From Bacillota bacterium (GTDB taxonomy: Bacteria > Bacillota > Sulfobacillia > Sulfobacillales > Sulfobacillaceae), in contig JAIMBD010000008.1 of assembly GCA_023511625.1 (NCBI GenBank), positions 12,969 through 76,968 on the forward strand: a stretch of DNA of 64,000 nt, in the 5' to 3' direction. The notes below the pieces were generated by a model that saw only the letters and a program-made list of their open reading frames with translations, had not been told where the DNA came from and ran no database searches. This document shows positions 1 to 64,000 of the stretch, piece after piece (positions within the stretch are counted from its first letter, which is position 1; each line of letters begins with the position of its first letter). The position numbers were made by a program, and so were the translations under genes.

Positions 1-573
1 TACCTCGGGTTCCTGTTCTTGGCGGTCAACATCCCCTTGTTCATCCCCACGCTCTTCATCACCTACCTGCACCAGAACCCGGCCGTCATCACCGACAGCT
101 TGACCTGGGGCAGTGTGGGCGTGTTGATCCTGGCGATTCTCTTCGGCGCGTGGGGCCAGCGCATCGGCCGCCGCAAGGGACTGATCATCGGCGGCTTGGT
201 GGCGCTGGTCATCGTCACGCCGCTCTTCGGCTGGATGATTTACGCCGGGTCGCACCACGGCTCGCCCACCACGCTGGTGGTGTTGGGCACCATCGTGGAC
301 GCCTTGGGGCTTTCCTTCTACTCGGGCATCGGGCTGACGTACCTCACCGAGCGCTACCCGCTCAACATCCGGGCGGCAGGGTTCGGCGCCGTCTATTCCT
401 TGTCGACCGTCATCCCGGGCTTTTCGAGCTTCTACCTCCTTGCGCTCCGCGGGCTCATGCCCTACCAATACACGGTGTTGGTGCTGGTGGCCTTGGCCGG
501 GATCCTGGTGACGTGGGGCGCTTGGGCTGGCCCCGAGACCAAAGACTTCGACATGCTGCAAGTGGCCGAGTAG
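1..573 (+). CDS. MFS-type transporter, C-terminal part (5' end outside the window)
   Basis: The frame is open from base 1. The tracked ORF 19-573 is hydrophobic with several TM-like segments (LFIPTLFITYL, GVLILAILFGAWG, LVALVIVTPLFGWMIY) and a charged RIGRRKG loop typical of MFS proteins. Confidence 0.6.
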   Translation, partial: YLGFLFLAVNIPLFIPTLFITYLHQNPAVITDSLTWGSVGVLILAILFGAWGQRIGRRKGLIIGGLVALVIVTPLFGWMIYAGSHHGSPTTLVVLGTIVDALGLSFYSGIGLTYLTERYPLNIRAAGFGAVYSLSTVIPGFSSFYLLALRGLMPYQYTVLVLVALAGILVTWGAWAGPETKDFDMLQVAE

Positions 574-597
574 TACCGACCGGCGACTTCCGAAACG

Positions 598-623
598 GCG
601 AGGGTGGGGGTTCCCACCCTCGC
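598..623. terminator. GC-rich hairpin between convergent genes (candidate bidirectional terminator)
   Basis: gcgagggtggg / ggtt / cccaccctcgc forms an 11-bp perfect stem. It sits between the MFS stop (573) and the metE-like stop (715). A second weaker hairpin lies at 633-655. Confidence 0.5.
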
Positions 624-714
624 TGCGTGCTGCGGGGTCCCCTAAAAAACCCCGGGATAGGATGAGAAACCCCGAGAGCGTCTTGGCTCTGGGGGAAGGG
701 ATCACATGGAGTTT

Positions 715-1887
715 TTAGGCCCAGCGGGCGCGCAGGGTGTCGCGCGCGGCGGCCATGGCCGCCAGTTTGGCTTGGGCCACCTCGGGCCCGTTCATCGGCC
801 GCTGGGCGAAGGTGCCAAAGCCGCAGTCGGGGTTGAGCGCGATCCGTTCCGGCGGCACGGCGTCCGTCAGCCGCGCGATGCGCTCGACGATGGATTCTGG
901 GCGCTCGACTTGGGGCGTGCGCGGGTTGACCACGCCGATGCCGAGGTGTTGAGGCAGCGCCTTGAGCGTCTCGAGCGAGCCGGCCCGTTCGGTGGCGCAC
1001 TCTAAAACCAGCTGGTCGACGGCCAAGGCCTCGAGGTAAGGCACCAACGGGTCCCAGGCTCCGCTGAGCAAGAGGTCCTCCTGGGTGCTCCAGTTGCCGC
1101 GGCAGATGTGGACTGCAAGCCAAGTGTCGTCGCCCGTGAGCCCGGACACGGTGCGGTTGACGAGGTCTACCGCCCACGCCAACTCCTGCTCGGCCTCCAT
1201 GCGTTGCGTCAAGGCCCCGCACATGAAGGTGCGATGGGCGTGGCGCTGGGTGAAGACTACCTCGGTGAAGACCGGCTCGTCGAGCTGGACGATGGCCACC
1301 CCACGGGCCTTGAGCTCGGCGATCTCTTCGCGCAGGATCCGGACCACGTCTTCTGCCAAGCTTTCGCGGTCAGGATAGGCGTGGCGGGAGAGGGCTTCGA
1401 CCCACATGGCGCGGGTCAGCAGATACGGCCCGGGAAGAGCCACTTTGATGGGGCGCTGGGTGAGGGTGCCGAGGTACGCCACCTCGTCGCCCGCCAGCGG
1501 CTTTCGCCGCCGGATGGGGCCAGTGGCCACGGGGTTGGTCAGCGCAAAGGCGGGCACGTCGAGCGTCCCCAACACCTCTTCGAAGGCGGCCTTGTCCTCG
1601 AGGTGGGGCAGGAGCTCGGCCACGGTCATCATGGCCACGCCGTCGAGCTTTTCGGCCACAAAGGCGAGGAAGTTGTCGCGGCGCTGTTCGCCGTCGGTCA
1701 CGACATCGATCCCGGCCGCTTCCTGGGCGGCGACGGCGGCGCGAACGGCCTCGTCGGCGAGGCGTCCAAACGTCTCGTCGTCCATGCGCCCTTGGCGGCG
1801 TTCGCGCAGGGCGCGTACCAGCGCCGGCGGTCGAGGCCAGCTGCCGACCGGGGCGCAGAAGAACGGAGCGCGGGCAACGCGCGGCAT
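715..1887 (-). CDS. Cobalamin-independent methionine synthase family protein (MetE catalytic-domain-only type)
   Basis: 390-aa ORF with an N-terminal VGSWPRPPAL (GSYPRP-like) motif. It also has the IVQLDEP and HICRGN motifs typical of the MetE C-terminal / methionine synthase II family. Confidence 0.8.
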   Translation of the reverse strand: MPRVARAPFFCAPVGSWPRPPALVRALRERRQGRMDDETFGRLADEAVRAAVAAQEAAGIDVVTDGEQRRDNFLAFVAEKLDGVAMMTVAELLPHLEDKAAFEEVLGTLDVPAFALTNPVATGPIRRRKPLAGDEVAYLGTLTQRPIKVALPGPYLLTRAMWVEALSRHAYPDRESLAEDVVRILREEIAELKARGVAIVQLDEPVFTEVVFTQRHAHRTFMCGALTQRMEAEQELAWAVDLVNRTVSGLTGDDTWLAVHICRGNWSTQEDLLLSGAWDPLVPYLEALAVDQLVLECATERAGSLETLKALPQHLGIGVVNPRTPQVERPESIVERIARLTDAVPPERIALNPDCGFGTFAQRPMNGPEVAQAKLAAMAAARDTLRARWA

Positions 1888-1929
1888 GGCAAAGACCTCC
1901 CTGCTTCAAAAACCCGAACCGGCTTGCGC

Positions 1930-2688
1930 TCAGACCAGCTCCCAGCGCACGTGCACAGGAGTAGCCCGCTTGAGGCTCGCAAGGATGGGGGCGCGGCGCT
2001 CTACGGCCCAAGCCGCCGCATCGATGGCATCGGCGGGGTCGGGGCTGGCCACGTAGAGGGTGGCCTCGATGGGGCCGACGACCGGATCGCCCTCGGCCGC
2101 CAGGTCCAGAGCTGAAAGCAGCGCCGTCACTTCCACCGTCACCCGCGCCTCGATGGCGTCTACGGTCAGCCCCCGCCGGCCGGCTTCGCGCAAGAAACCG
2201 GCGCCCAACTCGGCGGCCAGTGCCGAGCCGAGCAGCTCGACGGCCGTCGGGGCTTCGGTCTCGGGACCGAAGTCCAAAGGGGCCCCGGTGGGCCAGGATT
2301 GGTTACGGGCGAAGGCCGTGCCGGGAGCCGAGGGGCGTGCGCTCCACCGCACCGTCCAGCGGAACCCTTTGAGCGCATCGAGGTCTTGGCTCAGGGTCTT
2401 AGGTTCCCGCACCTCGGCGCCTTTGCGCACCTGGTAGTAGGTGGTCTGGCCGTCGCCCGGCCAAGCTCCGACCCATTCGTGGCCGACCATGCGGCACCAA
2501 GCGGGAAGATCCTCCGCCACCGAGCGCTCCCGCGAACGGACCTCCAACACTTGGCCCGGGGCCAAGGGGGCCATGGCCCGGCGGATGATCAACAGCAAGC
2601 CGGATCCGCAGTCGAGGTCGCCGCCTTCCACGACTGCGTGATACGGTGGGCGGGCGACCGGGTCGCCCGCGGCGTCTGGGCTTTCCAT
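1930..2688 (-). CDS. TusA/SirA-like domain fused to an OsmC/Ohr-like domain
   Basis: The N-terminus has the GGDLDCGSGLLLIIRRAM...VLEVRS...DLPAWC TusA-like pattern. The C-terminal ~140 aa resemble OsmC-family proteins (LLGSALAAELGAGF..., VTVEV...). Confidence 0.7.
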   Translation of the reverse strand: MESPDAAGDPVARPPYHAVVEGGDLDCGSGLLLIIRRAMAPLAPGQVLEVRSRERSVAEDLPAWCRMVGHEWVGAWPGDGQTTYYQVRKGAEVREPKTLSQDLDALKGFRWTVRWSARPSAPGTAFARNQSWPTGAPLDFGPETEAPTAVELLGSALAAELGAGFLREAGRRGLTVDAIEARVTVEVTALLSALDLAAEGDPVVGPIEATLYVASPDPADAIDAAAWAVERRAPILASLKRATPVHVRWELV

Positions 2689-2740
2689 GGGCGATATGCC
2701 TCCCTGTGCGCGGGGGTCCAGGAACGTCCGAGTTGGCGTG

Positions 2741-3103
2741 TTAGTAGGTGATGGACGCGGATCCCGGACGCATGAACTCGACTAGTTTTGCGCCCCCCAC
2801 GATGGTGGCGCCGGCGATGAGGGTCCCTTCGTCGAGTTGCCGCTTTTTGAAACACGGGCTGCAGACGTAGATGGTCCCGCCTTCTTGCACGAATTGGTCC
2901 ATGAGTTCCTTGAGGGGTGCGAAGCCACTTTCGTGGATGGTATCGGCCTGTCCGCGCACGGCCAAGTAGACGCCGTTGGTGGAGAGAAACACCAGCGTCT
3001 CGCATCCGGAAGCCAGGGCCGCGTTGGCCACCACAAAGCCCACCGTGGCCTTGTCCGGGTCGTCGTGGGCGTGGGTGATGCTGACCACAAACCGATCTGC
3101 CAT
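2741..3103 (-). CDS. DsrE/DsrF-like sulfur-relay family protein
   Basis: MADRFVVSITHAHDDPDKATVGFVVANAALASG...TIYVCSPC matches the DsrE-family pattern. ATG at 3103 has AAGGAGG upstream; the tracked ORF begins at an upstream TTG (3124). Confidence 0.75.
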   Translation of the reverse strand: MADRFVVSITHAHDDPDKATVGFVVANAALASGCETLVFLSTNGVYLAVRGQADTIHESGFAPLKELMDQFVQEGGTIYVCSPCFKKRQLDEGTLIAGATIVGGAKLVEFMRPGSASITY

Positions 3104-3211
3104 AGGACAATCAACCTCCTTCAAGATGTTCCGGCCATCACCCCCGGTCGGACGACGCGGCTACCGGCGGGTGAGGTGCCGGGGCCGGCCGTGGACGCGG
3201 GATGGCCGCCG

Positions 3212-3466
3212 TCAGCGGCTGTCGGGTTCGCGCCGTATCCAATAGCGGTCTTCGGTCTCACCGGGCTGCCACGCGACCAAGGTATAGCCGCGAAGCCGGC
3301 AGAAGGCCGGGATGTCCTCGCGGCCCCCACGGTCGCGGGCCACGACTTCCAGCACCGTCCCCGGTTCGAGGGCGCGGACCTTGCGGTTTAAGGCCAATAC
3401 CAGCTCCCCGCACCCCATATCTCCGGCATCCCATACGACGTGGGCCGTCGGTCGGTGGTCGACCAC
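3212..3466 (-). CDS. TusA/SirA-family sulfur carrier protein
   Basis: 84 aa with DAGDMGCGELVLALNRKV...VLEVVARD...DIPAFC, the TusA-like active-site Cys context. Confidence 0.75.
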   Translation of the reverse strand: MVDHRPTAHVVWDAGDMGCGELVLALNRKVRALEPGTVLEVVARDRGGREDIPAFCRLRGYTLVAWQPGETEDRYWIRREPDSR

Positions 3467-3515
3467 CGCGCATCTCCTCCTTACGTCTTGTCCTTACGTC
3501 TTGCGCGTCGCCATC

Positions 3516-4154
3516 CTACCCCAAGAGATGTTTGAGGATGGGACCGGTCTTCCACGTGGCCAAGTCTTTGAGGACGTTGCCGTCGTCGATGATCAACAAG
3601 AGGGCCACGGCAACCGTCAAGGCCCCGGCGATCTGCTGGATCTGCCGCAGGCGCTCTCCATCACTGCGGCCAAGCCGACGCGCCCACCACACGCCGCCCA
3701 AACTCACGGCGAGAAACGCGAAGGCAAAGCCTGCGGCGTAGACCACCAGGGTGGCCACGGCCGCGCCCAGGGTGGGGCGAGAGGCGATCAGCGGCAAGGT
3801 CAAGAGCAAGGTGACCTGAAAACCCATGGCTAACCCGATGCCGGTAGTGTAGCTGGTTCCAAGGCTCGCGCCGCGTCCGGGATCCACGCGCGCCCTCCAT
3901 CCGAGGCCCGACGGCCACTGCAAGACGCCCAGGCGGTTTAACCCCACGCCTAAGAGCACGATGCCGCCGGCCACGCCGAGCCACTGCATGGCATGGGGGA
4001 ACCAATGGGTCAACAAGGCCGCAACGAGGCCCAAGGCGAGGACCACCGTGACGATGCCGAGCGCCAACGCCAGTGCGTGACGAAAACGCACGCCCATGCC
4101 CTGGCGATCGAGGTGCTCCACCGAAGCACCCACCCCGCCGAGGTGCCCCACCAA
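3516..4154 (-). CDS. CcdA/DsbD-like polytopic membrane protein (tracked ORF; the frame continues upstream through an in-frame TGA to a GTG at 4226)
   Basis: 212-aa ORF with 5-6 hydrophobic segments. Upstream and in frame lies GTG GTG GTC...= VVVTAFVAGLVSFCAP, then TGA (4176-4178), then LLSILPALVGHLGG. The start is preceded by GGAGAGGAGGAG. Together this reads as a CcdA-type N-terminus. Confidence 0.6.
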   Translation of the reverse strand: MVGHLGGVGASVEHLDRQGMGVRFRHALALALGIVTVVLALGLVAALLTHWFPHAMQWLGVAGGIVLLGVGLNRLGVLQWPSGLGWRARVDPGRGASLGTSYTTGIGLAMGFQVTLLLTLPLIASRPTLGAAVATLVVYAAGFAFAFLAVSLGGVWWARRLGRSDGERLRQIQQIAGALTVAVALLLIIDDGNVLKDLATWKTGPILKHLLG

Positions 4155-4276
4155 GGCGGGTAAGATGGAGAGCAGTCACGGGGCGCAGAACGAAACGAGT
4201 CCGGCAACAAAGGCCGTGACCACCACAATCTCCTCCTCTCCGGCGGGGCATGCGGCCGCTGTCCAACGCCGCGGCC

Positions 4277-4282
4277 ATTATA
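4277..4282 (-). promoter_or_regulatory. Candidate -10 box (perfect TATAAT on the minus strand) for the ccdA-like/tusA/dsrE operon
   Basis: Plus-strand attata equals TATAAT on the minus strand. It lies about 50 nt upstream of the GTG at 4226, in a locally AT-richer stretch. No convincing -35 element. Confidence 0.35.
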
Positions 4283-4919
4283 CTGGATCGATATCGGAAA
4301 GGGGATGGATTATGCAGGATAGGAATGAAAAAAGGGAACCGGCAAATGCATGATGTTGACAGCCAAGCCGGAAGGCTGAGATCATACCGTCTTGTGCGGG
4401 TTTTCTGGCGGAAGTAGACTGAAGTCCGAGAAATCATGGCATGAGTTTTGGGCAACGCGGGGGAAGGACCCGGCTCAGCGAATGCATACCGAATACGGGC
4501 AGGCCTGGGCGAGAAGGTCTAGGCTACGCCGTGAGCCTGCTTGAGCATCGTGCGGGGCAGGGCGCGGCGTCGGGAGGACATCCCCACGCCGCCGGCCGCT
4601 CTGGACAGACGGCCACTGCGCCGGCGGGTTTTGCGGTCACCCAACGCGTGGCTTCGGTGGAGAAGAAGCCCGTCCCTGGGATTTTCGGCCGCCCGGGCGC
4701 GCTTTGGTGTACCTTTTGGAGACGTTAGGCGGGCGGTACAGGTCGGGGACGCGATGGGTGTTGGGATACGGCGAGAAGAGGCGAGGGGACGAGGATGAGC
4801 GACGACGCGGAGCTGGATCGGCTGACCAAAAACCCAGCGGCGCAAGCGCCGCGCTTCCGCGCTGGGGATAAGCCGCCCAGTTCTGGGAATTAGATGCGTG
4901 CCTGCGGTATAATCACTCT

Positions 4920-5317
4920 ATGGCTCGGCAATGCCGTTCAAACCGCCAGGTGGTGTACTCCTGCCCCGATCACGGGGTTTGGTGCCCGACGTCTCGGCGG
5001 CGGGTGCTGGGGGAAGGCGTCGACACGCGGCGAAAGACCCTCCTTTGCGAGGTGGCCGCCGAACGGCAGGCGGAGATCCTCGAGATGGCCGTGATGCCCG
5101 ATCCTGTGCATCGCTGGATCTCGGTCGATCCGCAATTCGGCTCCCCCGCTTGGTTCGGCGGATGAAGGGCCGGTCGTCCCGCCTATTGCGACAGGAATTC
5201 CCTGGGCTGCGGAGTCGTCTACCCACTCTGTGGGCCAATCGCTACGTCGTCGCCACCGTGGGAGGTGCGCCGCTTGCCGTTATCAAGCAGTACCTCGAGA
5301 ACCAGCAGCGGGTATGA
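4920..5317 (+). pseudogene. tnpA: IS200/IS605 Y1 transposase TnpA, frameshifted and with a degraded HUH motif
   Basis: The 4920 frame gives ...VWCPTSRRRVL...EILEMAVMPDPVHRWISVDPQF. The 4931 frame continues LVRRMKGRSSRLLRQEFPGLRSRLPTLWANRYVVATVGGAPLAVIKQYLENQ. The frames switch at a C5 run (5143-5147). The expected PDHVHLL reads PDPVHRW. Confidence 0.75.
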
Positions 5318-6461
5318 GGTCCGGCGGTTGCACTTGGACCCTACTCCGCAAATGGAGGCCCTGGCCCGTGCGGCGGGCGATTTGTATACCCGCACGGTGG
5401 TCAGCTTTTGGCGCACGGTGCGCAAGCAGGCAGTATGGCTCAAACCCTCGTCGATGATGCGCTGGCACACGTCCGGCCAGCTTCACGCCCATAGCGCGGA
5501 TGCGGTGGTCCAAAGCTTTTATGCGGCCCTGAAATCCTGGCGGAAGCGTCGGAAGATGGATCCGCACGCCAAGCCGCCCCACCATCGCCGCCGATACTAT
5601 CGGGTGCAGTGGAAGTCCTCTGCGATTCGAGTACAGAATGGTTGCCTCGTGCTGTCCAATGGACGGGGCAATGCGCCGCTCATCGTCCCGTGGTCCTGGG
5701 ACCGGCCGGTGCTCGTCGAACTCGGGTGGACGGGAGCGACGTATGAACTCCGGTGCGTCTACCAGCGGGAGGATTCGGTGTCTCCACCGCTCGGCGATGG
5801 CGTAGCCGGCGTCGATCTAGGCGAAGTGCATCTCGCGGTGGTCCACGACGGTCAACACACCACGATCTTCAATGGCCACGCCTTGCGGGCCAAGCGCCAG
5901 TACCAGAACAAGATCCAAGCAACCCTTGCCGCGAAGCAGTCCCGCCTGAAGAAGGGCTCTCGCCGTTGGCGCAAGCTCCAACGGAGCAAACGGAAGCAAC
6001 TCCGGCAACTCGACCACCAGATCCGCGACCTCCTGCACAAGCAAACCACCGCTCTCGTCTCCACCCTCCACGCAAGCCGGGTGCAGACGGTGGTCATCGG
6101 GGATGTGCGGGATCTGCGACAACGGGTGGACTATGGCTCCGCCGCCAACCAGCGGATCCACCAGATGGTCACAGGCCGCGTGCGGTGGCTCATCACCTAC
6201 AAGGCGGAGCGCCGCGGCATGCGGGGGGTACTCCAGGATGAGGCGTACACCTCCCAGGAGTGCCCGCGTTGTCTGCACCGCCACAAGCCGCAGGGGCGGG
6301 ACTACCGTTGCCCGGCCTGTGGATTTTGTTTCCACCGCGATGGGGTCGGGGCGATCAACATCCGGCGCAAGTATCTGGGTCTCGGCCCAGTAGTTGGGGT
6401 CATGGCGTCCCCCACAGGCGTGCGGTGGCATCCCCATCAGCGCGCCCGCGTAGCTCGCTAA
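5265..6461 (+). CDS. tnpB: TnpB (IS605 OrfB family, RuvC-like RNA-guided nuclease)
   Basis: 398-aa ORF with GVDLGEVHLAVV (RuvC-I), the zinc ribbon CPRCLHRH...YRCPACGFCFHRDGVGAINI, and lysine/arginine-rich helices. The true start is probably near 5310-5330, just after the tnpA stop. Confidence 0.85.
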   Translation: MRRLPLSSSTSRTSSGYEVRRLHLDPTPQMEALARAAGDLYTRTVVSFWRTVRKQAVWLKPSSMMRWHTSGQLHAHSADAVVQSFYAALKSWRKRRKMDPHAKPPHHRRRYYRVQWKSSAIRVQNGCLVLSNGRGNAPLIVPWSWDRPVLVELGWTGATYELRCVYQREDSVSPPLGDGVAGVDLGEVHLAVVHDGQHTTIFNGHALRAKRQYQNKIQATLAAKQSRLKKGSRRWRKLQRSKRKQLRQLDHQIRDLLHKQTTALVSTLHASRVQTVVIGDVRDLRQRVDYGSAANQRIHQMVTGRVRWLITYKAERRGMRGVLQDEAYTSQECPRCLHRHKPQGRDYRCPACGFCFHRDGVGAINIRRKYLGLGPVVGVMASPTGVRWHPHQRARVAR

Positions 6462-6512
6462 GGCGAGAAAGAATCCCCGCGCTTTAGCGCTGGGGAGAAC
6501 GTCAAGTATTGC

Positions 6513-6980
6513 TTGCACTCTCATCGGCAGCCAGGGGCTCAGATCCCGGCAGTGCACCCCGACGTTTTGGCGACCGAATACTTCGACAGTCTGTTCGAAC
6601 AGCACGTCTTTCTCCGCTTGGTGGAACGCGGATATCGCGTCATTCCCCAATACCGGGTCGGCGATTGGCGCATTGACCTGGTGGTGGAGGGGCTCCGGGC
6701 CCGCCTGGCCGTAGAATGCGACGGAGACCGGTGGCACGGTCCCGAACAATGGCTACAGGACCTCGAACGCCAACGGGCATTGGAGCGCGCGGGCTGGGAA
6801 TTTGTCCGGATTCGCGGCTCCGCCTTTTACCGAGACCCCGAGGGGGCCCTGGCGCCGTTGTGGGAGCGCCTACATGCGCGCGGCATCGAGCCGATGCCCG
6901 ACGGTCAATCCGGCCGGCCGGCGTGGGCGTCGACGGGAGCACGGCCTAGTCCGGGTGCGGGAGAGGACGGTGTGTTATGA
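6513..6980 (+). pseudogene. Orphan C-terminal DUF559/Vsr-like endonuclease domain (remnant of a larger helicase-type protein)
   Basis: FEQHVFLRLVERGYRVIPQYRVGDWRIDLVVEG...LAVECDGDRWHGPEQW..D..RQRALERAGWEFVRIRGSAFYRDPE is the pattern found at the C-terminus of large AAA/helicase proteins. No N-terminal body is present, and it starts right after the IS right end. Confidence 0.55.
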
Positions 6981-7034
6981 TGGCGATGCCCCCTCGCCAC
7001 CGGCGCGGCCTTGCCTGAGAAAGGGAGCGAGATC

Positions 7035-7877
7035 ATGGCCATTCGCAACGTCATCTCCACGTTGACTCCGACCGGCGAAGAGATCATGGGGCCGGATGTC
7101 CTCCTCTACCACTATCCCGGCAACGACATCCTCAACGGCTCGCTTTTGACGGTGGAGTCCAACCACTTCTGCGTGTTGAAAAGCCGCGGCGCCATTTTGA
7201 ACGTCTACGAGACCGGCCAGTACCCGGTAGAAACCCCCCAGCGGGTGATCATCGGCGCCATCCAGCAGGCCTTTTACGGCGGACAGTCCCCCTGGCAGTA
7301 CGAAGCCATCTACATCAACCGCGCCAAACTGGTGATCCGCGCCGAGGGGCAGGCACTCTCGCGGGAGATGGCCCAACTGCACTATCAGGTAGACTACTAC
7401 ATCCACGTCGATTCTAAAGAAGATGCCCTAAAACTGGTCCAACACATGCCGTATCAGGGGCACTTCATCAAGACCCCAGAAGTCAACGCCTACGCCACGC
7501 CGGTCCTAGAGCAGGCCATCAACCAAGTCTGCCAGGTCACCCCCCTGGAACAGATCAACGAGCGCATCCACGACCTCACTGAGGTGGTGACGGCCCAGCT
7601 CCAGGAGTTCCTCTCCACCTACGGCATTACCTTGAACCACGTCAAAGTGCTGGTGTGGCCGGCCGACCCCTTGATGAAGCAGCTCATTGCGCTCAGGGCC
7701 TTTGGCCTGCCCGAGGAGCGGGCCGTGCAGTACCACATTGCCATGTTGATGGCCGAGCGCGGGCTGATTACGGCCCCCAACATCGTGACCGGGACCGGAT
7801 TTACCATTCAAGGGCTGCCGCTGGCGCCCGTAGATTTGGGCGTGCACGGCGAGGGCGCGCGGCGGCCGGGTGGCTAA
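7035..7877 (+). CDS. SPFH/band-7-like domain protein (YdjI/virion-core-like family)
   Basis: The ORF has an AAGGGAG SD before ATG 7035. Motifs LLTVESNHFCVLKSRGAILNVYETGQYPVETP... and AIYINRAKL are typical of COG4260-type SPFH proteins. Confidence 0.7.
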   Translation: MAIRNVISTLTPTGEEIMGPDVLLYHYPGNDILNGSLLTVESNHFCVLKSRGAILNVYETGQYPVETPQRVIIGAIQQAFYGGQSPWQYEAIYINRAKLVIRAEGQALSREMAQLHYQVDYYIHVDSKEDALKLVQHMPYQGHFIKTPEVNAYATPVLEQAINQVCQVTPLEQINERIHDLTEVVTAQLQEFLSTYGITLNHVKVLVWPADPLMKQLIALRAFGLPEERAVQYHIAMLMAERGLITAPNIVTGTGFTIQGLPLAPVDLGVHGEGARRPGG

Positions 7878-7879
7878 CC

Positions 7880-8389
7880 ATGCCGCGCCCATCGCCGCTC
7901 ATCGCGGAAATCCGCCGGTTTGTCGGGGCGGGGCCCGACCATCCTTACGCGTCGGCCGAGAACATGCGCGCCTTCGACCACCTTCTGCGCAGCCAGGCCG
8001 CTGCCGCCTTGGCTCGGGCTGCGGCCGTCTGGCGCCGTCGGTATACGGCGGCCTTGGCCGATCCCTCGGCGGCGTTGGCTGCGCTGGCGGGAAAGAGCGG
8101 GGCCGTGGAGGCGGCGCGGGCCGCCAAGGGGTGGGCCGACCGCCTCTCCCAGCTGGCCCAACTCCTCGAGGTCCAGCCCGCCCCTGCCGGCGATCGGGTG
8201 TGGCGGCGGCTTCGCGACACCGAAAGCCTTCTCGACACCTTGATCGCCCTCGATTACGCCGTGGTCGGCCACCTCGAGGCGATAGGACGGGCGACGGAAC
8301 AAGGGGCCGTAGTACAGTTGGAGGCAGAACTGGCACGGCTTGAGGCTCGGCTTCGGGAACGCTGGCAGCTTCTGGAGTCGGTGCCCTAA
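7880..8389 (+). CDS. Hypothetical alpha-helical protein downstream of the SPFH gene
   Basis: ATG at 7880 lies 3 nt after the SPFH stop. 169 aa, Ala/Leu/Arg-rich and helical. No recognisable motif. Confidence 0.5.
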   Translation: MPRPSPLIAEIRRFVGAGPDHPYASAENMRAFDHLLRSQAAAALARAAAVWRRRYTAALADPSAALAALAGKSGAVEAARAAKGWADRLSQLAQLLEVQPAPAGDRVWRRLRDTESLLDTLIALDYAVVGHLEAIGRATEQGAVVQLEAELARLEARLRERWQLLESVP

Positions 8390-9336
8390 CTTCCGGTGCC
8401 TTCGCCGAAGTTCGCCAGGTGGGCAAAGTCTCGGGTTTCGTACCAGCTGGCGACCTCGCGGCACACGGCTACCCAGTCCTGGGCCGCAGGGGAGAGCGCA
8501 CGCCCGAGGTGGATGAGCGAGATGGGGCGGGCGAGGCCGGACTGGGCCTTAGGATCCGGCAGGACAAAGGGGATGGCCGCCAAGGTGTCCTGGTAGAGGT
8601 GGTGGATGAGGGCCGAGCGCGGCAGGACCGTTAGGCCCAAACCGGCCTGGACCATGCGCTGGATGACGCCCACGTTGTCGATCTCCATCACCACCTCCAC
8701 CTGCACGTCGTAGATGGCGAAGATGGCGTTGAGGTCTTGGCGCAGGCCCGAGCGCCCGGTCATGGTTACCAAGGGGCAGCGGTGGAGGTCTTCGGGCCCC
8801 ACGGCGGATTGGCGGGCCAGCGGGTGGTCGGCGCGGCAGACCACCCACAGCTGGTCGCGAAACAGGGTCTCCGACCGCACGAAGGGATGCGGATACAGGG
8901 TCGAGACCACGCCCACCTCGACCGTTCCGGCGCTGACGAGGTCGTACACGTCGGCCGACAGACCGGTTTGGATGACGAGGTCGACGGTGGGGAAGGCGCG
9001 CCGGAAATACGCCACCGCTTGCGGCAGAAATCCGCTGACGCTGGTAAGACTGGCCCCGAGTTCTACCGTCTGCCGACTTTCCGGGGTCTCGGCCATCTGG
9101 CGGAGGGCGTCCACGTCCTTCAGCACCCGGCGCGCCTGGGCCAACACCTTCTGGCCAAAGGGCGTCAGTTGCAGGTAGCGGCCGTTGCGCACAAACAGGG
9201 GATGGCCGAACTCGCGCTCGAGTTGGTGGATCTGGCGCGAGAGCGCCGGTTGCGCCACCAACAAGGCCTCGGCGGCGCGCGAGACGGTGCCGAGGTCGGC
9301 GATCTTGACAAACCGGCGCAGGACTTCGAGGTTCAT
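8386..9336 (-). CDS. LysR-family transcriptional regulator
   Basis: N-terminal wHTH (LRRFVKIADLGTVSRAAEALLVAQPALSRQIHQLEREFG..LF.R) plus a substrate-binding domain. Divergent from the oxidoreductase gene. Confidence 0.9.
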   Translation of the reverse strand: MNLEVLRRFVKIADLGTVSRAAEALLVAQPALSRQIHQLEREFGHPLFVRNGRYLQLTPFGQKVLAQARRVLKDVDALRQMAETPESRQTVELGASLTSVSGFLPQAVAYFRRAFPTVDLVIQTGLSADVYDLVSAGTVEVGVVSTLYPHPFVRSETLFRDQLWVVCRADHPLARQSAVGPEDLHRCPLVTMTGRSGLRQDLNAIFAIYDVQVEVVMEIDNVGVIQRMVQAGLGLTVLPRSALIHHLYQDTLAAIPFVLPDPKAQSGLARPISLIHLGRALSPAAQDWVAVCREVASWYETRDFAHLANFGEGTGS

Positions 9337-9557
9337 CGGGGCCCTCCTTTGTCCCCCATTATATACACTCGGCCGGATTTGGGGGCCGGAACAAGATCGC
9401 CCCGGTTATAAAATCCGGCGCGGAAAGATCTTGGCCTGGGTTTTGAGCCTGACGGATAATGAAGCCGAACCCAGGGCTTGCAAACGCCCGCCGGTGGGCG
9501 CCGGCGCCGGCCAGGGGCGGCGCTCGGGCCATCGTGCGCAAGAGGGAAGGAGATGCT

Positions 9558-10913
9558 ATGGAGGCGACACGGGCGATCGAGGAACCCAGTCGCAAGACCC
9601 CCGTGTTAGGGGAGTACGAGGTGGTGGTGCTAGGCGGCGGCCCGGCGGGCATCATGGCTGCGGCCGCAGCGGGACGCGCCGGACGGTCCACCATCCTCAT
9701 CGAGCGTTACGGATTTTTAGGCGGGGCGGGGACCGTCAGCGGCCTTTCGTCGTTCTGCGGGCTCCACGCCCGGGTCTTTGGCGAGCATCGCCAGGTGGTG
9801 CACGGGCTGGCCGATGAGCTGTTGGAGCGCATCGACCGGCTCGATGGGCTGAACCCGCCCCACATTTCGTTCGGCAACCGCATCATGGCCCAGGCTTACG
9901 ACACGGCTGCGTACAAGATCGCGGCCGACGAGATGCTGTTGAGTTCCGGAGTCAAGCTCCTGTTTCACGCCTTTGCGGTGGGGGCCGTGATGGCTGACCC
10001 GCAGACCATCGCCGGGGTGTTGATCGAGTCGAAGTCGGGCCGTGGGGCGATCTTGGGCAAGATGTTCATCGACTGCTCCGGTGATGGCGACCTTGCCGCG
10101 TGGGCCGGGGCTCCGTACGAAAAGGGCGACCCGCGCACGGCCATGCTCTATCCTACCACCATGTTCCGCATCAACCAGGTGGACCCGGAGCGGGCAGGCA
10201 AAGCCGGAGAGACGCTCGCGCGGTTGATGGAGGAGGCGGAGCAGGCAGGGCGGGCCAAATTCCCCCGCAAGGGGGTCATCCTCTTCCCCCAGAAGCATCC
10301 CATCGAGTGGCGGGCCAACCTGACTCAGATCCGCAAGCCCGATGGCAGCGCCGTCGACGGCACCGACCTTGAGGACTTGGCTTGGGGCGAAGTGGAAGGG
10401 CGCCGGCAGGTCAAGGACCTCTTCGCCTTTATCAAGGCCAACGCCCCGGGATTTGAGGATTCCTACATCGTCGACATTGCCCCCCAGATCGGGATCCGCG
10501 AGACCCGGCGCGTGGTCGGGGAGTACCAGCTGACCGAAGACGACGTGCTCGATTGCGCCGACTTTCCCGACACCATCGGCGTCAACGGTTGGCCCATCGA
10601 GGCCCACGTGGCCGGCGCCGTGCAGGTGCGGTGGCCGCGCGATCCCGAAGGGCGCGGGTTCCACCAACTGCCCTACCGGATGATCCTCCCCCAGCGCATC
10701 GAAAACCTGCTGGTGGCGGGGCGCTGCGCCTCGATGACGCACGTGGGGCAGTCCTCGGCCCGAGTCACCGGGCCCGCGTTTGCCATGGGCCAGGCCGCCG
10801 GCATCGCCGCCGATATGGCCTTGCAGGCGGGGGTGGCGCCGCGGGCCATCGACGTCGGACGCCTGCAGGAACGCCTTGAGGCCATCGGGGCCTACCTCGG
10901 CCGCCGCGTCTGA
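9558..10913 (+). CDS. FAD-dependent oxidoreductase
   Basis: GGAAGGAG SD plus ATG 9558. Dinucleotide-binding motif VVVLGGGPAGIMAAAAAGRAG. About 450 aa. Confidence 0.85.
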   Translation: MEATRAIEEPSRKTPVLGEYEVVVLGGGPAGIMAAAAAGRAGRSTILIERYGFLGGAGTVSGLSSFCGLHARVFGEHRQVVHGLADELLERIDRLDGLNPPHISFGNRIMAQAYDTAAYKIAADEMLLSSGVKLLFHAFAVGAVMADPQTIAGVLIESKSGRGAILGKMFIDCSGDGDLAAWAGAPYEKGDPRTAMLYPTTMFRINQVDPERAGKAGETLARLMEEAEQAGRAKFPRKGVILFPQKHPIEWRANLTQIRKPDGSAVDGTDLEDLAWGEVEGRRQVKDLFAFIKANAPGFEDSYIVDIAPQIGIRETRRVVGEYQLTEDDVLDCADFPDTIGVNGWPIEAHVAGAVQVRWPRDPEGRGFHQLPYRMILPQRIENLLVAGRCASMTHVGQSSARVTGPAFAMGQAAGIAADMALQAGVAPRAIDVGRLQERLEAIGAYLGRRV

Positions 10914-10990
10914 CGGGATCGACGGCTTTGACGCCGGCCGGGCGGCATTCCTGCCGCCCGGCCGCGCGTAGTCTCGGGGGCTTCTGCCTT

Positions 10991-11956
10991 TTACTGCCAG
11001 GTCAAAAAGCCCATACCGACCCCGGTTCCGGCCAGCGAGCGATAGCCCGGGATGTAGTCGACGGTCTTGGCCTTGAAGTCGGAGAGCGCGGCCCCCACCG
11101 TGATCCAGGCCCGGACTTCGGAGGTGCCCCCCGTGAGTTGTTCGCGGGTGAGGGTGGCCAATCGGTCGACCTGGCCCGACTCCAGCGCATCCAACACGCC
11201 GCGGTCGAGGGACTCGTCGATGAGCCAATGGGTCAACCCGCCCGAGGCCATCATGACTACCCGCGCGTCCACCGGCCAAGCGTTGATGGCTTCGCGCAAG
11301 GCACGGCCTAACTGCAGGCACCGCGTGGGCGTCGGCTGGTTGGGCGGATAGTGGGCGTTGAGGATGACCGGTACAATGGGCACGTGGCGCGCAAGCCCGA
11401 GGCGCCGGCGGGCAAACGTGAAGGCGTGGCCCAGCGGTCGGCCGGGGATCTGGCGCGAGAACTGGGTGACGTCAAAATTCTGCGCGATGAGGCTCTCCAA
11501 GAGATGGCGAGACAGGCGGTGCTCGATGGGATAAGGGTCCGGCTCGTGGTGGTGCCACGCCCACAACCCCATCCGGATCGGGGCCGGGACTTGGGTTTCG
11601 GGGATGGGGTGGTCCCACATCAGGTCCCCCATGAACAACGCCAACGCAGGCTGCCCTTCCGGTCCCCACAACTCGTCCTGGTCATCGCCCACGATTACCA
11701 ACACGTCGGGGCGGGTCTCCTCCAAAAACTTGCCGAGTTTGGCCACAGCGTCCTGAGCCCGCTGGTACTTCTCCTGCCAACGGCTGGGAGTCACTTCGTC
11801 TTGCAGCTTGGGGCCGCGTTCAGCCATCAACACGTCGTAGCGTTCTTTCAGATGATTGCGGTCGCCATCGCCCAGAATGGTCCATTTGTCTGGGGCGATG
11901 CTCATTTGCGGGGTGTGGGCGGTGCCAATGCCCGCCACGATCTCGGCCATCGCCAT
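10991..11956 (-). CDS. Class III extradiol ring-cleavage dioxygenase (LigB family)
   Basis: GGGAGG SD plus ATG 11956. Motifs MAEIVAGIGTAHTPQ..., VIVGDDQDELW, GHAFTF and ASGGLTHW are typical of LigB/gallate-dioxygenase-like proteins. Confidence 0.8.
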   Translation of the reverse strand: MAMAEIVAGIGTAHTPQMSIAPDKWTILGDGDRNHLKERYDVLMAERGPKLQDEVTPSRWQEKYQRAQDAVAKLGKFLEETRPDVLVIVGDDQDELWGPEGQPALALFMGDLMWDHPIPETQVPAPIRMGLWAWHHHEPDPYPIEHRLSRHLLESLIAQNFDVTQFSRQIPGRPLGHAFTFARRRLGLARHVPIVPVILNAHYPPNQPTPTRCLQLGRALREAINAWPVDARVVMMASGGLTHWLIDESLDRGVLDALESGQVDRLATLTREQLTGGTSEVRAWITVGAALSDFKAKTVDYIPGYRSLAGTGVGMGFLTWQ

Positions 11957-12380
11957 TCCTCCCTCAGTGCACGCCTTGCGGCTTCGGATGTCCCGGGTGC
12001 GGTGCACCTCAAGGGGCATCCTGGGCTCTTTTGCTCAAGACCCATCCTCGCAGGGGCGGGGTGCGCCCAGCCCAGTCAGGCCACTCATCCTACATTATAT
12101 ACGACCGGGCTGAATTCCGGCGGCGCGGGTGGCGCATTCGGCGAAAAGGACGGAATGTGACGACAACGGAACCGGTTGGTCGAAATTGTTGACAATGCTG
12201 CGAACTCGAGGCTATGATGCCGGACGACGACGCCCTCGATGAGAGCAGCAGTGGGCGATGAGGGCCGTTTGGAAAGGACCTCCTCCGCGCGGGCTGGGCG
12301 GCCACGGCGCCGGCGGCCATGGGGGGGAATCCGCGTGTCGCCCCAAAAGACAGCAATGGCACGAAGGAGTGAGGACGTCG

Positions 12381-13343
12381 ATGGCGGAGATTGTGTTGGC
12401 GGTGGGGACCTCGCACAGTCCCCAGTTGAGCATTCCCCCGGAAGGGTGGCAGGCGCTCGGCGAGATGGACCGGGCCAATCCAGACATTCCGTTCGCCGAG
12501 CTCGAACGGCGGCGAGCCAAGGGGCTCCAGTCGGCCCTGAACCGCGCCGAGTGGCAGGCGCGTTACGCCCGGTGCCAGGCGGCCATTACCCAATTGGGCG
12601 CGTTTTTGACGGCGCAGCCGCTCGATGCCCTGGTGGTGGTCGGCGATGACCAGGGGGAGCTTTGGGGACCCGAGGAGCACCCGGCGCTGGCCGTCTTCGC
12701 CGGGGAGACGGTATGGGACGTGCCCATCGATCCGAAGACGGTGGCACCGGCCTATCGCCCGGCCATGTGGGCGTGGCACGGTACGGCGCCCGAACCCTAT
12801 GCCGGCCATCCGGCCTTGGCCCGGCACATTTTGGAAGGGTTGACCCGGCGCGGCTTTGACGCCACCCAGGTCACCCAGCAGCTACCTGGGCGCACCTTGG
12901 GGCACGCCTTTACCTTCGTCCGCCGGCGGCTCGGTGTTCCGCCTTCGGTGCCGTTGGTCCCGGTGATGTTGAACGAGTTCTTCCCGCCCAACATTCCTAC
13001 GCCGGCCCGCTGCGTGGCCCTCGGGGAGGCGTTGGGCGACATCCTGGCGAGCTGGGCGGACGACAAGCGGATCGGATTGGTGGCTTCAGGAGGATTGACC
13101 CACTTCGTTATCGAAGAGGAGATCGACCGGGCGGTGCTGGACGCGCTTGTGCAACAGCGTCCCGACCGGCTGGCGGACCTGCCCGAAGCCCAACTGGTGT
13201 CGGGCAGCGCCGAGATCCGCAACTGGATCGTGGTGGCAGCGGCCGTAGCGGGGCGGCTTCGGCCCAACGTGGTCGACTACGTGCCGACCTATCGTTCGGA
13301 GGCCGGAACCGGCGTGGGGATGGGCTTTATGATCTGGCAGTAG
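12381..13343 (+). CDS. Class III extradiol dioxygenase (LigB family), paralog of 10991-11956
   Basis: ATG 12381 follows GAAGGAG. It has the same motif set (MAEIVLAVGTSHSPQ, VVVGDDQGELW, GHAFTF, ASGGLTHF) and both proteins end GTGVGMGF(L/M)(T/I)WQ. Confidence 0.8.
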   Translation: MAEIVLAVGTSHSPQLSIPPEGWQALGEMDRANPDIPFAELERRRAKGLQSALNRAEWQARYARCQAAITQLGAFLTAQPLDALVVVGDDQGELWGPEEHPALAVFAGETVWDVPIDPKTVAPAYRPAMWAWHGTAPEPYAGHPALARHILEGLTRRGFDATQVTQQLPGRTLGHAFTFVRRRLGVPPSVPLVPVMLNEFFPPNIPTPARCVALGEALGDILASWADDKRIGLVASGGLTHFVIEEEIDRAVLDALVQQRPDRLADLPEAQLVSGSAEIRNWIVVAAAVAGRLRPNVVDYVPTYRSEAGTGVGMGFMIWQ

Positions 13344-13471
13344 CTGCCCAAGGCTCGCGCGGGGACGTCCCGCCTGCGTCGACTCCCACCGGGATCCATT
13401 CCAGAAGCTCGCCGCCGAAGGGGCAGCGGGCGTATGAGGCGACGGGAGCGCGGTGAGGAGGGAGGCGGCAG

Positions 13472-14251
13472 GTGTCACAGGCAGACGATCTGCGGTCCTT
13501 GGCGGGAAAGGTGGCCATCGTCACCGGAGGGGGGACGGGCCTCGGTCGCGCCATCGCGGAGACCTTGGTGGCGCGGGGGGCCCAGGTGGCCTTGATCGGC
13601 CGGCGGCCGGAGCCGGTGGAGCGCGCGGCGCAAGCGCTCAATCAACGGCGGGAGCAAGCGGCTTGGGCCGCCACCGGTGACGTCTCGCGCCCCGAGGACG
13701 TGGCGCGCTTTGTGGCCGAAGTCCAGGCGCACTTTTCCCACATCGATATCTTGGTGAACAACGCGGCAGTGGCTGAGGTGGCGCCGTTTGCGGAGATGCC
13801 GTGGGATCTCTTTCAGCGCGCGCTCGACATCAACATCGGCGGCACGGCGCGCATGATCCAGGCCGTGTTGCCAGCGTTTAGGGCGGCTGCGGGCGGGGCC
13901 ATCGTCAACGTGTCGTCCATCGCGAGCCGCATGGTCTTTCCCGGGAGCGCGGCCTATGCGGCCTCCAAAGGCGCCGTGGAAGGGTTGACCCGGGCCTTGG
14001 CGGTCGAACTTGCGCCCTTGGGGATTCGGGTCAACGCCGTGGCTCCCTATGCCATCGCCACCGAGGCCTGGAACGGCATGATGGCGGCGCATCCCGAGAT
14101 GGAGGCGCCGCTTCGCGCTACCATCCCCTTGGGACGGTTTGGCCATCCCCAAGAAGTGGCGGAGTTGGTGGCGTTTTTGGTCAGCCCGGCCGCAGGCTTT
14201 ATCAACGGGGCGATCTACGCCATCAACGGCGGGGCCACGAGCGCCCTCTGA
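13472..14251 (+). CDS. SDR-family oxidoreductase
   Basis: TGGGTGLGRAIA glycine motif, NNAA, and the catalytic S...YAASK. Confidence 0.9.
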   Translation: MSQADDLRSLAGKVAIVTGGGTGLGRAIAETLVARGAQVALIGRRPEPVERAAQALNQRREQAAWAATGDVSRPEDVARFVAEVQAHFSHIDILVNNAAVAEVAPFAEMPWDLFQRALDINIGGTARMIQAVLPAFRAAAGGAIVNVSSIASRMVFPGSAAYAASKGAVEGLTRALAVELAPLGIRVNAVAPYAIATEAWNGMMAAHPEMEAPLRATIPLGRFGHPQEVAELVAFLVSPAAGFINGAIYAINGGATSAL

Positions 14252-14288
14252 CGGCTTGGCGTTTGGAGGAAGCGAGGAGGCGGTTACC

Positions 14289-14873
14289 ATGGGGAAGTAT
14301 TTCGAGGTCCAGCACATGATGCGGGAGACCGAGCGGCTTCTCGCCACGGAGCAAAGCCCCCGGCGGCGCGCGATTCTCAAGAACTTCCGCCGGCATGGCA
14401 TGTTGGAAGTGGCCGGGCGCTGGGAGGAGATCCTCACTCCGGAGATGATCGTGGAACACCCCGTCTACCGCATCACCGAAAAGGGTAAGACGACGGTCTT
14501 GGATGGGATGGAGGCCGTGCGTCAGTTCTACCGGCAGCTGACCGAAAGCCGGCTCAACGTCTTCGGGGCCCTCGAAGAGCGCATCGCCGTCGCCGACTGG
14601 GGGCTGGCCATCCAGTCGCTGTTCGGCCACTTCCTCCCCGGTCGGGTGCTGCTGGAACAGGGGGAGACGGTAGATGACCCCGACGGCTGGTACTTTCTCA
14701 CTCACTGGCTGGCCTCGATCTGGCCCTACGACGAGCAGGGCCGCCTGATGGGGGAATACGTGTACGAAGACACGGGCAGTCGCCACATCGAAAAAATGGA
14801 TCCCAAAGACGTGGTTACGCCGGAACAGGCCCGTGCCATCCTCGATCCCTTGATCGACCAGCAGTGGGACTGA
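14289..14873 (+). CDS. NTF2/SnoaL-like fold protein (putative)
   Basis: ATG 14289. 194 aa. Its size and position after the SDR fit polyketide-cyclase/NTF2-like accessory proteins. The assignment is weak. Confidence 0.5.
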   Translation: MGKYFEVQHMMRETERLLATEQSPRRRAILKNFRRHGMLEVAGRWEEILTPEMIVEHPVYRITEKGKTTVLDGMEAVRQFYRQLTESRLNVFGALEERIAVADWGLAIQSLFGHFLPGRVLLEQGETVDDPDGWYFLTHWLASIWPYDEQGRLMGEYVYEDTGSRHIEKMDPKDVVTPEQARAILDPLIDQQWD

Positions 14874-15050
14874 CGGCCAGGGCGCGGGCGCCCCGAGGCG
14901 ATGACCGCTTCGGGGCGCCGCGCCGTTTTTACACTGCCCGGGACCAGGCGCTGGCTCTGGCCGGCGCATGGGGCGAACGGCAGTGGGGCAAAGTCCAGAA
15001 GGAGGACTCTACCGGTCGGACCGTAGGCCCTAAGGGGAGGCGGATGCGCG

Positions 15051-16283
15051 GTGGCTCGGGCAGGGTTTTTGGTGCCGTTGGGCGAAGGCCACATCAACCC
15101 GGCGCTGGGCTTGGCCCAGGCGTTGGTACGGCGCGGGGAGGCCGTCACCATGTATGTCGATCCGGCCTGGAGGACCCGGGTCGAACGTATCGGGGCGGCG
15201 TTTTCGCCCCTGGCCAGCTTGGTGCGGCCCGACCGCTTGCGCGAGGCCGCGCGGTGGCCGGGGGGCATCCCTTGGGCGGCAGCGGAGGCGCACCTCCTCG
15301 ACTGGGTGACGGGCACGGCCGAGGCCCTCGGGCCACGCCTTCGGGCCGACGGGATCGATTACCTCGTGGCCGACAGCGCCGTCGGGCTTTTGGGGGCCGT
15401 GGTCAGCCAACACCTTGGAGTGCGCCATATCGGCCTTTGTACCACCTTTGCCTGGACGGTGGGCCTATCGCCCCTGTTCGCTCGCCGCGGGGGCGGGCGC
15501 AATGCCGATCCCGGAGCCGAGCAGGCGCGCGCAGAGGCGGTGGCCCGATTTCAGGAGCGGTGGAGGGTGCAGCCACCAGCCTTTCCGGAGGGGTGGATGG
15601 AGCTGGCGGAGACGGTGCTCGTCTTCACGTCGCGCGATTTTCAGCCCCACGGCGATCGGTTTGGTGCCCGCTATCACTTCATCGGGCCGTGTCTGGGCGC
15701 GCGCGAGGACGGGGAACCGGCGTTTTGGCAGGCCGTGGAGAGGGCGGCGTCGGTGGGGGGGTCTAAGCGCCCACTGCTCTATGTGGCGCTCGGCACGCTC
15801 TTCAACCATCGGCCGGCCTTCTGGGCCACTTGCCTCAAGGCCTTTTCCGACTATCCAGGGCCGGTGGTGATGGCCGTGGGGCCGCATACCGCGCCCGAAG
15901 AGCTGCCGGCCGTGCCCCCGCACGTGGTGGTGCGGCCGCGGGTGCCACAGGTGGCCGTCCTCGCCCGGGCTGGCGTCTTTGTCAGCCATGGGGGGATGAA
16001 CAGCGTCCAGGAGGCATTGGTGCACGGGGTACCGCTCCTCCTCTATCCCTTGACGGCCGACCAGCCGGCTGTGGCCGACCGGGTTGTGGAACTCGGGGCC
16101 GGGCGCAGGATCGGCCCCGACCCTACGCCCGAGGACTTGCGCGAAGGGGTGGAGGAACTCGTGAACGAGGCGCGGTATCGCGCGGCGGCAGAGCGCATCG
16201 GGGCCTCGCTCCGCGCCGCCGGCGGCTGCGAGCGGGGCGCAGAGCTGGTGCTCGCGTTCGAGCGGGCGCACACCTGGCACTAG
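15051..16283 (+). CDS. GT1-family glycosyltransferase (MGT/UDP-glycosyltransferase type)
   Basis: N-terminal PLGEGHINPALGLAQALVRRGEAV. C-terminal donor motif FVSHGGMNSVQEALVHGVPLLLYPLTADQP. Confidence 0.8.
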   Translation: MARAGFLVPLGEGHINPALGLAQALVRRGEAVTMYVDPAWRTRVERIGAAFSPLASLVRPDRLREAARWPGGIPWAAAEAHLLDWVTGTAEALGPRLRADGIDYLVADSAVGLLGAVVSQHLGVRHIGLCTTFAWTVGLSPLFARRGGGRNADPGAEQARAEAVARFQERWRVQPPAFPEGWMELAETVLVFTSRDFQPHGDRFGARYHFIGPCLGAREDGEPAFWQAVERAASVGGSKRPLLYVALGTLFNHRPAFWATCLKAFSDYPGPVVMAVGPHTAPEELPAVPPHVVVRPRVPQVAVLARAGVFVSHGGMNSVQEALVHGVPLLLYPLTADQPAVADRVVELGAGRRIGPDPTPEDLREGVEELVNEARYRAAAERIGASLRAAGGCERGAELVLAFERAHTWH

Positions 16284-17384
16284 CACCGGATGGTGTTCCG
16301 CCGCTTGAGGCTCCTCATCGCCGGCCCGGCCACCTCCTAGAGCCCGAGCGAAGATGCGGTAGCGCTTCCGGGCTGCGGGCCCCGGCCGCGCGGGGGGGCC
16401 GGTTGGCTTAGTGCCGCCAAGTCATCGCCCCCATGGCGCATGCGACGCGGCAGGTGCGCCACCAGTTCCCGTGCGCGTCGGGCGCACCGGGGACCGGTGG
16501 GCAGCGACCCGCGCGCGTCTTTGGCCGGGAAATCCTCGGGGGTCGGCGCTTTCTGTAAGCCGTTTCTGGAGGCACCGGCACGCCCCGATCGGGCCTCAAC
16601 AGGTCATCCCGGATCAGGCTCGACGGGTCGGGAGGTGGAGGCTGGCCGGGCGCGCGGGCGCCGTGCCCCTCAGCCGCGGCCGACTTCCCAGCGCCACCGA
16701 GTGTCCCGCCGATCATACCGGCCATGGCCGCGGTCAGGATCGGCATGCCGCCGGTCACGCCACACAGCCTGCGGCGGCGACCATCCCGCCCAAAAGCCCG
16801 CCCGCCGTCGCGCCCTTGAGGCATCCCGTGAGGGCAAGGGGATCCGACGCCACCGGCCAGCTCCGCCACCAAGGCGGCCGGGATGCCGGTGACCACGCCC
16901 AGGGAGCCGACGGGCCTTGCCCACAGCCCCCACAGCCCTGCAGTGATGAGCCCGCTGACTGCTCCTGCTGGCCAAAAGCCCGGGCGCATGGGGAGGTTGT
17001 CGCGCATGCGAGCCCTTCCGCCTTGTGATGGGTGCGTGAAATCCGGCGGCCGGTGGCGGACAGGGCAGGGCTTCGCAATGTCTAGGTATGGCCTAAGACC
17101 GTCCCCAAGACCGTCGGAGCGGGCAGTGCCGAAGCGGCTCGGCGGCGCCCGGGGCCGGCGTCTTGTCCGGAGATCCAGGGCGGGTGCGGTTTCCGGTCAC
17201 GGCCTCCCGGCACATTCCACCGGTGCCGTGGTCCAAAAGGGGGACCGCGAAGGGGCACCGGTGCGTGCCTCGGTCTCCGATGGTTCTAGGTCCCGAGGGC
17301 CGTAAGGCCGTGGGAGGAGCTGGGCGCGGCGAGTAGAGTAAATGGGAGGGGGAGCGGGCCGAAACCGGGTTGGGTCAGGGAGGG

Positions 17385-18062
17385 ATGGCGATGACGGTGG
17401 CGCTGGTGGAAGACGATGCCGACCTTCGCGCCGTGTTGCGGCAGTACCTCGAACACGACGGCCATCGGGTCGTGGCCGTCGGGACTGGAAAAGAGGCCTT
17501 GATGGCTGCCGGGGCAGCCGACCTGATGATATTGGATTTGGCCTTGCCGGACCTAGACGGGGTGGAGGTGCTACGCCGGATTCGCGCGGCGGGCCATCTG
17601 CTCCCGATCCTGATCCTCACCGCCCGCGGCAGCGAAGCTGATCGCCTGTTGGGTCTTGGGCTCGGAGCGGATGACTACGTCGTCAAACCGGTGTCTCCCC
17701 GCGAAGTGTGTCTGAGGGTGGGAGCCATCTTGCGGCGCGCCCAAGGCGGGTTGCAGCCCGAACGGGTGCTGCACTGCGGAGGGGTGACGATGTGGCCCGA
17801 CCGTCATCAAGTGATGGCGGACGGCCAGCCGGTCGAGCTGACGCCGCACGAGTTTGACCTCTTGGGGCAGCTTTTGGCTGCCCCGGGCCATTTTGTCTCC
17901 CGCGAGGTGCTGTTGGCGCGGGTCTGGCCCGACGGCTACGTGAGCGATCACGTGCTGGAGGTGCACATCGCCGCCTTGCGGCGAAAGCTTCAGGGCCACC
18001 TGCGTATCGTGGCTGTGCGCGGAGCGGGATACCGCCTGCTGGCGGAGGAGGCAGGGCCATGA
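17385..18062 (+). CDS. OmpR-family response regulator
   Basis: Receiver domain (VALVEDD...LMILDLALPDLDG) plus a winged-helix output domain (LTPHEFDLLGQLL...VEVHIAALRRKL...VRGAGYRL). Confidence 0.9.
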   Translation: MAMTVALVEDDADLRAVLRQYLEHDGHRVVAVGTGKEALMAAGAADLMILDLALPDLDGVEVLRRIRAAGHLLPILILTARGSEADRLLGLGLGADDYVVKPVSPREVCLRVGAILRRAQGGLQPERVLHCGGVTMWPDRHQVMADGQPVELTPHEFDLLGQLLAAPGHFVSREVLLARVWPDGYVSDHVLEVHIAALRRKLQGHLRIVAVRGAGYRLLAEEAGP

Positions 18063-19192
18063 ACCGGTTGGGTTCGCGCCTGGTGGCCAGCTTCTGGCTG
18101 GCGAGCCTCGGGGGTGGGGTGGCGGGTTGGGCCGCGACCTTTTTGGTCCCGCCGCGGGCCTACGAGGGCCTGATGCTGACGATCATGAATCCTCCTCCAG
18201 GGACGACCGCCGCCACCATGGACGCCATGCTGGATGCGGCCATTACCCGAATCGTGGCGTGGCATGTGGCCGTGGCCATGTTGGGGGCGATGCTGGTGGC
18301 GGGGGTGATGGCGCCGGTCATCGTGCGCCATCTGGAAGAGGCTCTTGCGCCGGTGGTGGCCTACACCGCCCGAATGGCAGCCGGGGAGTTGCCCGAGGGC
18401 TTGCCAATCGGCCGGATTCGGGAACTCGACCAGCTGGTCGCGGCCGTCAACCGGCTGGGGGAGGCGCTGCGGGCCAGCGAGCGACAACGGCGGCTAGCCT
18501 TGGCCCGCATCGGGCACGAACTGGCCACCCCGGTGATGACCCTGCGCGGCTACCTCGATGGCGTGCAGCAAGGCGTGATGGCCCCTGCAGCGCCGCTGTG
18601 GGAGGGGATGGCGCGCAGCCTCCGGCGACTGGAGGCCATGGCCGGCGAGTTGAGCGCGTTGGGCCGGGCTGAAGCGGCCGCGACGGCCGTGCGCCTGGAA
18701 GCCGTCGCCGTCATGGACCTGATGGAGCCGGTCTTGCAGGATGTCTCGCGCGCCATGGACGTTCCGCCGCCGCCATTGGTGGTGGGGGAGGGTGCCGCCG
18801 GGGCTTGGGTGCGTGCCGACCCCGACCGGTTTGGCGAGGTCCTGGAAAATCTTCTCCGTAACGCCTACACCTATACCCCCAAGGGCGGGCAGGTGACGGT
18901 ACGGATAGCGTCCGACGGCAAGCAGGTGACGATATCCGTGGAAGACACCGGTGTCGGCATCGATCCGGAGGACTTGCCGTGGGTGATGGAGCCATTTTAT
19001 CGCGGACGGGAAGGGGCAGGCAGCGAGGCACCGGGCATGGGGGTAGGCTTGACCATCGCTCGGCAGTGGGTGGAAGCGATGGGGGGGACCCTGGCCATCG
19101 CGAGCCCGGGCCGCGGCCGAGGCACGGTGGCCCAGGTCCAGCTGCAGCGGGTGGCCCCGCCGGCGGCGGACCAAACCTTGAGCCAACCTTGA
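18059..19192 (+). CDS. Sensor histidine kinase
   Basis: Overlaps the response-regulator stop by 4 nt. It has TM segments, an H-box (RIGHELATPV), an N-box (LLRNAYTYT) and G-boxes (DTGVGI, GMGVGL). Confidence 0.85.
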   Translation: MNRLGSRLVASFWLASLGGGVAGWAATFLVPPRAYEGLMLTIMNPPPGTTAATMDAMLDAAITRIVAWHVAVAMLGAMLVAGVMAPVIVRHLEEALAPVVAYTARMAAGELPEGLPIGRIRELDQLVAAVNRLGEALRASERQRRLALARIGHELATPVMTLRGYLDGVQQGVMAPAAPLWEGMARSLRRLEAMAGELSALGRAEAAATAVRLEAVAVMDLMEPVLQDVSRAMDVPPPPLVVGEGAAGAWVRADPDRFGEVLENLLRNAYTYTPKGGQVTVRIASDGKQVTISVEDTGVGIDPEDLPWVMEPFYRGREGAGSEAPGMGVGLTIARQWVEAMGGTLAIASPGRGRGTVAQVQLQRVAPPAADQTLSQP

Positions 19193-19256
19193 GATTGGCA
19201 TGGCTGTGCGCTTGAGGTGGGCGCGGTATGCTCGGGGCGGAAAGGGGGCATCAGCC

Positions 19257-19487
19257 ATGATGTGGGGATACCCGGTAGGGCCCTGGGGATGGATCGGGCC
19301 CTTGCTGATGGTGCTATTCTGGGTGGTGATCGTGGCCGGTGCGGTGGCGGCAATCCGCATCTGGTGGGGCACGGACCGCTACCGGGCCGGCGAGGAGGGA
19401 TTGAAAGTACTCGAGCGGCGGTATGCGGCGGGAGAGATCAGCCGCGAGGAATTCCTGGCCATGCGGCGCGACCTGATAGGCCGCTGA
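19257..19487 (+). CDS. Small membrane protein with a SHOCT-like C-terminal motif
   Basis: One TM segment ([21 protein letters not shown]) followed by [25 protein letters not shown]. Confidence 0.65.
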
Positions 19488-19539
19488 TCGACCTGAGCCG
19501 ACAAAGACCGACAGCATCCGGAAAAGAGGCGAAGGGATC

Positions 19540-22032
19540 ATGAGCAAGGTGGCGACGCCGGTCAAGCCCGATCCGCCGAACCCTGCCGCGGCGGCGGTGC
19601 GGGTCGGAATCGTGGGGATGACATGCGCCAGTTGCGCCCGTCGGATCGAAAAAGGGGTAGGGCGACTCGGCGGCGTGGAGTCGGTCGAGGTCAACCTCGG
19701 CACCGAGAAGGCGGCGGTCGTGTACCTTCCCGGAGCCGTGGAATTGGAGCAGATCGTGGACACCATCCGCGATCTCGGGTATCAAGCCATCACCGATACC
19801 GTCCACCTCCAATTGGCCTCGGTTTTGGCCGACGCCGCCGGGGAGAACCTCGCCGCGCGCTTGCGGGCGATCCCGGGGGTGGTGCGCGCCCGTTACCAGC
19901 CGGCGGTGGCGGCGCTGGAGGTGACCTACCTGCCGGAAACCGTTCGCCCGCACGAATTGCGGCGGCAGCTTCGGGACTGGGGGTATCCCACCCGCGAGGT
20001 GGAGGGGCTCGACGACGCCACCCAACGGGCCCGCAGGCAGGACATGGCCCAGTGGCGGCGCCGGTTCCTGGTGGGCGCGCTCTTTTCCCTGCCGCTCGCC
20101 AGCTGGCTGGTCTCAAGCCTTCTGGGGCACCCCCTTTTAACCAACCCCTGGCTGCAGGGGGCATTGGCCACCGTGGTCCAGGGCTACGTCGGCGCCTTCT
20201 ATTACCTTGACGCTTGGCGCAACCTGCGCCATGGCAATGCCAACATGTCGGTGCTGGTGGCGGTCGGCACCACCGCCGCCTATGGGGTGAGCGTAGCCCT
20301 GTTGGTGGCCGGCCCAGGTGCCCACGTCTTATACTTTGACGACAGTGCCATCGTGCTGACCCTGATCTCTCTCGGCAAGTACGTCGAGGCCCGCGCCAAA
20401 GGGGCGACGTCCAGCGCCATCCGCGAGCTTATGGGCCTTTCTCCCCAGACCGCCCACGTGATCGAGGGGGAGACTGCGCGCGACGTCCCCATCGAAGCCA
20501 TCGAACCGGGCATGGAGCTTTGGGTCCGCCCGGGCGAGACGATTCCCACCGACGGCGTGGTGGTCTCCGGCGAGAGCCACGTCGACGAATCGATGTTGAC
20601 CGGTGAACCGGTGCCGGTGGCCAAGGGCCCAGGCGACGGGGTTGTGGGCGCCACCTTAAACCAGACCGGCGCCCTGCGGGTCAAGGCCACCAAGGTGGGG
20701 CGCGACACGGTGCTGGCCCAGATTCTGGCCGTGGTCGAGGCCGCGCAGGCCTCGAAGGCGCCCATCGAACAGCTGGCCGATCGCGTGTCGGGGGTCTTTG
20801 TGCCGATCGTCGTCGCGGTGGCGGCGGCTACGTTCGCCGGCTGGACTTTGGCCACCGGGGACCCCCTGCGGGCCCTGCTGCCTGCGGTAGCGGTGCTGGT
20901 GGTGGCGTGCCCCTGTGCGCTCGGATTGGCCACCCCGACGGCGGTCATCGCCGGGGTGGGGGTAGGAGCACGCCGCGGCCTGTTGATCCGCGGTGGCGAG
21001 TATCTGGAGGCGGCCGGCCGAATCGACGCCGTGGTCTTGGATAAGACCGGGACCGTGACTCGCGGGCGGCCCACGGTGACCGACCTCGTGCGCCTGGATC
21101 ATCCCGCGGTGCCGGACGAAGCCGCGTTGTTGGCCTATGCCGCGGCTGTGGAGGCGTTGTCCGAGCACCCGCTGGCCCGGGCAGTGGTAGCGGCGGCGCG
21201 CGACCGGGAGGTCCGGATTCCCCCGGCCACGGCGTTTGTCGCCGAGCCCGGCCGCGGGGTGCGGGGCACGGTCGAGGGCCACACGGTCTCGGTGGGAAGC
21301 GCCCGGGCCCTGGTGGAGGCCGGCGTGGCGGTGGACCCGCTGGCATCCTGGGCGCGCCGGTGCCAAAATGCCGCCGAGACCCCCCTGTACGTTGCCGTGG
21401 ATGGGGCCCTGGTGGGGGCCTTGGCGGTATCCGATCCGGTGAAGGCTGGCGCCCGCGAAGCGGTGGAAGCTCTGACCCGAGACGGGTATGCGGTCTACCT
21501 GGCCACCGGGGACCAGCGCGCAGTGGCCGAAGCGGTGGCGCGGGCGGTCGGGATAGCGCCTGACCGCGTGCTCGCGGAGCTTTTGCCCACCGCCAAGGGC
21601 GAGGTGGTGCGGGATCTCCAGGCCCAGGGCCACCGGGTGGCCATGGTGGGGGACGGCATCAACGACGCGCCGGCTTTGGCGGCGGCCGATCTCGGCATCG
21701 CCATCGGCACCGGCACCGACGTGGCCATCGCTGCCGCCGGCATCACTCTGGTGGGAGGCGACCCGCGCGGCGTGGTGGCGGCCCTTCGGCTTGCGCGCCG
21801 CACGCTGTCCAAGATTCGCCAGAACCTCTTCTGGGCGTTTGCCTACAACGTGGTGCTTATTCCCGTGGCGGCCCTCGGCTGGTTGATTCCCGTCCTATCC
21901 GGGGCGGCCATGGCTCTCTCGTCCATCCTGGTGACTGCCAATGCGGCCTTGCTCTACCGCTTTGACCCATGGCAGGGTCTGGAACCCAGCCCGGTGGCGT
22001 CCGACCTTGACCGGGACCGGGGCATGGCCTAG
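19540..22032 (+). CDS. copA: Copper-translocating P1B-type ATPase
   Basis: HMA domain with [12 protein letters not shown], plus CPC ([13 protein letters not shown]), DKTGT, and GDGINDAP. Confidence 0.9.
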
Positions 22033-22225
22033 CCTTACCATCGGGAACCGGTTTTGGTTTGGACAGGGAAAGGCCAGGCTCCTCTCTGTCAAGGGGGTGG
22101 ATCACTGAGCCATGACGCGTGCGAGGGAACCCCTTGGGTGGGGCGCAGCGACCGCTCCCAGGCCATATTTCCCTAGACGGTCTCCCCGTGGGCGAGCGCC
22201 GGTTGGGACGGGACCAGTGGCCGGC

Positions 22226-22624
22226 TCAGGCGGTGCGATGGCGGGCCTGGGCCGCCCAGAACTGGGCCCGGGCGTACGGGGCCTGGTCGTTCCACATGCC
22301 GAAGAGCATCTGGCCCCGGCGATTGGCCCAGGCCCGCAGGACGGCAGGATGGCCATGGCCCCGCGCCCGGCGCGCAGCGGCGTCGGCGCAGACCCAGCCG
22401 CAGGGGCGCAAGGAGGCGAAGGCCAACCGGTGCAACGTCTGGCGGAAGTAGTAGGCGCAGGCCCGGCAGAGCTGGACCCGCCCCAACTTGCGGCGCTGGT
22501 AGGCCACCGGACTGGTGCCCACCAAGGCTTGCACCGCCTCCGCCGACGCAAACCGGTCCCGGTCCTCCCTCCACGCGGCCACAAGGCGGGCACCGGTCCG
22601 GGGACTTTCCCCCGGCACGTTCAC
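22226..22624 (-). pseudogene. IS110-family transposase, C-terminal fragment only
   Basis: PGESPRTGARLVAAWREDRDRFASAEAVQALVGTSPVAYQ...YFRQTLHRLAFASL matches the IS116/IS110/IS902 C-terminal domain pattern. No N-terminal DEDD domain lies upstream. Confidence 0.6.
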
Positions 22625-22871
22625 CCCCCCAGCCCCACCCGTCTATCAGCCGTCCCAAGGCAGGAGGCCCAGGGGATTCGGGAAAGGCGACTCTTGACAC
22701 AGCAATCGGATCGCGAGGAGGACCAAGCCTTTTCCGGAACGTTTCTAAAAAGACCAATCCTTGCGAATGCGAAAGGTTCGGGAATGGATCCAGGGGCCAT
22801 TCTTGCGGTCCAGCGAACCAGGACCGCAAAAACTTAATCACCGCTGAGACTAACCAATGAGGAGGAGAGGT

Positions 22872-23513
22872 ATGCGGATCGCGTTATGGGGAGCGACCGG
22901 GACCATCGGGCAGCGCATCTTGCGCGAGGCCTTGGACCGGGGGCACGCGGTGCGGGCAGTGGTCCGCGATCCGGCGCGCGTGACGATCCAGCACCCGAAG
23001 TTGGAGGTGGTCCAGGGCGACGCCTTGGATCCCCAATCGGTGGCCCAAGCCGTGCGCGGCTGTGAGGTGGTGGTCAGCGCTTTGGGCCCAAGCCGCGGGG
23101 AGCCACCCGAGACTCTCTTGACCCTCAATCAGCGCCTCGTGGAGGGGGTGCGGGCGGCCGGCGTGCGCCGCCTGATCGCCGTCGGCGGAGCCGGAAGCCT
23201 GGAAGTGGCTCCCGGCCAGCGGCTTTTGGACACGCCCGACTTCCCGCCCGGATGGAAGGCCATCGCCGAGGCGGCAGCGGAAACCCTGGCCTGGTACCGC
23301 CGCGAGGCCAATGACCTCGAATGGACGGTGATGAGCCCGGCCGCTTTCATTCAGCCTGGATCCCGCACCGGCCGCTACCGCACCGGCACCGACCAGTTGG
23401 TGACCGACGAGCGCGGGGAAAGCCGGATCTCGGCCGAAGATTTTGCGGTCGCGCTCGTGGACGAGGTGGAACAGGGCCGCTTCATCCGCCGCCGGTTCAC
23501 CGTTGCCTATTGA
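22872..23513 (+). CDS. NAD(P)H-binding (NmrA/atypical SDR-like) protein
   Basis: GGAGGAGAGG SD plus ATG 22872. MRIALWGATGTIGQRILREALDRGHAVRAVVRDP. Confidence 0.8.
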   Translation: MRIALWGATGTIGQRILREALDRGHAVRAVVRDPARVTIQHPKLEVVQGDALDPQSVAQAVRGCEVVVSALGPSRGEPPETLLTLNQRLVEGVRAAGVRRLIAVGGAGSLEVAPGQRLLDTPDFPPGWKAIAEAAAETLAWYRREANDLEWTVMSPAAFIQPGSRTGRYRTGTDQLVTDERGESRISAEDFAVALVDEVEQGRFIRRRFTVAY

Positions 23514-23882
23514 GCTACGCGGCTGAAAAGGCCGGCGCTCCCAGCGGTCGCAAGGGGCCGGCTTGTTTGGCGTCGGCGGCCGCCATCGGGCCCCGGTTCC
23601 GGATCCCGCCCGGCACCTCGGGGGCGAAACCGACGGCATTTGGGGGCAGGAAGGAGGATCCGGCGGATGCAGATCCGGTAGGGACGCCCCGCACCATCCG
23701 GTTGCGGGAGTCGGCGGAGGCGAGATCCGACAGAGGCGAAGCCCTGATGGCCGGCGTCTTCGCACCGTGCAAGAACTGCCCTCATTCGGCGCATATTAGC
23801 CATTCCGAAAGAGTGGGCGCGGGCGCCGGCCGGGCCTCGGGCGCCTTTGGCGGCCGTCGCGCACGCAGAAGGAGGGAGGGGC

Positions 23883-24647
23883 ATGGATCTGGTCGGCAAG
23901 GTGGCCTGGGTCACCGGGGCGGCGCAAGGCATCGGGCGGGCGGTGGCCCTGGCGCTGGCCGAGGCCGGGGCCGACGTGGCCGTGCACGACGTGCAAGCGT
24001 CGGCGGGGTTGACGGCGGTGGCCGAGGCGGTGCGGGCCCGGGGAAGGCGGGCCGTGCCGGTGCACGGGAACGTGGCCGATGCGCAGGCAGTGGCCGCGGC
24101 GCGGCAGGCGGTGGTGGAGGGGCTCGGGAGACTGGACATCTTGGTCAACAACGCCGGGATCGAGCGGTATCGGCCGCTTTTGGAATGCACGGAGGAAGAT
24201 TGGGACGCCGTGGTGGGCGTCGACCTCAAGGGCGCCTTTTTGTGCCTGCAGCAGGCAGCGCGGTGGATGCGGGATCACGGGGGCGGCGTCATCCTCAATA
24301 TCTCGTCGATCCACGAAGATAAGCCCTTTCCCGGATATGCGCCCTATTGCGCGGCCAAGGGGGGACTCAAGATGTTGATGCGCGACGCCGCCTTGGAGCT
24401 CGCCCCCCACGGCATCCGGGTGGTCAATGTGGCGCCGGGGGCCATTGCCACCCCCATCAACCGCGCCACCTTGGAGGACCCGGCCAAGCTCCGGAGGTTG
24501 GAGCACCTCATTCCCTGGGGCCGTTTAGGCACCCCCGAAGAGGTGGCCCGGGTGGTGGTCTTCTTGGCCTCGGAGCACGCGTCGTACGTCACCGGCACCA
24601 CTGTAGTGGTGGACGGCGGCATGATGCAGTACGCCGAGCCGCTCTAG
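23883..24647 (+). CDS. SDR-family oxidoreductase (glucose 1-dehydrogenase-like)
   Basis: TGAAQGIGRAVA, NNAG, S...YCAAKGG. Confidence 0.9.
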   Translation: MDLVGKVAWVTGAAQGIGRAVALALAEAGADVAVHDVQASAGLTAVAEAVRARGRRAVPVHGNVADAQAVAAARQAVVEGLGRLDILVNNAGIERYRPLLECTEEDWDAVVGVDLKGAFLCLQQAARWMRDHGGGVILNISSIHEDKPFPGYAPYCAAKGGLKMLMRDAALELAPHGIRVVNVAPGAIATPINRATLEDPAKLRRLEHLIPWGRLGTPEEVARVVVFLASEHASYVTGTTVVVDGGMMQYAEPL

Positions 24648-24671
24648 TCGTTGGAAGAGGGGGGAGGCGCC

Positions 24672-26840
24672 GTGCCATTCGAGGTCTCGGTGGGCCCACC
24701 GGGGCTCACCATCCACCAGGGCGGGACCTTCTTGGTCTGCGACCTTGGGGGGGAAATTGGACAGGGGTGGGAAGAGGGGCTCTACGCCGCCGACACCCGG
24801 TTTCTCAGCCGCTACCGGTTAACCATCAACGGACTGGCCTGGCAACAGGTGACGTCCAGCGCCACCAGTTACTTTGCGGCCCGCGTGCACGCCCTGAACC
24901 CTTTGATCCCCGGAGAGGAGGGGGACATTCCCCCGGGGGTGGTGGCGCTGGTGCTGCACCGCGCAGTGGGCGAAGGGGTGCACGAGGATCTCGACCTGAC
25001 CAACTACGGTGACCAGGCCGTGCGGTTGCACCTCGAGATTCGCCTGGAATCGGACTTTGCCGACCTCTTTGAAGTCAAAAGCCGTCGGCTGGTGCGGCGC
25101 GGACAACTCGAGACACAGTGGAACCCCGAAACCCAGACCGTTTCCACCCGCTACCGCCACGGCGCCTTCGAGCGGGCCTATCACTATCAGGTGGCCCGAT
25201 CCGACTCTCCCCCCTACTATGCCAACGGGCGGCTGACGTTCGTCGTCACCCTGCCGCCGCGGGGGCGCTGGCATGCCTGCGGCTATCACCTGCTGGAGTA
25301 CGACGGGCGGGTTCACGCGCCGCTCCACGGCTGTGCCGACGACCCCGGAGACACCGCGCTCGACTGCCTGCAACGGGAATGGATCGCCCGCACCACCAAA
25401 CTCGCGACCGACGTTGAGGACCTCGCGCATCTTTATCGGCAGGCGGTCGAGGACCTCGGCGGCCTGCGCCTGCACCATCAGGACATGGGCCGCGACCTGT
25501 GGATTCCGGCCGCCGGGGTGCCGTGGTTTGTGACCGTGTTCGGTCGCGACAGCCTCATCGCCGCGCTGCAGACCATGTGGGTGGAGCCGCGCTTTGCCCT
25601 CGGCACCTTACAAAAATTGGCCCAATTACAAGCCCAGGCGCTCGACCCGTGGCGCGACGCCGAGCCGGGCAAGATGCCGCACGAGATTCGGTTCGGGGAA
25701 CTCGCGCAGCTGAATCGGGTGCCCCATGCCCGGTATTACGGGACGGCCGACGCGACACCGCTGTACTGTATCCTGCTGCACGAGACGTGGCGCTGGCTTG
25801 GCGACCCCTCGCTGCTTCACACCTACCGGGAGACGCTCGAGGGGTGTCTTCAATGGATTGACCGGTGGGGGGATCTGGATGGCGACGGCTTTCAGGAGTA
25901 CCGGACCCGCTCTCCGCAAGGCTACGAGAACATGGGCTGGAAGGACTCGGGCGACGCCATCGTGGACCCTGCGGGCCAAAACGTTCCCCAACCGAAGGCG
26001 CTGTGCGAGCTGCAGGGGTATGTCTACGACGCCTGGCGGCGCGCGGCGGAGATCTTCTGGGCGCTCGACGAGGGCGAACGCGCCCGGGGCCTGGTCGAAA
26101 AAGCGGAGAGACTGCGGGTGGCGGTCGAGACCCGGTTTTGGATCGAGGCGGAGGGGACCTACGCCTTGGCGCTGGACCCCCAAAAGCGGCCGGTGGCGAC
26201 GGTGGCCTCCAATGCCGGGCACCTTTTGTGGTCGGGCCTGTGCGCGCCCGACCGGGCCCACCGGGTGGTCCGCCGCTTGTTTGCCGAAGATCTGTGGTCG
26301 GGCTGGGGCATCCGCACGCTGTCTTCCGCCAATCCCGCCTACAACCCGTACGCCTATCAGCGCGGAGCGGTGTGGCCGCACGACAACGGCATCATTGCCC
26401 TCGGGTGCGCCCGCTATGGGTGCTACGCCGAGGCCGGGCGCATCGCGCGGGCTATTTTGGACGCCGCGCGCCTTTTTGTGAGCTATCGCCTGCCTGAGCT
26501 CTTCGCTGGGGTCCCGCGCGACCCGCACGGGTTCCCGGTACAGTATTTGGGCGCCAATGTGCCCCAGGCCTGGGCGGCCGGCAGCGTGTTCCACCTGGTG
26601 CAGGCGCTGGTGGGACTGCGGGCCGATGCCCCTCGGGGCCGCCTGTGGGTGGACCCCCACCTGCCCGATTGGTTGGCGCGGCTTGAACTTCAGGGGTTAC
26701 GGGTGGGCACGGCCGTACTCGACCTCGCGGTGGAGCGTCGGGGAGAGGCGACCACCTGGACCGCAAAGGTCCATCGCGGCACGGTGATGGTGGCCGAGGC
26801 GCCGTGGGGGCCCTGGTCCGATTCTGGAGGTGCGGGATGA
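24672..26840 (+). CDS. Amylo-alpha-1,6-glucosidase / glycogen-debranching-enzyme-like protein (GDE N- plus C-domains)
   Basis: Motifs YAADTRFLSRY, PWFVTVFGRDSLI, GKMPHE, YGTADATPLY, and EYRTRSP.GYENMGWKDSGD. GTG 24672 has a GGGGGAGG SD; the tracked ORF starts at TTG 24651. Confidence 0.8.
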   Translation: MPFEVSVGPPGLTIHQGGTFLVCDLGGEIGQGWEEGLYAADTRFLSRYRLTINGLAWQQVTSSATSYFAARVHALNPLIPGEEGDIPPGVVALVLHRAVGEGVHEDLDLTNYGDQAVRLHLEIRLESDFADLFEVKSRRLVRRGQLETQWNPETQTVSTRYRHGAFERAYHYQVARSDSPPYYANGRLTFVVTLPPRGRWHACGYHLLEYDGRVHAPLHGCADDPGDTALDCLQREWIARTTKLATDVEDLAHLYRQAVEDLGGLRLHHQDMGRDLWIPAAGVPWFVTVFGRDSLIAALQTMWVEPRFALGTLQKLAQLQAQALDPWRDAEPGKMPHEIRFGELAQLNRVPHARYYGTADATPLYCILLHETWRWLGDPSLLHTYRETLEGCLQWIDRWGDLDGDGFQEYRTRSPQGYENMGWKDSGDAIVDPAGQNVPQPKALCELQGYVYDAWRRAAEIFWALDEGERARGLVEKAERLRVAVETRFWIEAEGTYALALDPQKRPVATVASNAGHLLWSGLCAPDRAHRVVRRLFAEDLWSGWGIRTLSSANPAYNPYAYQRGAVWPHDNGIIALGCARYGCYAEAGRIARAILDAARLFVSYRLPELFAGVPRDPHGFPVQYLGANVPQAWAAGSVFHLVQALVGLRADAPRGRLWVDPHLPDWLARLELQGLRVGTAVLDLAVERRGEATTWTAKVHRGTVMVAEAPWGPWSDSGGAG

Positions 26841-27178
26841 CGCCGGGGCTGGCCGTGGGGGTGGTGTTGTTCCTTTCTCAGTTTGCCTTTTACGTTGCCA
26901 TCTACGTCTTTCTCCGCAGTGGGCTGGGTATCGCCGCGTTCATGCTCAGAGCCCTTCCGGTGTTTGCCTTCGGTGTGGCGGGCCCCTTGTGGGCCCTGCG
27001 TACGGCCCAGCGCTTGGGTTGGTCCCTGGCCCCGGTGCAGCTCGGGATGTTCGCAGCCTCGGTGGCCTCGGCCTTCTTTGGCCTGATCGTCATCGAACGC
27101 CAGATGCCTTCGATCTGGTCTTGGCTGGGCCTGGCTTTGGTGCTGGCCGGTGTAGGCGTCAGCACCCTCCACGGCTAA
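26837..27178 (+). CDS. Small 4-TM membrane protein (EamA/SMR-like)
   Basis: The ATG overlaps the upstream stop (ATGA). It has four hydrophobic segments. Confidence 0.55.
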   Translation: MTPGLAVGVVLFLSQFAFYVAIYVFLRSGLGIAAFMLRALPVFAFGVAGPLWALRTAQRLGWSLAPVQLGMFAASVASAFFGLIVIERQMPSIWSWLGLALVLAGVGVSTLHG

Positions 27179-27437
27179 AGGTTCTACGGTCCAGAGGCGC
27201 CATTCCAAGTGCCCCCGAACGGTGCCCCTTCTTTTTGCAAGGCGGCGAACTTGGCGCCCAAAGCGGCGAGATAAGGGGAGCGACCCCTGATGGGCCCGGC
27301 GTGTTACGCTGGCTCCGGGCTCGCGCCAAGCTCGGAGCCCGAGCATGGTTGGCTGCGTTCCGAACGCCTTGTAATGCCTCCGCTGGCCAATCCCGAGGGT
27401 TCACTTCGGATGGTGGCCCGATAGGCAGGCGCGGCGA

Positions 27438-28631
27438 TCAGCGGCGAAAGGCGCTCGCGGTGGGGCCTTGGAGCAGCGCAGCGGCGATATCCGGGCGGGC
27501 CAACACGACCCCGGTCGCGGCGTTTTCGACCGCGGTGCCCACGATCGCCCACGCCGGACTGGGCGGGATCCGCGTCGTCCGGTCATCAGCTTCGTTGAAG
27601 AGGTAGCCGACACCGCCCAAGGGATCGGCCTGTTGCGTCAGCACCAAGCCGGAGACCACCAGCCACTGGGTGGTAATGCCCCCGCCCGTGGCTAGGCTGG
27701 CCAAGCCGTCGACCTGGTGGTGCGCCAGATCGAGGTAGTAGAAATTCTGCGCCGCCCCTTGGGGGGCGCCCACCAGCTGGGTGGCGACCTGCAGGACGAC
27801 ACCATTCACGGCCGCGTACAGCGCAAGGCGGGTGGCCACGGTCGGAGCCGTGCCGGGGGCGGCGGCCGGCAGGGGTACGCGCGGCGGCCGGGTGCGCCAG
27901 CCGGCCGGTACCCACCCCGTCCAGGCCGTGGCCACGGGGTTGGCGGACGGCGCGCCGGGGGTACCGGGAAACGTGACCCGCGCCCCCCCAGGACTCCATA
28001 CGGCCGGAATCGTCACCAGGCGCCGTGCCCCGGTGGCCAACGCACCGCCGGTGCGCCGCCACGGCGTCATCCAGAGCGTCACCGGGCCAGTCCATCGGCG
28101 CTCTGCGGCGGCCAGGCCCGAGGGCCCCGCCGGCGCCGTCGCCGGCACGACCCCCCAAACCAACACGGGCTGGTGACCTACGGTGGTGGGCACGACGACC
28201 ACGTGTCGCGGATCGGCCGGGCCAGGCCCCCAGGTCCAGTGGACGCCGGCGAGGGTCAGGCCCGTGGCCGCAAACAATTCTTGATACCAGCCCGGCCGCA
28301 CGCCGCGCTCGAATCGGCGCGGGACGGGGAGCGCCGCCATCCCGGCGAAAGGCCAGCGCACGTCAGCCCGGAGCACCCCGGGCCGACTCTCCACCTGCAC
28401 CGGGGCCGCCGGGGCACGGACCGCCGGAGTGGCAGGGGCGGGCAATGCCGGACGCACGGAGACGGACGGCGCGGGGGTGGGCGGCGCCGAGGGCGGCCGG
28501 GCCGGGTTGTCGCAGGCAACCAGCCCCACCATGGCAAATCCCGCCACCACCCCGAGCTTCCACCCTGCTCGGAGGCGGCGAGTCCCCGAGCCGCTCGGGC
28601 GTCCCCATCTCGGGTGGGATCGGGCCCTCAT
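27438..28631 (-). CDS. Lipoprotein of unknown function
   Basis: The internal ATG at 28631 gives MRARSHPRWGR...VVAGFAMVGLVAC, a lipobox. A Pro/Ala-rich linker and a beta-rich body follow. The 200 codons upstream in the tracked ORF look non-coding (R/P/G-rich). Confidence 0.6.
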   Translation of the reverse strand: MRARSHPRWGRPSGSGTRRLRAGWKLGVVAGFAMVGLVACDNPARPPSAPPTPAPSVSVRPALPAPATPAVRAPAAPVQVESRPGVLRADVRWPFAGMAALPVPRRFERGVRPGWYQELFAATGLTLAGVHWTWGPGPADPRHVVVVPTTVGHQPVLVWGVVPATAPAGPSGLAAAERRWTGPVTLWMTPWRRTGGALATGARRLVTIPAVWSPGGARVTFPGTPGAPSANPVATAWTGWVPAGWRTRPPRVPLPAAAPGTAPTVATRLALYAAVNGVVLQVATQLVGAPQGAAQNFYYLDLAHHQVDGLASLATGGGITTQWLVVSGLVLTQQADPLGGVGYLFNEADDRTTRIPPSPAWAIVGTAVENAATGVVLARPDIAAALLQGPTASAFRR

Positions 28632-28960
28632 GGCGCGGTCGCCCCCGGAACGGTCCAGGACGTGAGCGGGCCGCAGGTGACACCGGGCGGCTGCATGCCG
28701 GCGGTCGTGAACCCGGGCGGCACGGTCAGGGGCGGTTGGCCTCCCGCGATTGTCGTGCCCGGCTGGTGCAGGGTGGTGGCGATGAGTCCGCCCCGGGGAC
28801 GACCCGAGTGGATGACGGCCGTAACCGTCCGCCCGAGCCTCTGGAGCACAGGATCGACATTCGGGGACCACGGGGCAATCGCAGTACCCTCGTGGCCGCC
28901 CGCCCGAACGGGAGGAGTAGTCGTCTGTCGGCATGCCCTCCCCAAAGGGGGATCCTGCAT
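28628..28960 (-). CDS. Hypothetical protein, possibly translationally coupled to the lipoprotein gene
   Basis: Its TGA overlaps the lipoprotein ATG (ATGA). No recognisable motif, and the start is uncertain. Confidence 0.25.
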   Translation of the reverse strand: MQDPPLGRACRQTTTPPVRAGGHEGTAIAPWSPNVDPVLQRLGRTVTAVIHSGRPRGGLIATTLHQPGTTIAGGQPPLTVPPGFTTAGMQPPGVTCGPLTSWTVPGATAP

Positions 28961-29801
28961 GTGGACCCTTTGGGATTCCCGACGCTGGGAGGTGTCGGCC
29001 AGCCATGCGGCCGTCCCGGCGGAGAATCTGGGAGGGCTGAGCACAGTCGCCGAAGCCCGGAACGGGGCGACCTGCACCGGGCGGGGGTGGGGGCGTAGGG
29101 ACGCGGAAGCCCTCCCAACTTGGGAGGCGCCTCCTGTCCACCTGCTTCCCCCGAGGCCGGTCACGCGGTGGACGGCTGCGCGGGGCCGGTGCATGGGCCA
29201 CAGTCCTTTCATCTGTTAATGCCGAGGATCCCACGGGTTTTGTGAAACCATCGGACGTTGGCGGGACGTCCCACCACCGGTGGGCGGGTCGGGCCTCCTC
29301 AGAGCCATGCCCGTGGAGGATTCACAGGGGGTCCCGCCACTGCTCGTAGTGTACCACGTTGCCCGGAATCAAGACGCTGCGGTTGATCGTACTGTCGGGG
29401 GTACTGACTGCCCATTTGGCCAAATGGCTTCCAATACTTTGGCCGCCGAGGTTGCCGGCACTTTTGTCGGGGGGCGATTTCTGCAGGGGAAAGTTACTCC
29501 CGTATAAGCACCCTGCACCGCCTCCCTGTCTCGGCTGCATCTTTCCGTCACGCAAACCGCTAGATATACCTGGATAGTCTTCCTCAAGTGGTAATTTGGA
29601 GGTGACGGTTTCGATCGGAAAAACATCCGAAGCCCAGGGAGTATCGCCGGAGACGGTACGCCGATCCTATTCGGCCCTCTCATCCACCCCCGGGTGCTGG
29701 TATCATCACTTCCCAGGCGCGGGGCCTGCGCGTCGATGCGGCAGCCGGTTCAGCTGGAGGCGGTCGCGGTGGGAGTCTTCACCGAATATTGCGAAGCGGC
29801 C

Positions 29802-30005
29802 ATGCGTTCGGTCTGCGTCGAGCGCCGAGACGACGGGCTGTGGTATGCCTTCATTCCTCCGTGCGAGGGCGTCTGGGCCGCAGAACTCACCCGCGAGCAA
29901 GCGCTGCATCTGTTGCGCGAGGTGCTCGAAGAATGGGTGGGGCTCGGTTGGTGGAGTCACACGCCGCTCCCACCGATCAACAGGGCGACGCTTGCTCCTG
30001 GCTAA
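29802..30005 (+). CDS. HicB-like antitoxin (UPF0150 family)
   Basis: MRSVCVERRDDGLWYAFIPPCEGVWAAELTREQALHLLREVLEEWV fits the HicB N-domain pattern. The start is ambiguous (alternatives at 29736 and 29694). Confidence 0.55.
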   Translation: MRSVCVERRDDGLWYAFIPPCEGVWAAELTREQALHLLREVLEEWVGLGWWSHTPLPPINRATLAPG

Positions 30006-30013
30006 GCAGCTGA

Positions 30014-30229
30014 CCGAGGCCCATAAAAGGCCGGGATCTCGTCCGGCGATTCCGGCGGCTTGGGTGGTTGGGGCCGTACACGGGAGGGAAGCACCGGTTC
30101 ATGATGCACCCTGACACCGGTCGTCGGGTTCGCCTTCCCAATCCTCATGGCTCCGATGAGGTCTCCGATCGGCTCTTGGCGGAGATCCTTCGCCAAGCGG
30201 GCATTTCTCGGGACGAATGGGACAAGCTC
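30014..30229 (+). pseudogene. HicA-like toxin remnant (no start codon, no stop at the normal position)
   Basis: Immediately after an in-frame TGA comes PRPIKGRDLVRRFRRLGWLGPYTGGKHRFMMHPDTGRRVRLPNPHGSDEVSDRLLAEILRQAGISRDEWDKL. The frame then runs on for another 190 codons of unrelated sequence. Confidence 0.5.
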
Positions 30230-30479
30230 GGAGATTCACCGAGGGCACTCCCGTCCGATGCCACCGTTCGGATCGCCGCGCGTCTCTCTCGTGATCTTGC
30301 CACCGGTCCCGCGAGGGTCCTGCCGATACGCCGCTTGATCCGCACACCGCACCGCCTAGAGTGCGGATCCGGCGAAGGAATCGGGAAGGCGCAACGGGGT
30401 AAATGGGCTGCGGCTCACGGCGCGCGTCCTCTACGCCGTAGCAACCTCAGGAGGCCGACGCGGCCATTGCCGCCAACCT

Positions 30480-30800
30480 CGCATCCCCGCCACGGGTCCG
30501 TGGGCATCCAGTCGGCCTACGGCAAGGCGCGCGTCGAGCAGGTGGTGCCGCTGCACGCCGATGCTCGTACCGCCTCCCAGGCGTGGCTCGCGCTCCGCCT
30601 CACCCGGCCTGTGCGATCGGCTGTTCGACCTGACGGGGCGGGGCGTCGAGTCGTGACGGGCCTCGCTGGCGGCGCGCGCCGGCCCGAAGGGATGGTCCGC
30701 GAGGGTTGGCGCCGCGGACCAATGCCGACTCTGGCCCCGTTTTGCGAAGAGGGACCTATCGAGAGGAATCAGGGCTGCTCTGCCACTCTATGTCCGCTTT
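30480..30800 (+). pseudogene. Possible tyrosine-recombinase (integrase) remnant spread over several frames
   Basis: GKARVEQVVPLHADARTASQAWLALR resembles the G-K-x-R-x-VPL...A...L..WL segment. LFDLTGRGVES appears in another frame and LRRGT...ESGLLCHSMSAL in a third. This is a by-eye call only. Confidence 0.3.
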
Positions 30801-31073
30801 GAACCCGGCTGATGCCGACCGGGAAAGTCCGGAAAACTATCGGATTCGAGATGCGGAAGCTGAGCCGAGAACTCGCCTTCGAATTCCGCCAACGCAGGCG
30901 TACGCCGACTCCGCATCTACCCTTGCCAAACCAAAGCCATGCCGGTTCCCTGAGGAAGGTCTCGGGGGTCTGGAAGGCATCGGGAAGGTGATGGCCCGGG
31001 CCAGAGGGAAACCGCGAGGATGTGTCGAAGGACTGTAGGGCACCACCGAGTTTTTGGAAAGCGAGGGGGGAGT

Positions 31074-31976
31074 ATGGGAGTGTTGCAAGCCGGTGTCTAT
31101 CCGGCGTTGGTGACGCCGCTCGACGACTCCGGCCGTCTGGCCGAGGCAACCTTGCACCGGTTGCTTCGACACCTCGGTCGTTCGGGAGTAAGCGGGTTTT
31201 CGATTCTCGGTTCTACCGGGGAGTACCCGAGTCTTTCCGCTTCTCTGCGCCATCAATTGATGCGGCGGGTACGGGAGGAGGTGGGGCCCTCGGTCCTGGT
31301 GATTAGTGGGGTGTTGGAAACCAGCTTGCCAAACGTTGTCCGGGAGGCCCATGAGGCCGCCGACGCGGGAATGGATGCGATTTTATTGCCGCCACCCTTT
31401 TACTTCCCCATGACGCCGGGGGAGGTGGGTCGTTTCTACCACGCCGTGGCGGAAAGCAGCCCCATTCCCTTGGTACTTTACAACATCCCTGCCTTTACCA
31501 AGGTGGTCATTCCCATCCCGGTGATTCAAGAAATGGCGAGCCATCCCAATGTCACGGGCCTCAAAGACAGCAGCGGCGACGTGCGATACCTTCAGGCGTG
31601 CGCGGCAGCGACCCAAGACGAGGACTTTTTGTGTCTGACCGGATCGGACGACCTGCTTGTGGCCTCTCTGGCGGTAGGGGCGATGGGTACCATCTGCTCG
31701 AGTGCCAACGTCATCCCGGAGGTCAGCATTGACATCATCCGCCGCTGGCGGCAAGGGGATACCGCCGGGGCCCTGGCCGTTCAGCAGCGCTCGGCGCGCT
31801 TGAATGAGGTCGCCAACAGGTGCGGAGGATATCGGGCCTGGAAGGCGTGCGTCGAACTGTTGGGGGCGACGCCCTGCCGGGTGACGCCACCGTACGAGGA
31901 GGTGTCAGAGGCCGAGCGACAGCGCCTGCAAAAGGCCCTGGAGGCAGCAGAGGCCAAAGCCATTCCCGCCCCTTGA
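31074..31976 (+). CDS. Dihydrodipicolinate synthase/N-acetylneuraminate lyase family protein
   Basis: Motifs ALVTPLD, GSTGEYPSLS, YNIPAFT and GLKDSSGD (Schiff-base Lys context). Confidence 0.85.
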   Translation: MGVLQAGVYPALVTPLDDSGRLAEATLHRLLRHLGRSGVSGFSILGSTGEYPSLSASLRHQLMRRVREEVGPSVLVISGVLETSLPNVVREAHEAADAGMDAILLPPPFYFPMTPGEVGRFYHAVAESSPIPLVLYNIPAFTKVVIPIPVIQEMASHPNVTGLKDSSGDVRYLQACAAATQDEDFLCLTGSDDLLVASLAVGAMGTICSSANVIPEVSIDIIRRWRQGDTAGALAVQQRSARLNEVANRCGGYRAWKACVELLGATPCRVTPPYEEVSEAERQRLQKALEAAEAKAIPAP

Positions 31977-33563
31977 AAAAGGCGGGGGAGTGAGAAATGC
32001 GAGCAGGCGGCGCGGTTCGGGGCGTCTTCACGAGGCCGTCTGCTCATGGCCGTGGAGGGCGGCAGCACTTGACGCCACGGGCTGCGCAATGCTGCCCTCG
32101 AGCGCGCAGAGTTTGTCCGCAGCGTTGGGGGAAACGGCCTTTCGTAGGAGCGAACGGTCCGGATGTAACCCTTGGCATCAGGGCGGACCTTCACGAAGGT
32201 ACGCCCGATTGCACTGGACACCGAGGCATCCATCGTCCCAGCGGGTGAAGCTAAATCCCATCTTGAAAGGGACGGGCATCGCGTTGGTGCGCGATGATGC
32301 CCTCCAGGTTCTCCGGGCTGCGGACCTGTCCCTGCTCGGGGACACAGTTTATTCCGCGCTGCGTACGCACCGCATGGTTCGACGCAACCGGCGCTATTGG
32401 AAACACCGTACCGTCCGACCTGCTTCCTCAACCGGCACCTGGGGCTGTGCGCCGTCTGCGGCCATCGTCCATGCCGGGCGCATGTCGGCCAACGGCCGAC
32501 CACGTCGGTTTCCCCTCGCCAGTTGGCCCCTCCTTGAGGAGCCGCGTAGAACAGCCATCGACTGGCAGAGCGACGGCGAATCCGGGGTCAAAACACTCTG
32601 GAAGGGCCGATCGGCGGTGAGAAGACGCGCAACGTCCCGGATACGCCGCCGTGTCGGTCGCGGGGCTGGACCATCCTGCGAAGTTTGAGCGGTGCGGTGG
32701 TTGCGACGGTTTTTGGCCCTGGCGCCGCGCCAGCCGGACCCCGGATAACAGCTCCCGAAGCGGGCACGGGGGGCCTGGATGGTAGTCCGGAATGGGGACG
32801 AGGTACCAGCGAACCTGCATGGGATTCAGCTTCAGAGGGCTGGTGTTAGCGGCGGCTGCTGGCGCCGCCTGGCGTTATCACACGGTTCAGCAAGCCTCGC
32901 AGGTGGTACGCCAAGCAACCGCCGTCGGGCATTATCACCAGGCCGCCGACGAGCTGACGGCGATCCAGCGACAAGGGTGGCCTCCTTGGACATATTTGGA
33001 AAACTCAGAACAATTACAGGTCCAGACCCTTCTGCAATCTGAAGCGGCGTTTCAATAAGGGGAAACGGCATTCCCGAGCGGGAATTATCAGCAGGCGTTG
33101 AAATGGTGGGCAAAATTCTCCTCTTAGGATGTTCACTATCGCACCGCTCAACAGCAGAGCCGCACCGTTTCGCAGGTATTAATGAGGGGACTGAGCCCGA
33201 GGGGACTATAGCTGCCCGGCGGAGGAAAGGGAGGCTGCCTGCAGCGTTTCGTGGCGACTTGCCACAAAACCACATGCGGGGCAATGCCTTTGGCCATTGC
33301 CCCGCCACCGTCGATCGCATTGCGGCCCCAGGCGCCCGACCGACGGCTCCGCTCCCGGATTGTATTGAGGCCCGCCCTCGCACCGGCGGCTTAGGGGCAT
33401 CGCTGGCGGGCAGCGCCCCGAGCACCGACTAGGTTCAATATAGCGTGACACCAATGCTCAAATGCTCAGGGGTTTCTTTGCCTCCGCATGAGCTTTTTAG
33501 GTGTCTACGATGTCTCCCCTGGCCAAACGACCAGCAGAGGCCCGCGAAAGGAACGGGCCGACG

Positions 33564-33597
33564 CCCGGCGAATTTCGTGCAGAGTCTGCACGAAAAT
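33564..33597. repeat. Copy A of a ~34-nt direct repeat flanking the parA-parG-hicBA module
   Basis: cccggcgaatttcgtgcagagtctgcacgaaaat matches 35302-35335 at about 26 of 34 positions. The shared core is GAATTTCGTkCAGAGTCTG. Confidence 0.6.
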
Positions 33598-33609
33598 CCC
33601 TGTGTCCGC

Positions 33610-33855
33610 CTAGCGCTCCTCGTAGGCCCGCAGAAAGGCGTCGCGCGGAATCCCCGCCTGGCGGAGCACGGTTTGCAACGTGGAGGCCTTCAGCGTGCGG
33701 TGGTTGGGCAGCGTCATCGGCGTCCGGGTGCCGTCGGGGTTGGTGCGCACCAGCGCGATGTGGTTGCCGCGGCGCACCTCCGTAAAGCCGAGCCGGGCCA
33801 GCGCCGCCAACACCCGCGGCAGCGGGGCGTCGCGCGGAAGCCGCCCGTCAGACAT
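33610..33855 (-). CDS. hicA: HicA-family mRNA interferase toxin
   Basis: MSDGRLPRDAPLPRVLAALARLGFTEVRRGNHIALVRTNPDGTRTPMTLPNHRTLKASTLQTVLRQAGIPRDAFLRAY. Confidence 0.75.
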   Translation of the reverse strand: MSDGRLPRDAPLPRVLAALARLGFTEVRRGNHIALVRTNPDGTRTPMTLPNHRTLKASTLQTVLRQAGIPRDAFLRAYEER

Positions 33856-34075
33856 GGGCCTCCCGAATCTCGACGGCCAGCACCGGCTCGTCGTCCCAGG
33901 CCTCCGGACCGAAGGTTGCGAGATGAAATCGCACCGCGCTTTCAACGTCGGCCAAGGCTGCCTCCGCTGTGTCGCCTTCCCCGACGACGACCCCGCGCAA
34001 GCCGACCGGATAGGCCACATAGCCGTCCGGATGGCGCTCGAGAATGATGGGAATCCGGCGGTCCACCGCCCTCAC
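33848..34075 (-). CDS. hicB: HicB-like antitoxin
   Basis: GTG 34075 follows AGGAGG. IPIILERHPDGYVAYPVGLRGVVVGEGDTAEAALADVESAVRFHL. It overlaps the hicA start by 8 nt and the parG-like stop as GTGA. Confidence 0.65.
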   Translation of the reverse strand: MRAVDRRIPIILERHPDGYVAYPVGLRGVVVGEGDTAEAALADVESAVRFHLATFGPEAWDDEPVLAVEIREAHV

Positions 34076-34446
34076 CTCCTGGCTTCCTGGCTTCCTGGCT
34101 TGCTGGATTCCTGGAAATACCGGATGGCCCGCACCACGTAGTCCCGCATGCTGATGCCCTCGGCCGCGCACTGTACCTTCAGGGTGCGCGCAAAGTCGGC
34201 GTCGAATTCGAACGTCACCTTCTTGGTGGCTTTGGCCGACTTAGCATTGCGGGGTTCCTGGGAGGCTGGCATCCCGGATTCCTGGCTTGCTGGATTCCTG
34301 GATTCCTGGATTACGGGAAAGATGGTCAGCTGGTTTTCCGGCAACCCGGATCGCTGGGTTTCCGGAAAGCCAGGGTCGGGCGCCGGCTGATTGAGTTGGT
34401 CCAGCAGGCCGCCCAGACTACTCGTGGACCGGCGAGGGGAAGCCAT
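34072..34446 (-). CDS. Ribbon-helix-helix ParG/omega-like centromere-binding protein candidate
   Basis: The C-terminus KKVTFEFDADFARTLKVQCAAEGISMRDYVVRAIRYF is an RHH pattern. It lies directly downstream of parA. ATG 34446 has a GAGGAGG SD. An alternative short form starts at ATG 34272. Confidence 0.6.
   Translation of the reverse strand: MASPRRSTSSLGGLLDQLNQPAPDPGFPETQRSGLPENQLTIFPVIQESRNPASQESGMPASQEPRNAKSAKATKKVTFEFDADFARTLKVQCAAEGISMRDYVVRAIRYFQESSKPGSQEARR
34075..34114. repeat. 8-bp tandem iterons, array 1 (5 units: cctcctgg cttcctgg cttcctgg cttgctgg attcctgg)
   Basis: Read directly from the sequence. It overlaps the last codons of the parG-like gene and the SD/start of hicB. Confidence 0.8.
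34254..34365. repeat. 8-bp tandem iterons, array 2 (about 14 units ending CYGG)
   Basis: gttcctgg gaggctgg catcccgg attcctgg cttgctgg attcctgg attcctgg attacggg aaagatgg tcagctgg ttttccgg caacccgg atcgctgg gtttccgg. The 8-nt phase is strict. Confidence 0.8.
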
Positions 34447-35186
34447 CGCCCAACACCTCCTCAAAGAGCTGCACATACGCGTGGACCGTCGGATTGTGGG
34501 GGTCGGTCCAGACCGCCGGCTGCCGGTGATAGGTCGGGGCCGCGGCAAACCGGATAGTGCGCGGGATCACGGTCTCGAACACCCAGACGCCGCGGGGGGC
34601 ATAGTAGTGCCGGATCTCCTGGAGAACCTCGGTGCCCAGCGTCGTGCGGGCGTCGAACATCGTCACCAGGATGCCTAAGAGGGTCAGGCGCGGGTTTTCG
34701 CGGGCCCGCACATTCTAGCGCGAAGTGCTCGGCCTGCACCGGCACCAGCACGGCGTCGGCCGCAGCCAAGGCGTTGCCCGTCATCAGCCCCAGCGACGGC
34801 GGGGTGTCGATGAAGACCAAGTCGTAAGGCGGGAAAGCGGCCAAGGCCTCCCGGAGCAGCCGGAAGGGGGCCGGATAGCGGTCGCGGTGGGTCAGCACCT
34901 CGAAGTCCACCAGAGCGAGGTCGTCATGCGCGGGCAACACGCCCAAGCCGTCCGCCAGCGGCACGCAGGCCTGCGCCGGCGCCGCGCCCCGGAACAGCAC
35001 GTCGGCCAACGTCAATTCCAGCGTGTCGACGTTGCCGCCAAAGGAGAGGTACGCGTTGCCCTGGTGGTCCGCATCCACCAGAAGCGTGCGCCACCCGCTT
35101 CGGGCGGCCACCGCCGCCAACGACACGGCGGTCACGGTCTTGCCCACGCCACCTTTGTTCATCGCCACCGCAATGACGTGTCCCAT
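34418..35186 (-). pseudogene. parA: ParA/Soj-type partition ATPase, disrupted (frame change near 34711-34716)
   Basis: The 35186 frame gives MGHVIAVAMNKGGVGKTVTAVSLAA...LLVDADHQGN...DLVFIDTPPSLG...VPVQAEHFALE and then nonsense. The 34711 frame gives VRARENPRLTLLGILVTMFDARTTLGTEVLQEI...VFETVIPRTIRFAAAP. Confidence 0.75.
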
Positions 35187-35301
35187 GTCCTCACCCGCTA
35201 GCCAGCTTGCTGTATTCCCGAGTTTACAGGAACCCGGGCGGCGGCGCTAGCGGAGCGGGATGGCGCTCAAGAACGTTCGGACGTCCTTCGCCCGTGAGGA
35301 A

Positions 35302-35335
35302 GCCGGGGAATTTCGTTCAGAGTCTGACCGCAATT
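35302..35335. repeat. Copy B of the ~34-nt direct repeat (see 33564-33597)
   Basis: gccggggaatttcgttcagagtctgaccgcaatt, about 115 nt upstream of the parA start. Confidence 0.6.
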
Positions 35336-35879
35336 CGTCCCGCGATGACGGGCCGCCTCCACTACACACGCATAGAGCCTCTCTGCGCGGCCTTGGGAGG
35401 AGAGGGCGGGTCTTCCTCGTCTCGCCTGCTAAACGCCCGTCTACGGGCCTCTAAACGCGTCTTCACGGCAGGGACGGCACGCTGCAGATGTCGGTGCGGC
35501 AGGGATGGACACGGCTTCCAGGCGAGCCTATACTGGACGCGAGCACTGACGCGGAGCACAAAAAAAGAGCGCTGCAGGCACCCCCGCCCAGGGTTCCCGT
35601 CCGGCACTCCCGCGCGAGGCCGGAACGCTTCGCCGCCTAGGGGTAGGGTAGCAGACCCAGCGGGCGAAGCACAAGCCTCTTCGGAGGCGTTCCATAGCGT
35701 GAACGTAGCCTGACGCGGGATCCAAGGTCGTCAGGCCTTTTTGTTGCCGGCTGTTGCGGTTGGAAGGCGGCGTAAACAGCAGCAGAACAGCGCTCGTGGT
35801 TGCCGCCCCCGCGCTGCTCCCTGCCCGCCGTATTCACGGGAAGAGCCCCCTCGGTTGTCCAGAAGCAAGGAGGTCTCTT

Positions 35880-36600
35880 GTGGGAGTCAGTATAGCCAAC
35901 CCGCCCCGGTTCCTGCAAGCGCCGGACGAACACGCCCGCCTGCTGCACCCGGCCGGCCCCGGTCTGGTGGTGCTGGCGCGCCGCGACGGGCGCTGGCAGG
36001 AGCAGCGGATTCCCGTCGAGGCGTTGCCAGAGCGCGTCCGCCCTCTGGCTGGCTGCCCCGAGGTCTTCCTAACGCAGAACCGCTTCCGCGGTCCCCGGCG
36101 CATCGCTCATCTGGTGGGCCTCGATGCCCTGTGGGCCGACCTGAACTACCACCGACTGCCCCAGTGGGTCGGCTGGCGGCCCGAAGGCATCTGGGAGCTG
36201 GCAATCGCCCACCTGGAGGCCGCGCGGATCCCCGCGCCGACGCTTGCCATCGCCACGGGGCGCGGCTTGTGCCTGCTGTGGGTGCACTCCTCGGTTCCCC
36301 GCCAAGCCTTGCCGCGCTAGAACGCGTGCCAGCACCGGCTGTACACCGCCCTGAAACCCTTAGGCGCCGACCGGATGGCCCTAGACCTCGACTGCGTACT
36401 GCGGCTCATTGGCACCGTGCACCGCGAGGCCGGCCAAGTGGTATGGGCCTTGACCCCGGTGGGCCGGGTGTGGACCTTCGATGCGCTGGCGGATGAAATT
36501 CTCCCGCTGACGCGCCGGGACTCGGAGGCGACTCATGCCGCCACAATGCCCCGGAGAGAGGCGAGAAGGCCCCTAGAACGCGAGAAAGGGGAGAGGGGTA
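35880..36600 (+). pseudogene. Plasmid/phage-type replication-initiator (or primase-like) gene with an in-frame amber codon
   Basis: AAGGAGG SD plus GTG 35880. Sequence reads VFLTQNRFRGPRRIAHLVGLDALWADLNYH...IPAPTLAIATGRGLCLLWV...QALPR, then TAG (36318-36320), then NACQHRLYTALKPLGADRMALDLDCVLRLIGTVHREAG in the same frame. Confidence 0.5.
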
Positions 36601-36639
36601 TGCCCCCCCCCGTCGCGGTCCAGGCTGGCGCGCAGCGAA

Positions 36640-37031
36640 ATGCTGGCGTTTTTGACCGAGCTCTTTCCCTGGCTTCTGGAGCGAAAGCGGCAGTGAGCGG
36701 GCACACTCAGCGGCGGACAACAGCAGATGCTGGCGGAAGCGCGTTGACGCTGCGCCCGAGGCTTCTGATTTTGGACGAACCATCGCTTGGCCTCGCGCCG
36801 CGCGTGGTCGCGGAGGTGTTCGGGGCGCTGCGAACGATTCGCGAGCGCAGGGGCCTAGCCATTCTGCTGGTAGAACAAAATGCGGCGCAGGCCTTAGGCA
36901 TAGTGGACGAGGTGGTACTGCTGGAAAACGGGAGGCCGGTATTCGTGGGGAGACAAGACGATCCCGCGATCGCGCGGTTCATCCAGCGGGCGTATCTCGG
37001 AGGAGCCGGGACTGGGGCCAACACACGGTAA
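36640..37031 (+). pseudogene. LivF-like branched-chain amino-acid ABC transporter ATPase, 3' remnant with a stop and a frameshift
   Basis: MLAFLTELFPWLLERKRQ, then TGA (36694-36696), then AGTLSGGQQQMLAEAR, then a shift near 36740-36747, then ALTLRPRLLILDEPSLGLAPRVV...LLVEQNAAQAL...AYLGG. The Walker A half is absent. Confidence 0.7.
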
Positions 37032-37243
37032 GGGCTCAACCAGGGACCTAGAAGGCGCCCGGCCTTTCCGGAGGACGTCGGCCGGCCTGACAGCGGCAGG
37101 GATCCCGAACCTGCCCGCGGTCTTGGTGCTCTGGACGTCCCCCGCCGCCTGATCCACAATGGGGCCAGCGATCCTTGCGCCCAGGACCGGCGGGGGGTTC
37201 TGGACAGGCGGAACCTGGGGCGGATGAAGGAGGATGGGAAGCG

Positions 37244-38752
37244 ATGGCTGAGACTCCGTCTCGCACGGTGCGGTTTGTGGATACCACCCTGCGCGACGGC
37301 GCCCAGAGCCTTTGGGCGTCGCAGATGCGCACCGGCATCATCGAAGCGGTGGGCCCCCTCTTGGACGAGGCCGGTTACCTCGCCGTCGAGGTGCCCATGA
37401 ACCCGACATTTTTCAAGAAGTTCGTCCGCGACATGAAGGAAGACCCCTGGCAGATGGCGCGCGTCATCGCCGAGGTGATGCCGAAGTCGCTCAAGGCCTG
37501 TATGGCCGGCCACACCATCGACGCCTTCGGCCCGCCGCCACCGCCCGAGATGGTGCAGCTGTTCTACGGGCGGCTGGCCCAGATCGGGGCGCTCAACCGG
37601 GTGCAGGTGATGTCCAACACTGCCGGCCAGATCCCTACCGTCTTCCCTTGGCTCATCCCCTTCTTCAAGTCGGTGGGCTTCAAGGTCATGATGGCGCTCG
37701 CCTTCACCATCTCCCCGCGCCACACCGACGCCTACTACGCCGCCAAGGCGCGGGAGGTGGCGGCGTTTGGGCCCGACGGCATCTACCTCAAGGACCAAGG
37801 GGGGCTCTTGACGCCCGAGCGGGTGCGCACGCTGTTGCCGGCGATCATGGAGAACGCTGGGGGCCTGCCAGTGGAGGTGCACACGCACGGTACGGCCGGG
37901 ATGTCGGACGCGGTCTACGTGGAGGCCTTGAAGGCGGGGGCACGCGTGGTCCATACCGGCATCCCCCCCTTGGCCCGCGGGGCGGCCCAGCCCGCCATCT
38001 TCGACGTGCTGGAAAACCTCGCCTATCTTGGGCTCGAGGGCCAGGTCGACCTGGAGCGGGTGCGCGAGGTCTCCCGGCGCCTTTACGCGATTGCCGAAGA
38101 AGAGGGGTGGCCGGCCGGCACCACCTTGGCCTACGACTATGGGCAGTACGTCCACCAAGTGCCGGGCGGTGTCATCTCCAACCTCCGCCACCAGCTGGCC
38201 GAACTCGGGCTGCAGGACCGCATCCGCGAGGTGTTGGAGGAGGCGGCCCGCATCCGTGCCGAGCTCGGCTATCCTATCATGATCACCCCTCACTCCCAGT
38301 TCGTGGTCACCCAGGCGGCCATCAACGTGGCCGTCGGCGAGCGATGGAAGGTGGTCATCGACGAGCTCATCCTCTTTGCGCAAGGGGCGTTTGGGGAAGA
38401 CTCGGGATATCCGTGGATGGACGAAAACCTGCGGGAAAAGCTCTTGGGTCTGCCGCGGGCCAAGGAGCTCCAGGACCACGCCCAGCGCGCGCCCAAGGCC
38501 AGCGTCCGGGCGCTCCGGGAAGAGCTCGGGGGACCAGACCTTTCCGACGAGGAATTCCTGTTGCGCTATCTCATGAAGGGCGACCGCGAGATCCGAGCCA
38601 TGCGGGCAGCCGGCCCGCCGAAGCGCTACCGCCTGCTCCAACCCGGGCCGCTCGTCCACTTGGTGGAGACCTTGAGCCAAGCCGGAGAGATCGGGTATGT
38701 GCGGGTGGAAAATCACGGCGACGTGGTAGTGCTGGCGCGCAGCGGACAGTGA
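37244..38752 (+). CDS. Pyruvate carboxylase subunit B / oxaloacetate decarboxylase alpha-type carboxyltransferase (no biotinyl domain)
   Basis: GAAGGAGG SD. Motifs VRFVDTTLRDGAQSLWA, LKDQGGLLTP, EVHTHGTAGM, and YVHQVPGGVISNL. Confidence 0.8.
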   Translation: MAETPSRTVRFVDTTLRDGAQSLWASQMRTGIIEAVGPLLDEAGYLAVEVPMNPTFFKKFVRDMKEDPWQMARVIAEVMPKSLKACMAGHTIDAFGPPPPPEMVQLFYGRLAQIGALNRVQVMSNTAGQIPTVFPWLIPFFKSVGFKVMMALAFTISPRHTDAYYAAKAREVAAFGPDGIYLKDQGGLLTPERVRTLLPAIMENAGGLPVEVHTHGTAGMSDAVYVEALKAGARVVHTGIPPLARGAAQPAIFDVLENLAYLGLEGQVDLERVREVSRRLYAIAEEEGWPAGTTLAYDYGQYVHQVPGGVISNLRHQLAELGLQDRIREVLEEAARIRAELGYPIMITPHSQFVVTQAAINVAVGERWKVVIDELILFAQGAFGEDSGYPWMDENLREKLLGLPRAKELQDHAQRAPKASVRALREELGGPDLSDEEFLLRYLMKGDREIRAMRAAGPPKRYRLLQPGPLVHLVETLSQAGEIGYVRVENHGDVVVLARSGQ

Positions 38753-38769
38753 AGGAGGAGGCGCAGGCG

Positions 38770-39600
38770 ATGGGATTGCGCGCGGTCATGGACCGATGGC
38801 GCCCGGTCAAGGAGCGGCGGAGCGCCATTCACGCCGCGGCCATGGTGCTGCCGCCCGGGCGATACGAGGACTTCGACCCCTTTTTGATGATGGCCGAAGA
38901 CTGGTTTCGGCAGGGGACCTTTGCCGAGCACCCGCATCGCGGGATCGAGACCGTGACCTACGTCATCGCCGGCCATCTCGCCCACTACGACAGCACTTCC
39001 GGTCACGCCGGCACCTTGGGCCCTGGGGATGTGCAGTGGATGACAGCCGGCCGCGGCGTCATCCACCTCGAGGACCCGGTGCCGGGGGAAGAGGTGCACA
39101 GCCTGCAGCTGTGGGTCAATCTCCCCCGCGCCGAGAAGCTTTGCGCCCCCCGGTATCAGGACTTAAGGGTAGAGGCGATGCCCACCGTGACCCAAGACGG
39201 CATCACGGCCCGCCTCTATTCGGGGGAACTTTTTGGCGTGGTGGCCCCGACGGCCAACGTCGTGCCGGTGACCATGGCCGAGATTGGGGTGCCGGAAGGG
39301 GGGGCCGGCCATGTGCCCATCGCCTCCCGCCACCGGGGGTTTGTCTACGTCCTTGAGGGCGCGGGGCGGTTTGGGGAAAACGGCGTAGCGGCGTCGGCGG
39401 GCGAGGTGCTGTGGCTTTCCGACGAGGGGGTGGCCTTGCCGGTGCAAGCGGGGGCGCCCCTGCGTTTTCTGCTCTTCACCGGCGTGCCGCTCGGCGAGCC
39501 GGTGGTGGCCTACGGCCCCTTTGTCATGAACAGCATGGACGAGATCCGCGAGGCCTTCCGCGATTACCAACTCGGTCGGTTTGCGACCCCCTCTTCCTAG
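38770..39600 (+). CDS. Pirin-family protein
   Basis: HPHRGIETVTYVI.G...H.DS.G..G.L.PGDVQWMTAGRGVIH.E and the C-terminal cupin GPFVMNS..EI..A..DY. Confidence 0.9.
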   Translation: MGLRAVMDRWRPVKERRSAIHAAAMVLPPGRYEDFDPFLMMAEDWFRQGTFAEHPHRGIETVTYVIAGHLAHYDSTSGHAGTLGPGDVQWMTAGRGVIHLEDPVPGEEVHSLQLWVNLPRAEKLCAPRYQDLRVEAMPTVTQDGITARLYSGELFGVVAPTANVVPVTMAEIGVPEGGAGHVPIASRHRGFVYVLEGAGRFGENGVAASAGEVLWLSDEGVALPVQAGAPLRFLLFTGVPLGEPVVAYGPFVMNSMDEIREAFRDYQLGRFATPSS

Positions 39601-39863
39601 CTTCTGCCTTGACTGAACCGAAGCGAACACGCCCTATCCGTTGGGCCTCTCGTCCTGGGGCTTGGCTCCGGCCCCGACGGGAGGCTTCTTGGTGCGTCCG
39701 GAAGGGCGGCCGTCATCCCCCTCCGGCGCTCGGGGTCGCGCTCTCCCCCAAGGGCGAAGGCGTCAAGACCAGGAGTTTTGGCCCACCTGTCGAACCCGTT
39801 CGGCATAGGATGCCATCATCCACCATGGTGAGGCGGAGTCTGGGCTATTTGAGGAGGGAGAGC

Positions 39864-40175
39864 ATGGTGACGCGATTCGTGATGGATCCCCATCCCTTGA
39901 CCCTTCCGCCGGAAGAGCGGGTGCTGGCGGCGCGGTGGGTGGTCGACACCCATCCGGAAGAGACGGCCTTCGTCACCGACGCCGACGGCCGACTCCTGGG
40001 CCTTTTGCTTCGCGACCGGGTCTTCCAAAGCCCTCCCCACTGTCGGGTGATGGAGGTGATGGTTCCCCGAGAGGAGATTGAGGCGGTGGACCCCGAGGCG
40101 CCTGTGGCGCGAGTGAAGACGGTGTTGGCGCGACATCCGGAGTGGGGCGGGGTGCCGGTAGTCAAAGGGGACTAG
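39864..40175 (+). CDS. Small CBS-domain-like protein
   Basis: GAGGAGGG SD plus ATG 39864. 103 aa with VTDADGRLLGLLLRDRVF and GGVPVV segments. Confidence 0.55.
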   Translation: MVTRFVMDPHPLTLPPEERVLAARWVVDTHPEETAFVTDADGRLLGLLLRDRVFQSPPHCRVMEVMVPREEIEAVDPEAPVARVKTVLARHPEWGGVPVVKGD

Positions 40176-40178
40176 CTC

Positions 40179-41297
40179 GTGGGATGGGTGCGCCCGAAGG
40201 CCGTGGCGGCGGTCCTCCATGCGCCGCCGGCTGGGGGGGCGCCCGCGCCGGCCATCCCGTTCGCGGAGCTGTTGGACACCATGCCCGGCGGGGCGCTTTG
40301 GGTGGACGCCAGTGGGGTGGTGCGCTACCTCAATGCGGCAGGGGCGGCCCTTTTGGGCGTGCAGGCGGAGGAGATCGTGGGCCGGCCCTACGAGGTCTTG
40401 GCGGCTGCGGTCTTCCCCGACATGTTGAGTTACCTGCGCCAAAGCGCCATCCCGCTCCTGTTGCAGGGCGGCCGCGTGCCGCCGGAACGTCGCCTGACTC
40501 TGCCCGATGGGCGCACGGTACTGGTCCGGCAGGCCGCCTTGACCCACCCGGGCTCCGGACGGGGCGTCGTCGTGACCTTCATGGACGTCACGGCCTTGGT
40601 ACAGGCCGAGCTTAAGGCGCGGGCGGCGGCCGACGAGGTGGAGCGCGCGTTCGGCCTGACGCTACCCAACAGCAAAGTGGAGGCCAAACTCAAGGCGTCT
40701 CCGGAGTACCGCGACCGCTACGACCCCGTGACCGGCCGGGCCCGGGTCCTTGAGGTCATTCCCGACGGAACTTACCGCCACGTCATCAACGGGCTGCGCA
40801 TCCTCGCCGACCTCAACGCCTTGGGCGTGTTTCAACTGGTCGGATTCGACAAGGACACTCTGGTCCAGGCCTTCATCTTCCACGACGTGGGCAAAGAGCA
40901 GCCGGTGCTGACCGAAGGCCAGGAATTCGTGCCGCGCGAGACCTTCGAGCCAAGCCCGCTGCACGCGGTGCGTAGCGCCGACTGGGCGCGGGCCTACTAC
41001 GGCATCTCGGAGGCGGTGGAACAGATCATCCGCTACCACCACACGCCGGAGGCCGAGTTGCCGGCGACCTTCCCCTCGGCCTTGCGCCCCATGTGGCGAC
41101 TGTTCCAAGTGGTCGATGGACTGTCGGCGGCCGTGACGCGGCGCGACGCCGTCATCCGCGAGCTGCGCCTGGAGGGCACTCGTCTTTGGGTGTGGGAGGA
41201 CAACCCCGACCCCCGCTACCGGCAGCGTTATGCCCTGGCCTTGTACAGCGGACAGCGCACCGCACTCGAGGCCGGGGCCGCCCATTTAGGGGGATAG
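40179..41297 (+). CDS. PAS-domain plus HD-domain signalling protein
   Basis: PAS-like LLDTMPGGALWVDASGVVRYLNAAGAALLGV...IVGRPY. The later FIFHDVGK and IIRYHH fit an HD-type phosphohydrolase. No GYP motif. Confidence 0.65.
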   Translation: MGWVRPKAVAAVLHAPPAGGAPAPAIPFAELLDTMPGGALWVDASGVVRYLNAAGAALLGVQAEEIVGRPYEVLAAAVFPDMLSYLRQSAIPLLLQGGRVPPERRLTLPDGRTVLVRQAALTHPGSGRGVVVTFMDVTALVQAELKARAAADEVERAFGLTLPNSKVEAKLKASPEYRDRYDPVTGRARVLEVIPDGTYRHVINGLRILADLNALGVFQLVGFDKDTLVQAFIFHDVGKEQPVLTEGQEFVPRETFEPSPLHAVRSADWARAYYGISEAVEQIIRYHHTPEAELPATFPSALRPMWRLFQVVDGLSAAVTRRDAVIRELRLEGTRLWVWEDNPDPRYRQRYALALYSGQRTALEAGAAHLGG

Positions 41298-41403
41298 GAC
41301 GGCATGGCGAGGGGGTGTGCGCGCCGGTGTGGTGCCTGAAGGCAACGCGCGGGCCCCAGGCGGCCCGCGCGCGCGCAAAGCGCCGGCCCCTCCCGGCCAT
41401 CCG

Positions 41404-42252
41404 TTACCGGTGGCAGCGCCCAGACACCGGGACCGAATCTGGGGGGGCGCGGAAAGCGGGGGCCAGCTCCGGCGGCCCCAACCAGAACCCCTGCCCTAAG
41501 GCGATGCCGCACTGCACCAGCGTGCGGCGTTCGGCTTCGGTTTCGATTCCTTCGGCCAGTACCCACACCGTCGGCGCAAGCGCGTGGAGGAGGTCGCTTA
41601 ACCCGCGCAACAGCACCTGACGGGCCGGGTCTTGGTCGATGCCGCGAATGACGCCGAGGTCGAGCTTGACTACGTCCACTCCCGGCGGATGCAGGTCCCT
41701 CAGCGAAGTGACGCCTTGTCCGAAGTCGTCCATGGCCACTCGCGCACCCAATCGGCGAAAGGCGGCCACGACGGCGGGCGGGAGGGGGTGGCGTTCCGAC
41801 AGCTCGATGACGGTGTGTGGCCAAGGCAGGTGGGCTGGGGGCGGCACACGTTGGTCCCAGTTGACGAAGAGAAACTCGGAGGGCTTGAGGACAGCTGGCG
41901 CGTGCTCGGCCGCAAGCGCCCAGGCCCGGTGGGCCAGATCCGGCAACCACCCCTCGCGAAAGGCGCGGTCAAACCAGGACAAGACCTTGAGGGATCGGCC
42001 CCCGGGGCCGCGCAGGAGGGCCTCGTAGCCGATGCGCCGTTCGGCTGCAAGGTCAAAGACAGGCTGAAAGGCTATCGTCAGGTGCGTCAAGAGTCTCTCC
42101 CGAACACCCAATGCCTGATCGCTCCCGGTCTTGGCTCTCCGGGGGCGGGCGGGTTCGGTCGGGCGAAACGGGCGCACGCCGCGGGACGGCGGCGCGTGTA
42201 AAAACCAGGGCTCCCCCCAGAAAAAGCCGCGTAATGGATAGTACTGCACCAA
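41404..42252 (-). CDS. EAL-domain protein (putative c-di-GMP phosphodiesterase)
   Basis: FQPVFDL...IGYEALLRG, IELSE, AMDDFGQG, VKLD, and AEGIETEAE...GIALGQGF. The start codon is uncertain. Confidence 0.75.
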   Translation of the reverse strand: MVQYYPLRGFFWGEPWFLHAPPSRGVRPFRPTEPARPRRAKTGSDQALGVRERLLTHLTIAFQPVFDLAAERRIGYEALLRGPGGRSLKVLSWFDRAFREGWLPDLAHRAWALAAEHAPAVLKPSEFLFVNWDQRVPPPAHLPWPHTVIELSERHPLPPAVVAAFRRLGARVAMDDFGQGVTSLRDLHPPGVDVVKLDLGVIRGIDQDPARQVLLRGLSDLLHALAPTVWVLAEGIETEAERRTLVQCGIALGQGFWLGPPELAPAFRAPPDSVPVSGRCHR

Positions 42253-42381
42253 GAATATTTGCAGTACGATTCACATTCCACAATACCCGGTTTCCCGACG
42301 GTTTCCAAAAATTAAGCGGCGAATTTGTCGGGATCTGTCGAAGGGCTTAACGCGGCCGACGCGACCGGCCCGCGGCGACGG

Positions 42382-43239
42382 TCATCGGGGTAAAAGGGCC
42401 CAAAATCCGCCCGCGCTGGAAGCCAATCCCCAGAGGAGGCCCAAGGCTCCGAGTGCCGCCGAGATCCAGGCCAGGCCGCCGAACCGGTGGCGCACGAAGT
42501 ACTGGAGGAGGTAGCGGGCCGAAAGCCAAGCCGTGACCAACGCGCACAAGCCCCCCACGGCTGCCGCGGGCAGCATGCCGCTGGCCACTGCGCCGTGGCG
42601 CAATTGGGGGAGCTCTACCAAGCCGGCGGCGAAGATGATGGGGGTGGCCAGAAGAAAGCTGAAGCGGGCAGCCGATGCGTAGTCGAGACCGCTTAGCACG
42701 CCAGCGGCGACGGTCAGTCCCGTGCGCGAGAGGCCGGGGATGAGGGCCAAGGCTTGGCAGCCTCCGACGAAGCAGGCGCGTCCCACCGGAAGGTGGGCGA
42801 AGTCCCGGCGGGGGCCGAGGCGACGGGAGATCCGGTCGACCGTCCCCATGACCAAGGCGTTGACGAGAAGAAAACGAGCGGCCCACCCGGGGTCGCCGAA
42901 GAGGGCAGCTAAGCGGTGGCGCAAAAGCAGGCCCAAAAGCCCGGCGGGGATCGTGGCCCAGACCACCAGCCAAGCTTCGCGACCGGCAGGGTTGTGTCGA
43001 CCGCCGAGCCACTGGACCCATCCCCGCAAAAGCCGTCCCCATTCTCGGCCTAGGGTCGAAAGCAGGGCCAGGGCCGTACCTACGTGCAAGGCTACGAGAA
43101 ACGGCAGGTACCGCGCCCCATCTGGCACCGGGATACCTAAGAGGTGGGGGACCAGGACCAAAAGCCCAAGACTCGAGAACGGAAAGAGTTCGGCCACGCC
43201 TTGCAGTACCCCAAGCCCGGCCGCCGCCAAAAGACTCAT
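42382..43239 (-). CDS. uppP: Undecaprenyl-diphosphate phosphatase
   Basis: GVLQGVAELFPFSSLGLLVL, PGLSRTG, and a multi-TM profile typical of BacA/UppP. Confidence 0.9.
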   Translation of the reverse strand: MSLLAAAGLGVLQGVAELFPFSSLGLLVLVPHLLGIPVPDGARYLPFLVALHVGTALALLSTLGREWGRLLRGWVQWLGGRHNPAGREAWLVVWATIPAGLLGLLLRHRLAALFGDPGWAARFLLVNALVMGTVDRISRRLGPRRDFAHLPVGRACFVGGCQALALIPGLSRTGLTVAAGVLSGLDYASAARFSFLLATPIIFAAGLVELPQLRHGAVASGMLPAAAVGGLCALVTAWLSARYLLQYFVRHRFGGLAWISAALGALGLLWGLASSAGGFWALLPR

Positions 43240-43504
43240 GTTCGCCCTCCTGGTAACGAAAGCGCTGCATCGAAGCGGTACCCTTCTGACGGTAACGCGG
43301 TCGGATTAAGACCGCGCAAAGACAGTGGGAACCTCCGGTTACGGTCCGGTTAAGCCCGAGGCATCCCCGCCCAGGCTTTTCGATCCCGCATCTTAACGCG
43401 TCCTTCACGTCCGCTTCCCCGGATTTAAAGACTCGTCGCGTAGACTCTGGCCAGACGCGCTGGGGATGGCTGCGACGGCGAAGGACCGAAAGGGGGGGGA
43501 AGCG

Positions 43505-43675
43505 ATGTCCGGCGTGGTGGCAGGGATTTTGTTCGGCGCTGCGGTCTTGGCCGGGGGAGGCTCGGGGCGCGCGGCGGCCATTGGGTTTTTGGCAAGCGCC
43601 GTGGTGGGGTGGATCGACGCGTGGTGGGCAAGGCGGCACCAGCTGGCGACCGGTGGCGAGGACCTTTGGCCTTGA
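43505..43675 (+). CDS. Small hypothetical membrane protein
   Basis: MSGVVAGILFGAAVLAGGG...GFLASAVVGWIDAWW gives two hydrophobic segments. No other support. Confidence 0.3.
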   Translation: MSGVVAGILFGAAVLAGGGSGRAAAIGFLASAVVGWIDAWWARRHQLATGGEDLWP

Positions 43676-43899
43676 CCAGAAGGTGGAAGGTAGCCGCGGC
43701 GGCATTCGGTCGTCCTTCAGGGCTTGAGCGTCAGGAGGGGGCAAGGTCGGGCGGGGATGTTTCCGGAGGGGCCTTTGCCGGTGACCTTGGCGGCCTTCTT
43801 GGTTCGTGGGCAGGCAGGAAATGGGAGGGCGGTGGCGAGTGCGCGGGATAGGACCTTCCGTGTCCGTGGCCCGGCCCAGAGGGCAAGGGGAAGCCGCCG

Positions 43900-44640
43900 A
43901 TGCCGGCGCGGCGCAGGCGGCCGGCGCTCCTGGGAGGCGGGGTGGGCTTGGCGGGGGCGGCCGGGGATGGGGGCGGGCCTGCTTTTCTCTCGGGGACCGA
44001 GCGCGGGGGCAGGGTCCACTCCGGCAGGGGGGATCGTCGAGGGGGTGGCCACCGAGTCGGTAACCCCAGACCAGGCGCGCATCGACTTCGGAGAGACGGT
44101 CGACTCCATCGGCGGCGGCGTCGACGCCGTGGGCGCGCGGCTCGGGGCGGTGGTGCGGGCGCTTTGGGCCCAAGGCATGGCGTCCGGCGCGACGAAGCCC
44201 ACCGGCATCAACCTCGTGCCCGAGGTCGCCCCGGGTAACCCTGAAACGATTGCAGGATACCCGGCCCGCGAGAGCTTGGCAGTGACGGTGGCGAACCTTG
44301 GAGCCGTAGGGGCCGACATCGACCGCGCAATGGCGGCGGGAGCGAATGCGATCGAGGGCATCACCTTCCTGCCGGCCCACCCGTAGGCGGTTTCAGCGAC
44401 CGCCTGGGAAAGGCGGCGCTTTACGATGCCGCGGCCAAGGCCTCGGCCTTGGCCCAGGCGGAGGGGGAGCATCTTCGGGGCATCGTCTCCATCGACACCG
44501 CGCCAGCCGGCGAGCCCGCGGCCGCGATGGGCGCAGCGTCGGCAGTTCCGGTCTATCCGGGGCCGCAGACCACGCCCGTGACGGTGGTCGGGCGACCGCA
44601 TCGGACGCTGAAGCTGGCACCGAGGGCGCGACGGAAAGGC
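43900..44640 (+). pseudogene. SIMPL/DUF541-like periplasmic protein, apparently frameshifted
   Basis: The 43724 frame gives GIVEGVATESVTPDQARIDFGE...TGINLVPE...IAGYPARESLAVTVANLGAVGADIDRAMAAGANAIEGITF and then stops at 44384-44386. Another frame continues AALYDAAAKASALAQAEGEHLRGIVSID. Confidence 0.5.
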
Positions 44641-45123
44641 GAAGGGGCTCGGACCCGGCTCTGCCGTCTCCGACGGCCGACGCCGGATGAGGTCTTGACG
44701 TTGGGCCCTGCCACTTCCTGCCGCCGAGGTTGCAGGCGAGGCCTTGCCCATTCTCCCCGGGGGTCGTCGCGGGTGCGAGGACCGGAAGGCTCCGGGCTTC
44801 GGGCAGGGCCTGCTGGGTTTTGGAGAGCGAGATCGCCCCGGGCGCGCGCAGGCACCGGTCCAAGGCGAGCCGGGCTGGTGGCCGGTAAGCTGGTAAACCA
44901 TGATGGCCCCGCTCGCATCCTGGCCTTGACCGGGCCGGAGGCCGTCGGAGGTCCCGCGCACCGCATGGGCCGGCTTGCTCTGGGGAAGACGTGCCCCTGC
45001 AATCCCCGTCGGTTTTGCAGGCCCCGAGAACGGGTGGTTGCGAGGGGCTTTTTCTTCTGGCCGCCTGTTGCTACCCTCAAGAGAAGGGCCGGATGGGGAG
45101 CGTTTTTGGGGCGGAGGGGTGCC

Positions 45124-45684
45124 GTGAATCCAGCCATCGATGTCCTGTTTTTGGTGAGGCTTGGGCTTGAATGGGTCACAGTGCGGCGGCGGCTGCGGCC
45201 CGGGGCTGCCGTGCGCGACCGCGGAAGCCGGTGGGCCATCGCCGTGGCCATGGCGGTGGCGCTGGGAGGGGCTGATGTCGCCTTGGCCCGCGCCGCTGTG
45301 GTCCGCATCCCGCCCTGGCCGGAGGCCGTGCGGTTCGGTGGCCTTTTTCTCATGGCGGCCGGTATCGGGTTTCGGCAATGGGCCATCCAGACGCTCGGGC
45401 CGTGGTTTTCCCCGCGGGTGACCTTGGAAGCCGACCAGGTGTTGGTCACGCGCGGTCCGTACCGCGTCCTGCGCCATCCGGCCTACGCCGGGGCGTGGCT
45501 TGCCGTGACGGGGGCCGGGATCGCCACGGGGTACACCGCAGCCGCGGTGGTCTTGGCTTCGGTGCCCCTGTTCGGCTGGCTCTATCGCATCCAGGTGGAA
45601 GAGCAGGCGTTGGCGGAGCGATTTGGCGAAGCGTGGCAGCAGTATGCCCGGCGGACGTGGCGCCTCTTTCCGGGGGTCTACTGA
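45124..45684 (+). CDS. Isoprenylcysteine carboxyl methyltransferase (ICMT/PEMT) family membrane protein
   Basis: GGAGGGG SD plus GTG 45124. LVTRGPYRVLRHPAYAGAWL...EEQALAERFGEAWQQYARRT. Confidence 0.8.
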   Translation: MNPAIDVLFLVRLGLEWVTVRRRLRPGAAVRDRGSRWAIAVAMAVALGGADVALARAAVVRIPPWPEAVRFGGLFLMAAGIGFRQWAIQTLGPWFSPRVTLEADQVLVTRGPYRVLRHPAYAGAWLAVTGAGIATGYTAAAVVLASVPLFGWLYRIQVEEQALAERFGEAWQQYARRTWRLFPGVY

Positions 45685-45781
45685 CGGATTGGAAGCCCGC
45701 CAGCGGCTTATCGCGCTTTTTCCACCACTTGGTTGATCTCGTCTGCTGCATCCGTTACCATCGAAGGTGAGGATCAACCAG

Positions 45782-46282
45782 ATGGTTGAAAAGGTGGGGA
45801 TGCCCGTGGGCGGTTTTCGGCGGTGGCTGCACTGGGGGCTCGGCCTGCAACTGATCCTGCTGGGGGCCGAGTTTCTCTTGGGAATGGCCGTCAACCTCTG
45901 GGTAGCGGTGCCGGTCCACCATCCCGGCGCCGCCGCGCCTGATTACTTTGCCGGGCTGCTTCGGGGAATCCCCTGGGCGTTTTGGCACCTCGGCGGCCTC
46001 TTTGCGGCCCACGTGCTCTTGGGCTTGGCCGTGTGGCTAATGGCTGCAGGATTGCTCGTCGGGGCCTGGCGGACGGAGGAAGCGGCCGTGCGCTGGGCCA
46101 CTTTGGCCGGATGGGTCGGCATCACCGGAGCCGGGTTCAACGGCGGCAGTTTTCTCAACTACAACCACGCCTTCAGCTCGTTTTTGATGGCGCTGGGGTT
46201 TTGGCTGGCGGCGGGCTGCTACGTCTGGAGTTGGGGCTTGACGGCAGCCATCGGTCGTCCGGAGGTGAGCCGGCGTGGATAG
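45782..46282 (+). CDS. Hypothetical 4-5 TM membrane protein
   Basis: Hydrophobic profile. It overlaps the downstream TetR gene by 8 nt. Confidence 0.55.
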   Translation: MVEKVGMPVGGFRRWLHWGLGLQLILLGAEFLLGMAVNLWVAVPVHHPGAAAPDYFAGLLRGIPWAFWHLGGLFAAHVLLGLAVWLMAAGLLVGAWRTEEAAVRWATLAGWVGITGAGFNGGSFLNYNHAFSSFLMALGFWLAAGCYVWSWGLTAAIGRPEVSRRG

Positions 46283-46985
46283 GCGGGGGCGGCGGGCGGC
46301 CATCGTGGCAGCTGCCACCCAAGAGATCGCCGAGCGGGGACTCGAAGGGTTTCGACTACGGGCCGTGGCCGAGCGGGTGGGGCTCCATCACGCGACGGTG
46401 CTGCACTACTTTCCTACCAAGGAGGCGCTCCTAAGGGCAGTAGTCGAGGCGCTCCTCGAAGCCCTGCGCCAGGAGGGTCGGGCGCAGCCGGCCAAGACGC
46501 CCTGGGAGGCCTTGGAACAGGAGTGGCACGATCTCGGGCGTCGGCTGTCCGAGGCCCCGGCCTTTTTCGTGGTGCTGGCCGAGTTCGAACTGCGCGCCTT
46601 CCGCGACCCGGCCGTGGCATCGGCCTTGCACCCGCTGTTCTCGGCTTGGCGGGAATATCTTCAGGAGCTCGTCAGGCGGGGGATGGCAGCGGGCGCGATG
46701 CGGCGCGACCTTCCGGTGGCGGCGGTCGTGGAGTCCCTGATGGTGCAGTTTCGCGGCTTTGGCCTGCGCGTGCTCGACGGCGTCGAGGGGGCCGCGTTGG
46801 CGGAGGAGATCGGGGCGGCGTGGGCGGTGTGGCGCCGGGGATTGGCCCCGGCCGAAGGGGAGGCCGATGCCTCGCCGTCGCCGTGGGAGACTTCGGGGGA
46901 TACTCCGGTCGGGCCGCACCGGCTTAACCGGGCGTTAATGGGAGGCACGCCAAAGCTTAAATGGCGCTTAATTTCGCCGTGCTAG
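46275..46985 (+). CDS. TetR/AcrR-family transcriptional regulator
   Basis: RRAAIVAAATQEIAERGLEGFRLRAVAERVGLHHATVLHYFPTKEALL. Confidence 0.85.
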   Translation: MDRRGRRAAIVAAATQEIAERGLEGFRLRAVAERVGLHHATVLHYFPTKEALLRAVVEALLEALRQEGRAQPAKTPWEALEQEWHDLGRRLSEAPAFFVVLAEFELRAFRDPAVASALHPLFSAWREYLQELVRRGMAAGAMRRDLPVAAVVESLMVQFRGFGLRVLDGVEGAALAEEIGAAWAVWRRGLAPAEGEADASPSPWETSGDTPVGPHRLNRALMGGTPKLKWRLISPC

Positions 46986-47038
46986 GGTGGAAGCGGACGC
47001 GCGTCGCCTGTTGGCTCGACTGTCGAAGGAGGTATCTC

Positions 47039-48163
47039 ATGCCCTTCCCCAAAGTCCTTGCGCTTTTGGCTGCCGCTGCGGCGGCCACCCTCGGCGTGAG
47101 CGCCGTGCCCCCGGCGGCTCCGGCCAAGCCCGCCGAGCCCCCCTTTCAGCACATCTACGTGATTATGATGGAGAACACGGGAACGGCCGAGGTGTTGAAC
47201 AATCCCGCCCTACCTTACATCAACCAGCTCATCAAGACCTACGGGTACGCCGATCACTACTACGGCGTGACCCACGAGAGCCTCGCCAACTACGTGGCCT
47301 TCCTCACCGGCAACAACTGGGGCACCAACAGCGACGATCCCACCCAGCAGTTTGACCACACCAACCTGGTCGACCAGCTTGAGGCGCACCACCTCTCCTG
47401 GAAAGGGTACATGGAAAGCATGCCGTCGGTGGGGTTTACGGGCTACTGGTATCCGGACAACGAACCGCCGGGGACCTCGCCTTCAGTCACGCCGCCGAAC
47501 GCCTTGTACGCGCTCAAGCACAACCCCTTTACCCTGATGACCGACATCGTCGACAACCCCACGCGGCTCGACCACGTAGTGCCGTTCTCCGAATTAGCCA
47601 GGGATCTTGAGAATAACCAGGTGCCGAATTTCGTGTGGATCACCCCGAATGTGATCGACGACATGCACGGCCAGCCGCCGGGACCGGGTGCCACCGTCAC
47701 CTACAACAATCCGGTGGGACTCTATGCAGCCGGGGACCACTTCGTCCAAAACACGGTGCAGATGATCATGCAGTCGAAGAGCTGGAAGACCACGAAGTCG
47801 GTCATCTTCATCACCTGGGACGAGGCCACCTACCCGAGCAGCAACCCTTCCCCGAGTGCGCTCAAGACTTTCACGGCTCCGGGGCCCGACGCTCCGGTGG
47901 TGCCGGCGGGAACCGTCGACGGGTACGCGTGGCCTGGCGGTCCTTACGGTGGCGGGCAGGTCCCCCTCATCATCATCGACAACGCCGATCCCCACCACTT
48001 CGTGATCTCCACCTGGTCCGACCACTATTCCTTGCTGAGAACCATCGAGCAGAACTGGCACCTTGGCTTTTTGGGCATGGCCTCCGACGCCAATCAAGTG
48101 AAGACCTTGCCTATTCCGGGCGAGCCTGGCATTTCTTCGACCCCATCCCCAGCCGTCCGGTAA
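47039..48163 (+). CDS. Secreted phosphoesterase-family protein (acid phosphatase/phospholipase C-like)
   Basis: GAAGGAGG SD plus ATG 47039. Signal peptide, then FQHIYVIMMENTG, SLANYVAFLTGN, KHNPF, VPNFVWITPNVIDDMHG and FITWDE. Confidence 0.8.
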   Translation: MPFPKVLALLAAAAAATLGVSAVPPAAPAKPAEPPFQHIYVIMMENTGTAEVLNNPALPYINQLIKTYGYADHYYGVTHESLANYVAFLTGNNWGTNSDDPTQQFDHTNLVDQLEAHHLSWKGYMESMPSVGFTGYWYPDNEPPGTSPSVTPPNALYALKHNPFTLMTDIVDNPTRLDHVVPFSELARDLENNQVPNFVWITPNVIDDMHGQPPGPGATVTYNNPVGLYAAGDHFVQNTVQMIMQSKSWKTTKSVIFITWDEATYPSSNPSPSALKTFTAPGPDAPVVPAGTVDGYAWPGGPYGGGQVPLIIIDNADPHHFVISTWSDHYSLLRTIEQNWHLGFLGMASDANQVKTLPIPGEPGISSTPSPAVR

Positions 48164-48185
48164 GGTCTCCGGGTCCCCGTCCAAT

Positions 48186-48227
48186 CAGGGCCGCTCTCGT
48201 TCGCAGGGAGCGGCCCTGTTTGGTTTT
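48186..48227 (+). terminator. Rho-independent terminator after the phosphoesterase gene
   Basis: cagggccgctc / 11-nt loop / gagcggccctg forms an 11-bp stem, followed by tttggtttt. Confidence 0.7.
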
Positions 48228-48292
48228 GGGCTTGACGGTCGGGCCCCCCGAGGGGCTGCGGAGACCGTCGCGGGGGTTCGACCCAGGGGGCG

Positions 48293-48298
48293 TATAAT
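48293..48298 (+). promoter_or_regulatory. Candidate -10 box (TATAAT) upstream of the ybjQ-like gene
   Basis: A perfect hexamer about 118 nt upstream of the ATG at 48416. No good -35 element at 17 bp. Confidence 0.3.
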
Positions 48299-48415
48299 CG
48301 ATATGATGGGGGGGTTATCATCGGCCGGGGATGGCGGGCAGGGCGATCTGGCGGGGGGTGCAGGGGCCGTTCGCCGCTTTGCGCCCACACGGCACGGAGG
48401 ACAGGAGGGATTGGG

Positions 48416-48784
48416 GTGGCGGACGCGGAGCAGATTGTGGTGGTCTCGACCCCGTTTGTGCCCGGTTATCGGATCGTGAAGGTGTTGGGCATGGTCTGGG
48501 GCACTGTGGTGCGCAGCCGGGGCATCGGCTACCAGGTGGTGGCAGGGTTGCGCTCCCTCGCAGGGGGAGAGATCAACGAGTTTACTGACATGTTGAACAA
48601 CGCGCGCCAGCACGCCGTCGAGCGCATGCGGGCCGAGGCCGCCTCGCTTGGCGCCAACGCCGTCATCGCGGCGGCGTTTGATTCCTCCGAGTTAGGGCAA
48701 AGCCTCTCCGAGGTCTTGGCCTACGGGACGGCAGTCGTGATCGAGCCCGAAGGGGGTTCAAGCCAACCGGTCTACCTCACCTAA
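48416..48784 (+). CDS. YbjQ/UPF0145-family protein
   Basis: VPGYRIVKVLGMVWG..VRSR......G.....GGEI..F...L...R..A..RM...A...GANAVI. Confidence 0.85.
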   Translation: MADAEQIVVVSTPFVPGYRIVKVLGMVWGTVVRSRGIGYQVVAGLRSLAGGEINEFTDMLNNARQHAVERMRAEAASLGANAVIAAAFDSSELGQSLSEVLAYGTAVVIEPEGGSSQPVYLT

Positions 48785-48890
48785 GGCCGGGTGGCCACCA
48801 GGGCGGAACCTTCAGGGCCGAGATGATTGGGGAATACTGGTAAATTGGGGCGCGGCCACAAGGGTCGGCGGGAAGGAGGGAGCTTCGGGC

Positions 48891-49211
48891 GTGGGGGTCG
48901 GATTGGGGGACCTCGGACGGCAGATCGCGGCGGCGGTGGGCCTGGTGGCGTTGGCGGGGATCTGGGTCGGCCTTCGGCTGATGGCCCAGCGGTGGATGCG
49001 GTCTGACATCCTGGACAAGCCCATCCGACGGCCATATCCCAAGCGACGACCGGTACGACCGACTCCCCGTCGGCGGCGCGGGAAGGTGCGTCGCTGGTGG
49101 GCGTGGGGATGGCGGCGATGGTGGGGCGGTTGGCACCGGCGGCCCGGCCGCCAGGCCGGACGGGTGGTGGCGTTTGTGCCCCGAAAACCGGTGCGGCGGC
49201 GGTGGCGGTGA
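48891..49211 (+). CDS. Hypothetical single-TM protein with an extremely Arg/Trp-rich tail
   Basis: GGAGGGAG SD 8 nt before GTG 48891. TM segment AAAVGLVALAGIWVGL, then a tail ...RRRRGKVRRWWAWGWRRWWGGWHRRPGRQ.... It exactly fills the gap between flanking genes. Confidence 0.35.
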   Translation: MGVGLGDLGRQIAAAVGLVALAGIWVGLRLMAQRWMRSDILDKPIRRPYPKRRPVRPTPRRRRGKVRRWWAWGWRRWWGGWHRRPGRQAGRVVAFVPRKPVRRRWR

Positions 49212-49276
49212 CCCACGGGCCGTTTAGCGACCCGAAGGTGGTGGCGCCCGGCGCGTTTTTGAGAAGGAGGGCGGGG

Positions 49277-49735
49277 GTGGAGGTTGTCCTGCCGGGGGAA
49301 GGCCGGCGACTGCAGTTGGAACACGCGGTATTTGACTTAAACGGCACCTTGACGCGGGACGGAGAACTGTTGCCGGAGGTGCCGGAGTTGATGGAGGCGG
49401 TGCGCCACCACTATCGCTGCTGGATCCTCACTGCCGACACCTTCGGCCGCGCTCGGTACTGGTCCGATCGCCTCGGGGTTCCGGTGGAGGTGGTGCAGGA
49501 CGGGCGGGAGAAGGCGGAATGGGTGCGAAAGCTTTCGGGCGGTGTGGCAGCCGTGGGCAACGGGCGCAACGACGTGGCCATGTTTGCGGCGGCCACCTTA
49601 GCCGTGGCGGTGTTAAGCCCCGAGGGGACGGCTGCCGAGGCTTTACGCGCGGCCGACATCGTGGTGCCCACCATCCAAGAAGCGCTGCGCCTGCTCGTCT
49701 ACCCCGAGCGCCTCATCGCGACCTTGCGGGAGTAG
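49277..49735 (+). CDS. HAD-superfamily hydrolase (soluble P-type-ATPase-like, COG4087 type)
   Basis: GAAGGAGG SD plus GTG 49277. AVFDLNGTLT (DxxGT-like) and VGNGRNDVAM. Confidence 0.7.
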   Translation: MEVVLPGEGRRLQLEHAVFDLNGTLTRDGELLPEVPELMEAVRHHYRCWILTADTFGRARYWSDRLGVPVEVVQDGREKAEWVRKLSGGVAAVGNGRNDVAMFAAATLAVAVLSPEGTAAEALRAADIVVPTIQEALRLLVYPERLIATLRE

Positions 49736-50169
49736 GGGAGCCCGCCGGAGGTCGCAGCGGCTGGCGCGGTGAGGAAGGATGGCCCAAGACGGGGCCGACA
49801 GGGGGCCTTGCCTTCCAGGGCGCAAACGCCCCCCGCATCCTGATCCGGAGCTGAGGGGGAGGGCCCTTTCCCCATGAGCCCTGGGATCTACCTGCCACGG
49901 AACGCCTCGAGAACCCCCAGAGAGGGCTTTTCCGGCGACTCTTTGGCCTGCGGCCGCCATGAAGATGCGGCGCTCGGCTCCGAGGGGAAGGCGGGGATTT
50001 TCGGACATGCGGTGCCGGCGACAGCGCCCGTCAGCACCGGCATAAGGCCAATCGGGAACGGTCGACCCGTTGCCTTCTCCCAGCACGGCGTGGTCGAGAC
50101 CGGGTCCCATCCCCACTGCCTGCCGGGGATGGGCGAGACGCCGGGTGCCGGTGGGGACCTCAGGGAGGG

Positions 50170-51291
50170 TTGCAGGTGAAAGTCCGGTGCTTTCTCCTGG
50201 GAGCTGGGGCATCTTATGGGTACGACGACGCGCTGCCTTGGGAGGAGCGGCCTCCCTTGACGGACCAGGTGTTCACTGCGGCCGCGCAAAGGAGGGTGTT
50301 GGAGAAGCAGGAGTTCGAGGACCTCCGCCGGTTTTTCTATTTCGTCGAGCAGGGGAGGCCGGTGCTGGAGGCGGTTGAGGTCATGGGGGAGGGCGATGAG
50401 CGACCGGTGGTTTCGCCGGAATGGGTGCCCCAACGGCCGTGTCACGTCGAATCGGTCTTAGGCGCCTTAGACGAGGTGGTGCATGCCGTGGTCGGGGTCT
50501 CCGACTCGATGGGGACCAGAGTTGCTGCCAGAGCGTAAAAGTTGTTAAGTTTAATGCTCTACCTCCTTTATGAACTCTTGCGGTCCTATCTTCCCGCATC
50601 CATTGCGGCCACCAACAACTACAGAAAGATGGCCGAGCTGCGGAAGCGCGCTCCCTTCTGGGTCATTACCCTCAATTACGACCTTCTGCTGGAGCAAGCG
50701 TTTGAAGACGCCGGAATCCCCGTATCGATGTGGCCCTGTCCTTCGCCCAACGGCCTGCGGTTGGTCAAACCGCATGGGTCTATCGGATGGTGGAACAGCT
50801 GGAAGGGAGCCTACGGCTTTGCCCGTCCGGTCCCGTTCCCAGAGCGGGTGCGGTTTGTCTACGGCAACCAGGCCGACATGGAACCGCTGCGGTTTTTGTC
50901 GCTGGACGACGTGAGGACCCTTTCGTTTCGGACCTTTGCCGAGGATAATGACAACTTCTATGCTCCCGTGGTGGTGCCTCCGGTCGGCCCCTCGAAACGG
51001 GAAAATGTGCGCTTTCTAAAACGCCTTTGGGACCGTCTCCCGCGTCTGATCGCGCAGGTTTCTGAGCTGATGGTGGTCGGCTGTTCCATTCGCGCCGAAG
51101 ACTCTAAGTTGCGTGACCTTTTGCAGCGACTGCCCCGGCATGTGCGCGTGGTGGTGGCGGACCCGAATCCAGATCCGGTGATGCAAGGTTTGTGGACTGC
51201 GGCGCGCCACCTTCGCCGCCAAAACGTCCGCACGGTGGGCAGTTTTTCCGCCCTGATGGAGGAGTTGCTGGGTGAACACGCGAGGACCTAG
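50170..51291 (+). pseudogene. SIR2-like (SIR2_2 family) protein interrupted by an in-frame TAA at 50536-50538
   Basis: ORFs 50170-50538 and 50542-51291 share one frame. Motifs FLLGAGASYGY, ITLNYDLLLEQAF, LVKPHGSIGW and LMVVGCSIRAEDSKLRDLL. Confidence 0.75.
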
Positions 51292-51723
51292 GACAGTGGA
51301 AGCGACCTGGGGACGGCCGGCGCCGGCCGAGGGGGCTTGTGAGTCGCCTGACCGGTTCGACGGCCCCGATACGGGGGAAATGGCAACGTCGACGCAACCG
51401 ACCATCGAAATCGCGTGGCCTAGGACGGAGACGAGGAAGAAGGCGCTTACCGTCGCCGGCGATAAGGCTTCGATCCAGGATCCGTTACCCTCTCCTTGCG
51501 AGGATGCTCTCCTATCTTCCTGTTCCTTCGGCCTTGCTACCTCCCTCTGGCCGTCGGTTTGGGGAGGGGTTCACGCCGGGGCCTGGAGGTGGGGGTGAGG
51601 CGTCGGCAGTGGGGGCCGTAATCTGGGCATGCAGGCGGGAACTGTGCGAAAAGGATGTTCCGGGAAGGACAGTGCTCCGTACCCCCGCTCTGCGACCGAA
51701 TCCTGCATAAACCCTAGTTTTGT

Positions 51724-53691
51724 CTACCGGAGCGCCTTTAGCGTCCCCAACAGCCGTTCGAGGTGGTCGATGCGGTCTCGGAGGTGGCGCACTTGCCCCG
51801 CGCTACGGATCCGCGGACGAGGCGGCAGGACGGTGGCACGACCAGGTTTCGGCTCGGTCGCGAATGCCAGAGCCTCCTGCCGCTGATCGGTCGGAAGCGG
51901 CGCGAAGGGCCCGCCCACCTTGCGAAACGGCATGTAAGCGACTGGCGTCCAAGGGCGCCGGGGGAGGCGGGGAAAGTCTCGGGGGGCAAGGCGTTCGCGG
52001 CCGGTGAGATCCAAGGGCGTCCAGTCCGGAGCAGAGGCGATCACGGGCACCATGGCGTTGCCGTCGGGGGAAATTTCTACCGTGACTTCCTCCGGATTGC
52101 CGACCCATTCCTTTAGGCTCTCCCGATGGCTGTGTCGAATGCCGATGACGAGGCCTTGTCCGTGGTCCGCGTAGGACGACCCGAAGCGGTTGTTTCGAAA
52201 GGCCATGGCGGCGCCGACACGGAGGTAGGGGAAGGGTTCGACCACCCATGGCACACGTTCCCCGTTAGCAGTGCGAAACTCCAGCCGCTGGTCAGACCAG
52301 ATCGGGGTGATGGTCTCCACGGGGCGGAATACTTTGAGGTAGCCGGCGGGGACCCACTCTTCCCCTTGGCGGAGGAACAACGGGATGATCCCCGGCGTCT
52401 GGTCAAACCGGAAGGTTGCAGCCGGAGCTCCGTCTGCATCTTGGTTGAAGGCCCGGACCCACACCGTGCGCTGTTGGCTTGGGTATTCGACCCAGGCGAG
52501 ATCTTGCTCCAATCCGCTGTGCACCTGGGCGTCGAGCACCCGCGTCAGACCGCGCGCGCAGAGGTAGGGGATTTCCTCCGCAGGAAGGGCGCGCACGGAC
52601 CTTTGGAAGGCCTCTTCCACCAGGTCCAAAAACCCTGGACTGAGCGAGGCTCCTCCGGAAACGATGACGTGGTCCGGTAACGCCCCGAGCGCGCGCCGCC
52701 CGTCCGCAAGGCAGGCGGCGAATACCTCCCGGGTTATGGCGGCCAGTTCCTCCCAGCGCAAGGAAACCGGCGGCTCTCCGTCCAGGGAAAACCGGGTTGC
52801 GTGACCGGGACCCATCCGGGACAGGTTGACCTTCTCCCGTTCCAAACGCAGTCGTGCCCATTCCGCCGGGGTTTTTCCCGCATCGTCCCGGAATCGCTCC
52901 CAAAGACGCACATCGATGTCACTGCCTCCGATGGCGTCAGATCGGGTGTCCAGCAGGTGAAACGCGAACCGCGAGCCTGATTGCCGGACCACGTCGACTA
53001 CTGCCCAGTCCGTGGTGCCGCCGCCGGCATCGATGACGCAATAGCGACCGGGAGTCGGCTCAGAGTCAGGGTCTTCCAAAAGGGCTGCCAATAAGACGGC
53101 ATACGGCTCAGCTACCGTGCGGACGTTATTATCCGTGAAGGGCCAACCGGCCTGTGTGGCCAACGTCTTGAGGGTGTAGCCGTAGGCGTAGGACTGCGCC
53201 GGTACTCCGAGAACGTACTGGTAATCTTGCGACAACGGGCCGTGGAGGTAGGCTTCGACGGTCTCGCGCAGGCGGCGCAGGATGGCCTTGGCGGCTGCTT
53301 CCGCGAGTTCCAAACTCTCGCGGAGTAGCTCGGGGTCCCGGAAATGGATCTGGTGTTCGATCGCCCACATTCCGCCGAGGTGACGTACCTCGTTGATCTC
53401 CTCTTGCGGGCGGAACTTGGCCGTCAAGAGGCTCTCTTGCGGCATCCACCGGAGGGAGGCAGAACTTTGGCGGTGGGCGAAGACGATGCGCTTGGGGTTG
53501 AGGAGGAGGGTGCCGGGTTCGGGCGGATAGTCTGCCTCGAGGGCCAGAACTTCTCCGGACAAAGTGGCCAGTGCTCGCGAGGGGAGGGGTGCGAACCCAG
53601 GAAGGCTGACGATGACCCCGGAGGGCTCGCGAAGGGCGCAAGCCGTGAAGGTGGTGCCGAAGTCGATGCCGATGACGCGCGGGGAATTCAT
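51724..53691 (-). CDS. Hsp70/actin-fold ATPase with a non-canonical C-terminal beta-rich domain
   Basis: GAGGAGG SD plus ATG 53691 (ATGA overlap with the upstream stop). Motifs VIGIDFGTTFTA, VIDAGGGTTDWAVV and VIVSGGASLSPGF. The tracked ORF's 164 upstream codons are R/P/G-rich and overlap the upstream gene. Confidence 0.85.
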   Translation of the reverse strand: MNSPRVIGIDFGTTFTACALREPSGVIVSLPGFAPLPSRALATLSGEVLALEADYPPEPGTLLLNPKRIVFAHRQSSASLRWMPQESLLTAKFRPQEEINEVRHLGGMWAIEHQIHFRDPELLRESLELAEAAAKAILRRLRETVEAYLHGPLSQDYQYVLGVPAQSYAYGYTLKTLATQAGWPFTDNNVRTVAEPYAVLLAALLEDPDSEPTPGRYCVIDAGGGTTDWAVVDVVRQSGSRFAFHLLDTRSDAIGGSDIDVRLWERFRDDAGKTPAEWARLRLEREKVNLSRMGPGHATRFSLDGEPPVSLRWEELAAITREVFAACLADGRRALGALPDHVIVSGGASLSPGFLDLVEEAFQRSVRALPAEEIPYLCARGLTRVLDAQVHSGLEQDLAWVEYPSQQRTVWVRAFNQDADGAPAATFRFDQTPGIIPLFLRQGEEWVPAGYLKVFRPVETITPIWSDQRLEFRTANGERVPWVVEPFPYLRVGAAMAFRNNRFGSSYADHGQGLVIGIRHSHRESLKEWVGNPEEVTVEISPDGNAMVPVIASAPDWTPLDLTGRERLAPRDFPRLPRRPWTPVAYMPFRKVGGPFAPLPTDQRQEALAFATEPKPGRATVLPPRPRIRSAGQVRHLRDRIDHLERLLGTLKALR

Positions 53692-55679
53692 GGCGCGACC
53701 TCCTCTTCTCGCGAATACGGTTCCACCCAGGACAAAAGCAGCACCTGCCCGCTCCGGGTGAGGCCGGGGGAACGGGGACACACCCAGCGGGGGGGATCCG
53801 GCTGGGGGCCGAGGAGGCGGTGGCGGGTGGGGTCGTAGGGGACCGGGTCGCTGGTGAGCGAGACCCAGGTGACTCCAAGCGGTCGAAGTGCCTCCTCCAG
53901 GGCGGGAAGGTAGGGACCGAGCCCCAAGTCGAAGCACTTTTCGGTTGGGGAGAGAAGTTCCGATAGCACCCGGTCCTCTCGACGCGCCGCCTGTTCCACC
54001 GCGACGGAGAGGGTGACGATATCCGACACCACTGAGGGCTGTCCGTCGGCTGGATTCGGCGAGGTGGGCGAAGCGGTGGCGACAGGGTGACCGTGGCGGA
54101 GGGCGAGGATTTCGCCCACGAGGTCGTGGACGGCCGGGAACTGCCCCCTCAATGCCTCCAGTGCGTCGGCGACCGCCTCCCAAGCGGCGGAAAACCGCTC
54201 CTCGCGCTTTTGCAGAGTTTCGGCCAAGTGGTCGCGCACCCGCTGCAACAGATCCTCGGGGAGTCCCTCTTCGGCCGCAGGGTCGCGGCGCAAGGCGGCT
54301 ACGACCACGGCTGCCTCAAGGTCTCGGAGGCGTCGCTGCCCTTCGCCGACTCCGGCGAGGAGAGAGAAAAGCGGGGGAAGACGGTCGTAGGGCAAGGTTC
54401 CATGGTCCGCGAGATGGTCGTATAGGGCAGTAAGCCCGTCGAACGGCTCGGGTTCGAAGAGGGACGCCACGGGTACGGGGCCTTCGCCCGCCGCAAGGAA
54501 CGCGCGCAGCCAGGCCGCTTTCAGGCCGGGGAGGGGCTCGGTCCAGCCGACGGCGGGAACTTCTCCGGCGGCCTCTTGGGGATGCCGAATCCACCACCCG
54601 ACCCACCGCGAGACAAAGGCCTGTCGAGCTTGGGCATCGGTCCGGGCAGCGCGCGCCCAGAGCGTGCGGACCGAAGGAGGAAAGGCGTCCAACGGGAGTC
54701 CGTGCCAAGTGGCGATGTGCTGGCGGAAGGGACTGTTCGCACCGCGGAGCGCCACGTCCGCCTCCAGGCGGGCACGAAACCAGGCCGGCCAGGTAAAGCT
54801 AGGGGGGGCCAGCGCCAAAGCGGCGGATGCGAGCGGGTCGGTCGCCGTCGCGGCCTGCTCCAAGGTGGCCACGACGGCGCGGGTCCAGCGGTCCCGTTCT
54901 TCGTCCGTGACCGAGATCGTACCGGCTTCGAAGAGGGAGGGCAGCGCGCGGCGCCCGCGAGCGGTGCGCAGGAGGGCGTGAAAGGCTCGGTCGCGCACGT
55001 CGGGATCGGCCACGGCAAAGAAGCGGCGGATAAGGTCGGTGGAGGCGACCACGAGGGGCTTCCAATTGGGGGAGCTCGGGGGCTCGGGGCGACTGAGCAG
55101 CGAAAGCCATGGGCCAGACCCCAGCGGGCGCGGAGACCTGGCGGCGTCGTCGTGGCTCAGCCGCACCTTGTGCCACAGGGTCAACTGCACCGCAGCAGGG
55201 AGGGTCGACCACTCGGCAGCGGCGTCTTCGGGAATAGCGGATCCGGGCGTGCGGATCCAGGACCACAACGGGGAGGGGTCGCCTTTCTGGCGCCGCTCCA
55301 GTTCTTGGGCGACAACGTCGGCCACCGCAGCGTGCGACGAGGTATAGGCCTGCCACAAAAGCCAGCGCGGCCAGGCCGAAAGCCGTTCCAACAGCCAACG
55401 CCACCCCTCCTCCCAATCGGGGAAGGTCTGCGCCGGGACGATAATCCCTTTGGCCAAGGCGGCGGCCATACCCGCTAGGGAGCCTTCGTGGGGCAACCGC
55501 AAAAGGCGGGCCACCGCCTCTTCGCTCGCGCCATCTTGGCCAGGTTCTGACATCCAGGCCTCGGTGTGCGCGCGCAGGACTCGGAGATACTGGGGCCGCG
55601 CCTCAGCGGGCCGCAGCCGTTGCTTGCGCGCCCATGCTTGAGGAGAGAGTCGAGCTACGCTCCACAGGGCGTCAAACAT
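53688..55679 (-). CDS. Large helical (Trp/Ala/Leu-rich) protein with a C-terminal coiled coil and a GrpE-like beta domain
   Basis: The last ~75 aa, LPALEEALRPLGVTWVSLTSDPVPYDPTRHRLLG....WVCPRSPGLTRSGQVLLLSWVEPY, follow the GrpE C-terminal pattern (L..L...GV..i...g..fDP..H.a.......V....GY...g.vlR.a.V.V). They are preceded by long helices. Confidence 0.75.
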   Translation of the reverse strand: MFDALWSVARLSPQAWARKQRLRPAEARPQYLRVLRAHTEAWMSEPGQDGASEEAVARLLRLPHEGSLAGMAAALAKGIIVPAQTFPDWEEGWRWLLERLSAWPRWLLWQAYTSSHAAVADVVAQELERRQKGDPSPLWSWIRTPGSAIPEDAAAEWSTLPAAVQLTLWHKVRLSHDDAARSPRPLGSGPWLSLLSRPEPPSSPNWKPLVVASTDLIRRFFAVADPDVRDRAFHALLRTARGRRALPSLFEAGTISVTDEERDRWTRAVVATLEQAATATDPLASAALALAPPSFTWPAWFRARLEADVALRGANSPFRQHIATWHGLPLDAFPPSVRTLWARAARTDAQARQAFVSRWVGWWIRHPQEAAGEVPAVGWTEPLPGLKAAWLRAFLAAGEGPVPVASLFEPEPFDGLTALYDHLADHGTLPYDRLPPLFSLLAGVGEGQRRLRDLEAAVVVAALRRDPAAEEGLPEDLLQRVRDHLAETLQKREERFSAAWEAVADALEALRGQFPAVHDLVGEILALRHGHPVATASPTSPNPADGQPSVVSDIVTLSVAVEQAARREDRVLSELLSPTEKCFDLGLGPYLPALEEALRPLGVTWVSLTSDPVPYDPTRHRLLGPQPDPPRWVCPRSPGLTRSGQVLLLSWVEPYSREEEVAP

Positions 55680-57198
55680 GTTGGGGGCGGGGGCCTCCTT
55701 CCTGCGTCACCTCGAGAGCGCGCCGCAGTCTGTCCGCCATGACCTCACGCCAGTGCACGGCGTCGGGCCGGGGCGTTACGGCCACAAACTCGATGTCGGG
55801 GTGGGTGTCGGCGCGCCACACCACCTCCGGCTGCTCGGGAATGATGCAGATCACCGGCGGGTCGAGGTGCCGCGTGCGATACATGAGGGCCGACCAATAC
55901 TGGGACAGCTGCCCCCGAGCGGAGGGGCCGGTGGGTTCATCGGGCCAAAGGCGCTGGCGGGGTTGGTATTTGACTTCCATGATCAAGGCCAAGGGAGCAG
56001 GGAGGTCGCCCCGCCAGTAGGTGAGGAGAAAATCGGGACGGTTGTGCTGACCGCTCATCCACAAGCCATCGGTCTCCTCGGCCCGGCTCCCCTGGTCGGG
56101 GAGCGGCCGATCGTAGTCGAGGAGGAGGGTCCACGGGCCCTGGGTCCAGCGAAAGCGGCTCGCGAGGGGCACCGGGTCGTGTAGGCCCATACGTCGGCCG
56201 AGGCGTACCCAAGTCGGCTCCTCCTGAAGCTTCCAGCCCTGCTCGGCCAAGAGTTGCACCAACTGGCGGAGCACCCAGAGCTCGTAGATCTGCGAGGTGG
56301 GGCGCATACGAGTCAGGTGCGGTCCCCGGCGCTCTGGGGGGCCAAGGCCTCGGCGGAGTTCCTGAAAAGCTGCTTGGGCCCGCCGGTAGCGGCGCCGCCG
56401 CGCGCCCCGTTGGGTCAGTCGCGAAGGGCTTCCCTCGGCGGGCTCGACGGTATCCCACACCGGGTGTTCCAACAAGCGCAAGGCTCGGTGATGCAGCGCC
56501 CGAAGGCGCTGCCGCCGTTCGTCCAGTCCCGCCAAAGCGAGGGGCGCGGCTTCCACCGCCCGCAGGCGCGCGCCTAAGAACCGGGCCAACCATCGCAGTT
56601 GATCCCGCAAGACGCGGTGGTCGCGGGTGTTGAAGGTCAGGCTCGGGGGGCCGGGACGGCGCCGGAATTCCCCTTCCGGCCAAATCAGGACGCGGGTTAA
56701 GGCATCGAGGTAGGCCGCCGCCCGATTCAGATCGGCATCGGCCATCGGCGCGGACCAGTCGGCGTGGGCCAATACCCCTTCCTGGTATTCCCGGCACAAG
56801 CCGGGGACCCAGGACTCCAGTTCGGCGATCATGTGTTCGGGAAAGGACGCATAGTGAGGGCGTTGCGGCTTGACCTCGATGCGGCCCTCCCATAAGACGT
56901 GGTCGCGAAGACGTACCGCCACGGCATACGAGCCCGGAAACCAAAGGGCCTTGGGTTGGTCCCACTCCAGCATCTGGCCGGCCGGCACCGGATCCAACCC
57001 TTCCACAACCAGAGTCGCCGCTTCTGGCCCCTCCCACCGTAGCTGAAACCGGTCATATTCCCGAAGCTCGAGGTGGGCGGGGACAGGCCGCCACTCTCCC
57101 CATGTCCACCCCTCGGTGGGATTCCCCTGGCGCCGCCGCCACTCGACCCGAATGGCTGGCGGCGTGGATTCGTGGCGCACGGCGTATTCAGAGGACAA
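55672..57198 (-). CDS. PD-(D/E)xK nuclease-domain protein (DUF2357/DUF524-like McrC substitute)
   Basis: AAGGAGG SD 6 nt before TTG 57198. The C-terminal RPDFLLTYWRGDLPAPLALIMEVKYQ is a D...E-x-K signature. It lies directly downstream of the McrB-like gene. Confidence 0.8.
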   Translation of the reverse strand: MSSEYAVRHESTPPAIRVEWRRRQGNPTEGWTWGEWRPVPAHLELREYDRFQLRWEGPEAATLVVEGLDPVPAGQMLEWDQPKALWFPGSYAVAVRLRDHVLWEGRIEVKPQRPHYASFPEHMIAELESWVPGLCREYQEGVLAHADWSAPMADADLNRAAAYLDALTRVLIWPEGEFRRRPGPPSLTFNTRDHRVLRDQLRWLARFLGARLRAVEAAPLALAGLDERRQRLRALHHRALRLLEHPVWDTVEPAEGSPSRLTQRGARRRRYRRAQAAFQELRRGLGPPERRGPHLTRMRPTSQIYELWVLRQLVQLLAEQGWKLQEEPTWVRLGRRMGLHDPVPLASRFRWTQGPWTLLLDYDRPLPDQGSRAEETDGLWMSGQHNRPDFLLTYWRGDLPAPLALIMEVKYQPRQRLWPDEPTGPSARGQLSQYWSALMYRTRHLDPPVICIIPEQPEVVWRADTHPDIEFVAVTPRPDAVHWREVMADRLRRALEVTQEGGPRPQHV

Positions 57199-58822
57199 GG
57201 CCAGCCTCCTTCATCTCTTGAATCTCCTCCAACACCGCCAAAGACCGCTCGAGCGCACCCCACGGTGAAGCCTGGAGAAGCCCTCGAAGCGCGGGCAGCG
57301 CCTCGGCGAAATACTCCCATTCGATGCCGGCCCCGCGGAATCGGGAGAGGACGCGGGCGGCGAAGACCTCGTCCCACGCCTTGGCCGCCGTCCAGTGGTC
57401 GGGACCGGCTACCGCCGGCACCGCTCCGACTATCGCCCGCATGGCGTCGAGCGCTCGCCAGCCCACGAGCGGGCGGCGTCGCACAGCGTTTAAGCGGTCA
57501 AAGAAGGCATACTCCTCGGCCGAAAGTGCCGCGGGCGGCGGAGCGAGAGGAAGCGAGACCGGAGGCAAGGGTGGCGGAGGAGCCGATTCGCCGCGTTGAA
57601 AGCGGGCGTGGCGGAGGACGATGTAGGTCACGCGGTCCAAAAACTTGTCGGTCAGCCCATGCGAGGCCTCATCCAAGTTGACGGTGCCGATCCAGTAGAG
57701 GTTCTTCCCGATGGATACGCGCGGCGGGTATCGGTGGCGGTTCAGGCACGAATTTTCCTCATCGGGGGGATAAAGAGGCCACCCGCCGGTATCCGCCGGG
57801 TGCTCCCACAAGCTGAGCCAGGGGGCGAGATAATGTTCGACCCGCGCCAGGTTGAGCTCGTCGAGACACACCACGTGCGGGAGCGCCGGATACTCGGCGG
57901 CATGGAGCAGGACGTTGACGAGATTCCCGAGCGCAGGCCGAAAGAGGCGGGCGGTGGGATCGTAATGGCCGATGACCTGCTCGGAGGAGACCCAGGAGGG
58001 CTCCACCGTCAACCAGGCCAGACGACTGTCGGATTGACGGCATTCGAGATAACCAGCGAGGGCCAAGGCCAGACTCGACTTTCCCAACCCCCCGGTGCCG
58101 CTCAAGACCACGAATTGCCCCGCGGCGAGGCTGGCCAGGAACAACACCAAGTCGTCGGGGTCAAAGACCAAACCGCGGCGCCGGACAAAGTTTAGAAAGG
58201 CTGGAAGCGGCCACTCTACCGCCTTCTCGGCAGGTGCGGTCGCCACGGGGCCGTTGGTTTCGCGGGACATCCGAATTCCTTGTGGACGGCGGGGGAGGAA
58301 CCATCCTTCCTCCTCGCGAATAGCGTCGGCGGGCGGGTTTTCGAACGTCACCGGGGACTGGCGGACGGCCAGATAATATCCCGTGCCTTGCTTTTTTAGG
58401 GTCAATCCGCGGACCACCTTGCCCTCGGCGATGGCCCGCACTTCGCGCGGAGGAGGATCGGCGACGGGACCACGCCAGCGCTCGCGGTGCTCGGCCAGGT
58501 AGGACTCGACCGCAAACGGCGTGGAAGCGGGGATGACCGGGCACCATTCGTATCCGTCCGCGGCGGGCACGGGATGGAGCGCCAGGTGTTTGACCCCCTC
58601 CCCGTCGACTTCGTACGTGACGGTGGTCTCGGCCAGAAAGGCGCTGAGGGTCTGCGACTTCCGCCACCACCCGTTGCGCGAGCGGTCGACGACCCGGGCG
58701 AGTTCGGCCGCGTCGACGGAAAAGGTGGCGGCGTCGGGCCATACCTGTTCGATCTGCAGGGTGGGCAGGTCCTCGCTGCGCTCGGGCAGGTGGTGGAGCC
58801 GCAACCGGCCTACATGCCGCAT
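57188..58822 (-). CDS. McrB-type AAA+ NTPase with an uncharacterised ~230-aa N-terminal domain
   Basis: Walker A VVLSGTGGLGKSSLA, Walker B HVVCLDELNLARVEHY, and the McrB-family segment LYWIGTVNLDEASHGLTDKFLDRV. Confidence 0.85.
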   Translation of the reverse strand: MRHVGRLRLHHLPERSEDLPTLQIEQVWPDAATFSVDAAELARVVDRSRNGWWRKSQTLSAFLAETTVTYEVDGEGVKHLALHPVPAADGYEWCPVIPASTPFAVESYLAEHRERWRGPVADPPPREVRAIAEGKVVRGLTLKKQGTGYYLAVRQSPVTFENPPADAIREEEGWFLPRRPQGIRMSRETNGPVATAPAEKAVEWPLPAFLNFVRRRGLVFDPDDLVLFLASLAAGQFVVLSGTGGLGKSSLALALAGYLECRQSDSRLAWLTVEPSWVSSEQVIGHYDPTARLFRPALGNLVNVLLHAAEYPALPHVVCLDELNLARVEHYLAPWLSLWEHPADTGGWPLYPPDEENSCLNRHRYPPRVSIGKNLYWIGTVNLDEASHGLTDKFLDRVTYIVLRHARFQRGESAPPPPLPPVSLPLAPPPAALSAEEYAFFDRLNAVRRRPLVGWRALDAMRAIVGAVPAVAGPDHWTAAKAWDEVFAARVLSRFRGAGIEWEYFAEALPALRGLLQASPWGALERSLAVLEEIQEMKEAGLVL

Positions 58823-59355
58823 CCCGGCTCTCCTTTCTCCAGCAAAAACTGGCGGCAGATGGCACTTAAGGTGTTGACGAAATCAGAATAAAAATTGTCC
58901 GGAAGGGGACCGACGCGCTGGTCGTCTGCGATCAGCCGGTCTACGGCGGATTTGACCTCGTTGAGCTCCCGTTGCAGACCCTCGACTGCACCCTGTAGCT
59001 CCCGCATCCGGCTTGCGGTCTCGCGCATGACGGCCAGAAGTTCCTCCCGCAGGTCGTGGGCGGCCTCTACCATGTCTGCCAAGGACCGGTCAGGCGCCTC
59101 TGCCTTGGGTTGGGGAGACGACGCTGGAGGTATCGGGTCGGGCCGAGCGTAGTGCTCGAGGAAGTGGAGAGCCAAGGGATGGCCCTGGCGGGCGAGTTCG
59201 GTCATGGCCGAACGAAACCGGAGAAGGTTTTTGGGCTTTATCTCATAGCCAGTAAACCGCGGCAGCCCCATTTTCTGGGCACGTCGTGCAAAATCCAGAA
59301 TCAAATTATCGGGCACGGAGGCCACCTGCGTTTCGGGATCAGGGGCGGCGTGCAT
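58810..59355 (-). CDS. Hypothetical protein: small N-domain, Pro-rich linker and coiled coil
   Basis: ATG 59355 follows AAGGAA. The C-terminal heptad-like segment is DLREELLAVMRETASRMRELQGAVEGLQRELNEVKSAVDRLI. It overlaps both neighbours. Confidence 0.6.
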   Translation of the reverse strand: MHAAPDPETQVASVPDNLILDFARRAQKMGLPRFTGYEIKPKNLLRFRSAMTELARQGHPLALHFLEHYARPDPIPPASSPQPKAEAPDRSLADMVEAAHDLREELLAVMRETASRMRELQGAVEGLQRELNEVKSAVDRLIADDQRVGPLPDNFYSDFVNTLSAICRQFLLEKGEPGCGM

Positions 59356-59500
59356 GAGCGGTTCCTTTCCAACTGGCGATGGCTTCTTTGAGCCAGTCAA
59401 TCTCTTCCTGTAGGAAGGCGACCATTTCGGCCTCGAGGTGCTCGGTGCGCCGTTCGACCTGTTTCCACGCTGTAATCCGCAAACCGGAAAGTTTCCGCAT
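59339..59500 (-). CDS. Small (53-aa) helical ORF heading the operon
   Basis: GGAGGG SD 7 nt before ATG 59500. MRKLSGLRITAWKQVERRTEHLEAEMVAFLQEEIDWLKEAIASW. It overlaps the next gene by 17 nt. Confidence 0.4.
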   Translation of the reverse strand: MRKLSGLRITAWKQVERRTEHLEAEMVAFLQEEIDWLKEAIASWKGTAHARRP

Positions 59501-59548
59501 GGAATTCCCTCCAAAGGGAAAAGTTTCTAGGAAAAGAATTCTCCAAGT

Positions 59549-59945
59549 GCTGTCGAAATTCCTGCCGATTTTTGGCTCATCGGGGAAGGTACCGGGGGTC
59601 GGGCGTATGGAAGGTCCACCCCTCCATGGCGGTCCGCCCGGCGCCGAGGTTTGAGGACGAAAGACTCCTGAAGTCCAAGACACAGTAAGCCAGCAGGAAA
59701 AATCCCCGGCGGTTGCAGTCAAAATCAATACCCCCTGGGAGAATGGGGTGCGGCAGGGCAGAAACGCCCCTCGCAGCCGTGGCCTTGCCACAGTCCCCGG
59801 GGCCTGCAACCCGGTTCGGGCGCACATGGCCGGATTTGCAGGTGCAACGCCGGTGGCGGGCCACGCGTCGGCGATGGCGGCGGCCGTGGGCACGTTGGTG
59901 AGCCCCTCCGCCCGCTTGATTTGGCCGGGTTTGATGCGGTTGCCA
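59549..59945. repeat. Degenerate duplicate (copy 1) of the xdh 3' end plus its downstream flank
   Basis: Colinear matches to 60669-61015: gctgtcRaaMttcctgccgatt (59549 / 60669), ggcgtatggaa (59602 / 60703), and a 30-nt perfect block ggcgatggcggcggccgtgggcacgttggt (59870-59899 / 60940-60969). Confidence 0.7.
59765..59945 (-). pseudogene. 3'-terminal fragment of a molybdopterin-binding dehydrogenase gene (paralogous copy of the 60838-62931 C-terminus)
   Basis: The minus-strand translation GNRIKPGQIKRAEGLTNVPTAAAIADAWPATGV matches GPNNIKGVGELTNVPTAAAIANAVAAATGV of the intact gene. Confidence 0.6.
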
Positions 59946-60189
59946 CTTACTGTCGAGTCGGGCAAGCCCAATCCAGTGCAGTCGAACCCTGCCCCACGCC
60001 GAGCCACGGGGTGGTCCTTGAGAAAATTCCCTTAAGTGATTTGTTCCGTCGTCTCCTCCTTGGCGTAAGATGGGGTCAAAGAGTGGTCTTCTGGGTCCGG
60101 GTTAGACGAGAGGGTGGCCGCCTTCCCTCACCGGCAATCCCCCAAAGTTTGGCGGCTGCCTTACTGTCGTAAGGGAGTATGGGCGCCGG

Positions 60190-60423
60190 ATGAATGTTTG
60201 TTATACCGCTCACGCTCGGGAACGGATGAAGGAACGCGGCGTCACGGAGGAGGAAGTGGAGGAGTGCTTAAGATCGCCCGACGTCACGTATCCTGACGGA
60301 AATGGGAACGTCAATGCTGTCAAGCATGGAATCCGCGTCGTTTACAGAGACGACGGCCACAGGAAGAGGGTGATCACCGTTGTCCGGCGAGGAGCCTTTT
60401 CTCCGGGATCCGATCGCGTCTAA
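60190..60423 (+). CDS. DUF4258-family toxin-like protein
   Basis: YTAHARERMKERGVTEEEVEECL... fits the DUF4258 pattern. 77 aa. Confidence 0.7.
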   Translation: MNVCYTAHARERMKERGVTEEEVEECLRSPDVTYPDGNGNVNAVKHGIRVVYRDDGHRKRVITVVRRGAFSPGSDRV

Positions 60424-60637
60424 TTACGATGAGGAAGCCGATGCCCTTTATCTTCGGTATCGCACCCTCCCCGTGGCCTTCCAAGAGGAGGTCACCCCCT
60501 CGGTCATTGTCGACCGCGGGCCGGCGCGCGAGGTGGTGGGGGTCGAGGTCTTGGCTCCGCGTCGGAACGCGGCGGATGCCATGCGGTGGTTGCGGGCGCA
60601 CCGTTTGGACGTGGGCCCGCTTAGGTCGTGGGCATAG
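60380..60637 (+). CDS. DUF2283-family antitoxin-like protein
   Basis: NYDEEADALYLRY......E....VIVD....EVVGVEVL fits the DUF2283 pattern. It overlaps the upstream gene by 44 nt. Confidence 0.65.
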   Translation: MSGEEPFLRDPIASNYDEEADALYLRYRTLPVAFQEEVTPSVIVDRGPAREVVGVEVLAPRRNAADAMRWLRAHRLDVGPLRSWA

Positions 60638-60668
60638 CAGGGACGCTGCGGGATTGGGGCGTTCCCGG

Positions 60669-61015
60669 GCTGTCAAACTTCCTGCCGATTGGAATATGCC
60701 GTGGCGTATGGAAACGCAGTGGGCGGAGTCCCGCAGGGTCGGGGCGCAGGGATGCTGTTCCTTGCATAACCCTACGCAGGCGAACAAGCCCCGCCGCCCA
60801 AACCGGCGCGGCGGGGCCGGCAAGATGCCGAAACGCGTCATCCGGCCGCCGTGCCTTCGGCGGCCAACGCCCAAAACAGGCGCTCGGCACTCAGTGGCAG
60901 GGTGCGCAGGCGCACGCCGGTGGCGGCCGCCACGGCGTTGGCGATGGCGGCGGCCGTGGGCACGTTGGTCAGCTCGCCCACGCCCTTGATGTTGTTCGGC
61001 CCGATCCCCTTGCCC
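60669..61015. repeat. Copy 2 of the degenerate duplication (native xdh 3' end plus flank)
   Basis: See 59549-59945. Confidence 0.7.
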
Positions 61016-62931
61016 CCTTCCACCAGCACGATGCGAAACGGGGGGAGGTCCCGGCTTGAGGGGATCTTGAACTCGCCGAGGTTGGCCGCCGTCACGCGCC
61101 CATCTTCGAGGCCCACGTCTTCCATCACGGCAAACCCGTACCCCATGGCCAGTCCTCCCTCCAGTTGAATTTGATGGGCCACGGGGTTGATGATGTCGGC
61201 CACGTCCACCGCTGCGACCAGGTTCAGCACGCGAATCTCGCCGGTTTCGGGGTCGACCGCCACCTCCGCCACTTCGGCGCAGTAGGAGGTGACGGGCGGC
61301 ACCTCCTCAGGGCGGACGATGACTTCCACTGCCTCCGTCCCGCCGCGGGCGCGAAATGCGGCCAGGGCCTGGTCCAGGGCCTGGAGCAGGGTGACGGTGA
61401 CCCAACTGCCGCCGACTCCGTCGTCATGCGGCAGTTCGCTGGTCGAACCCTGCCGGACCCGCACTTTTTCCGGCGGCAGAGCCAAGGCCCGGACCAAGGC
61501 GCGGTGCACCACCGTGTGCGAGCCCGTGCCGGTCTCGGGCGTGGGGATGACGGCCGTGACTGCGCCGTCGGCCTCGGGCTCAAGCCTAAGGCTCGTCGAG
61601 ACGGGGCGAGTGCCGCGGTTGTAGAGGGCGACGCCCAACCCGTAGCGCCACCCCGCCGGAATCGGGGGGCGGGCGACGGCGGCGAGCGCAGCATCGAGGG
61701 TCTCGAGCCCTCGGTGTTCGAGGGCGCGATGTCCGTGGGCGTCGGCCTCGCCGGTGGTGAGAAGATTGTTCCGGCGCAATGTGATGGGGTCGATGCCGAC
61801 CTTGGCCGCGAGTTCATCTAAGGCCGACTCTACCGCGAAGACGGTCTGCGGCGAGCCCGGCGCACGCATGTGGCCACCGGGCAGGGTGTGGGTGTAGGCG
61901 ATGCGGGAGCGGATGGCGAGAGCCGGAATGCGGTAGGGGCTTCCGGCCTCTCGCACCCCGAAGAGCTCCACGGAAGGCACGGGTTTGTAGCCGGCGTAGG
62001 CGCCGCCGTTAAAAAGGGCGTCGACACAAAGCGCCGTAAGCCGACCCGAGGCGTCGGCCCCGAGCCGCACGCGGATACGGCCGGCGTGGCGGGAATCGGT
62101 GGCTGCGAGGTCCTCGTTGTAGCGGAGCTGAAGGCGCACCGGCCGCCCGAGCCGCCGCGCGAGCTCAAGGCACAGCACCGGCTCGACCACCGACCCCTTG
62201 CCGCCAAAGTCCCCGCCGATGGCCACTGGGTGCACCTCCACCGTTTCCGGGGCGACGCCGTACACCGCCGCCACCTGCGCGCGGAGGCGATAGGGAGATT
62301 TGTTGGTCACCCAAAGGTGCATCTTGCCGTCAGGGTCGACCTCGGCCAAAAAGGCCTGGGGCTCGAGATATCCATGCTGGCCGGCAGGGGTGGTGTAGAT
62401 TTGGTCGACGACGTGGGCCGAGGCGGAAAGCGCCGCCTCGACGTCCCCGCCGCGCCGGATGTCCACCACCGACTGGAGGTTGGGGCCGGATTCAGGGGTG
62501 ACGACGGCCCCTGGATAGGCCCACGGTTCGGAATGGACCCGGGGCGCGTCGGGGGCGAGGGCCTGCTCGGGGTCGAGGACGGCCGAGAGGGGTTCGTAGT
62601 CCACGCGAACCTTGGCTGCGGCCCGGTCCGCGAGCGTCCGGCTTTCGGCTACCACCACGGCTACCGGTTCGCCGGCGTAGCGTGCCTGTTCTCGGGCCAG
62701 GAGGGGGACGTCTTGGACGATGCGCCCATAGGTGCGGGCGGGGAAGTCTTCGGCCGTAAAGACGCCGAGGACCCCGGGCAGCGCACGGGCGGCCGCGGCG
62801 TCGATGTGCACGATGCGGGCATGGGGGAAAGGGCTTCGCACCAAGGCGGCGTGGCAAAGACGGGGGCGGGCGACGTCGGCGGTGTAGGCCATGGTGCCAC
62901 GGACTTTGGCGGGGGCGTCGATGCGCGGCAT
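60838..62931 (-). CDS. Xanthine dehydrogenase/aldehyde oxidase-family molybdopterin-binding subunit
   Basis: AAGGAGG SD plus ATG 62931. RIDAPAKVRGTMAYTAD...RSPFPHARI..ID, GGDFGGKG, and the C-terminal GVGELTNVPTAAAIANAV. Confidence 0.9.
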   Translation of the reverse strand: MPRIDAPAKVRGTMAYTADVARPRLCHAALVRSPFPHARIVHIDAAAARALPGVLGVFTAEDFPARTYGRIVQDVPLLAREQARYAGEPVAVVVAESRTLADRAAAKVRVDYEPLSAVLDPEQALAPDAPRVHSEPWAYPGAVVTPESGPNLQSVVDIRRGGDVEAALSASAHVVDQIYTTPAGQHGYLEPQAFLAEVDPDGKMHLWVTNKSPYRLRAQVAAVYGVAPETVEVHPVAIGGDFGGKGSVVEPVLCLELARRLGRPVRLQLRYNEDLAATDSRHAGRIRVRLGADASGRLTALCVDALFNGGAYAGYKPVPSVELFGVREAGSPYRIPALAIRSRIAYTHTLPGGHMRAPGSPQTVFAVESALDELAAKVGIDPITLRRNNLLTTGEADAHGHRALEHRGLETLDAALAAVARPPIPAGWRYGLGVALYNRGTRPVSTSLRLEPEADGAVTAVIPTPETGTGSHTVVHRALVRALALPPEKVRVRQGSTSELPHDDGVGGSWVTVTLLQALDQALAAFRARGGTEAVEVIVRPEEVPPVTSYCAEVAEVAVDPETGEIRVLNLVAAVDVADIINPVAHQIQLEGGLAMGYGFAVMEDVGLEDGRVTAANLGEFKIPSSRDLPPFRIVLVEGGKGIGPNNIKGVGELTNVPTAAAIANAVAAATGVRLRTLPLSAERLFWALAAEGTAAG

Positions 62932-62968
62932 ACCGTCCTCCTTTACGCGGTCTACCGGGGGATGGCGA

Positions 62969-63913
62969 TCAGGCGAGGGTGAGGACCACCTTGCCGGTGG
63001 CGGGTTCGCGGAAGAGCGACTCCTGGGCTTCGCCGGCTTGTTCCAAGGGGTAGCGGCGCCCAATGACCGGCCGCGCGAGGCCCGCCTGAAAGAGCCCGGC
63101 CAAGGCGTGGTGGATGCGGACGCGCTCCTCCGGCGTCACCTGGCGGTTGGTGTAGCCGCGCACGGAGACGGTTTTGCCGAGGAGGTCCGGCGTTTGGACC
63201 GTCACCGGACCGGTGGCCCCGATGACCACGATGGTGCCGAGCGGCTTCGCCAACCGAAGGTCGAGGTCGAGCGTCTGTGCGCCGCGCATGGTCAAGATGG
63301 CGGGGTACCCTTCGCCGCTCGTCACCGCCTTGAGCCCCTCAAGGTCGTCGTGAGCCAAGGCCGCCTCGGCCCCATGGGCTTGGACGAGTTCGCGGCCGGC
63401 CTCGGTGGAAGCAGTCCCCACTACTCTGAGCCCGTGCGCGCGCCCGATCTGTACCGCGGCCATCCCGACGCCGCCTGAGGCCCCGTGGACCAAAACCCAG
63501 TCCCCAGGCACCGCGCCGCTCAAGGTAAGCGCCCGCCACGCCGTAAGATAGGGGATGCCGATGGCGGCGCCTTGCTCGAAACTCAAATGCGCGGGGAGCG
63601 GCCACACGGCCGCCTCGGGGGCATTGGTCTCTTCGGCGTAGGTGGGCGCGCCGGCCACGTACACCCGATCGCCGACCTGCACCCGGGTCACCCCGGGGCC
63701 TACGGCTATCACCTCTCCGGCCCCGTCGCTGCCGGGGATGTAGGGGACTGCCGCTTGGCCCACAGCCCCAAGGCGGGTCATGCGGTCTACCGGGTTGACG
63801 CCAGCGGCGTAAAGTCGTACCCGGACCTCGCCTGGCCCCGGTGGTGGCAGAGTCTCTTCTTGCAGGTGCATACCTTCGGGCCCGCCGAGGGCCCGTACCA
63901 CGATCGCCCGCAT
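62969..63913 (-). CDS. NADPH:quinone oxidoreductase / MDR-family zinc-type dehydrogenase
   Basis: MRAIVVRALGGPEGM.L.E...P.PGPGEVRVRLYAAGVNPVD, VLVHGASGGVG, and the ending GKVVLTLA. Confidence 0.85.
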   Translation of the reverse strand: MRAIVVRALGGPEGMHLQEETLPPPGPGEVRVRLYAAGVNPVDRMTRLGAVGQAAVPYIPGSDGAGEVIAVGPGVTRVQVGDRVYVAGAPTYAEETNAPEAAVWPLPAHLSFEQGAAIGIPYLTAWRALTLSGAVPGDWVLVHGASGGVGMAAVQIGRAHGLRVVGTASTEAGRELVQAHGAEAALAHDDLEGLKAVTSGEGYPAILTMRGAQTLDLDLRLAKPLGTIVVIGATGPVTVQTPDLLGKTVSVRGYTNRQVTPEERVRIHHALAGLFQAGLARPVIGRRYPLEQAGEAQESLFREPATGKVVLTLA

Positions 63914-63950
63914 TCCAGCGTTCGCCTCCTCGTCTCGGATGTCTCCCACT

Positions 63951-64000
63951 TCACGCCGTCTCGCCGGCCGGGGGGATTAAGACCACCTTGCCCACGGCGC
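63951..64000 (-). CDS. 3' end of another MDR-type dehydrogenase gene (the rest is outside the window)
   Basis: The minus strand reads ...AVGKVVLIPPAGETA-stop, resembling the GKVVL terminus of the neighbouring gene. Only 16 codons are visible. Confidence 0.3.
   Translation of the reverse strand, partial: AVGKVVLIPPAGETA

Follow-up and report, generated by a model that had tools for sequence, protein, structure and literature searches.

Phased 8-bp repeat arrays within a ribbon-helix-helix gene are predicted centromere-operator sites of an eroded ParA module in a Bacillota genome

Published descriptions of type Ib centromeres place their repeat arrays in non-coding DNA, 5' or 3' of the par operon. 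The ParF-ParG pair of TP228 consists of a small Walker-type ParA and a ribbon-helix-helix (RHH) protein with a flexible N-terminal tail, and its DNA sites are 4-bp ACTC boxes with 4-bp A/T-rich spacers, i.e. an 8-bp period, present as 12 + 8 boxes (PMC3130281). One ParG dimer sits on each box, and the dimers cooperatively coat the parH centromere and the OF operator (PMC3130281). For the omega protein of pSM19035, tandem 7-bp heptads (WATCACW) each accept one dimer, and the promoters carrying them double as parS; the unstructured N-terminal tail of omega contacts delta, and omega, not the antitoxin, regulates epsilon-zeta (PMC3074150).

The window analysed here, a stretch of 64,000 nucleotides, holds a module of similar layout, part of a plasmid-like segment that has integrated into the chromosome and eroded. 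Two arrays of 8-bp units lie inside its RHH gene, and we propose that these units are probably iterons, i.e. predicted sites for the RHH protein that the array-bearing gene itself specifies, which would form a ParG/omega-like centromere-operator. The features of the module are as follows:

33565-33598, unstranded: downstream copy of a 34-nt direct repeat flanking the module; palindromic itself.
33610-33855, (-) strand: hicA toxin gene, 81 aa, whose start overlaps the hicB end (Pfam HicA_toxin, 2e-11).
33848-34066, (-) strand: hicB-like antitoxin gene, 72 aa; predicted N-terminal HicB fold without DNA-binding domain.
34072-34446, (-) strand: putative RHH gene of centromere-binding type, long form, 124 aa; homologues P0002-P0008 align from residue 1.
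34075-34122, (-) strand: array 1, coding for the RHH C-terminal tail QESSKPGSQEARR; its last unit, CCAGGAGG, is the hicB Shine-Dalgarno.
34102-34227, (-) strand: predicted ribbon-helix-helix DNA-binding domain KKVTFEFDADFARTLKVQCAAEGISMRDYVVRAIRYFQ, from AlphaFold2 topology and hhalign to ParG.
34246-34373, (-) strand: array 2, about 16 units of CCRG box plus NAAN spacer, coding for a disordered linker (residues ~25-67).
34384-34446, (-) strand: N-terminal peptide MASPRRSTSSLGGLLDQLNQP, with R-R/K...S-L-G-G-x-L-D kept in all family members.
34418-35186, (-) strand: parA pseudogene, small Walker-type, of type Ib size (Pfam AAA_31, 4e-35; CbiA, 1.2e-12).
34716-34717, (-) strand: junction of a 32-nt deletion that frameshifts parA, seen as one clean 32-column gap in the DNA alignment with the homologous loci L016 and L017.
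35190-35237, (-) strand: degenerate putative iteron/operator stretch directly 5' of the parA ATG, reading CCGGGTTC CTGTAAAC TCGGGAAT ACAGCAAG CTGGCTAG CGGGTGAG.
35303-35336, unstranded: second copy of the 34-nt flanking repeat, on the upstream side.

The two bracketing repeats are 82% identical and are the only copies in the genome. A Rep-like ORF without family match (35754-36320) adjoins the module, and no tRNA genes or Rfam families are found within 28-40 kb. Two terminator-like sites occur in the module, about the level seen in shuffled sequence. A scan of the module for sigma-70-type promoters finds none, which weighs against the proposed operator role.

The original prediction described two 8-nt arrays in perfect phase with units ending in C(C/T)GG, and this description holds. 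On the + strand, array 1 (34075-34114) reads in 8-nt steps CCTCCTGG CTTCCTGG CTTCCTGG CTTGCTGG ATTCCTGG, all five units ending in CTGG, and 12 of the 14 units of array 2 (34254-34365) end in C(C/T)GG, the exceptions being ATTACGGG and AAAGATGG; the phase does not slip across either array. Read on the gene (-) strand, array 2 gains one degenerate unit on either side, giving about 16 phased units of the pattern CCRG + NAAN at 34246-34373, and array 1 extends to 34122, i.e. five strict units and one degenerate unit. Tandem Repeats Finder reports period 8 in both arrays and, as had also been claimed, period 24 in array 2; the repeat search groups 13 in-register copies at the locus. In places, adjacent units match exactly (CCAGGAAT twice, CCAGGAAG twice); otherwise the window units are mostly non-identical. 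Tallied by position, 64 linker units drawn from four loci give C59, C54, R56, G54, N, A40, A41, N, which indicates a unit made of a 4-bp box and an A-rich spacer.

This genome has no other arrays of the kind. A scan of the whole assembly (2,585,636 bp, 40 contigs) for runs of at least four phased NNNNCYGG / CCRGNNNN units returns this locus only, with three runs of 5, 7, and 5 units, where an estimate from base composition predicts, per genome, about 0.01 runs of length 5 and about 4e-6 of length 7. A generic lag-autocorrelation scan is too insensitive for degenerate arrays.

Both arrays are contained in the 124-aa RHH gene, which comes after parA. Its ATG lies 29 nt inside the parA end, a GAGGAGG Shine-Dalgarno stands 9 nt 5' of this ATG, and the stop is the TGA at 34074-34072. 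A later start at ATG 34272, which would leave array 2 mostly intergenic, had been offered as an alternative; the comparison does not support this start, since all homologues retain the N-terminal peptide MASPRRSTSSLGGLLDQLNQP. Specifically, the 21 residues encoded 5' of array 2 are conserved in every RHH homologue, and the Shine-Dalgarno precedes them. By analogy with ParG and omega, this peptide is presumed to be the ParA-contacting tail. In the AlphaFold2 model, a short helix (residues 11-18) is followed by disorder, the linker has pLDDT ~50 and no secondary structure, and the RHH domain (extended at 75-82, helices at 83-96 and 100-115) reaches pLDDT ~84.

Aligned by hhalign, the profile of the window RHH protein matches a Pfam-confirmed ParG (P0011) in register, with a probability of 75% and E 2.5e-5. 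Other RHH scores are weak (Pfam RHH_10, E 0.07; ParG 1P94 in a PDB profile search, E 0.69), and the best Foldseek E for the model is 1.9, which is not significant, with RHH proteins in the top ranks. The Pfam search gives no match to the ParG profile PF09274 at E<=0.1. As such, we withhold ParG family membership, given that the only link is a remote profile-profile match to one member, and describe the protein as apparently ParG-like in design and outside PF09274. Pfam and NCBIfam assign no family to any of the RHH partners examined. Among these proteins, P0009 has a clear 8-aa repeat, and its "Cornifin" match reflects repeat composition. The topology, the ParG match, the conserved N-terminal peptide, the disordered linker, and a dN/dS of 0.07-0.13 in the RHH domain fit the proposed centromere-binding role of the window protein.

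Downstream, array 1 covers the last RHH codons and the hicB Shine-Dalgarno, as originally predicted: the AGGAGG at 34080-34075 falls within the last unit (CCAGGAGG), and the hicB-like frame starts at GTG 34066, 8 nt past it. The hicB product has no match in Pfam or NCBIfam. Its AlphaFold2 model (pLDDT 75, beta-beta-beta-alpha-beta topology) has as top Foldseek matches HicB3 6u0i (probability 0.97, TMq 0.62, E 0.13), 6hpb, 6g26, and the HicB N-domain 6g1c. The HicB targets measure 132-141 aa compared with 72 aa here, and the usual C-terminal DNA-binding domain is absent. Among loci, HicB is 85-96% identical.

As in type Ib systems, the ParA is of small Walker type without an N-terminal DNA-binding extension (AAA_31; 265 aa in an intact relative), and short-repeat arrays are present at the par locus. 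The window parA itself is broken. Against the intact 265-aa ParA of the related locus L001, it aligns in two separate frames (64% and 60% identity) and lacks reference residues 160-170. The gene is also broken in L017/L018, by a frameshift at reference residues 124-128, and only about 75 residues of it remain in L019. Across the lineages with broken parA, the C-terminal part has a dN/dS of 0.08-0.13, so parA was functional for most of the divergence and the lesions are recent. Because the window parA is a pseudogene with a 32-nt frameshifting deletion, the locus is a chromosomal relic in which active partition has probably been lost. With parA broken in the window, L017/L018, and L019, ParA-driven partition by the arrays is impossible at present in this clade.

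Upstream of parA, the stretch at 35190-35237 resembles a 16-mer common to arrays 1 and 2, and about 55 nt before the parA ATG are conserved between the window and L017/L018, whereas sequence further upstream is not. The box count of this stretch alone is not significant (p=0.17).

The original prediction had named, beforehand, 8-bp periodicity at homologous loci as a test. L016, L017/L018, and L019 all keep both arrays in position and in 8-bp phase, while their linker peptides diverge and differ in length; array 1 lies at the identical place in L016, L017, and L019. A search for the unit in related DNA, also proposed, finds the window's 8-bp units in a non-coding array 5' of parA in two relatives with intact ParA, L003 (about 16 units) and L001 (p=0.0035). 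Within the RHH genes of L001 and L003, the array is a short one of 5-6 units, is interrupted by a phase break, and does not reach significance. The partners in L004 (Neobacillus) and L005 (Paenibacillus) share the tail-linker-RHH design but lack the 8-bp arrays; among more distant ParA relatives, L006 to L015 are not informative.

Coding potential alone does not account for the boxes. Array 2 has 12-13 phased boxes compared with 6.2-6.6 in synonymous-codon shuffles (p ~0.001), and 8 of 9 binding-protein genes exceed their synonymous shuffles (p <0.0005 to 0.027); parA control genes have no such excess. Differences between orthologous arrays number 11 at box positions 1-4 and 38 at spacer positions 5-8 (p=1.4e-4; 10 and 28 when only independent pairs are counted), and by codon position they are spread 11/17/21. 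Substitutions avoid the 4-bp box and ignore codon position, a pattern that points to constraint acting on the DNA.

The layout is not peculiar to this locus, since it recurs in other ParA-RHH families on real plasmids. In Staphylospora marina (SCSIO 07575, NZ_CP034119), the linker contains 37 consecutive phased units, and ACAGCAAT units also occur 5' of parA. Nostoc pNe_4, Crinalium pCRI9333.02, and Microcystis p1FD4 carry units 5' of parA, in the linker, and also at or after the RHH gene 3' end. Judged by these sequences, intragenic arrays appear in unrelated ParA-RHH families on complete plasmids from both Bacillota and cyanobacteria. Searching public contigs for four consecutive CCAGNAAN units yields at least 120 stretches from metagenomes and a further 17 viral ones, most of which are perfect 8-mer microsatellites with neither RHH nor ParA nearby. 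The only true par locus among them is on metagenome contig L024, which has the pattern seen in the plasmids and whose RHH gene is followed immediately by a Rep-like gene of 365 aa. One scan candidate, L137, is a false positive (ChlL/ChlN). In the literature searched, a limited collection, we find no description of iteron arrays inside the gene of a type Ib centromere-binding protein.

Comparative evidence supports the arrays as a candidate centromere/operator of the parA and RHH pair, as first suggested, and the following mechanism may apply. If the RHH protein behaves like ParG and omega, each CCRG box would be contacted through its major groove by a single dimer, and adjacent dimers, 8 bp apart, would form a cooperative coat over the array. 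From this coat, the basic, conserved N-terminal peptides would reach out to ParA; in this way, the arrays would act as a type Ib centromere, and sites beside promoters and gene starts would act as operators as well. Protein constraint would be weak at both places, given that array 2 codes for the disordered linker and array 1 for the C-terminal tail. Translation of CCAG + AAAN on the sense strand is stop-free and polar (PGIQESRN, PESQKARK), so a single stretch of DNA can fulfil both functions. The ancestral module would have been parA-RHH-hicB-hicA, and since the HicB encoded here has no DNA-binding domain of its own, control of the toxin-antitoxin genes probably falls to the RHH protein as well. 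In the present genome, the arrays may survive as a recent relic or as the operator of the still intact RHH-hicBA genes.

The persistence of these genes suggests a reading in which the arrays are an operator only, the RHH protein regulating the RHH-hicBA operon and compensating, now or always, for a HicB that lacks a DNA-binding domain, with no centromere role. We regard this as unlikely, albeit deserving serious weight. Specifically, parA has been inactivated independently in three lineages that keep the RHH gene, hicB, hicA, and both arrays intact; HicB consists of the N-domain only; array 1 abuts the hicB start; and omega of pSM19035, in a similar gene order, regulates epsilon-zeta (PMC3074150). 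However, the dN/dS of the parA C-terminal part (0.08-0.13) implies a functional parA for most of the divergence, and the same arrays are present in relatives where ParA is intact but hicBA is missing, namely L001, L003, and the plasmids of Staphylospora and the cyanobacteria. Moreover, a plain repressor would have no evident use for the conserved N-terminal peptide, and no promoter is found near array 1. An assignment of the arrays to another protein, e.g. as iterons of a replication initiator with an origin inside the gene, is improbable in our view, even though Rep-like genes adjoin both this module (35754-36320, no family match) and, right after the RHH gene, that of L024. Origins inside genes are known, e.g. 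in RepA_N plasmids, yet Rep iterons typically measure about 17-22 bp, and an 8-bp unit with a 4-bp box suits RHH proteins (8 bp for ParG, 7 bp for omega). The arrays also accompany the RHH gene with or without a nearby rep (L017, L019, L159-L162), and an Erwinia plasmid with a true ParG has a matching unit 5' of parA-parG.

Selection for a repetitive peptide, such as a PESQ-type flexible linker grown by 24-nt duplications, could leave the periodicity as a by-product, with no binding function for the DNA units; the 24-nt period of array 2 and the 8-aa repeat of P0009 are consistent with this, and the peptide alone encodes many boxes, given that synonymous shuffles still keep about half of those observed. 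Nevertheless, the observed count is about twice the synonymous expectation, an 8-nt sub-period within a 24-nt unit is meaningless for a protein, identical 8-mers occur in non-coding DNA 5' of parA, and substitutions track the 8-nt register, not the codon register, all of which leaves little room for this explanation. The least credible reading is that the arrays are slippage-prone contingency tracts, in which gaining or losing one 8-bp unit would put the RHH gene out of frame and so toggle expression of RHH and hicBA. It would draw on the fact that 8 is not a multiple of 3, on some identical adjacent units (CCAGGAAT twice, CCAGGAAG twice), and on the many metagenome matches that are perfect 8-mer microsatellites; yet all homologues are in frame, the phase is held over 15-37 units, and slippage is disfavoured because the window units are mostly non-identical.

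Under the preferred reading, that of iterons recognized by the RHH protein, the longest array lies inside the gene of its own reader, here and in several unrelated ParA-RHH pairs on sequenced plasmids of cultured strains. If the arrays are bound, they would represent a clear natural case of dual selection, a protein-binding array and a coding sequence in three codon phases, and would explain the odd 8-residue-periodic P/E/S/Q/K linkers and the missed family annotation. Binding would also give a simple annotation rule for the centromeres of many "hypothetical" ParA partners, and would make cassette incompatibility and specificity predictable from a single gene. It is conceivable, and we suggest it tentatively, that a "centromere in linker" is a general dual-coding design of type Ib cassettes across Bacillota and Cyanobacteriota. 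If so, array expansion would lengthen centromere and linker together, CCAG + AAAN would have been chosen partly for a stop-free polar peptide in all three phases, and the adaptor gene would by itself form a portable "site plus reader" that sets partition specificity and incompatibility. In this particular genome, the locus is a decaying integrated remnant only.

Sites inside genes have precedents of another kind. In B. subtilis, parS lies within spo0J. These and similar cases, such as the ParB iterons inside ORFs 14 and 16 of pMF1 (PMC3235114), are single or few sites in genes of folded proteins, whereas the window has a long phased array that encodes the linker of its own predicted reader. 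The TP228 precedent invoked by the original prediction, a 4-bp box with a 4-bp spacer, agrees with the published description (PMC3130281), and the window shares with it the 4-bp box, the 4-bp A-rich spacer, and the 8-bp period. By contrast, all boxes of TP228 are non-coding, 5' of parFG, and read ACTC, whereas those of the window read CCRG and its two main arrays are intragenic; tandem ACTC units with AT-rich spacers would yield stop codons if translated. Erwinia pJE01 (NC_017442), with a Pfam ParG (3.9e-14), has 22 perfect 8-bp copies of GGATTCTG (= CCAGAATC) and is alike in its type of box and spacer. This array, a candidate site, is non-coding, inverted, and 350-530 bp 5' of parA, and the ParG has a short tail and no long linker, unlike the window RHH protein. 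Lastly, the delta-omega-epsilon-zeta module of pSM19035 and the window module are alike in their order of ParA, RHH protein, antitoxin, and toxin, and they differ in that the former has 7-bp promoter heptads and epsilon/zeta and the latter 8-bp units and HicBA, with no sequence similarity detected between the two; what they would have in common is an RHH protein that serves partition and gene regulation from the same repeats.

Two strict 8-bp arrays had been proposed at 34075-34114 and 34254-34365, and their phase holds up. Read in 8-nt steps, all 5 units of the first stretch end in CTGG and 12 of the 14 in the second end in C(C/T)GG, with no slip of phase. Both arrays are also detected by Tandem Repeats Finder and by a general repeat search, and runs of at least 4 phased units occur only at this locus in the 2.59-Mb assembly (40 contigs). 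The 8-bp phasing is thus far beyond chance. The arrays belong to a single-copy module on the minus strand, flanked by a DHDPS-family gene on one side and a carboxylase gene on the other:

35186-34418, minus strand: parA, a pseudogene in the window
34446-34072, minus strand: ribbon-helix-helix (RHH)-type gene, 124 aa
34373-34246, minus strand: array 2, about 16 units in gene-strand reading
34122-34075, minus strand: array 1, 5 + 1 units in gene-strand reading
34066-33848, minus strand: hicB-like gene
33855-33610, minus strand: hicA (Pfam HicA_toxin, 2e-11)
33565-33598 and 35303-35336: 34-nt direct repeats that bracket the parA-RHH-hicBA module, 82% identical and 1738 bp apart

In gene-strand orientation, each unit reads CCRG plus four further bases. 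Position counts over 64 linker units (C59, C54, R56, G54, N, A40, A41, N) resolve it into a 4-bp box and an A-rich 4-bp spacer. Array 1 terminates in the hicB Shine-Dalgarno sequence.

The RHH protein has very few relatives: a word search of 5.8 billion proteins found 3, and 1.84 billion representatives yielded 5 more. Each has the N-terminal peptide M-x-(S)RR-x-(T/S)SLGGxLDQ/R, then a variable middle part rich in P/E/S/Q and, at the C-terminus, a domain that is highly conserved (KKVTFEFDADFARxLKVxCAAEGISMRDYVVRAI). The original prediction allowed for a start at ATG 34272, with array 2 mostly intergenic, but the shared peptide rules this out and places the start at ATG 34446, which has GAGGAGG ahead of it and overlaps the parA end by 29 nt. 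Array 2 is translated, within the long form of the protein. An AlphaFold2 model built on a 9-sequence alignment gives a short helix (11-18), disorder (20-72), an extended segment (75-82), and helices at 83-96 and 100-115, i.e. a ribbon-helix-helix topology. Matches of the protein to Pfam RHH_10 (E 0.07) and, in a PDB profile search, to ParG 1P94 (E 0.69, register correct) are weak, as is the best Foldseek match of the model (E 1.9), with top ranks that include PutA, CdbA, NikA, AtaR, CopG, Arc, and ParD, all RHH proteins. The assignment is best supported by an hhalign match between the family profile and ParG of Erwinia pJE01 (probability 75%, E 2.5e-5, 46 columns), itself a member of Pfam ParG (3.9e-14). 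Membership of the ParG family was rejected; the window protein appears ParG-like in design and is a remote relative at best.

Homologous loci of the same clade (L016, L017/L018, and L019) keep the arrays in place and in phase, with 15-17 phased linker units and another 4-5 at the 3' terminus of the RHH gene, even though the linker peptides vary in both sequence and length. Two relatives with intact ParA and without hicBA (L001 and L003) carry 5-6 units in each linker and, ahead of parA, units of the ACAGGAAT/CCAGCAAT type, about 16 in L003 and fewer in L001 (P = 0.0035). Degenerate units (CTGTAAAC TCGGGAAT ACAGCAAG...) also occupy the 55 nt before the window parA, which are conserved with L017, whereas the sequence further upstream is not. 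Compared with synonymous-codon shuffles, RHH genes hold 10-13 phased boxes vs about 5.4-6.6 expected (P about 0.001-0.03), and parA control genes show no phased-box excess. Orthologous arrays differ at 11 box vs 38 spacer positions (binomial P = 1.4e-4), or 10 vs 28 when only independent pairs are counted. By codon position these differences are 11/17/21; a protein-constrained sequence would gather them at third positions, and the arrays do not. In all intragenic arrays, CCAG is on the sense strand, an orientation in which tandem units encode PGIQESRN or PESQKARK; read antisense, they would yield W/F/L-rich peptides. Arrays in non-coding DNA occur in either orientation (L024, locus L162, and pJE01). 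The arrays thus appear to matter as DNA and to be linked to the RHH protein, for which they are candidate binding sites.

The same design recurs in other ParA-RHH pairs. When metagenomes were scanned for four perfect CCAGNAAN units, most hits were microsatellites; the one par-like exception is the plasmid-like contig L024. It has a 201-aa ParA, an adjoining Rep-like gene, and a 98-aa tail-linker-RHH partner with CCAGAAAG-type units coding for its linker; units in inverted orientation precede parA. The 98-aa partner matches "hypothetical" genes beside ParA on 14 cyanobacterial plasmids; the 3 inspected (Nostoc pNe_4, Crinalium pCRI9333.02, and Microcystis p1FD4) carry units both in the linker and ahead of parA, and pNe_4 and p1FD4 also at or after the RHH gene 3' end. 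In PLSDB, the window protein has a single match (34% identity), the partner of ParA encoded by a complete 45-kb plasmid (NZ_CP034119) of Staphylospora marina, a cultured, thermophilic member of the Bacillota. Its 177 aa include a 110-residue linker from 37 consecutive phased units (L159 1376-1672), with 23 boxes vs 9.9 expected (P < 0.0005), and ACAGCAAT units lie upstream of parA; of the systems found, this cassette offers the best natural test. In a low-GC genome, the gene of a 207-aa HTH-linker-RHH protein, P0009, contains about 30 near-perfect CCAGAAAG/CCAGAATT/CTGGAATT 8-bp units (L020 5243-5485; GCA_902809865.1, CADDWH010000002) and lies in divergent orientation to an operon of ParA and a small RHH protein. 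That operon has its own intergenic region with different palindromes (ACAAACGTTTACGT...). Plasmid pJE01 of Erwinia sp. Ejp617 carries 22 perfect tandem GGATTCTG units in non-coding DNA, where such arrays classically lie, 350-530 bp ahead of parA-parG (L163 3050-3225); TAATCCC-type 8-bp units adjoin its parA start. A variable 8-bp short-sequence repeat is used in strain typing of related Erwinia plasmids, and this repeat may be the ParG centromere. Judging from these sequences, the array-in-RHH-gene design is not private to the family of the window protein. Two further metagenome contigs (L048 and L074) have five separate CCAGAAAA/CCAGAAAT arrays on both strands within about 1.5 kb and no RHH or ParA match with the profiles used; these look like iteron clusters of a replicon.

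A periodicity that is a mere by-product of a peptide repeat is contradicted by the 8-nt sub-period, the substitution pattern, and the non-coding copies of the units. Iterons for a Rep protein are unlikely, given that the arrays track the RHH gene with or without a rep gene nearby and that the unit is RHH-sized. Slippage-driven phase variation is possible in principle, 8 not being a multiple of 3, but it is disfavoured by the heterogeneity of the units and by homologues that are all in frame.

An operator-only role fits the broken parA genes. Two different frames of the window parA align with the 265-aa ParA of L001, which is intact; reference residues 160-170 are missing, and DNA alignment with L016 and L017 locates a single clean 32-nt deletion between 34717 and 34716. 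In L017/L018, parA is frameshifted at reference residues 124-128 (L017 about 1004-1015), and GGVEKT replaces the Walker A motif GGVGKT in L017; in L019 (5773-6002), about 75 C-terminal residues are left. Deletion, frameshift, and large truncation are three independent inactivations in the clade. RHH, hicB, and hicA are intact downstream (HicB 85-96% identical among loci). Between lineages, dN/dS is similar for the C-terminal part of parA (0.08-0.13) and the RHH domain (0.07-0.13), so the parA lesions are recent. Operators alone leave unexplained this recent purifying selection, the arrays in hicBA-free relatives with intact ParA, and the conserved N-terminal peptide. The window copy of the module is a decaying relic.

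Its surroundings are rich in fragments (an RRXRR piece, a Rep-like ORF, and an ORF running into a LivF-like fragment), which agrees with an eroded integrated plasmid segment. The Rep-like ORF (35754-36320) is without Pfam or NCBIfam match and is followed by ORF 36375-37031, whose C-terminal half resembles a LivF-type ABC ATPase fragment; this juxtaposition suggests that plasmid-like DNA entered a liv-type transporter locus or took its place. Between the DHDPS-family gene and the module, 1.4 kb lack clear genes; ORF 31990-32688 lies there, and its match to RRXRR protein (PF14239, 2e-5, 25 bits) is weak and falls right on the Pfam cutoff. The 34-nt bracketing repeat has two copies only, genome-wide, and none in loci L001-L020, the homologous L016-L019 included; the downstream copy (33565-33598) is itself a near-perfect palindrome (GAATTTCGTGCAGAGTCTGCACGAAAATC).

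By analogy, the module may work like a type Ib ParA/RHH partition-operator system. In TP228, one ParG dimer binds each 4-bp box, AT-rich spacers support cooperativity, and N-terminal tails recruit ParF (PMC3130281). In pSM19035, omega dimers occupy contiguous 7-bp heptads, one each, in a left-handed protein spiral; each site serves as parS and as operator, and omega contacts delta through its N-terminus (PMC3074150). Here, one RHH dimer would sit on each CCRG box, with consecutive boxes 8 bp and about 274 degrees of rotation apart, and dimers would coat the arrays cooperatively and display the conserved N-terminal peptides to ParA. The window HicB (72 aa) has the N-terminal fold only. Its best Foldseek matches are HicB3 6u0i (probability 0.97) and 6g1c, a HicB N-domain; their full-length counterparts measure 132-141 aa. 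The RHH protein is therefore the likely regulator of the toxin-antitoxin genes, with array 1 as a candidate operator or roadblock at the hicB start. This is the weakest part of the mechanism, since no promoter consensus is detectable in the module.

Partition sites inside genes are already known: parS of B. subtilis is located within spo0J. A further example is pMF1 (PMC3235114). The literature searched yielded no description of a phased iteron array as the linker of its own binding protein. The interest lies in a recurring design and in plasmids of cultured strains that allow testing. TP228 ParFG-parH is closest in site design and pSM19035 in operon logic, its delta-omega-epsilon-zeta gene order being mirrored by parA-RHH-hicB-hicA. 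In contrast to both, the main arrays of the window lie inside the gene of their putative reader and encode its linker and tail.

Follow-up and report, generated by a model that had tools for sequence, protein, structure and literature searches.

A rare six-gene operon of Bacillota in which a McrB-like NTPase and a putative McrC-like nuclease accompany an Hsp70-like ATPase

We describe a six-gene operon that forms a rare, strictly co-conserved unit, in which McrBC-like genes are joined to those of an Hsp70-type module. We lean towards the view that the six genes encode one McrBC-derived (that is, Type IV restriction) multi-subunit machine, most likely acting in defence against phages or mobile DNA.

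Operon layout, conservation and setting

In the window (that is, the whole stretch of 64,000 nucleotides analysed), the open reading frame (ORF) listing gives six minus-strand ORFs of 53, 181, 544, 508, 663 and 655 aa running from 59500 to 51724, with junction overlaps of 17, 13, 11, 8 and 4 nt (the last as ATGA) and TTG as the start codon of gene 4. The features of the operon and its surroundings are as follows.

59339..59500, minus strand: gene 1, 53-aa helical protein (ORF, homologues)
58810..59355, minus strand: gene 2, 181-aa protein (ORF, conservation)
57188..58822, minus strand: gene 3, 544-aa McrB-like AAA+ NTPase (PDB, NCBIfam and PADLOC matches)
55672..57198, minus strand: gene 4, putative 508-aa McrC-like protein (AF2, weak Pfam, hhalign)
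53688..55679, minus strand: gene 5, 663 aa, whole ORF
51724..53691, minus strand: gene 6, 655 aa, whole ORF
50170..51291, plus strand: SIR2_2-like gene, outside the operon (Pfam 2.5e-9, PADLOC SIR2 1e-5)
60190..60637, plus strand: DUF4258/DUF2283 toxin–antitoxin-like pair, outside the operon (Pfam 3.2e-10 and 2.1e-8)

Coordinates, sizes and overlaps thus bear out the first-pass annotation, and all of the motifs that it quoted (GTGGLGKS, VVCLDELN, GTVNLDE, RPDFLL...IMEVKY, IGIDFGTT, DAGGGTTD and SGGAS) were located in the translated ORFs. It had also placed a Shine–Dalgarno sequence before each gene; purine runs of this kind indeed precede all six starts, four of them strong (GGAGGG, AAGGAG, AAGGAGG and GAGGAGG), with a weaker run at gene 2 (GGAAAGGAA) and the AAGGAGG of gene 5 lying ~14 nt upstream of its start.

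The identical six-gene order recurs in at least eight lineages, with identities as low as 22–30%, and is kept wherever the contigs reach (the window/L005, L003/L004, L006, L007/L008, L009, L010, L017 and Sulfobacillus L013–L015). Given that the same order and overlapping style are found in independent contigs and genomes at 22–78% protein identity, the arrangement is far beyond chance, and cultured Sulfobacillus thermosulfidooxidans strains are among the carriers. Genes 5 and 6 were never met without McrBC-like genes where the contig permitted the check; the Hsp70-like and GrpE-like genes are co-conserved with the McrB/nuclease pair, in keeping with the earlier claim that the genes form one unit. 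The family is very rare: among 1.84 billion cluster representatives, 7 are related to the 663-aa protein, one GTDB species representative carries the module, and viral contigs and a JGI metagenome scan yielded no relative. This rarity limits statistical ‘guilt by association’.

The toxin–antitoxin-like pair is divergent from gene 1 and is also present in L005, and the SIR2_2-like gene contains exactly one in-frame stop (50536-50538). In L007/L008, the gene immediately downstream of the operon encodes a full-length helicase (PADLOC PDC-S68), and the neighbours in L013 and L006 are mostly housekeeping or metabolic genes. A duplicated gene fragment of 93 nt also occurs in the operon surroundings. 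Of the defence-island-like setting proposed at first, the SIR2-like gene, the toxin–antitoxin-like pair and the fragment duplication stand, but the ‘local GC dips’ (0.62–0.65 versus a window mean of ~0.67) are marginal; a defence-island setting is modestly indicated and non-uniform between genomes. As the flanks vary (in the window, a Mo-hydroxylase and the toxin–antitoxin pair; in L003, ThrRS; in L006, glycosyltransferases and Peptidase_M78; in L013, other genes), the six-gene module moves as a block.

The McrBC-like core and the small helical proteins

By its sequence, gene 3 is a McrB-like AAA+ NTPase of the NxD branch, as the first-pass annotation had recognized at the level of McrB type. 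It matches Escherichia coli McrB in the PDB (6hz4, 8.4e-7), NCBIfam McrB (1e-6, under the family cutoff), PADLOC PDC-M26A (9.1e-31), the AAA ATPase of Lactococcus lactis plasmid p275A (an NxD protein, 2e-41) and a Rhizobium CnuB-like protein (2e-23). Its motifs are as follows.

58076..58099, minus strand: Walker A GTGGLGKS, gene 3 aa 242–249 (aligned with the McrB P-loop)
57851..57874, minus strand: Walker B VVCLDELN, gene 3 aa 317–324 (aligned with McrB ‘iiDEiN’)
57668..57679, minus strand: N-L-D-E, the shortened McrB signature (NxD), gene 3 aa 382–385 (versus E. coli NTAD)

The signature (VNLDE) is shorter than the NTAD (NxxD) of E. coli McrB, and NxD(E) likewise occurs in L006 (NMDE), L011 (NTDE) and L018 (NEDE). 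This clade of McrB-like GTPases was defined by Bell et al. (2024, PMC11090510) and includes the CoCoNuT systems. The N-terminal ~210 aa of gene 3 form a proline-rich domain (21 prolines in aa 1–211), in which a search for a coiled coil found none.

Gene 4 is weakly supported, by consistent profile matches and by its motif, as a McrC-like PD-(D/E)xK nuclease. Its AF2 model (mean pLDDT 65) comprises a beta-sandwich (aa ~17–110), a helical region (~119–285) and a PD-(D/E)xK domain (~300–496); with this model Foldseek did not retrieve McrC, and the N terminus matched Ig-like proteins only (E 3e-3). The predicted catalytic residues lie as follows.

55969..56034, minus strand: nuclease core from D389 (RPDF) to E408-V-K410 (MEVKY), gene 4 (alignment)
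56281-56283, minus strand: E306 of gene 4, upstream of the nuclease core

E306, D389, E408 and K410, together with Q430 and Y434 downstream of the core, are invariant in family alignments, so the nuclease motif noted earlier stands; the corresponding profile matches are sub-threshold, with PDDEXK_7 the sole or top Pfam match in all six members examined, in the same register, at E 0.0036–0.33. DUF2357 was matched once and weakly (E 0.008, in the L006 homologue), a plasmid-encoded L. lactis ‘nuclease domain-containing protein’ of DUF2357 type aligned by hhalign at P 0.0074 with the motifs in line, and no match to McrC reached a curated threshold.

Gene 1 probably encodes a small adaptor or coiled-coil partner. 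Homologues of 53–56 aa lead the operon in L003, L006, L007, L009, L013 and L017, with E16, L22, E23, E33 and W36 invariant at 31% identity, and no family was matched in Pfam, PADLOC or NCBIfam. Gene 2, kept in five lineages, has a conserved N-terminal helical region and, by a crude heptad heuristic, a coiled-coil-like C-terminal segment (aa ~104–149); its Pfam matches are weak and of coiled-coil type only.

The Hsp70-type module

Genes 5 and 6 divide into the following regions.

54090..55679, minus strand: gene 5 aa 1–530, all-alpha HEAT/ARM-like solenoid (AF2, mean pLDDT 80.8)
53688..54035, minus strand: gene 5 aa 549–663 and stop, GrpE-like C-terminal module (hhalign, AF2)
52537..53691, minus strand: gene 6 aa 1–385, Hsp70/actin-fold nucleotide-binding domain (Pfam, DnaK structures)
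51724..52536, minus strand: gene 6 aa 386–655 and stop, conserved domain with a short amphipathic end helix (five lineages)

Gene 6 is Hsp70-like in sequence, as first proposed, and a predicted ATPase whose nucleotide-binding motifs are conserved: it passes the Pfam HSP70 gathering score (25.7 bits, cutoff 20.6; 4.2e-6) and matches DnaK nucleotide-binding domain structures at 1.4e-7, and IG(I/V)DFGT(T/S), EP(Y/F)A, DxGGGTxDWA and GG(A/G)xxxPG are kept in every relative that covers them. A Pfam search found no J-domain protein within the operon.

The solenoid of gene 5 has no sequence match in Pfam, PADLOC, NCBIfam or the PDB, and Foldseek returned only weak matches (E ≥ 0.013), to the solenoids of CRM1, AP2, beta-catenin and condensin HEAT subunits. 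Many invariant columns of the family fall in the C-terminal module, which carries the motif Y/F-D-P-x-R-H ... SPGL-x-R ... W-x-E-P and consists in the AF2 model of one long and two short helices with a small beta domain. The GrpE-like domain assigned to it at first fails in Pfam GrpE and PDB profile searches, which gave no significant match, but is upheld by a targeted profile–profile comparison with a GrpE alignment (E. coli, checked against 1DKG, with 4ANI and GRPEL1) and by the AF2 topology. In this comparison hhalign gave P 1.2e-3 (5.8e-4 with nine sequences) at a probability of only 19–29%, and none of 540 shuffles matched the score. The tail of ~115 residues resembles the C-terminal portion of GrpE and is collinear with GrpE residues ~127–190 (at low stringency also with LLPVxDxLxRAL), and short AF2 strands fall at most GrpE-aligned positions in aa 602–654. 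Gene 5 is a probable exchange-factor partner of gene 6.

Proposed function and relation to known systems

In the scenario that we favour, gene 3 would form an NTP-driven AAA+ ring, with gene 4 as its McrC-like partner and the single nuclease effector (its E/D/ExK residues being intact), and genes 1 and 2 would be small adaptors of helical and coiled-coil type. A dedicated Hsp70-type module would be made up of genes 5 and 6, in which the GrpE-like part of gene 5 may provide gene 6 with a built-in factor for nucleotide exchange or docking. We infer that control runs from this module to the McrBC core, that is, the Hsp70-like pair may bind a protein or RNA that is foreign or aberrant and so provide recognition or licensing, and the core would carry out NTP-dependent nucleic-acid cleavage. 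No DNA methyltransferase or other classical restriction–modification marker occurs in the six-gene module.

A conceivable, though unlikely, alternative is an RNA-targeting CoCoNuT-like system, in which a poorly hydrolysing, nucleotide-bound Hsp70-like RNA or ribosome binder (as Bell et al. propose for CnuD; PMC11090510) steers McrBC to RNA of viral origin or to aberrant RNA, with the PD-(D/E)xK domain acting on RNA or transcribed DNA. The NxD clade and the association with Hsp70 and HEAT proteins are hallmarks discussed in PMC11090510, but HEPN, CSD, YTH, SmpB-like and UPF1-like helicase domains are all absent in profile searches, the nuclease motif of gene 4 is intact rather than inactivated as in Hsp70-bearing CoCoNuT types (PMC11090510), and there is no sequence similarity to CnuD of a type III-B-like locus retrieved for comparison. 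In favour of this alternative, hhalign detected no similarity between the C-terminal domain of gene 6 and the substrate-binding (peptide-binding) domain of DnaK (P 0.7), and the equivalent of DnaK Lys70 in gene 6 is not clearly conserved and has no confident placement in alignments, so that its hydrolysis competence is uncertain; against it, the nucleotide-binding motifs of gene 6 are conserved in all covering members rather than degenerate, and the GrpE-like module of gene 5 speaks for an active nucleotide cycle.

More improbable still is a non-immune housekeeping or stress module (for example, in DNA repair or processing, or nuclease-coupled protein quality control), as might befit the fact that all carriers are thermo-acidophilic or thermophilic Bacillota (Sulfobacillus, MAGs of Alicyclobacillaceae type and a ‘Solf’ MAG), the largely metabolic neighbours in L013 and L006 and an operon GC equal to that of the host region. 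The very patchy and rare occurrence, the varying flanks and the adjoining SIR2, toxin–antitoxin and PDC-S68 genes argue against it, and to our knowledge characterised McrB/McrC pairs are restriction systems without exception. Chance adjacency of the two pairs, or ORFs that are GC-rich artefacts, is effectively refuted by the synteny data: ~67% GC yields many long spurious ORFs in the window and family searches gave nothing significant for genes 1, 2, 4 and 5, but all six ORFs have same-order homologues across genomes of 48–67% GC, overlap by 4–17 nt and include a gene 5–6 pair always accompanied by McrBC-like genes where this could be checked.

The association of McrBC with Hsp70-like and HEAT-like proteins is not without precedent. 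The first-pass annotation knew of no link between McrBC and Hsp70, a novelty claim that does not hold, given that Bell et al. (2024, PMC11090510) predicted a restriction–Hsp70 link in CoCoNuT systems and described NxD-clade McrBC joined to proteins with Hsp70-like NBD/SBD and HEAT-like parts (that is, CnuD and CnuCD in type III CoCoNuTs, plus Hsp70–McrB fusions). Because of these McrBC–Hsp70 systems, the operon is already catalogued in kind but not in its exact architecture; neither PADLOC nor the literature searched contained the six-gene layout, and that literature gave no experimental phenotype for it or for any CoCoNuT-type system. Gene 2 is analogous to the CnuA-type stand-alone coiled-coil protein, and the beta-sandwich, helical and alpha/beta parts of gene 4 match the Ig, DUF2357 and PD-(D/E)xK layout reported for type I-A/II CnuC (PMC11090510). 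The operon nevertheless fits none of the CoCoNuT types of Bell et al.: it has no helicase, second nuclease or McrB-fused coiled coil, keeps its nuclease motifs intact and carries its HEAT and Hsp70 parts as separate genes.

Organization, relatives and setting of the six-gene operon

The operon consists of six minus-strand open reading frames (ORFs) whose coordinates and sizes agree exactly with those of the first-pass annotation, as do the overlaps at the successive junctions (17, 13, 11, 8 and 4 nt, the final one formed by ATGA).

Genes of the operon in the window
59339-59500, minus strand: gene 1, ORF of 53 aa
58810-59355, minus strand: gene 2, ORF of 181 aa
57188-58822, minus strand: gene 3, ORF of 544 aa
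55672-57198, minus strand: gene 4, ORF of 508 aa with a TTG start
53688-55679, minus strand: gene 5, ORF of 663 aa
51724-53691, minus strand: gene 6, ORF of 655 aa

In the mechanical listing, genes 6, 2 and 1 appear over-extended at the 5' end, as ORFs of 819, 234 and 222 aa, respectively. Each gene had been credited with its own Shine–Dalgarno (SD) sequence; a purine-rich, SD-like run does precede all six starts and is strong at genes 1, 3, 4 and 6, although that of gene 2 is weaker and that of gene 5 is about 14 nt off. The operon region has no match in Rfam, and scans for internal promoters and terminators gave nothing convincing (zero promoters, and fewer terminator-like sites than in shuffled sequences); its GC content (0.64-0.70) resembles that of the remaining window.

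The gene-5 protein (663 aa) is extremely rare: HMMER, run exhaustively against 1.84 billion cluster representatives, recovered seven relatives, and one GTDB species representative carries the protein; family-pattern scans of IMG/VR viral contigs and JGI metagenome contigs revealed none. Around every relative whose contig is long enough, the gene-5 homologue is accompanied by the same genes in the same order, whereas the genes that flank the block vary from genome to genome.

Sizes of the encoded proteins (aa, genes 1 to 6) in related loci
L003 and L004 (Logan contigs): 53/181/546/509/661, then contig end
L006 (MAG Bacillota CF.Solf.bin.16): small ORF/187/559/488/650/~640
L007 and L008 (Logan contigs): 56/180/556/492/659/652
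L009 (Logan contig): 56/179/563/497/660/650
L010 (Logan contig): partial
L017 (Logan contig): 56/220/548/501/556
L013-L015 (Sulfobacillus thermosulfidooxidans ZJ (L013), DX (L014) and a third NCBI assembly (L015)): 56/222/547/498/671, 740-nt gap, 618

The accessions of L013 and L014 are those of Sulfobacillus thermosulfidooxidans strains ZJ and DX (PMC5418355). Across the relatives, protein identity to the window proteins falls from 78% to 22-30%, and the host GC content of the family loci ranges from about 48% to 67%; gene 1 (53 aa) keeps its invariant residues even at 31% identity, and gene 2 (181 aa) likewise keeps its own. The six genes are a real, co-inherited unit, and the block behaves as a mobile cassette.

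Some loci depart from the common layout. In S. thermosulfidooxidans ZJ, a non-coding gap of 740 nt (L013, 12017-12755; longest ORF at most 59 aa and no match in Rfam) separates the homologues of genes 5 and 6; in the remaining loci checked, these two genes overlap or are directly adjacent. In L017 (4057-5727, protein P0010), the gene-5 homologue is just 556 aa long, without the GrpE-like module at its C terminus; because the contig stops 65 nt past it, a split gene is indistinguishable here from an assembly problem. Locus L002 encodes an Hsp70-like homologue of just 455 aa (2123-3490, protein P0003), which stops shortly after an 'IPLFF' motif and is apparently a truncated gene-6 variant adjoining a full-length gene-5 homologue.

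Features next to the operon in the window
50170-51291, plus strand: SIR2_2-like gene, downstream of and convergent with the operon, with one in-frame stop (50536-50538)
59852-59944 and 60922-61014: 93-nt direct repeat (73% identity)
60838-63063, minus strand: Mo-hydroxylase gene, the 3' end of which is duplicated by one repeat copy

The pieces of the SIR2_2-like gene are an upstream part of 122 aa with a GAGAS motif and a downstream part of 249 aa with the SIR2_2 match; this split could reflect a pseudogene, a sequencing error or read-through. Upstream of the operon and divergent from it, a DUF4258/DUF2283 pair is enclosed by the two copies of the 93-nt Mo-hydroxylase gene fragment, and this position therefore suggests an insertion scar. 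In L007 (7972-11499) and L008 (7996-11523), the cassette is directly followed by a gene for a 1175-aa RecD-like SF1 helicase that matches the single-gene PADLOC defence candidate PDC-S68 over its full length (E = 0). This helicase was rejected as a seventh component because it is complete as a single-gene candidate and the window, L006 and L013 do not have it. The defence-island setting proposed in the first-pass annotation is present as a modest signal: the SIR2 gene, a toxin–antitoxin-like pair and PDC-S68 in L007 and L008 speak for it, but the neighbours in L006 and L013 are mainly housekeeping genes.

Predicted functions of the encoded proteins

All six proteins were searched against Pfam, NCBIfam and PADLOC, in which genes 1, 2, 4 and 5 had no match at E ≤ 0.1. 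Gene 3 encodes a McrB-type NTPase, as first annotated: its product matches Escherichia coli McrB in the PDB (6hz4; 8.4e-7), in an alignment that includes the Walker A motif GTGGLGKS, the Walker B motif VVCLDELN and the signature region, and NCBIfam McrB at 1e-6, under the equivalog cutoff. The signature is N-L-D (VNLDE) where E. coli has N-T-A-D, and NMDE in L006; this NxD deletion variant defines a major branch of McrB proteins (Bell et al. 2024, PMC11090510). The closest annotated relative among those compared is a plasmid AAA ATPase (2e-41, 26% identity over 358 aa, motif NTDE), and the CnuB-like protein of a type III-B-like locus in Rhizobium matches at 2e-23. The PADLOC model PDC-M26A also matches (9e-31), covering the AAA+ core only (profile positions 309-451 of 724, aligned to aa 212-361); the five remaining operon proteins have no PADLOC match at E ≤ 0.1, leaving the PDC-M26 component set incomplete, and the searchable literature contains no mention of 'PDC-M26'. 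The N-terminal ~210 aa are of unassigned family and proline-rich (21 Pro and 13 Gly in the first 211 aa), with no Hsp70 likeness found, no heptad-like segment by a crude heuristic and no coiled-coil-type Pfam match.

Gene 4 had been noted for a PD-(D/E)xK nuclease motif. E306, D389, E408, K410, Q430 and Y434 are invariant across the family, and the motifs align in register with those of a Lactococcus plasmid 'nuclease domain-containing protein' (hhalign, P 0.0074). PF04411 (PDDEXK_7), the family of McrC-type nucleases, was the top or only match in all six members tested, in the same register but at sub-threshold values (E 0.0036-0.33); DUF2357 was found upstream of it in one of the six (E 0.008), and the window protein itself has no significant family match. 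In the AlphaFold2 (AF2) model (pLDDT 65), a beta-sandwich at the N terminus leads into a helical middle region and then into an alpha/beta part; of these, Foldseek recognized only the sandwich (Ig-like, E 3e-3) and did not retrieve McrC; PDB searches with the single sequence and with the profile gave noise only. The domain order is in keeping with the Ig + DUF2357 + PD-(D/E)xK arrangement of some CnuC proteins (PMC11090510). With moderate confidence, we predict that gene 4 encodes a McrC-like nuclease with intact catalytic residues.

For gene 5, the AF2 model predicts an all-alpha solenoid (residues 1-530; mean pLDDT 80.8), followed by a disordered linker, one long helix (550-575), a pair of short helices and six to seven short strands (602-654). 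With the whole, solenoid-dominated model, Foldseek found nothing beyond weak matches of the HEAT/ARM type (to CRM1, AP2, beta-catenin and HEAT subunits of condensin; E ≥ 0.013), consistent with the 'HEAT-like repeats' reported for CnuD (PMC11090510), and no GrpE in the top 50; PDB searches with the single sequence and with the profile again gave noise only. The GrpE-like domain that had been proposed for the C terminus has no support from standard searches: the profile PF01025 matched neither the full protein nor any of seven isolated C-terminal modules at E ≤ 10, and a PDB profile search with the gene-5 family was negative for GrpE structures. A targeted profile–profile comparison was therefore made, in which the C-terminal module of the family was aligned by hhalign with GrpE of E. 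coli (checked against 1DKG) and G. kaustophilus and human GRPEL1. The single match is collinear with GrpE residues about 127-190, that is, the last helix and the beta domain (P 1.2e-3; 5.8e-4 with nine sequences), and pairs FDPxxH of GrpE with (F/Y)DPxRH and GY-x-L-x-GR-x-x-R with PGL-x-R-x-G; at low stringency it extends to LLPVxDxLxRAL against (L/F)SPxEKxFDL. Shuffling of columns or blocks in 540 controls never gave a score as high as the one observed, and the strands of the tail in the AF2 model lie mostly at GrpE-aligned positions. This profile alignment and the predicted structure are suggestive of a GrpE-type module but fall short of proof.

Gene 6 encodes an Hsp70-like protein, in line with the first-pass annotation. 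It scores above the gathering threshold of Pfam HSP70, residues 4-282 match the nucleotide-binding domains (NBDs) of DnaK and BiP (down to 1.4e-7), and the phosphate-1 (IGIDFGTT), EPxA, phosphate-2 (DAGGGTTDWA) and adenosine (GGASLSPG) motifs are kept in every covering member; the equivalent of DnaK Lys70 is not reliably placeable. Within the family, conservation also covers the ~270 C-terminal residues, which had no likeness to the substrate-binding domain (SBD) of DnaK, that is, its peptide-binding beta-sandwich and lid (hhalign P 0.7, sequence only, with an approximate SBD query). No operon protein has a DnaJ match in Pfam; a host DnaJ could serve the Hsp70-like protein. The homologue in L007 (5951-7906) weakly matches the PADLOC candidate model PDC-M61B (E 0.002), which hints that another candidate system contains an Hsp70/actin-fold protein.

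Genes 1 and 2 encode small helical proteins, the latter with a heptad-like segment at residues ~104-149.

Possible role of the operon products

Taken together, the cassette encodes an NxD McrB-like NTPase, a McrC-like nuclease that is probably active, two helical adaptors, a solenoid with a GrpE-like tail and an Hsp70-like ATPase. We consider it likely that the six proteins form one complex, and a role of this complex in defence is reasonably probable. It is more tentative that the products of genes 5 and 6 run a nucleotide cycle, with exchange promoted by the GrpE-like module, and more tentative still that such a cycle licenses or targets the McrB/McrC motor-nuclease.

The furthest-reaching version of this scenario, which we put forward as a long shot, is a self-contained, J-protein-independent Hsp70 cycle that acts as an immune sensor or licensing device. 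The Hsp70-like ATPase and the exchange factor of GrpE type fused to the solenoid would constitute a complete cycle, which might be triggered when a phage protein or other non-native polypeptide is bound, or when the cycle docks on the coiled-coil adaptors; the AAA+ McrB-type ring and the nuclease would then be switched on. Docking on the adaptors is a speculative analogy with DnaK, whose docking site on the AAA+ ring ClpB is the coiled-coil M-domain. If true, chaperone-type protein recognition would be wired directly to a restriction nuclease, a mechanism different from that proposed for CoCoNuT CnuD, which would bind RNA and not hydrolyse (PMC11090510). Such RNA binding without hydrolysis is also the main rival explanation for the operon.

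Coupling of McrBC-type and Hsp70-like proteins is so far a computational prediction only, and the operon is the simplest form of it found: it has one nuclease with intact catalytic residues, an Hsp70 domain that is still Hsp70-like and a candidate built-in exchange factor, and is free of helicase, HEPN or TerY-P layers. It is therefore a tractable test case for the question of whether the Hsp70 module runs an ATPase cycle (that is, protein or peptide sensing and ring activation) or is a static RNA binder, and native material exists because the system is present in cultured S. thermosulfidooxidans strains. Should the GrpE-like assignment be true, this would be the first GrpE-type module recruited outside bacterial general proteostasis, no earlier one having been found.

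Comparison with known systems

As in DnaK–GrpE, an Hsp70 NBD is paired with a protein that bears a putative GrpE-like C-terminal module. In contrast to that system, the operon has no J-domain protein, a DnaK-type SBD was undetected by sequence, and the GrpE-like part, which falls below HMM significance, forms one protein with a 530-aa solenoid. The solenoid body recalls by analogy the ARM-type exchange factors Fes1 and HspBP1, a lead taken from the literature (PMC13580251). With McrBC of E. coli (Type IV restriction) the operon shares a McrB-type AAA+ NTPase immediately followed by a gene for a PD-(D/E)xK partner, predicted as such in the operon; it differs in the NxD signature (NxxD in E. coli), in the N-terminal domain and in having four extra conserved genes.

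The three-gene NxD operons of Bacillota plasmids (for example, L. lactis p275A and B. pseudomycoides pN451-2.2) encode a hypothetical protein, an AAA ATPase and a DUF2357 nuclease and are probably CoCoNuT type I-B-like. They share a gene-3 relative (2e-41), nuclease motifs in register and an upstream accessory gene, but have no Hsp70-like or HEAT-like genes, and their ATPase (650-664 aa) and nuclease (608 aa) are longer.

The operon itself, as first annotated, is confirmed, and its first interpretation is upheld in part; the complete novelty of McrBC–Hsp70 coupling claimed in the first-pass annotation does not hold, as Bell et al. 2024 (PMC11090510) already describe such systems; within the searchable literature, they alone join Hsp70 to McrB/McrC. 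Their early-branching fusions of NxD McrB GTPases to Hsp70-like NBD/SBD units (PMC11090510) resemble the operon in that an NxD GTPase is coupled physically or genetically to an Hsp70-like unit, outside the CoCoNuT clade proper and without helicase or HEPN partners as part of the definition; compared by description only, they differ in that the Hsp70-like protein of the operon is encoded by a separate gene at the 3' end.

[quoted passage not shown] However, the HEAT-like and Hsp70-like parts are two genes in the operon and one CnuD in these types, the PD-(D/E)xK motifs are intact in the operon and inactivated there, and the hosts are Bacillota rather than Alphaproteobacteria or Cyanobacteria. 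The conserved module also lacks both a UPF1-like helicase (CnuH) and a second nuclease of the Vsr, PLD or HEPN kind, none of which was detected in the six genes (Pfam, NCBIfam and PADLOC) or in the flanks examined; the RecD-like PDC-S68 candidate of L007 and L008 was the sole helicase encountered. Unlike in CoCoNuT systems, no long coiled coil is fused to the McrB-like protein, a coiled-coil-like segment being present in gene 2 instead, and the operon has a GrpE-like tail, which sets it apart from the systems of Bell et al., whose paper does not mention GrpE (PMC11090510).

For direct comparison we used a type III-B-like CoCoNuT locus of Rhizobium leguminosarum OyaliB (L018; plasmid p2, 316687-341103), which encodes an AAA_11/AAA_12 helicase with an MTES_1575/DUF559 endonuclease, a coiled-coil protein, an NxD McrB-like protein, a DUF2357 protein and a 786-aa protein without a Pfam match. 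Genes 4, 5 and 6 showed no sequence similarity by hhalign to the CnuC/CnuD-like proteins of this one locus. The CnuD-like protein has no Pfam match, whereas the Hsp70 part of the operon is recognizable by Pfam and its nucleotide-binding motifs are conserved. L018 itself belongs to a densely packed defence island that also contains Shedu, a BPTD_3080 restriction endonuclease, a DNA methyltransferase and a DUF262 protein.

No PADLOC v2 model set covers the operon, and neither the window MAG nor the term Hsp70 was found in the supplementary text of the CoCoNuT paper (PMC11090510). The exact architecture was not found in any source searched; defining CoCoNuT features are missing and other differences exist, yet the Hsp70 theme is shared, and the kind of system is therefore known. 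Within the predicted theme of McrBC–Hsp70 coupling, the operon is a minimal, rare variant.

Follow-up and report, generated by a model that had tools for sequence, protein, structure and literature searches.

Why would a bacterial operon carry an Hsp70-like ATPase next to a large protein that ends in a GrpE-like segment? We addressed this question for two adjacent genes, g5 and g6, within a 64,000-nt window of JAIMBD010000008.1 (GCA_023511625.1), to which all coordinates refer. Both genes belong to a six-gene bacterial operon, very rare, in which an McrBC-type restriction motor and nuclease are joined to a stripped-down Hsp70 ATPase (Table 1). A preliminary description of this DNA took the pair for a self-contained, re-purposed chaperone cycle. 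This reading has to be revised, since the two genes close a conserved McrBC-type cassette at its 3' end and since the equivalent of the DnaK catalytic residue K70 is not conserved in g6. The six-gene context had escaped that description.

Table 1. Genes and protein regions of the six-gene cassette (window coordinates)
Feature	Position	Strand	Description
g1	59339..59500	-	53-aa helical protein, first in the cassette; close homolog in locus L001
g2	58810..59355	-	181 aa; conserved N-terminal ~70 aa, coiled-coil-like C-terminal half (five-homolog alignment)
g3	57188..58822	-	544-aa McrB-like AAA+ GTPase, NxD(E) branch
g4	55672..57198	-	508-aa McrC-like protein; intact PD-(D/E)xK nuclease motif
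g5 (D)	53688..55679	-	663-aa alpha-solenoid protein fused to GrpE-like module
g5 residues 1-~465	54285..55679	-	HEAT/ARM-like helical repeats; all-helical in model
g5 residues ~515-653	53721..54137	-	GrpE-homologous module by profile comparison: LVxEIxALR helix, two more helices, six-stranded beta-domain 603-654
g6 (E)	51724..53691	-	655-aa Hsp70-like ATPase; ATG overlaps TGA of g5
g6 residues 1-385	52537..53691	-	Complete Hsp70-type nucleotide-binding domain (NBD)
g6 residues 386-631	51799..52536	-	Family-specific domain; beta-rich according to the preliminary sequence reading; conserved in homologs
g6 residues 632-655	51727..51798	-	Conserved C-terminal amphipathic helix, predicted at 632-653

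The genes g1 to g6 are translationally coupled, and their order is kept across several distant lineages, at least four besides that of the window. Protein sizes along the cassette are 53-181-544-508-663-655 aa in the window, 56-186-559-488-650-640 aa in locus L005, 56-222-547-498-671-618 aa in L008 and 56-220-548-501-556 aa in L097. The g5 and g6 genes are adjacent in L004 too (30% identity, full length), and the pair is never found without the rest of the cassette wherever the contigs permit a view. The g1 stop overlaps the g2 start, g4 overlaps both adjoining genes at start and stop, and the g5 stop overlaps the g6 start because the junction reads GCC-ATGA-AT, as had been pointed out earlier. 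A 53-56-aa gene occupies the g1 position in L001, L005, L008 and L097, and g2 holds a constant position in every locus compared; Pfam returns only weak, coiled-coil-type matches for both. The flanks of the cassette hold genes of defence or toxin type, namely a SIR2-like pseudogene together with a toxin-antitoxin-like pair (DUF4258/DUF2283), and an insertion scar adjoins the cassette as well.

The core of the cassette consists of g3 and g4. The g3 protein displays a Walker A (GTGGLGKS), a Walker B (VVCLDELN) and an N382-L-D384-E385 signature, in which the NxD(E) motif is invariant across four homologs; according to PMC11090510 (section 7), E or D is the usual residue after the NxD motif. Its matches include PADLOC PDC-M26A (9e-31), NCBIfam McrB (1e-6) and McrB from the PDB (8e-7), with NLDE aligned opposite NTAD, and it shares 35% identity (E=1e-22) with a CnuB from the CoCoNuT supplement. 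Its nearest plasmid homologs lie in operons encoding a hypothetical protein, an AAA ATPase and a DUF2357 protein. In g4, the nuclease motif HNRPD389F ... E408-V-K410-Y is invariant in the family alignment, and the Pfam families PDDEXK_7 and DUF2357 weakly match three (best 0.0036) and one (0.008) of the four family members, respectively. The embedding of g5-g6 in this McrB-like NxD/McrC-like cassette places the pair among the CoCoNuT-like Type IV restriction relatives.

The g6 protein is, as judged from its sequence, a non-housekeeping relative of Hsp70. It matches Pfam HSP70 (4e-6), which is the best match for all five family members, and its residues 4-282 match the DnaK NBD of the PDB (1.4e-7). 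With the family profile, hhalign aligns residues 1-385 with residues 1-382 of Hsp70s (probability 99%, E=3e-18), and the match ends exactly where the NBD ends (~385). Furthermore, the top Foldseek matches are all Hsp70s (DnaK at 4e-17). The nucleotide-binding motifs reported for this protein are indeed kept in all homologs (IGIDFGTT, AEPYA, IDAGGGTTDW and SGGASLSPGF), the phosphate-1, phosphate-2, connect-1 glutamate and adenosine motifs being strictly conserved across the family. Its non-housekeeping character, also proposed beforehand, is borne out by scores of 12-26 bits against the DnaK, HscA and PRK11678 models, whose cut-offs are 331-1002 bits: about 25 bits for DnaK and HscA (cut-offs >600 bits) and about 12 bits for the PRK11678 'molecular chaperone' model (cut-off 331 bits). 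The residue aligned with K70 of DnaK is R, Q, H or Q in the family, in a stretch of low-confidence alignment. Beyond residue ~400, said to be unlike a DnaK substrate-binding domain, the profile comparison agrees: no similarity of the C-terminal ~270 aa to the Hsp70 substrate-binding-domain profile was detected (P=0.8). The AlphaFold2 confidence of residues 386-631 is below 50, with five strands only (427-474), while the terminal helix noticed earlier is predicted at 632-653 and its L..R...L......L pattern is kept in L005, L008 and P0004.

The g5 protein gives no match in HMM-versus-sequence searches of Pfam, PDB, NCBIfam or PADLOC. Its AlphaFold2 model (pLDDT 82.9) indicates that residues 1-~465 are a HEAT/ARM-like alpha-solenoid, the best Foldseek matches in the PDB being AP2, importins, CRM1 and Pumilio (best E=8e-3). 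The tryptophan content of g5 is 4.4%, and the earlier statement that its ~480 aa of Trp-rich helical repeats resemble nothing nameable does not stand. At the other end of the protein, the last ~140 residues are homologous to GrpE according to profile comparison. HMM-versus-sequence searches are blind to GrpE here, and the case rests on profile-profile comparison, in which the g5 C-terminal family profile was aligned by hhalign with a 73-sequence GrpE profile. The match covers the beta-domain and the preceding helix (probability 89%, P=2.3e-6, score 40.2, 65-68 columns), and an alignment of g5 residues 515-653 with E. coli GrpE residues 60-191 extends over 127 columns (P=2.7e-6). The GrpE pattern noticed at the end of g5 is thereby substantiated.

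These results suggest that, with a GrpE-like module beside an Hsp70 ATPase in an McrBC operon, a chaperone nucleotide cycle has been reused within an immune system. We favour, with a probability of about 0.6, a reading in which g5 and g6 form an accessory module of a rare NxD (CoCoNuT-like) McrBC-type cassette, probably devoted to sensing or regulation, the cassette most likely acting against phages or invading nucleic acids. Its defence role is proposed from homology and gene context, and g5 may have nucleotide-exchange activity. The GrpE-like module of g5 would dock on the g6 NBD, as GrpE does on DnaK, and its role there would be to control which nucleotide state g6 adopts, or else to keep the solenoid permanently attached to g6. 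Recognition of the trigger, for instance a phage protein, some nucleic acid or a species associated with ribosomes, could fall to the g5 solenoid together with the C-terminal domain specific to the g6 family, and a nucleotide-dependent conformational change would then license McrB, the motor driven by GTP, along with the McrC nuclease. The complex might be held together by coiled-coil contacts involving g1, g2 and the g6 terminal helix. ATP hydrolysis by g6, if any, would have the ligand or the McrBC partners as its trigger, and we propose that a J-protein would for this reason be unnecessary. Precedents exist both for Hsp70-like and HEAT-like modules accompanying NxD McrBC systems (PMC11090510) and for the recruitment of HSP70 together with GrpE by conflict systems of another kind (PMC7159879).

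An unlikely alternative is that g6 binds nucleotide, barely hydrolyses it and acts as a targeting subunit that binds RNA or ribosomes. The GrpE-like module would then be a docking surface kept from its ancestry, which holds solenoid and NBD together outside any exchange cycle. An adaptor-type role of this kind was proposed for CnuD by the CoCoNuT authors, who argued that CnuD homologs hydrolyse weakly and bind RNA (PMC11090510). The non-conserved K70 equivalent fits this view, since the g6 ATPase may then be very slow and the need for an exchange factor less, and so does the missing J-domain, the lack of which had been noted previously: Pfam DnaJ matches none of the six proteins, and their single HPD (McrC-like g4, residue 466) lies outside any J-domain context. 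However, the strictly kept nucleotide-binding motifs exceed what a nucleotide-independent scaffold would need, the conserved FDP..H and helix motifs of GrpE are partly present in g5, and an RNA-binding domain was found in none of the six cassette proteins.

Hsp70/GrpE machines are known to remodel oligomers, and g5 and g6 are tightly coupled to g3 and g4. The pair might on these grounds be a dedicated chaperone for the folding or assembly of the McrB hexamer and the McrC complex, or for their remodelling after firing, with no part in sensing. We consider this improbable, given that g6 has no recognisable peptide-binding domain, that no J-protein is there for client delivery and that the great majority of McrBC systems do without such a helper (census of PMC11090510).

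The chance that the GrpE resemblance itself is fortuitous or convergent, g5 being a HEAT-like scaffold that carries a small, unrelated beta-domain, appears slim. Besides the missing HMMER-level match, this explanation could draw on a 3-sequence GrpE profile that gave a probability of just 14-20%, and on the absence of any GrpE chain among the best 50 Foldseek matches of the full-length g5 model, a search dominated by the solenoid. Yet the shallow profile aligns in the same register as the deep one, column shuffles never reached the real score (0 of 300; mean 11.2, sd 2.2, max 19.3; z ~13), and 15 decoy profiles scored at most 20.5. The signal also stays when the sequence from the window is removed along with its closest homolog (P=2.6e-5). 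In the g5 model, long helices are followed by six beta-strands that coincide with the GrpE-aligned segments, the pLDDT of 10-residue blocks over residues 551-650 being mostly 88-94, with one block at 77. Finally, the module adjoins the gene of an Hsp70 NBD, its expected partner. Least probable of all is a housekeeping or non-defence cassette, which in these Bacillota could serve, for example, stress proteostasis or the repair of nucleic acids: ordinary metabolic genes make up most of its surroundings and no phage genes were found near the cassette, but its core is of McrBC type, its spread is extremely sparse and patchy (7 g5-family clusters among 1.84 billion representative proteins, 1 relative among 185,579 species genomes), its neighbourhood varies by lineage, and the SIR2 remnant, the toxin-antitoxin-like pair and the insertion scar adjoin it.

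These results confirm the observation of the preliminary description and partly support its interpretation. Like E. coli McrBC, the cassette encodes in tandem an AAA+ GTPase and a PD-(D/E)xK nuclease partner in overlapping genes, while it differs by an NxD(E) signature instead of NxxD, an unrelated GTPase N-terminal domain, four extra conserved genes and a similarity to E. coli McrB of only ~31 bits. With DnaK-GrpE-DnaJ it shares an Hsp70-type NBD with all nucleotide-binding motifs and, encoded by the adjacent gene, a partner whose helix, helical bundle and beta-domain are GrpE-homologous. Unlike that system, it has no J-protein, g6 has neither a recognisable substrate-binding domain or lid nor a conserved K70 equivalent, the GrpE module is fused behind an alpha-solenoid of ~500 aa, and the pair is embedded in an McrBC operon. 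The eukaryotic armadillo/HEAT-type Hsp70 exchange factors HspBP1/Fes1 and Sil1 are likewise alpha-solenoid proteins partnered with an Hsp70 NBD; they are absent from the best 50 Foldseek matches of g5, and the resemblance is only a lead.

[quoted passage not shown] 2024, PMC11090510). As in CoCoNuTs, the window cassette has a McrB-like GTPase with an NxD(E) signature, a McrC homolog with DUF2357-type features, an Hsp70-like ATPase and a HEAT-like helical protein in the same operon, short coiled-coil proteins and overlapping reading frames. In contrast, its HEAT-like and Hsp70-like parts are two genes, its McrC homolog retains a PD-ExK motif that seems to be active, where types II and III have an inactivated one or none, neither the CnuH helicase nor the CnuE nuclease of these types is present, and no long coiled-coil was detected in fusion with the GTPase; the g6 C-terminus, devoid of substrate-binding-domain similarity, sets it apart from CnuD as described. 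The recruitment of Hsp70-like and HEAT-like proteins by NxD McrBC systems is thus already known, while PMC11090510 says nothing of any GrpE homology in the helical partner, its text containing neither 'GrpE' nor 'nucleotide exchange'. The GAP1-N2 systems are centred on a TRAFAC GAP1-N2 GTPase and usually include an FNIII-repeat protein to which a DnaJ domain is fused (Kaur, Burroughs, Iyer, Aravind 2020, PMC7159879). While the window cassette has instead an AAA+ McrB-like GTPase and a McrC nuclease, no J-domain, and a GrpE fused to a solenoid, it resembles these systems of Bacillota and Actinobacteria in bringing HSP70 and its exchange factor GrpE together in an operon of predicted biological conflict (PMC7159879).

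Proteins E and D, the products of g6 and g5, appear to be an Hsp70-type ATPase and a partner ending in a GrpE-homologous module. They should be read as the accessory module of a CoCoNuT-like (coiled-coil nuclease tandem) McrBC cassette instead of the self-contained chaperone cycle proposed in the preliminary description, whose observation of the pair and GrpE reading otherwise stand. The cassette is compact, with six minus-strand genes in about 7.8 kb (51.7-59.5 kb of the window) whose starts and stops overlap or abut, including a genuine ATGA overlap between D and E, as reported previously (junction sequence GCC-ATGA-AT). In databases, the encoded proteins are labelled either hypothetical protein or "Hsp70 family protein".

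Genes of the cassette and of its surroundings, in window coordinates
Feature	Position	Strand	Length	Characteristics
g1	59500..59339	minus	53 aa	
g2	59355..58810	minus	181 aa	
g3	58822..57188	minus	544 aa	
g4	57198..55672	minus	508 aa	
g5 (D)	55679..53688	minus	663 aa	
g6 (E)	53691..51724	minus	655 aa	
SIR2-like gene	50170-51291	plus		N-terminal LLGAGASYG; second part matched by Pfam SIR2_2 and PADLOC SIR2
DUF4258 small gene	60190-60423	plus		3e-10
DUF2283 small gene	60380-60637	plus		2e-8
Molybdopterin (xanthine-dehydrogenase-type) gene	60838..63063			

The same six-gene order was found again in a Bacillota metagenome-assembled genome (L005, JAPNUR01), in three GenBank assemblies (L008-L010) and at locus L097. 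It is also kept at L001/L002, where the contig stops after D, and at L004 the D and E homologs lie side by side. At L005, L008 and L097, conservation is limited to these six genes, and the genes flanking the cassette are different in each locus. The cassette is rare enough to have escaped the annotation libraries searched: PADLOC, Pfam and NCBIfam returned no match for g5 or for the g4 protein of the window, and PADLOC returned none for g6. A word-indexed search of 5.8 billion clusters yielded one homolog of D and hmmsearch run exhaustively over 1.84 billion representatives yielded seven, all of one family and none annotated, while a motif search for E in the GTDB species genomes recovered only one true relative. 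Two local features were observed along the way. At the L008 locus (GCA_001953295), the D and E homologs are ~740 bp apart (12016-12756) although they overlap at all other loci; the gap could reflect inserted DNA, a wrongly called start or decay. Furthermore, the translation of the region just 5' of the g1 ATG (window 59500-59560, minus strand) reads ..NFDSTWRILF.., compared with ..DFDSTWRSLM.. in a relative of 63% identity (L001, ~2520-2575), and this conserved segment may correspond either to an earlier start of g1 or to a conserved leader or promoter element.

Residues 1-385 of E are an Hsp70 superfamily nucleotide-binding domain (NBD), in which all the defining motifs are present. Indeed, the phosphate-1 (IGIDFGTT), connect (glutamate of AEPYA), phosphate-2 (IDAGGGTTDW) and adenosine (SGGASLSPGF) motifs are kept in all E homologs. 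Pfam HSP70 is the best match for five of the five family members, even if it covers residues 134-274 of E only weakly (4e-6), and phmmer against the PDB aligns residues 4-282 with the DnaK NBD (1.4e-7). When a profile of the five-member family was compared by hhalign with one of three full-length Hsp70s, residues 1-385 of E paired with Hsp70 residues 1-382 (probability 99%, E-value 3e-18), with the alignment breaking off precisely where the NBD ends. All top Foldseek matches of the E model are likewise Hsp70s (DnaK, 4e-17), which confirms the NBD and nothing beyond it. The protein had been described as a non-housekeeping Hsp70, and it does lie far outside the ordinary DnaK/HscC groups: it scores about 25 bits with the NCBIfam DnaK and HscA models (cut-offs above 600), 12 bits with the PRK11678 "molecular chaperone" model (cut-off 331) and 12-26 bits overall with the curated housekeeping equivalogs, all of whose cut-offs (331-1002 bits) are missed. 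The closest proteins outside the family share about 25% identity, and tblastn of g6 against plasmids returned only ordinary DnaK at about 1e-4.

The C-terminal ~270 residues of E are conserved inside the family, and their profile has no similarity to that of the Hsp70 substrate-binding domain (SBD; P=0.8), so that neither the beta-sandwich nor the helical lid was recovered in this comparison. The AlphaFold2 model, built from three sequences, has a pLDDT of 50 that stays below 50 throughout residues 390-638, and predicts a terminal helix at 632-653. The initial account of E, with the phosphate and adenosine motifs of the NBD followed by a C-terminus unlike an SBD and a terminal helix, was accurate. 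Right after the NBD, residues ~393-408 (window ~52470-52515, minus strand; SGLEQDLAWVEYPSQ) are similar to the linker region between the two Hsp70 domains (G-DVKDVLLLDVTPLS), and the hydrophobic stretch concerned (LAWV, LAFV, VSYV, VSFV) is kept in most homologs. At the level of sequence, this likeness hints that the C-terminal domain may have retained an allosteric coupling like that of an SBD.

GrpE proteins consist of a long helix, a helical bundle segment and a compact six-stranded beta-domain, as seen in the 1DKG structure. Pfam, NCBIfam, PADLOC and PDB HMM-versus-sequence searches gave no GrpE match for g5. A GrpE HMM run against all window ORFs placed three D homologs on top among 663 sequences, with non-significant E-values of 0.7-1.8. 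In profile-profile comparison by hhalign, a shallow GrpE alignment (E. coli, G. kaustophilus and human GRPEL1 sequences from the PDB) paired residues ~590-652 of D with GrpE 126-190 (P=0.0019, score 26.1), a score attained by none of 300 column shuffles (mean 10.5, sd 2.0, maximum 21.8) and above the maximum of 19.3 in a panel of 23 decoy comparisons. With a deep profile of 73 sequences, enlarged by a metagenome scan with GrpE, the match reached a probability of 89%, with P=2.3e-6 and a score of 40.2, and its 65-68 columns kept the register of the shallow alignment. By comparison, the shuffles scored 11.2 on average (sd 2.2, maximum 19.3), 15 decoy profiles at most 20.5 and the reversed profile 14.3; P was still 2.6e-5 when the window sequence was left out together with the homolog closest to it. 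Using the 194-residue C-terminal region of D, the alignment grows to 127 columns, with D ~515-653 facing residues 60-191 of E. coli GrpE; in it, the family-invariant LVxEIxALR lies opposite the AEMENLRRR helix of GrpE and FDPxRH lies opposite FDPxxH.

The AlphaFold2 model of D, obtained from an eight-sequence alignment (pLDDT 82.9), is in line with this assignment. It predicts helices only up to residue 597, the C-terminal ones at 475-513, 515-530, 550-575 and 588-597, and then six short strands at 603-654, which coincide with the aligned segments of the GrpE beta-domain; over residues 551-650, the pLDDT of 10-residue blocks is mostly 88-94, with one block at 77. The modelled C-terminus thus shows the GrpE order of helices followed by six strands. 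Profile homology and predicted topology both agree with the GrpE-like C-terminus suggested earlier for D, and the presence of a GrpE-homologous module is well supported by these two lines of comparison and prediction. Searched at full length against the PDB with Foldseek, the model retrieved only alpha-solenoids (AP2, importins, CRM1 and Pumilio; best E-value 8e-3), the solenoid dominating the search; the "Trp-rich helical repeats" noted previously are therefore HEAT/ARM-like. Two further ORFs deserve mention: at L097, where the cassette is otherwise complete, the D homolog (P0019, 4057-5727, 556 aa) stops before the GrpE-like module, and a 293-aa ORF found in three samples (P0020, L098:510-1391) joins a GrpE-like C-terminus to an unrelated N-terminal part, and no Hsp70 gene follows it directly. 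They may be decay products or a sign that the module is separable.

The operon had also been said to be devoid of a J-domain partner, and both searches agree: Pfam DnaJ has no match in g1-g6 or in the homologs of g1 and g2, and J-domain tblastn found nothing in the window. The sole HPD tripeptide of the six proteins (g4 residues 466-468, THPDIEF, window ~55795-55803, minus strand) was considered as a cryptic J-motif and rejected, as it has no DnaJ match and sits in the C-terminal nuclease domain. No housekeeping dnaK, grpE or dnaJ lies within the window.

The remaining genes include the McrBC core. The g3 protein matches PADLOC PDC-M26A (9e-31), NCBIfam McrB (1e-6) and PDB McrB (8e-7), and carries Walker A (GTGGLGKS) and Walker B (CLDELN) motifs. 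According to Bell et al. (2024; PMC11090510, section 7), an NxD deletion, "usually followed by E or D", defines a major McrB branch, and g3 has N382-L-D-E, invariant in four homologs, opposite N-T-A-D of E. coli McrB. On these motifs, g3 is assigned as an McrB-like AAA+ GTPase of the NxD branch. Its GTPase core is 35% identical (E-value 1e-22) to a CnuB, a CoCoNuT component, given in the supplement of PMC11090510, its closest plasmid homologs belong to Bacillota operons encoding a hypothetical protein, an AAA ATPase and a DUF2357 protein, and its first 220 aa have no domain match. For g4, there was no PDB match, and the family matches are weak (PDDEXK_7 in three of four members, best 0.0036; DUF2357 in one of four, 0.008); the motif HNRPDF...E(V/A)KY is invariant, with D389, E408 and K410 in every member. 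This weak but consistent support suggests an McrC-type architecture (DUF2357 and PD-(D/E)xK) with an apparently active nuclease. Only weak coiled-coil-type Pfam matches were obtained for g1 and g2.

The surroundings of the cassette bear on its role. The SIR2-like gene contains an in-frame stop (50536-50538) and is thus probably a pseudogene; it was rejected as a seventh component because it is convergent with the cassette, interrupted and absent from the other loci. On the other side, the 3' end of the molybdopterin gene (60922-61014) is duplicated at 59852-59944 (73% identity) and a 22-nt piece downstream of that gene (60669-60690) at 59549-59570 (91%). The copies lie about 1.07-1.12 kb apart, the second one just upstream of g1, and the overlapping DUF4258 and DUF2283 genes form a toxin-antitoxin-like module between them; the duplication looks like an insertion scar at the edge of an island. 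A role of the cassette in defence may be inferred from its McrBC core, from the extremely patchy occurrence of the family, from neighbourhoods that vary between loci and from this local company of SIR2-like pseudogene, DUF4258/DUF2283 pair and duplicated xanthine-dehydrogenase-type 3' end.

In such a role, the GrpE module of D would dock on the NBD of E in the manner of DnaK and GrpE, and docked D would either set the nucleotide state of E or tether the solenoid to it. The trigger could be recognised by the D solenoid together with the private C-terminal domain of E, the conformational output would gate the McrB motor and the McrC nuclease, and assembly may be mediated by the short helical proteins and the terminal helix of E. 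A less probable alternative is an adaptor-only arrangement, in which the GrpE module would do no more than offer a surface for docking; it draws on the position of E opposite the catalytic K70 of DnaK, which does not appear to be conserved (R, Q, H or Q in four members, in a stretch that is poorly aligned and modelled). That a GrpE-homologous module is fused to the obligatory helical partner suggests that the nucleotide state is of importance. It also provides a concrete contact that can be tested, between the GrpE beta-domain and the cleft of the NBD.

GrpE homology in an Hsp70 partner is the new and testable element here. We give a probability of roughly 30% to the broader proposal that the HEAT-like and Hsp70-like modules of NxD McrBC/CoCoNuT systems are generally exchange-factor/Hsp70 pairs, in which a J-protein-independent cycle with a built-in GrpE licenses the GTPase-nuclease. 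If true, a chaperone cycle would have been co-opted as an immune sensor or timer switch, whereas the Hsp70-like modules of McrBC-related defence were earlier read as near-inert RNA-binding adaptors. D and E would be a minimal J-protein-free Hsp70/exchange-factor pair, informative for the rewiring of Hsp70 allostery, and the GrpE homology of D offers a hypothesis for the role of the "HEAT-like" regions in CnuD/CnuCD.

Among known systems, CoCoNuTs are the nearest in composition, sharing with the cassette an NxD GTPase, an McrC homolog, Hsp70-like and HEAT-like pieces and small coiled-coil proteins. [quoted passage not shown] Types II and III further comprise the UPF1-like helicase CnuH, the nuclease CnuE (HEPN, Vsr or PLD) and an inactivated McrC nuclease. 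In contrast, the six cassette proteins have no helicase, HEPN or PLD domain, hence neither CnuH nor CnuE, and the PD-ExK motif of g4 appears intact, which places the cassette outside these types. Furthermore, HEAT/GrpE and Hsp70 reside in two genes, which distinguishes them from CnuD as published, and the Hsp70-like protein is devoid of a recognisable SBD. The CoCoNuT Hsp70-like modules were interpreted by the authors as weakly hydrolysing and probably RNA-binding adaptors, and GrpE, nucleotide exchange and J-domains are not mentioned in that work (PMC11090510). Finally, Kaur et al. (2020; PMC7159879) describe GAP1-N2 GTPase conflict systems that combine HSP70 and GrpE and in most cases also have a DnaJ fusion, and the recruitment of a chaperone pair into conflict systems thus has a precedent on a different chassis.
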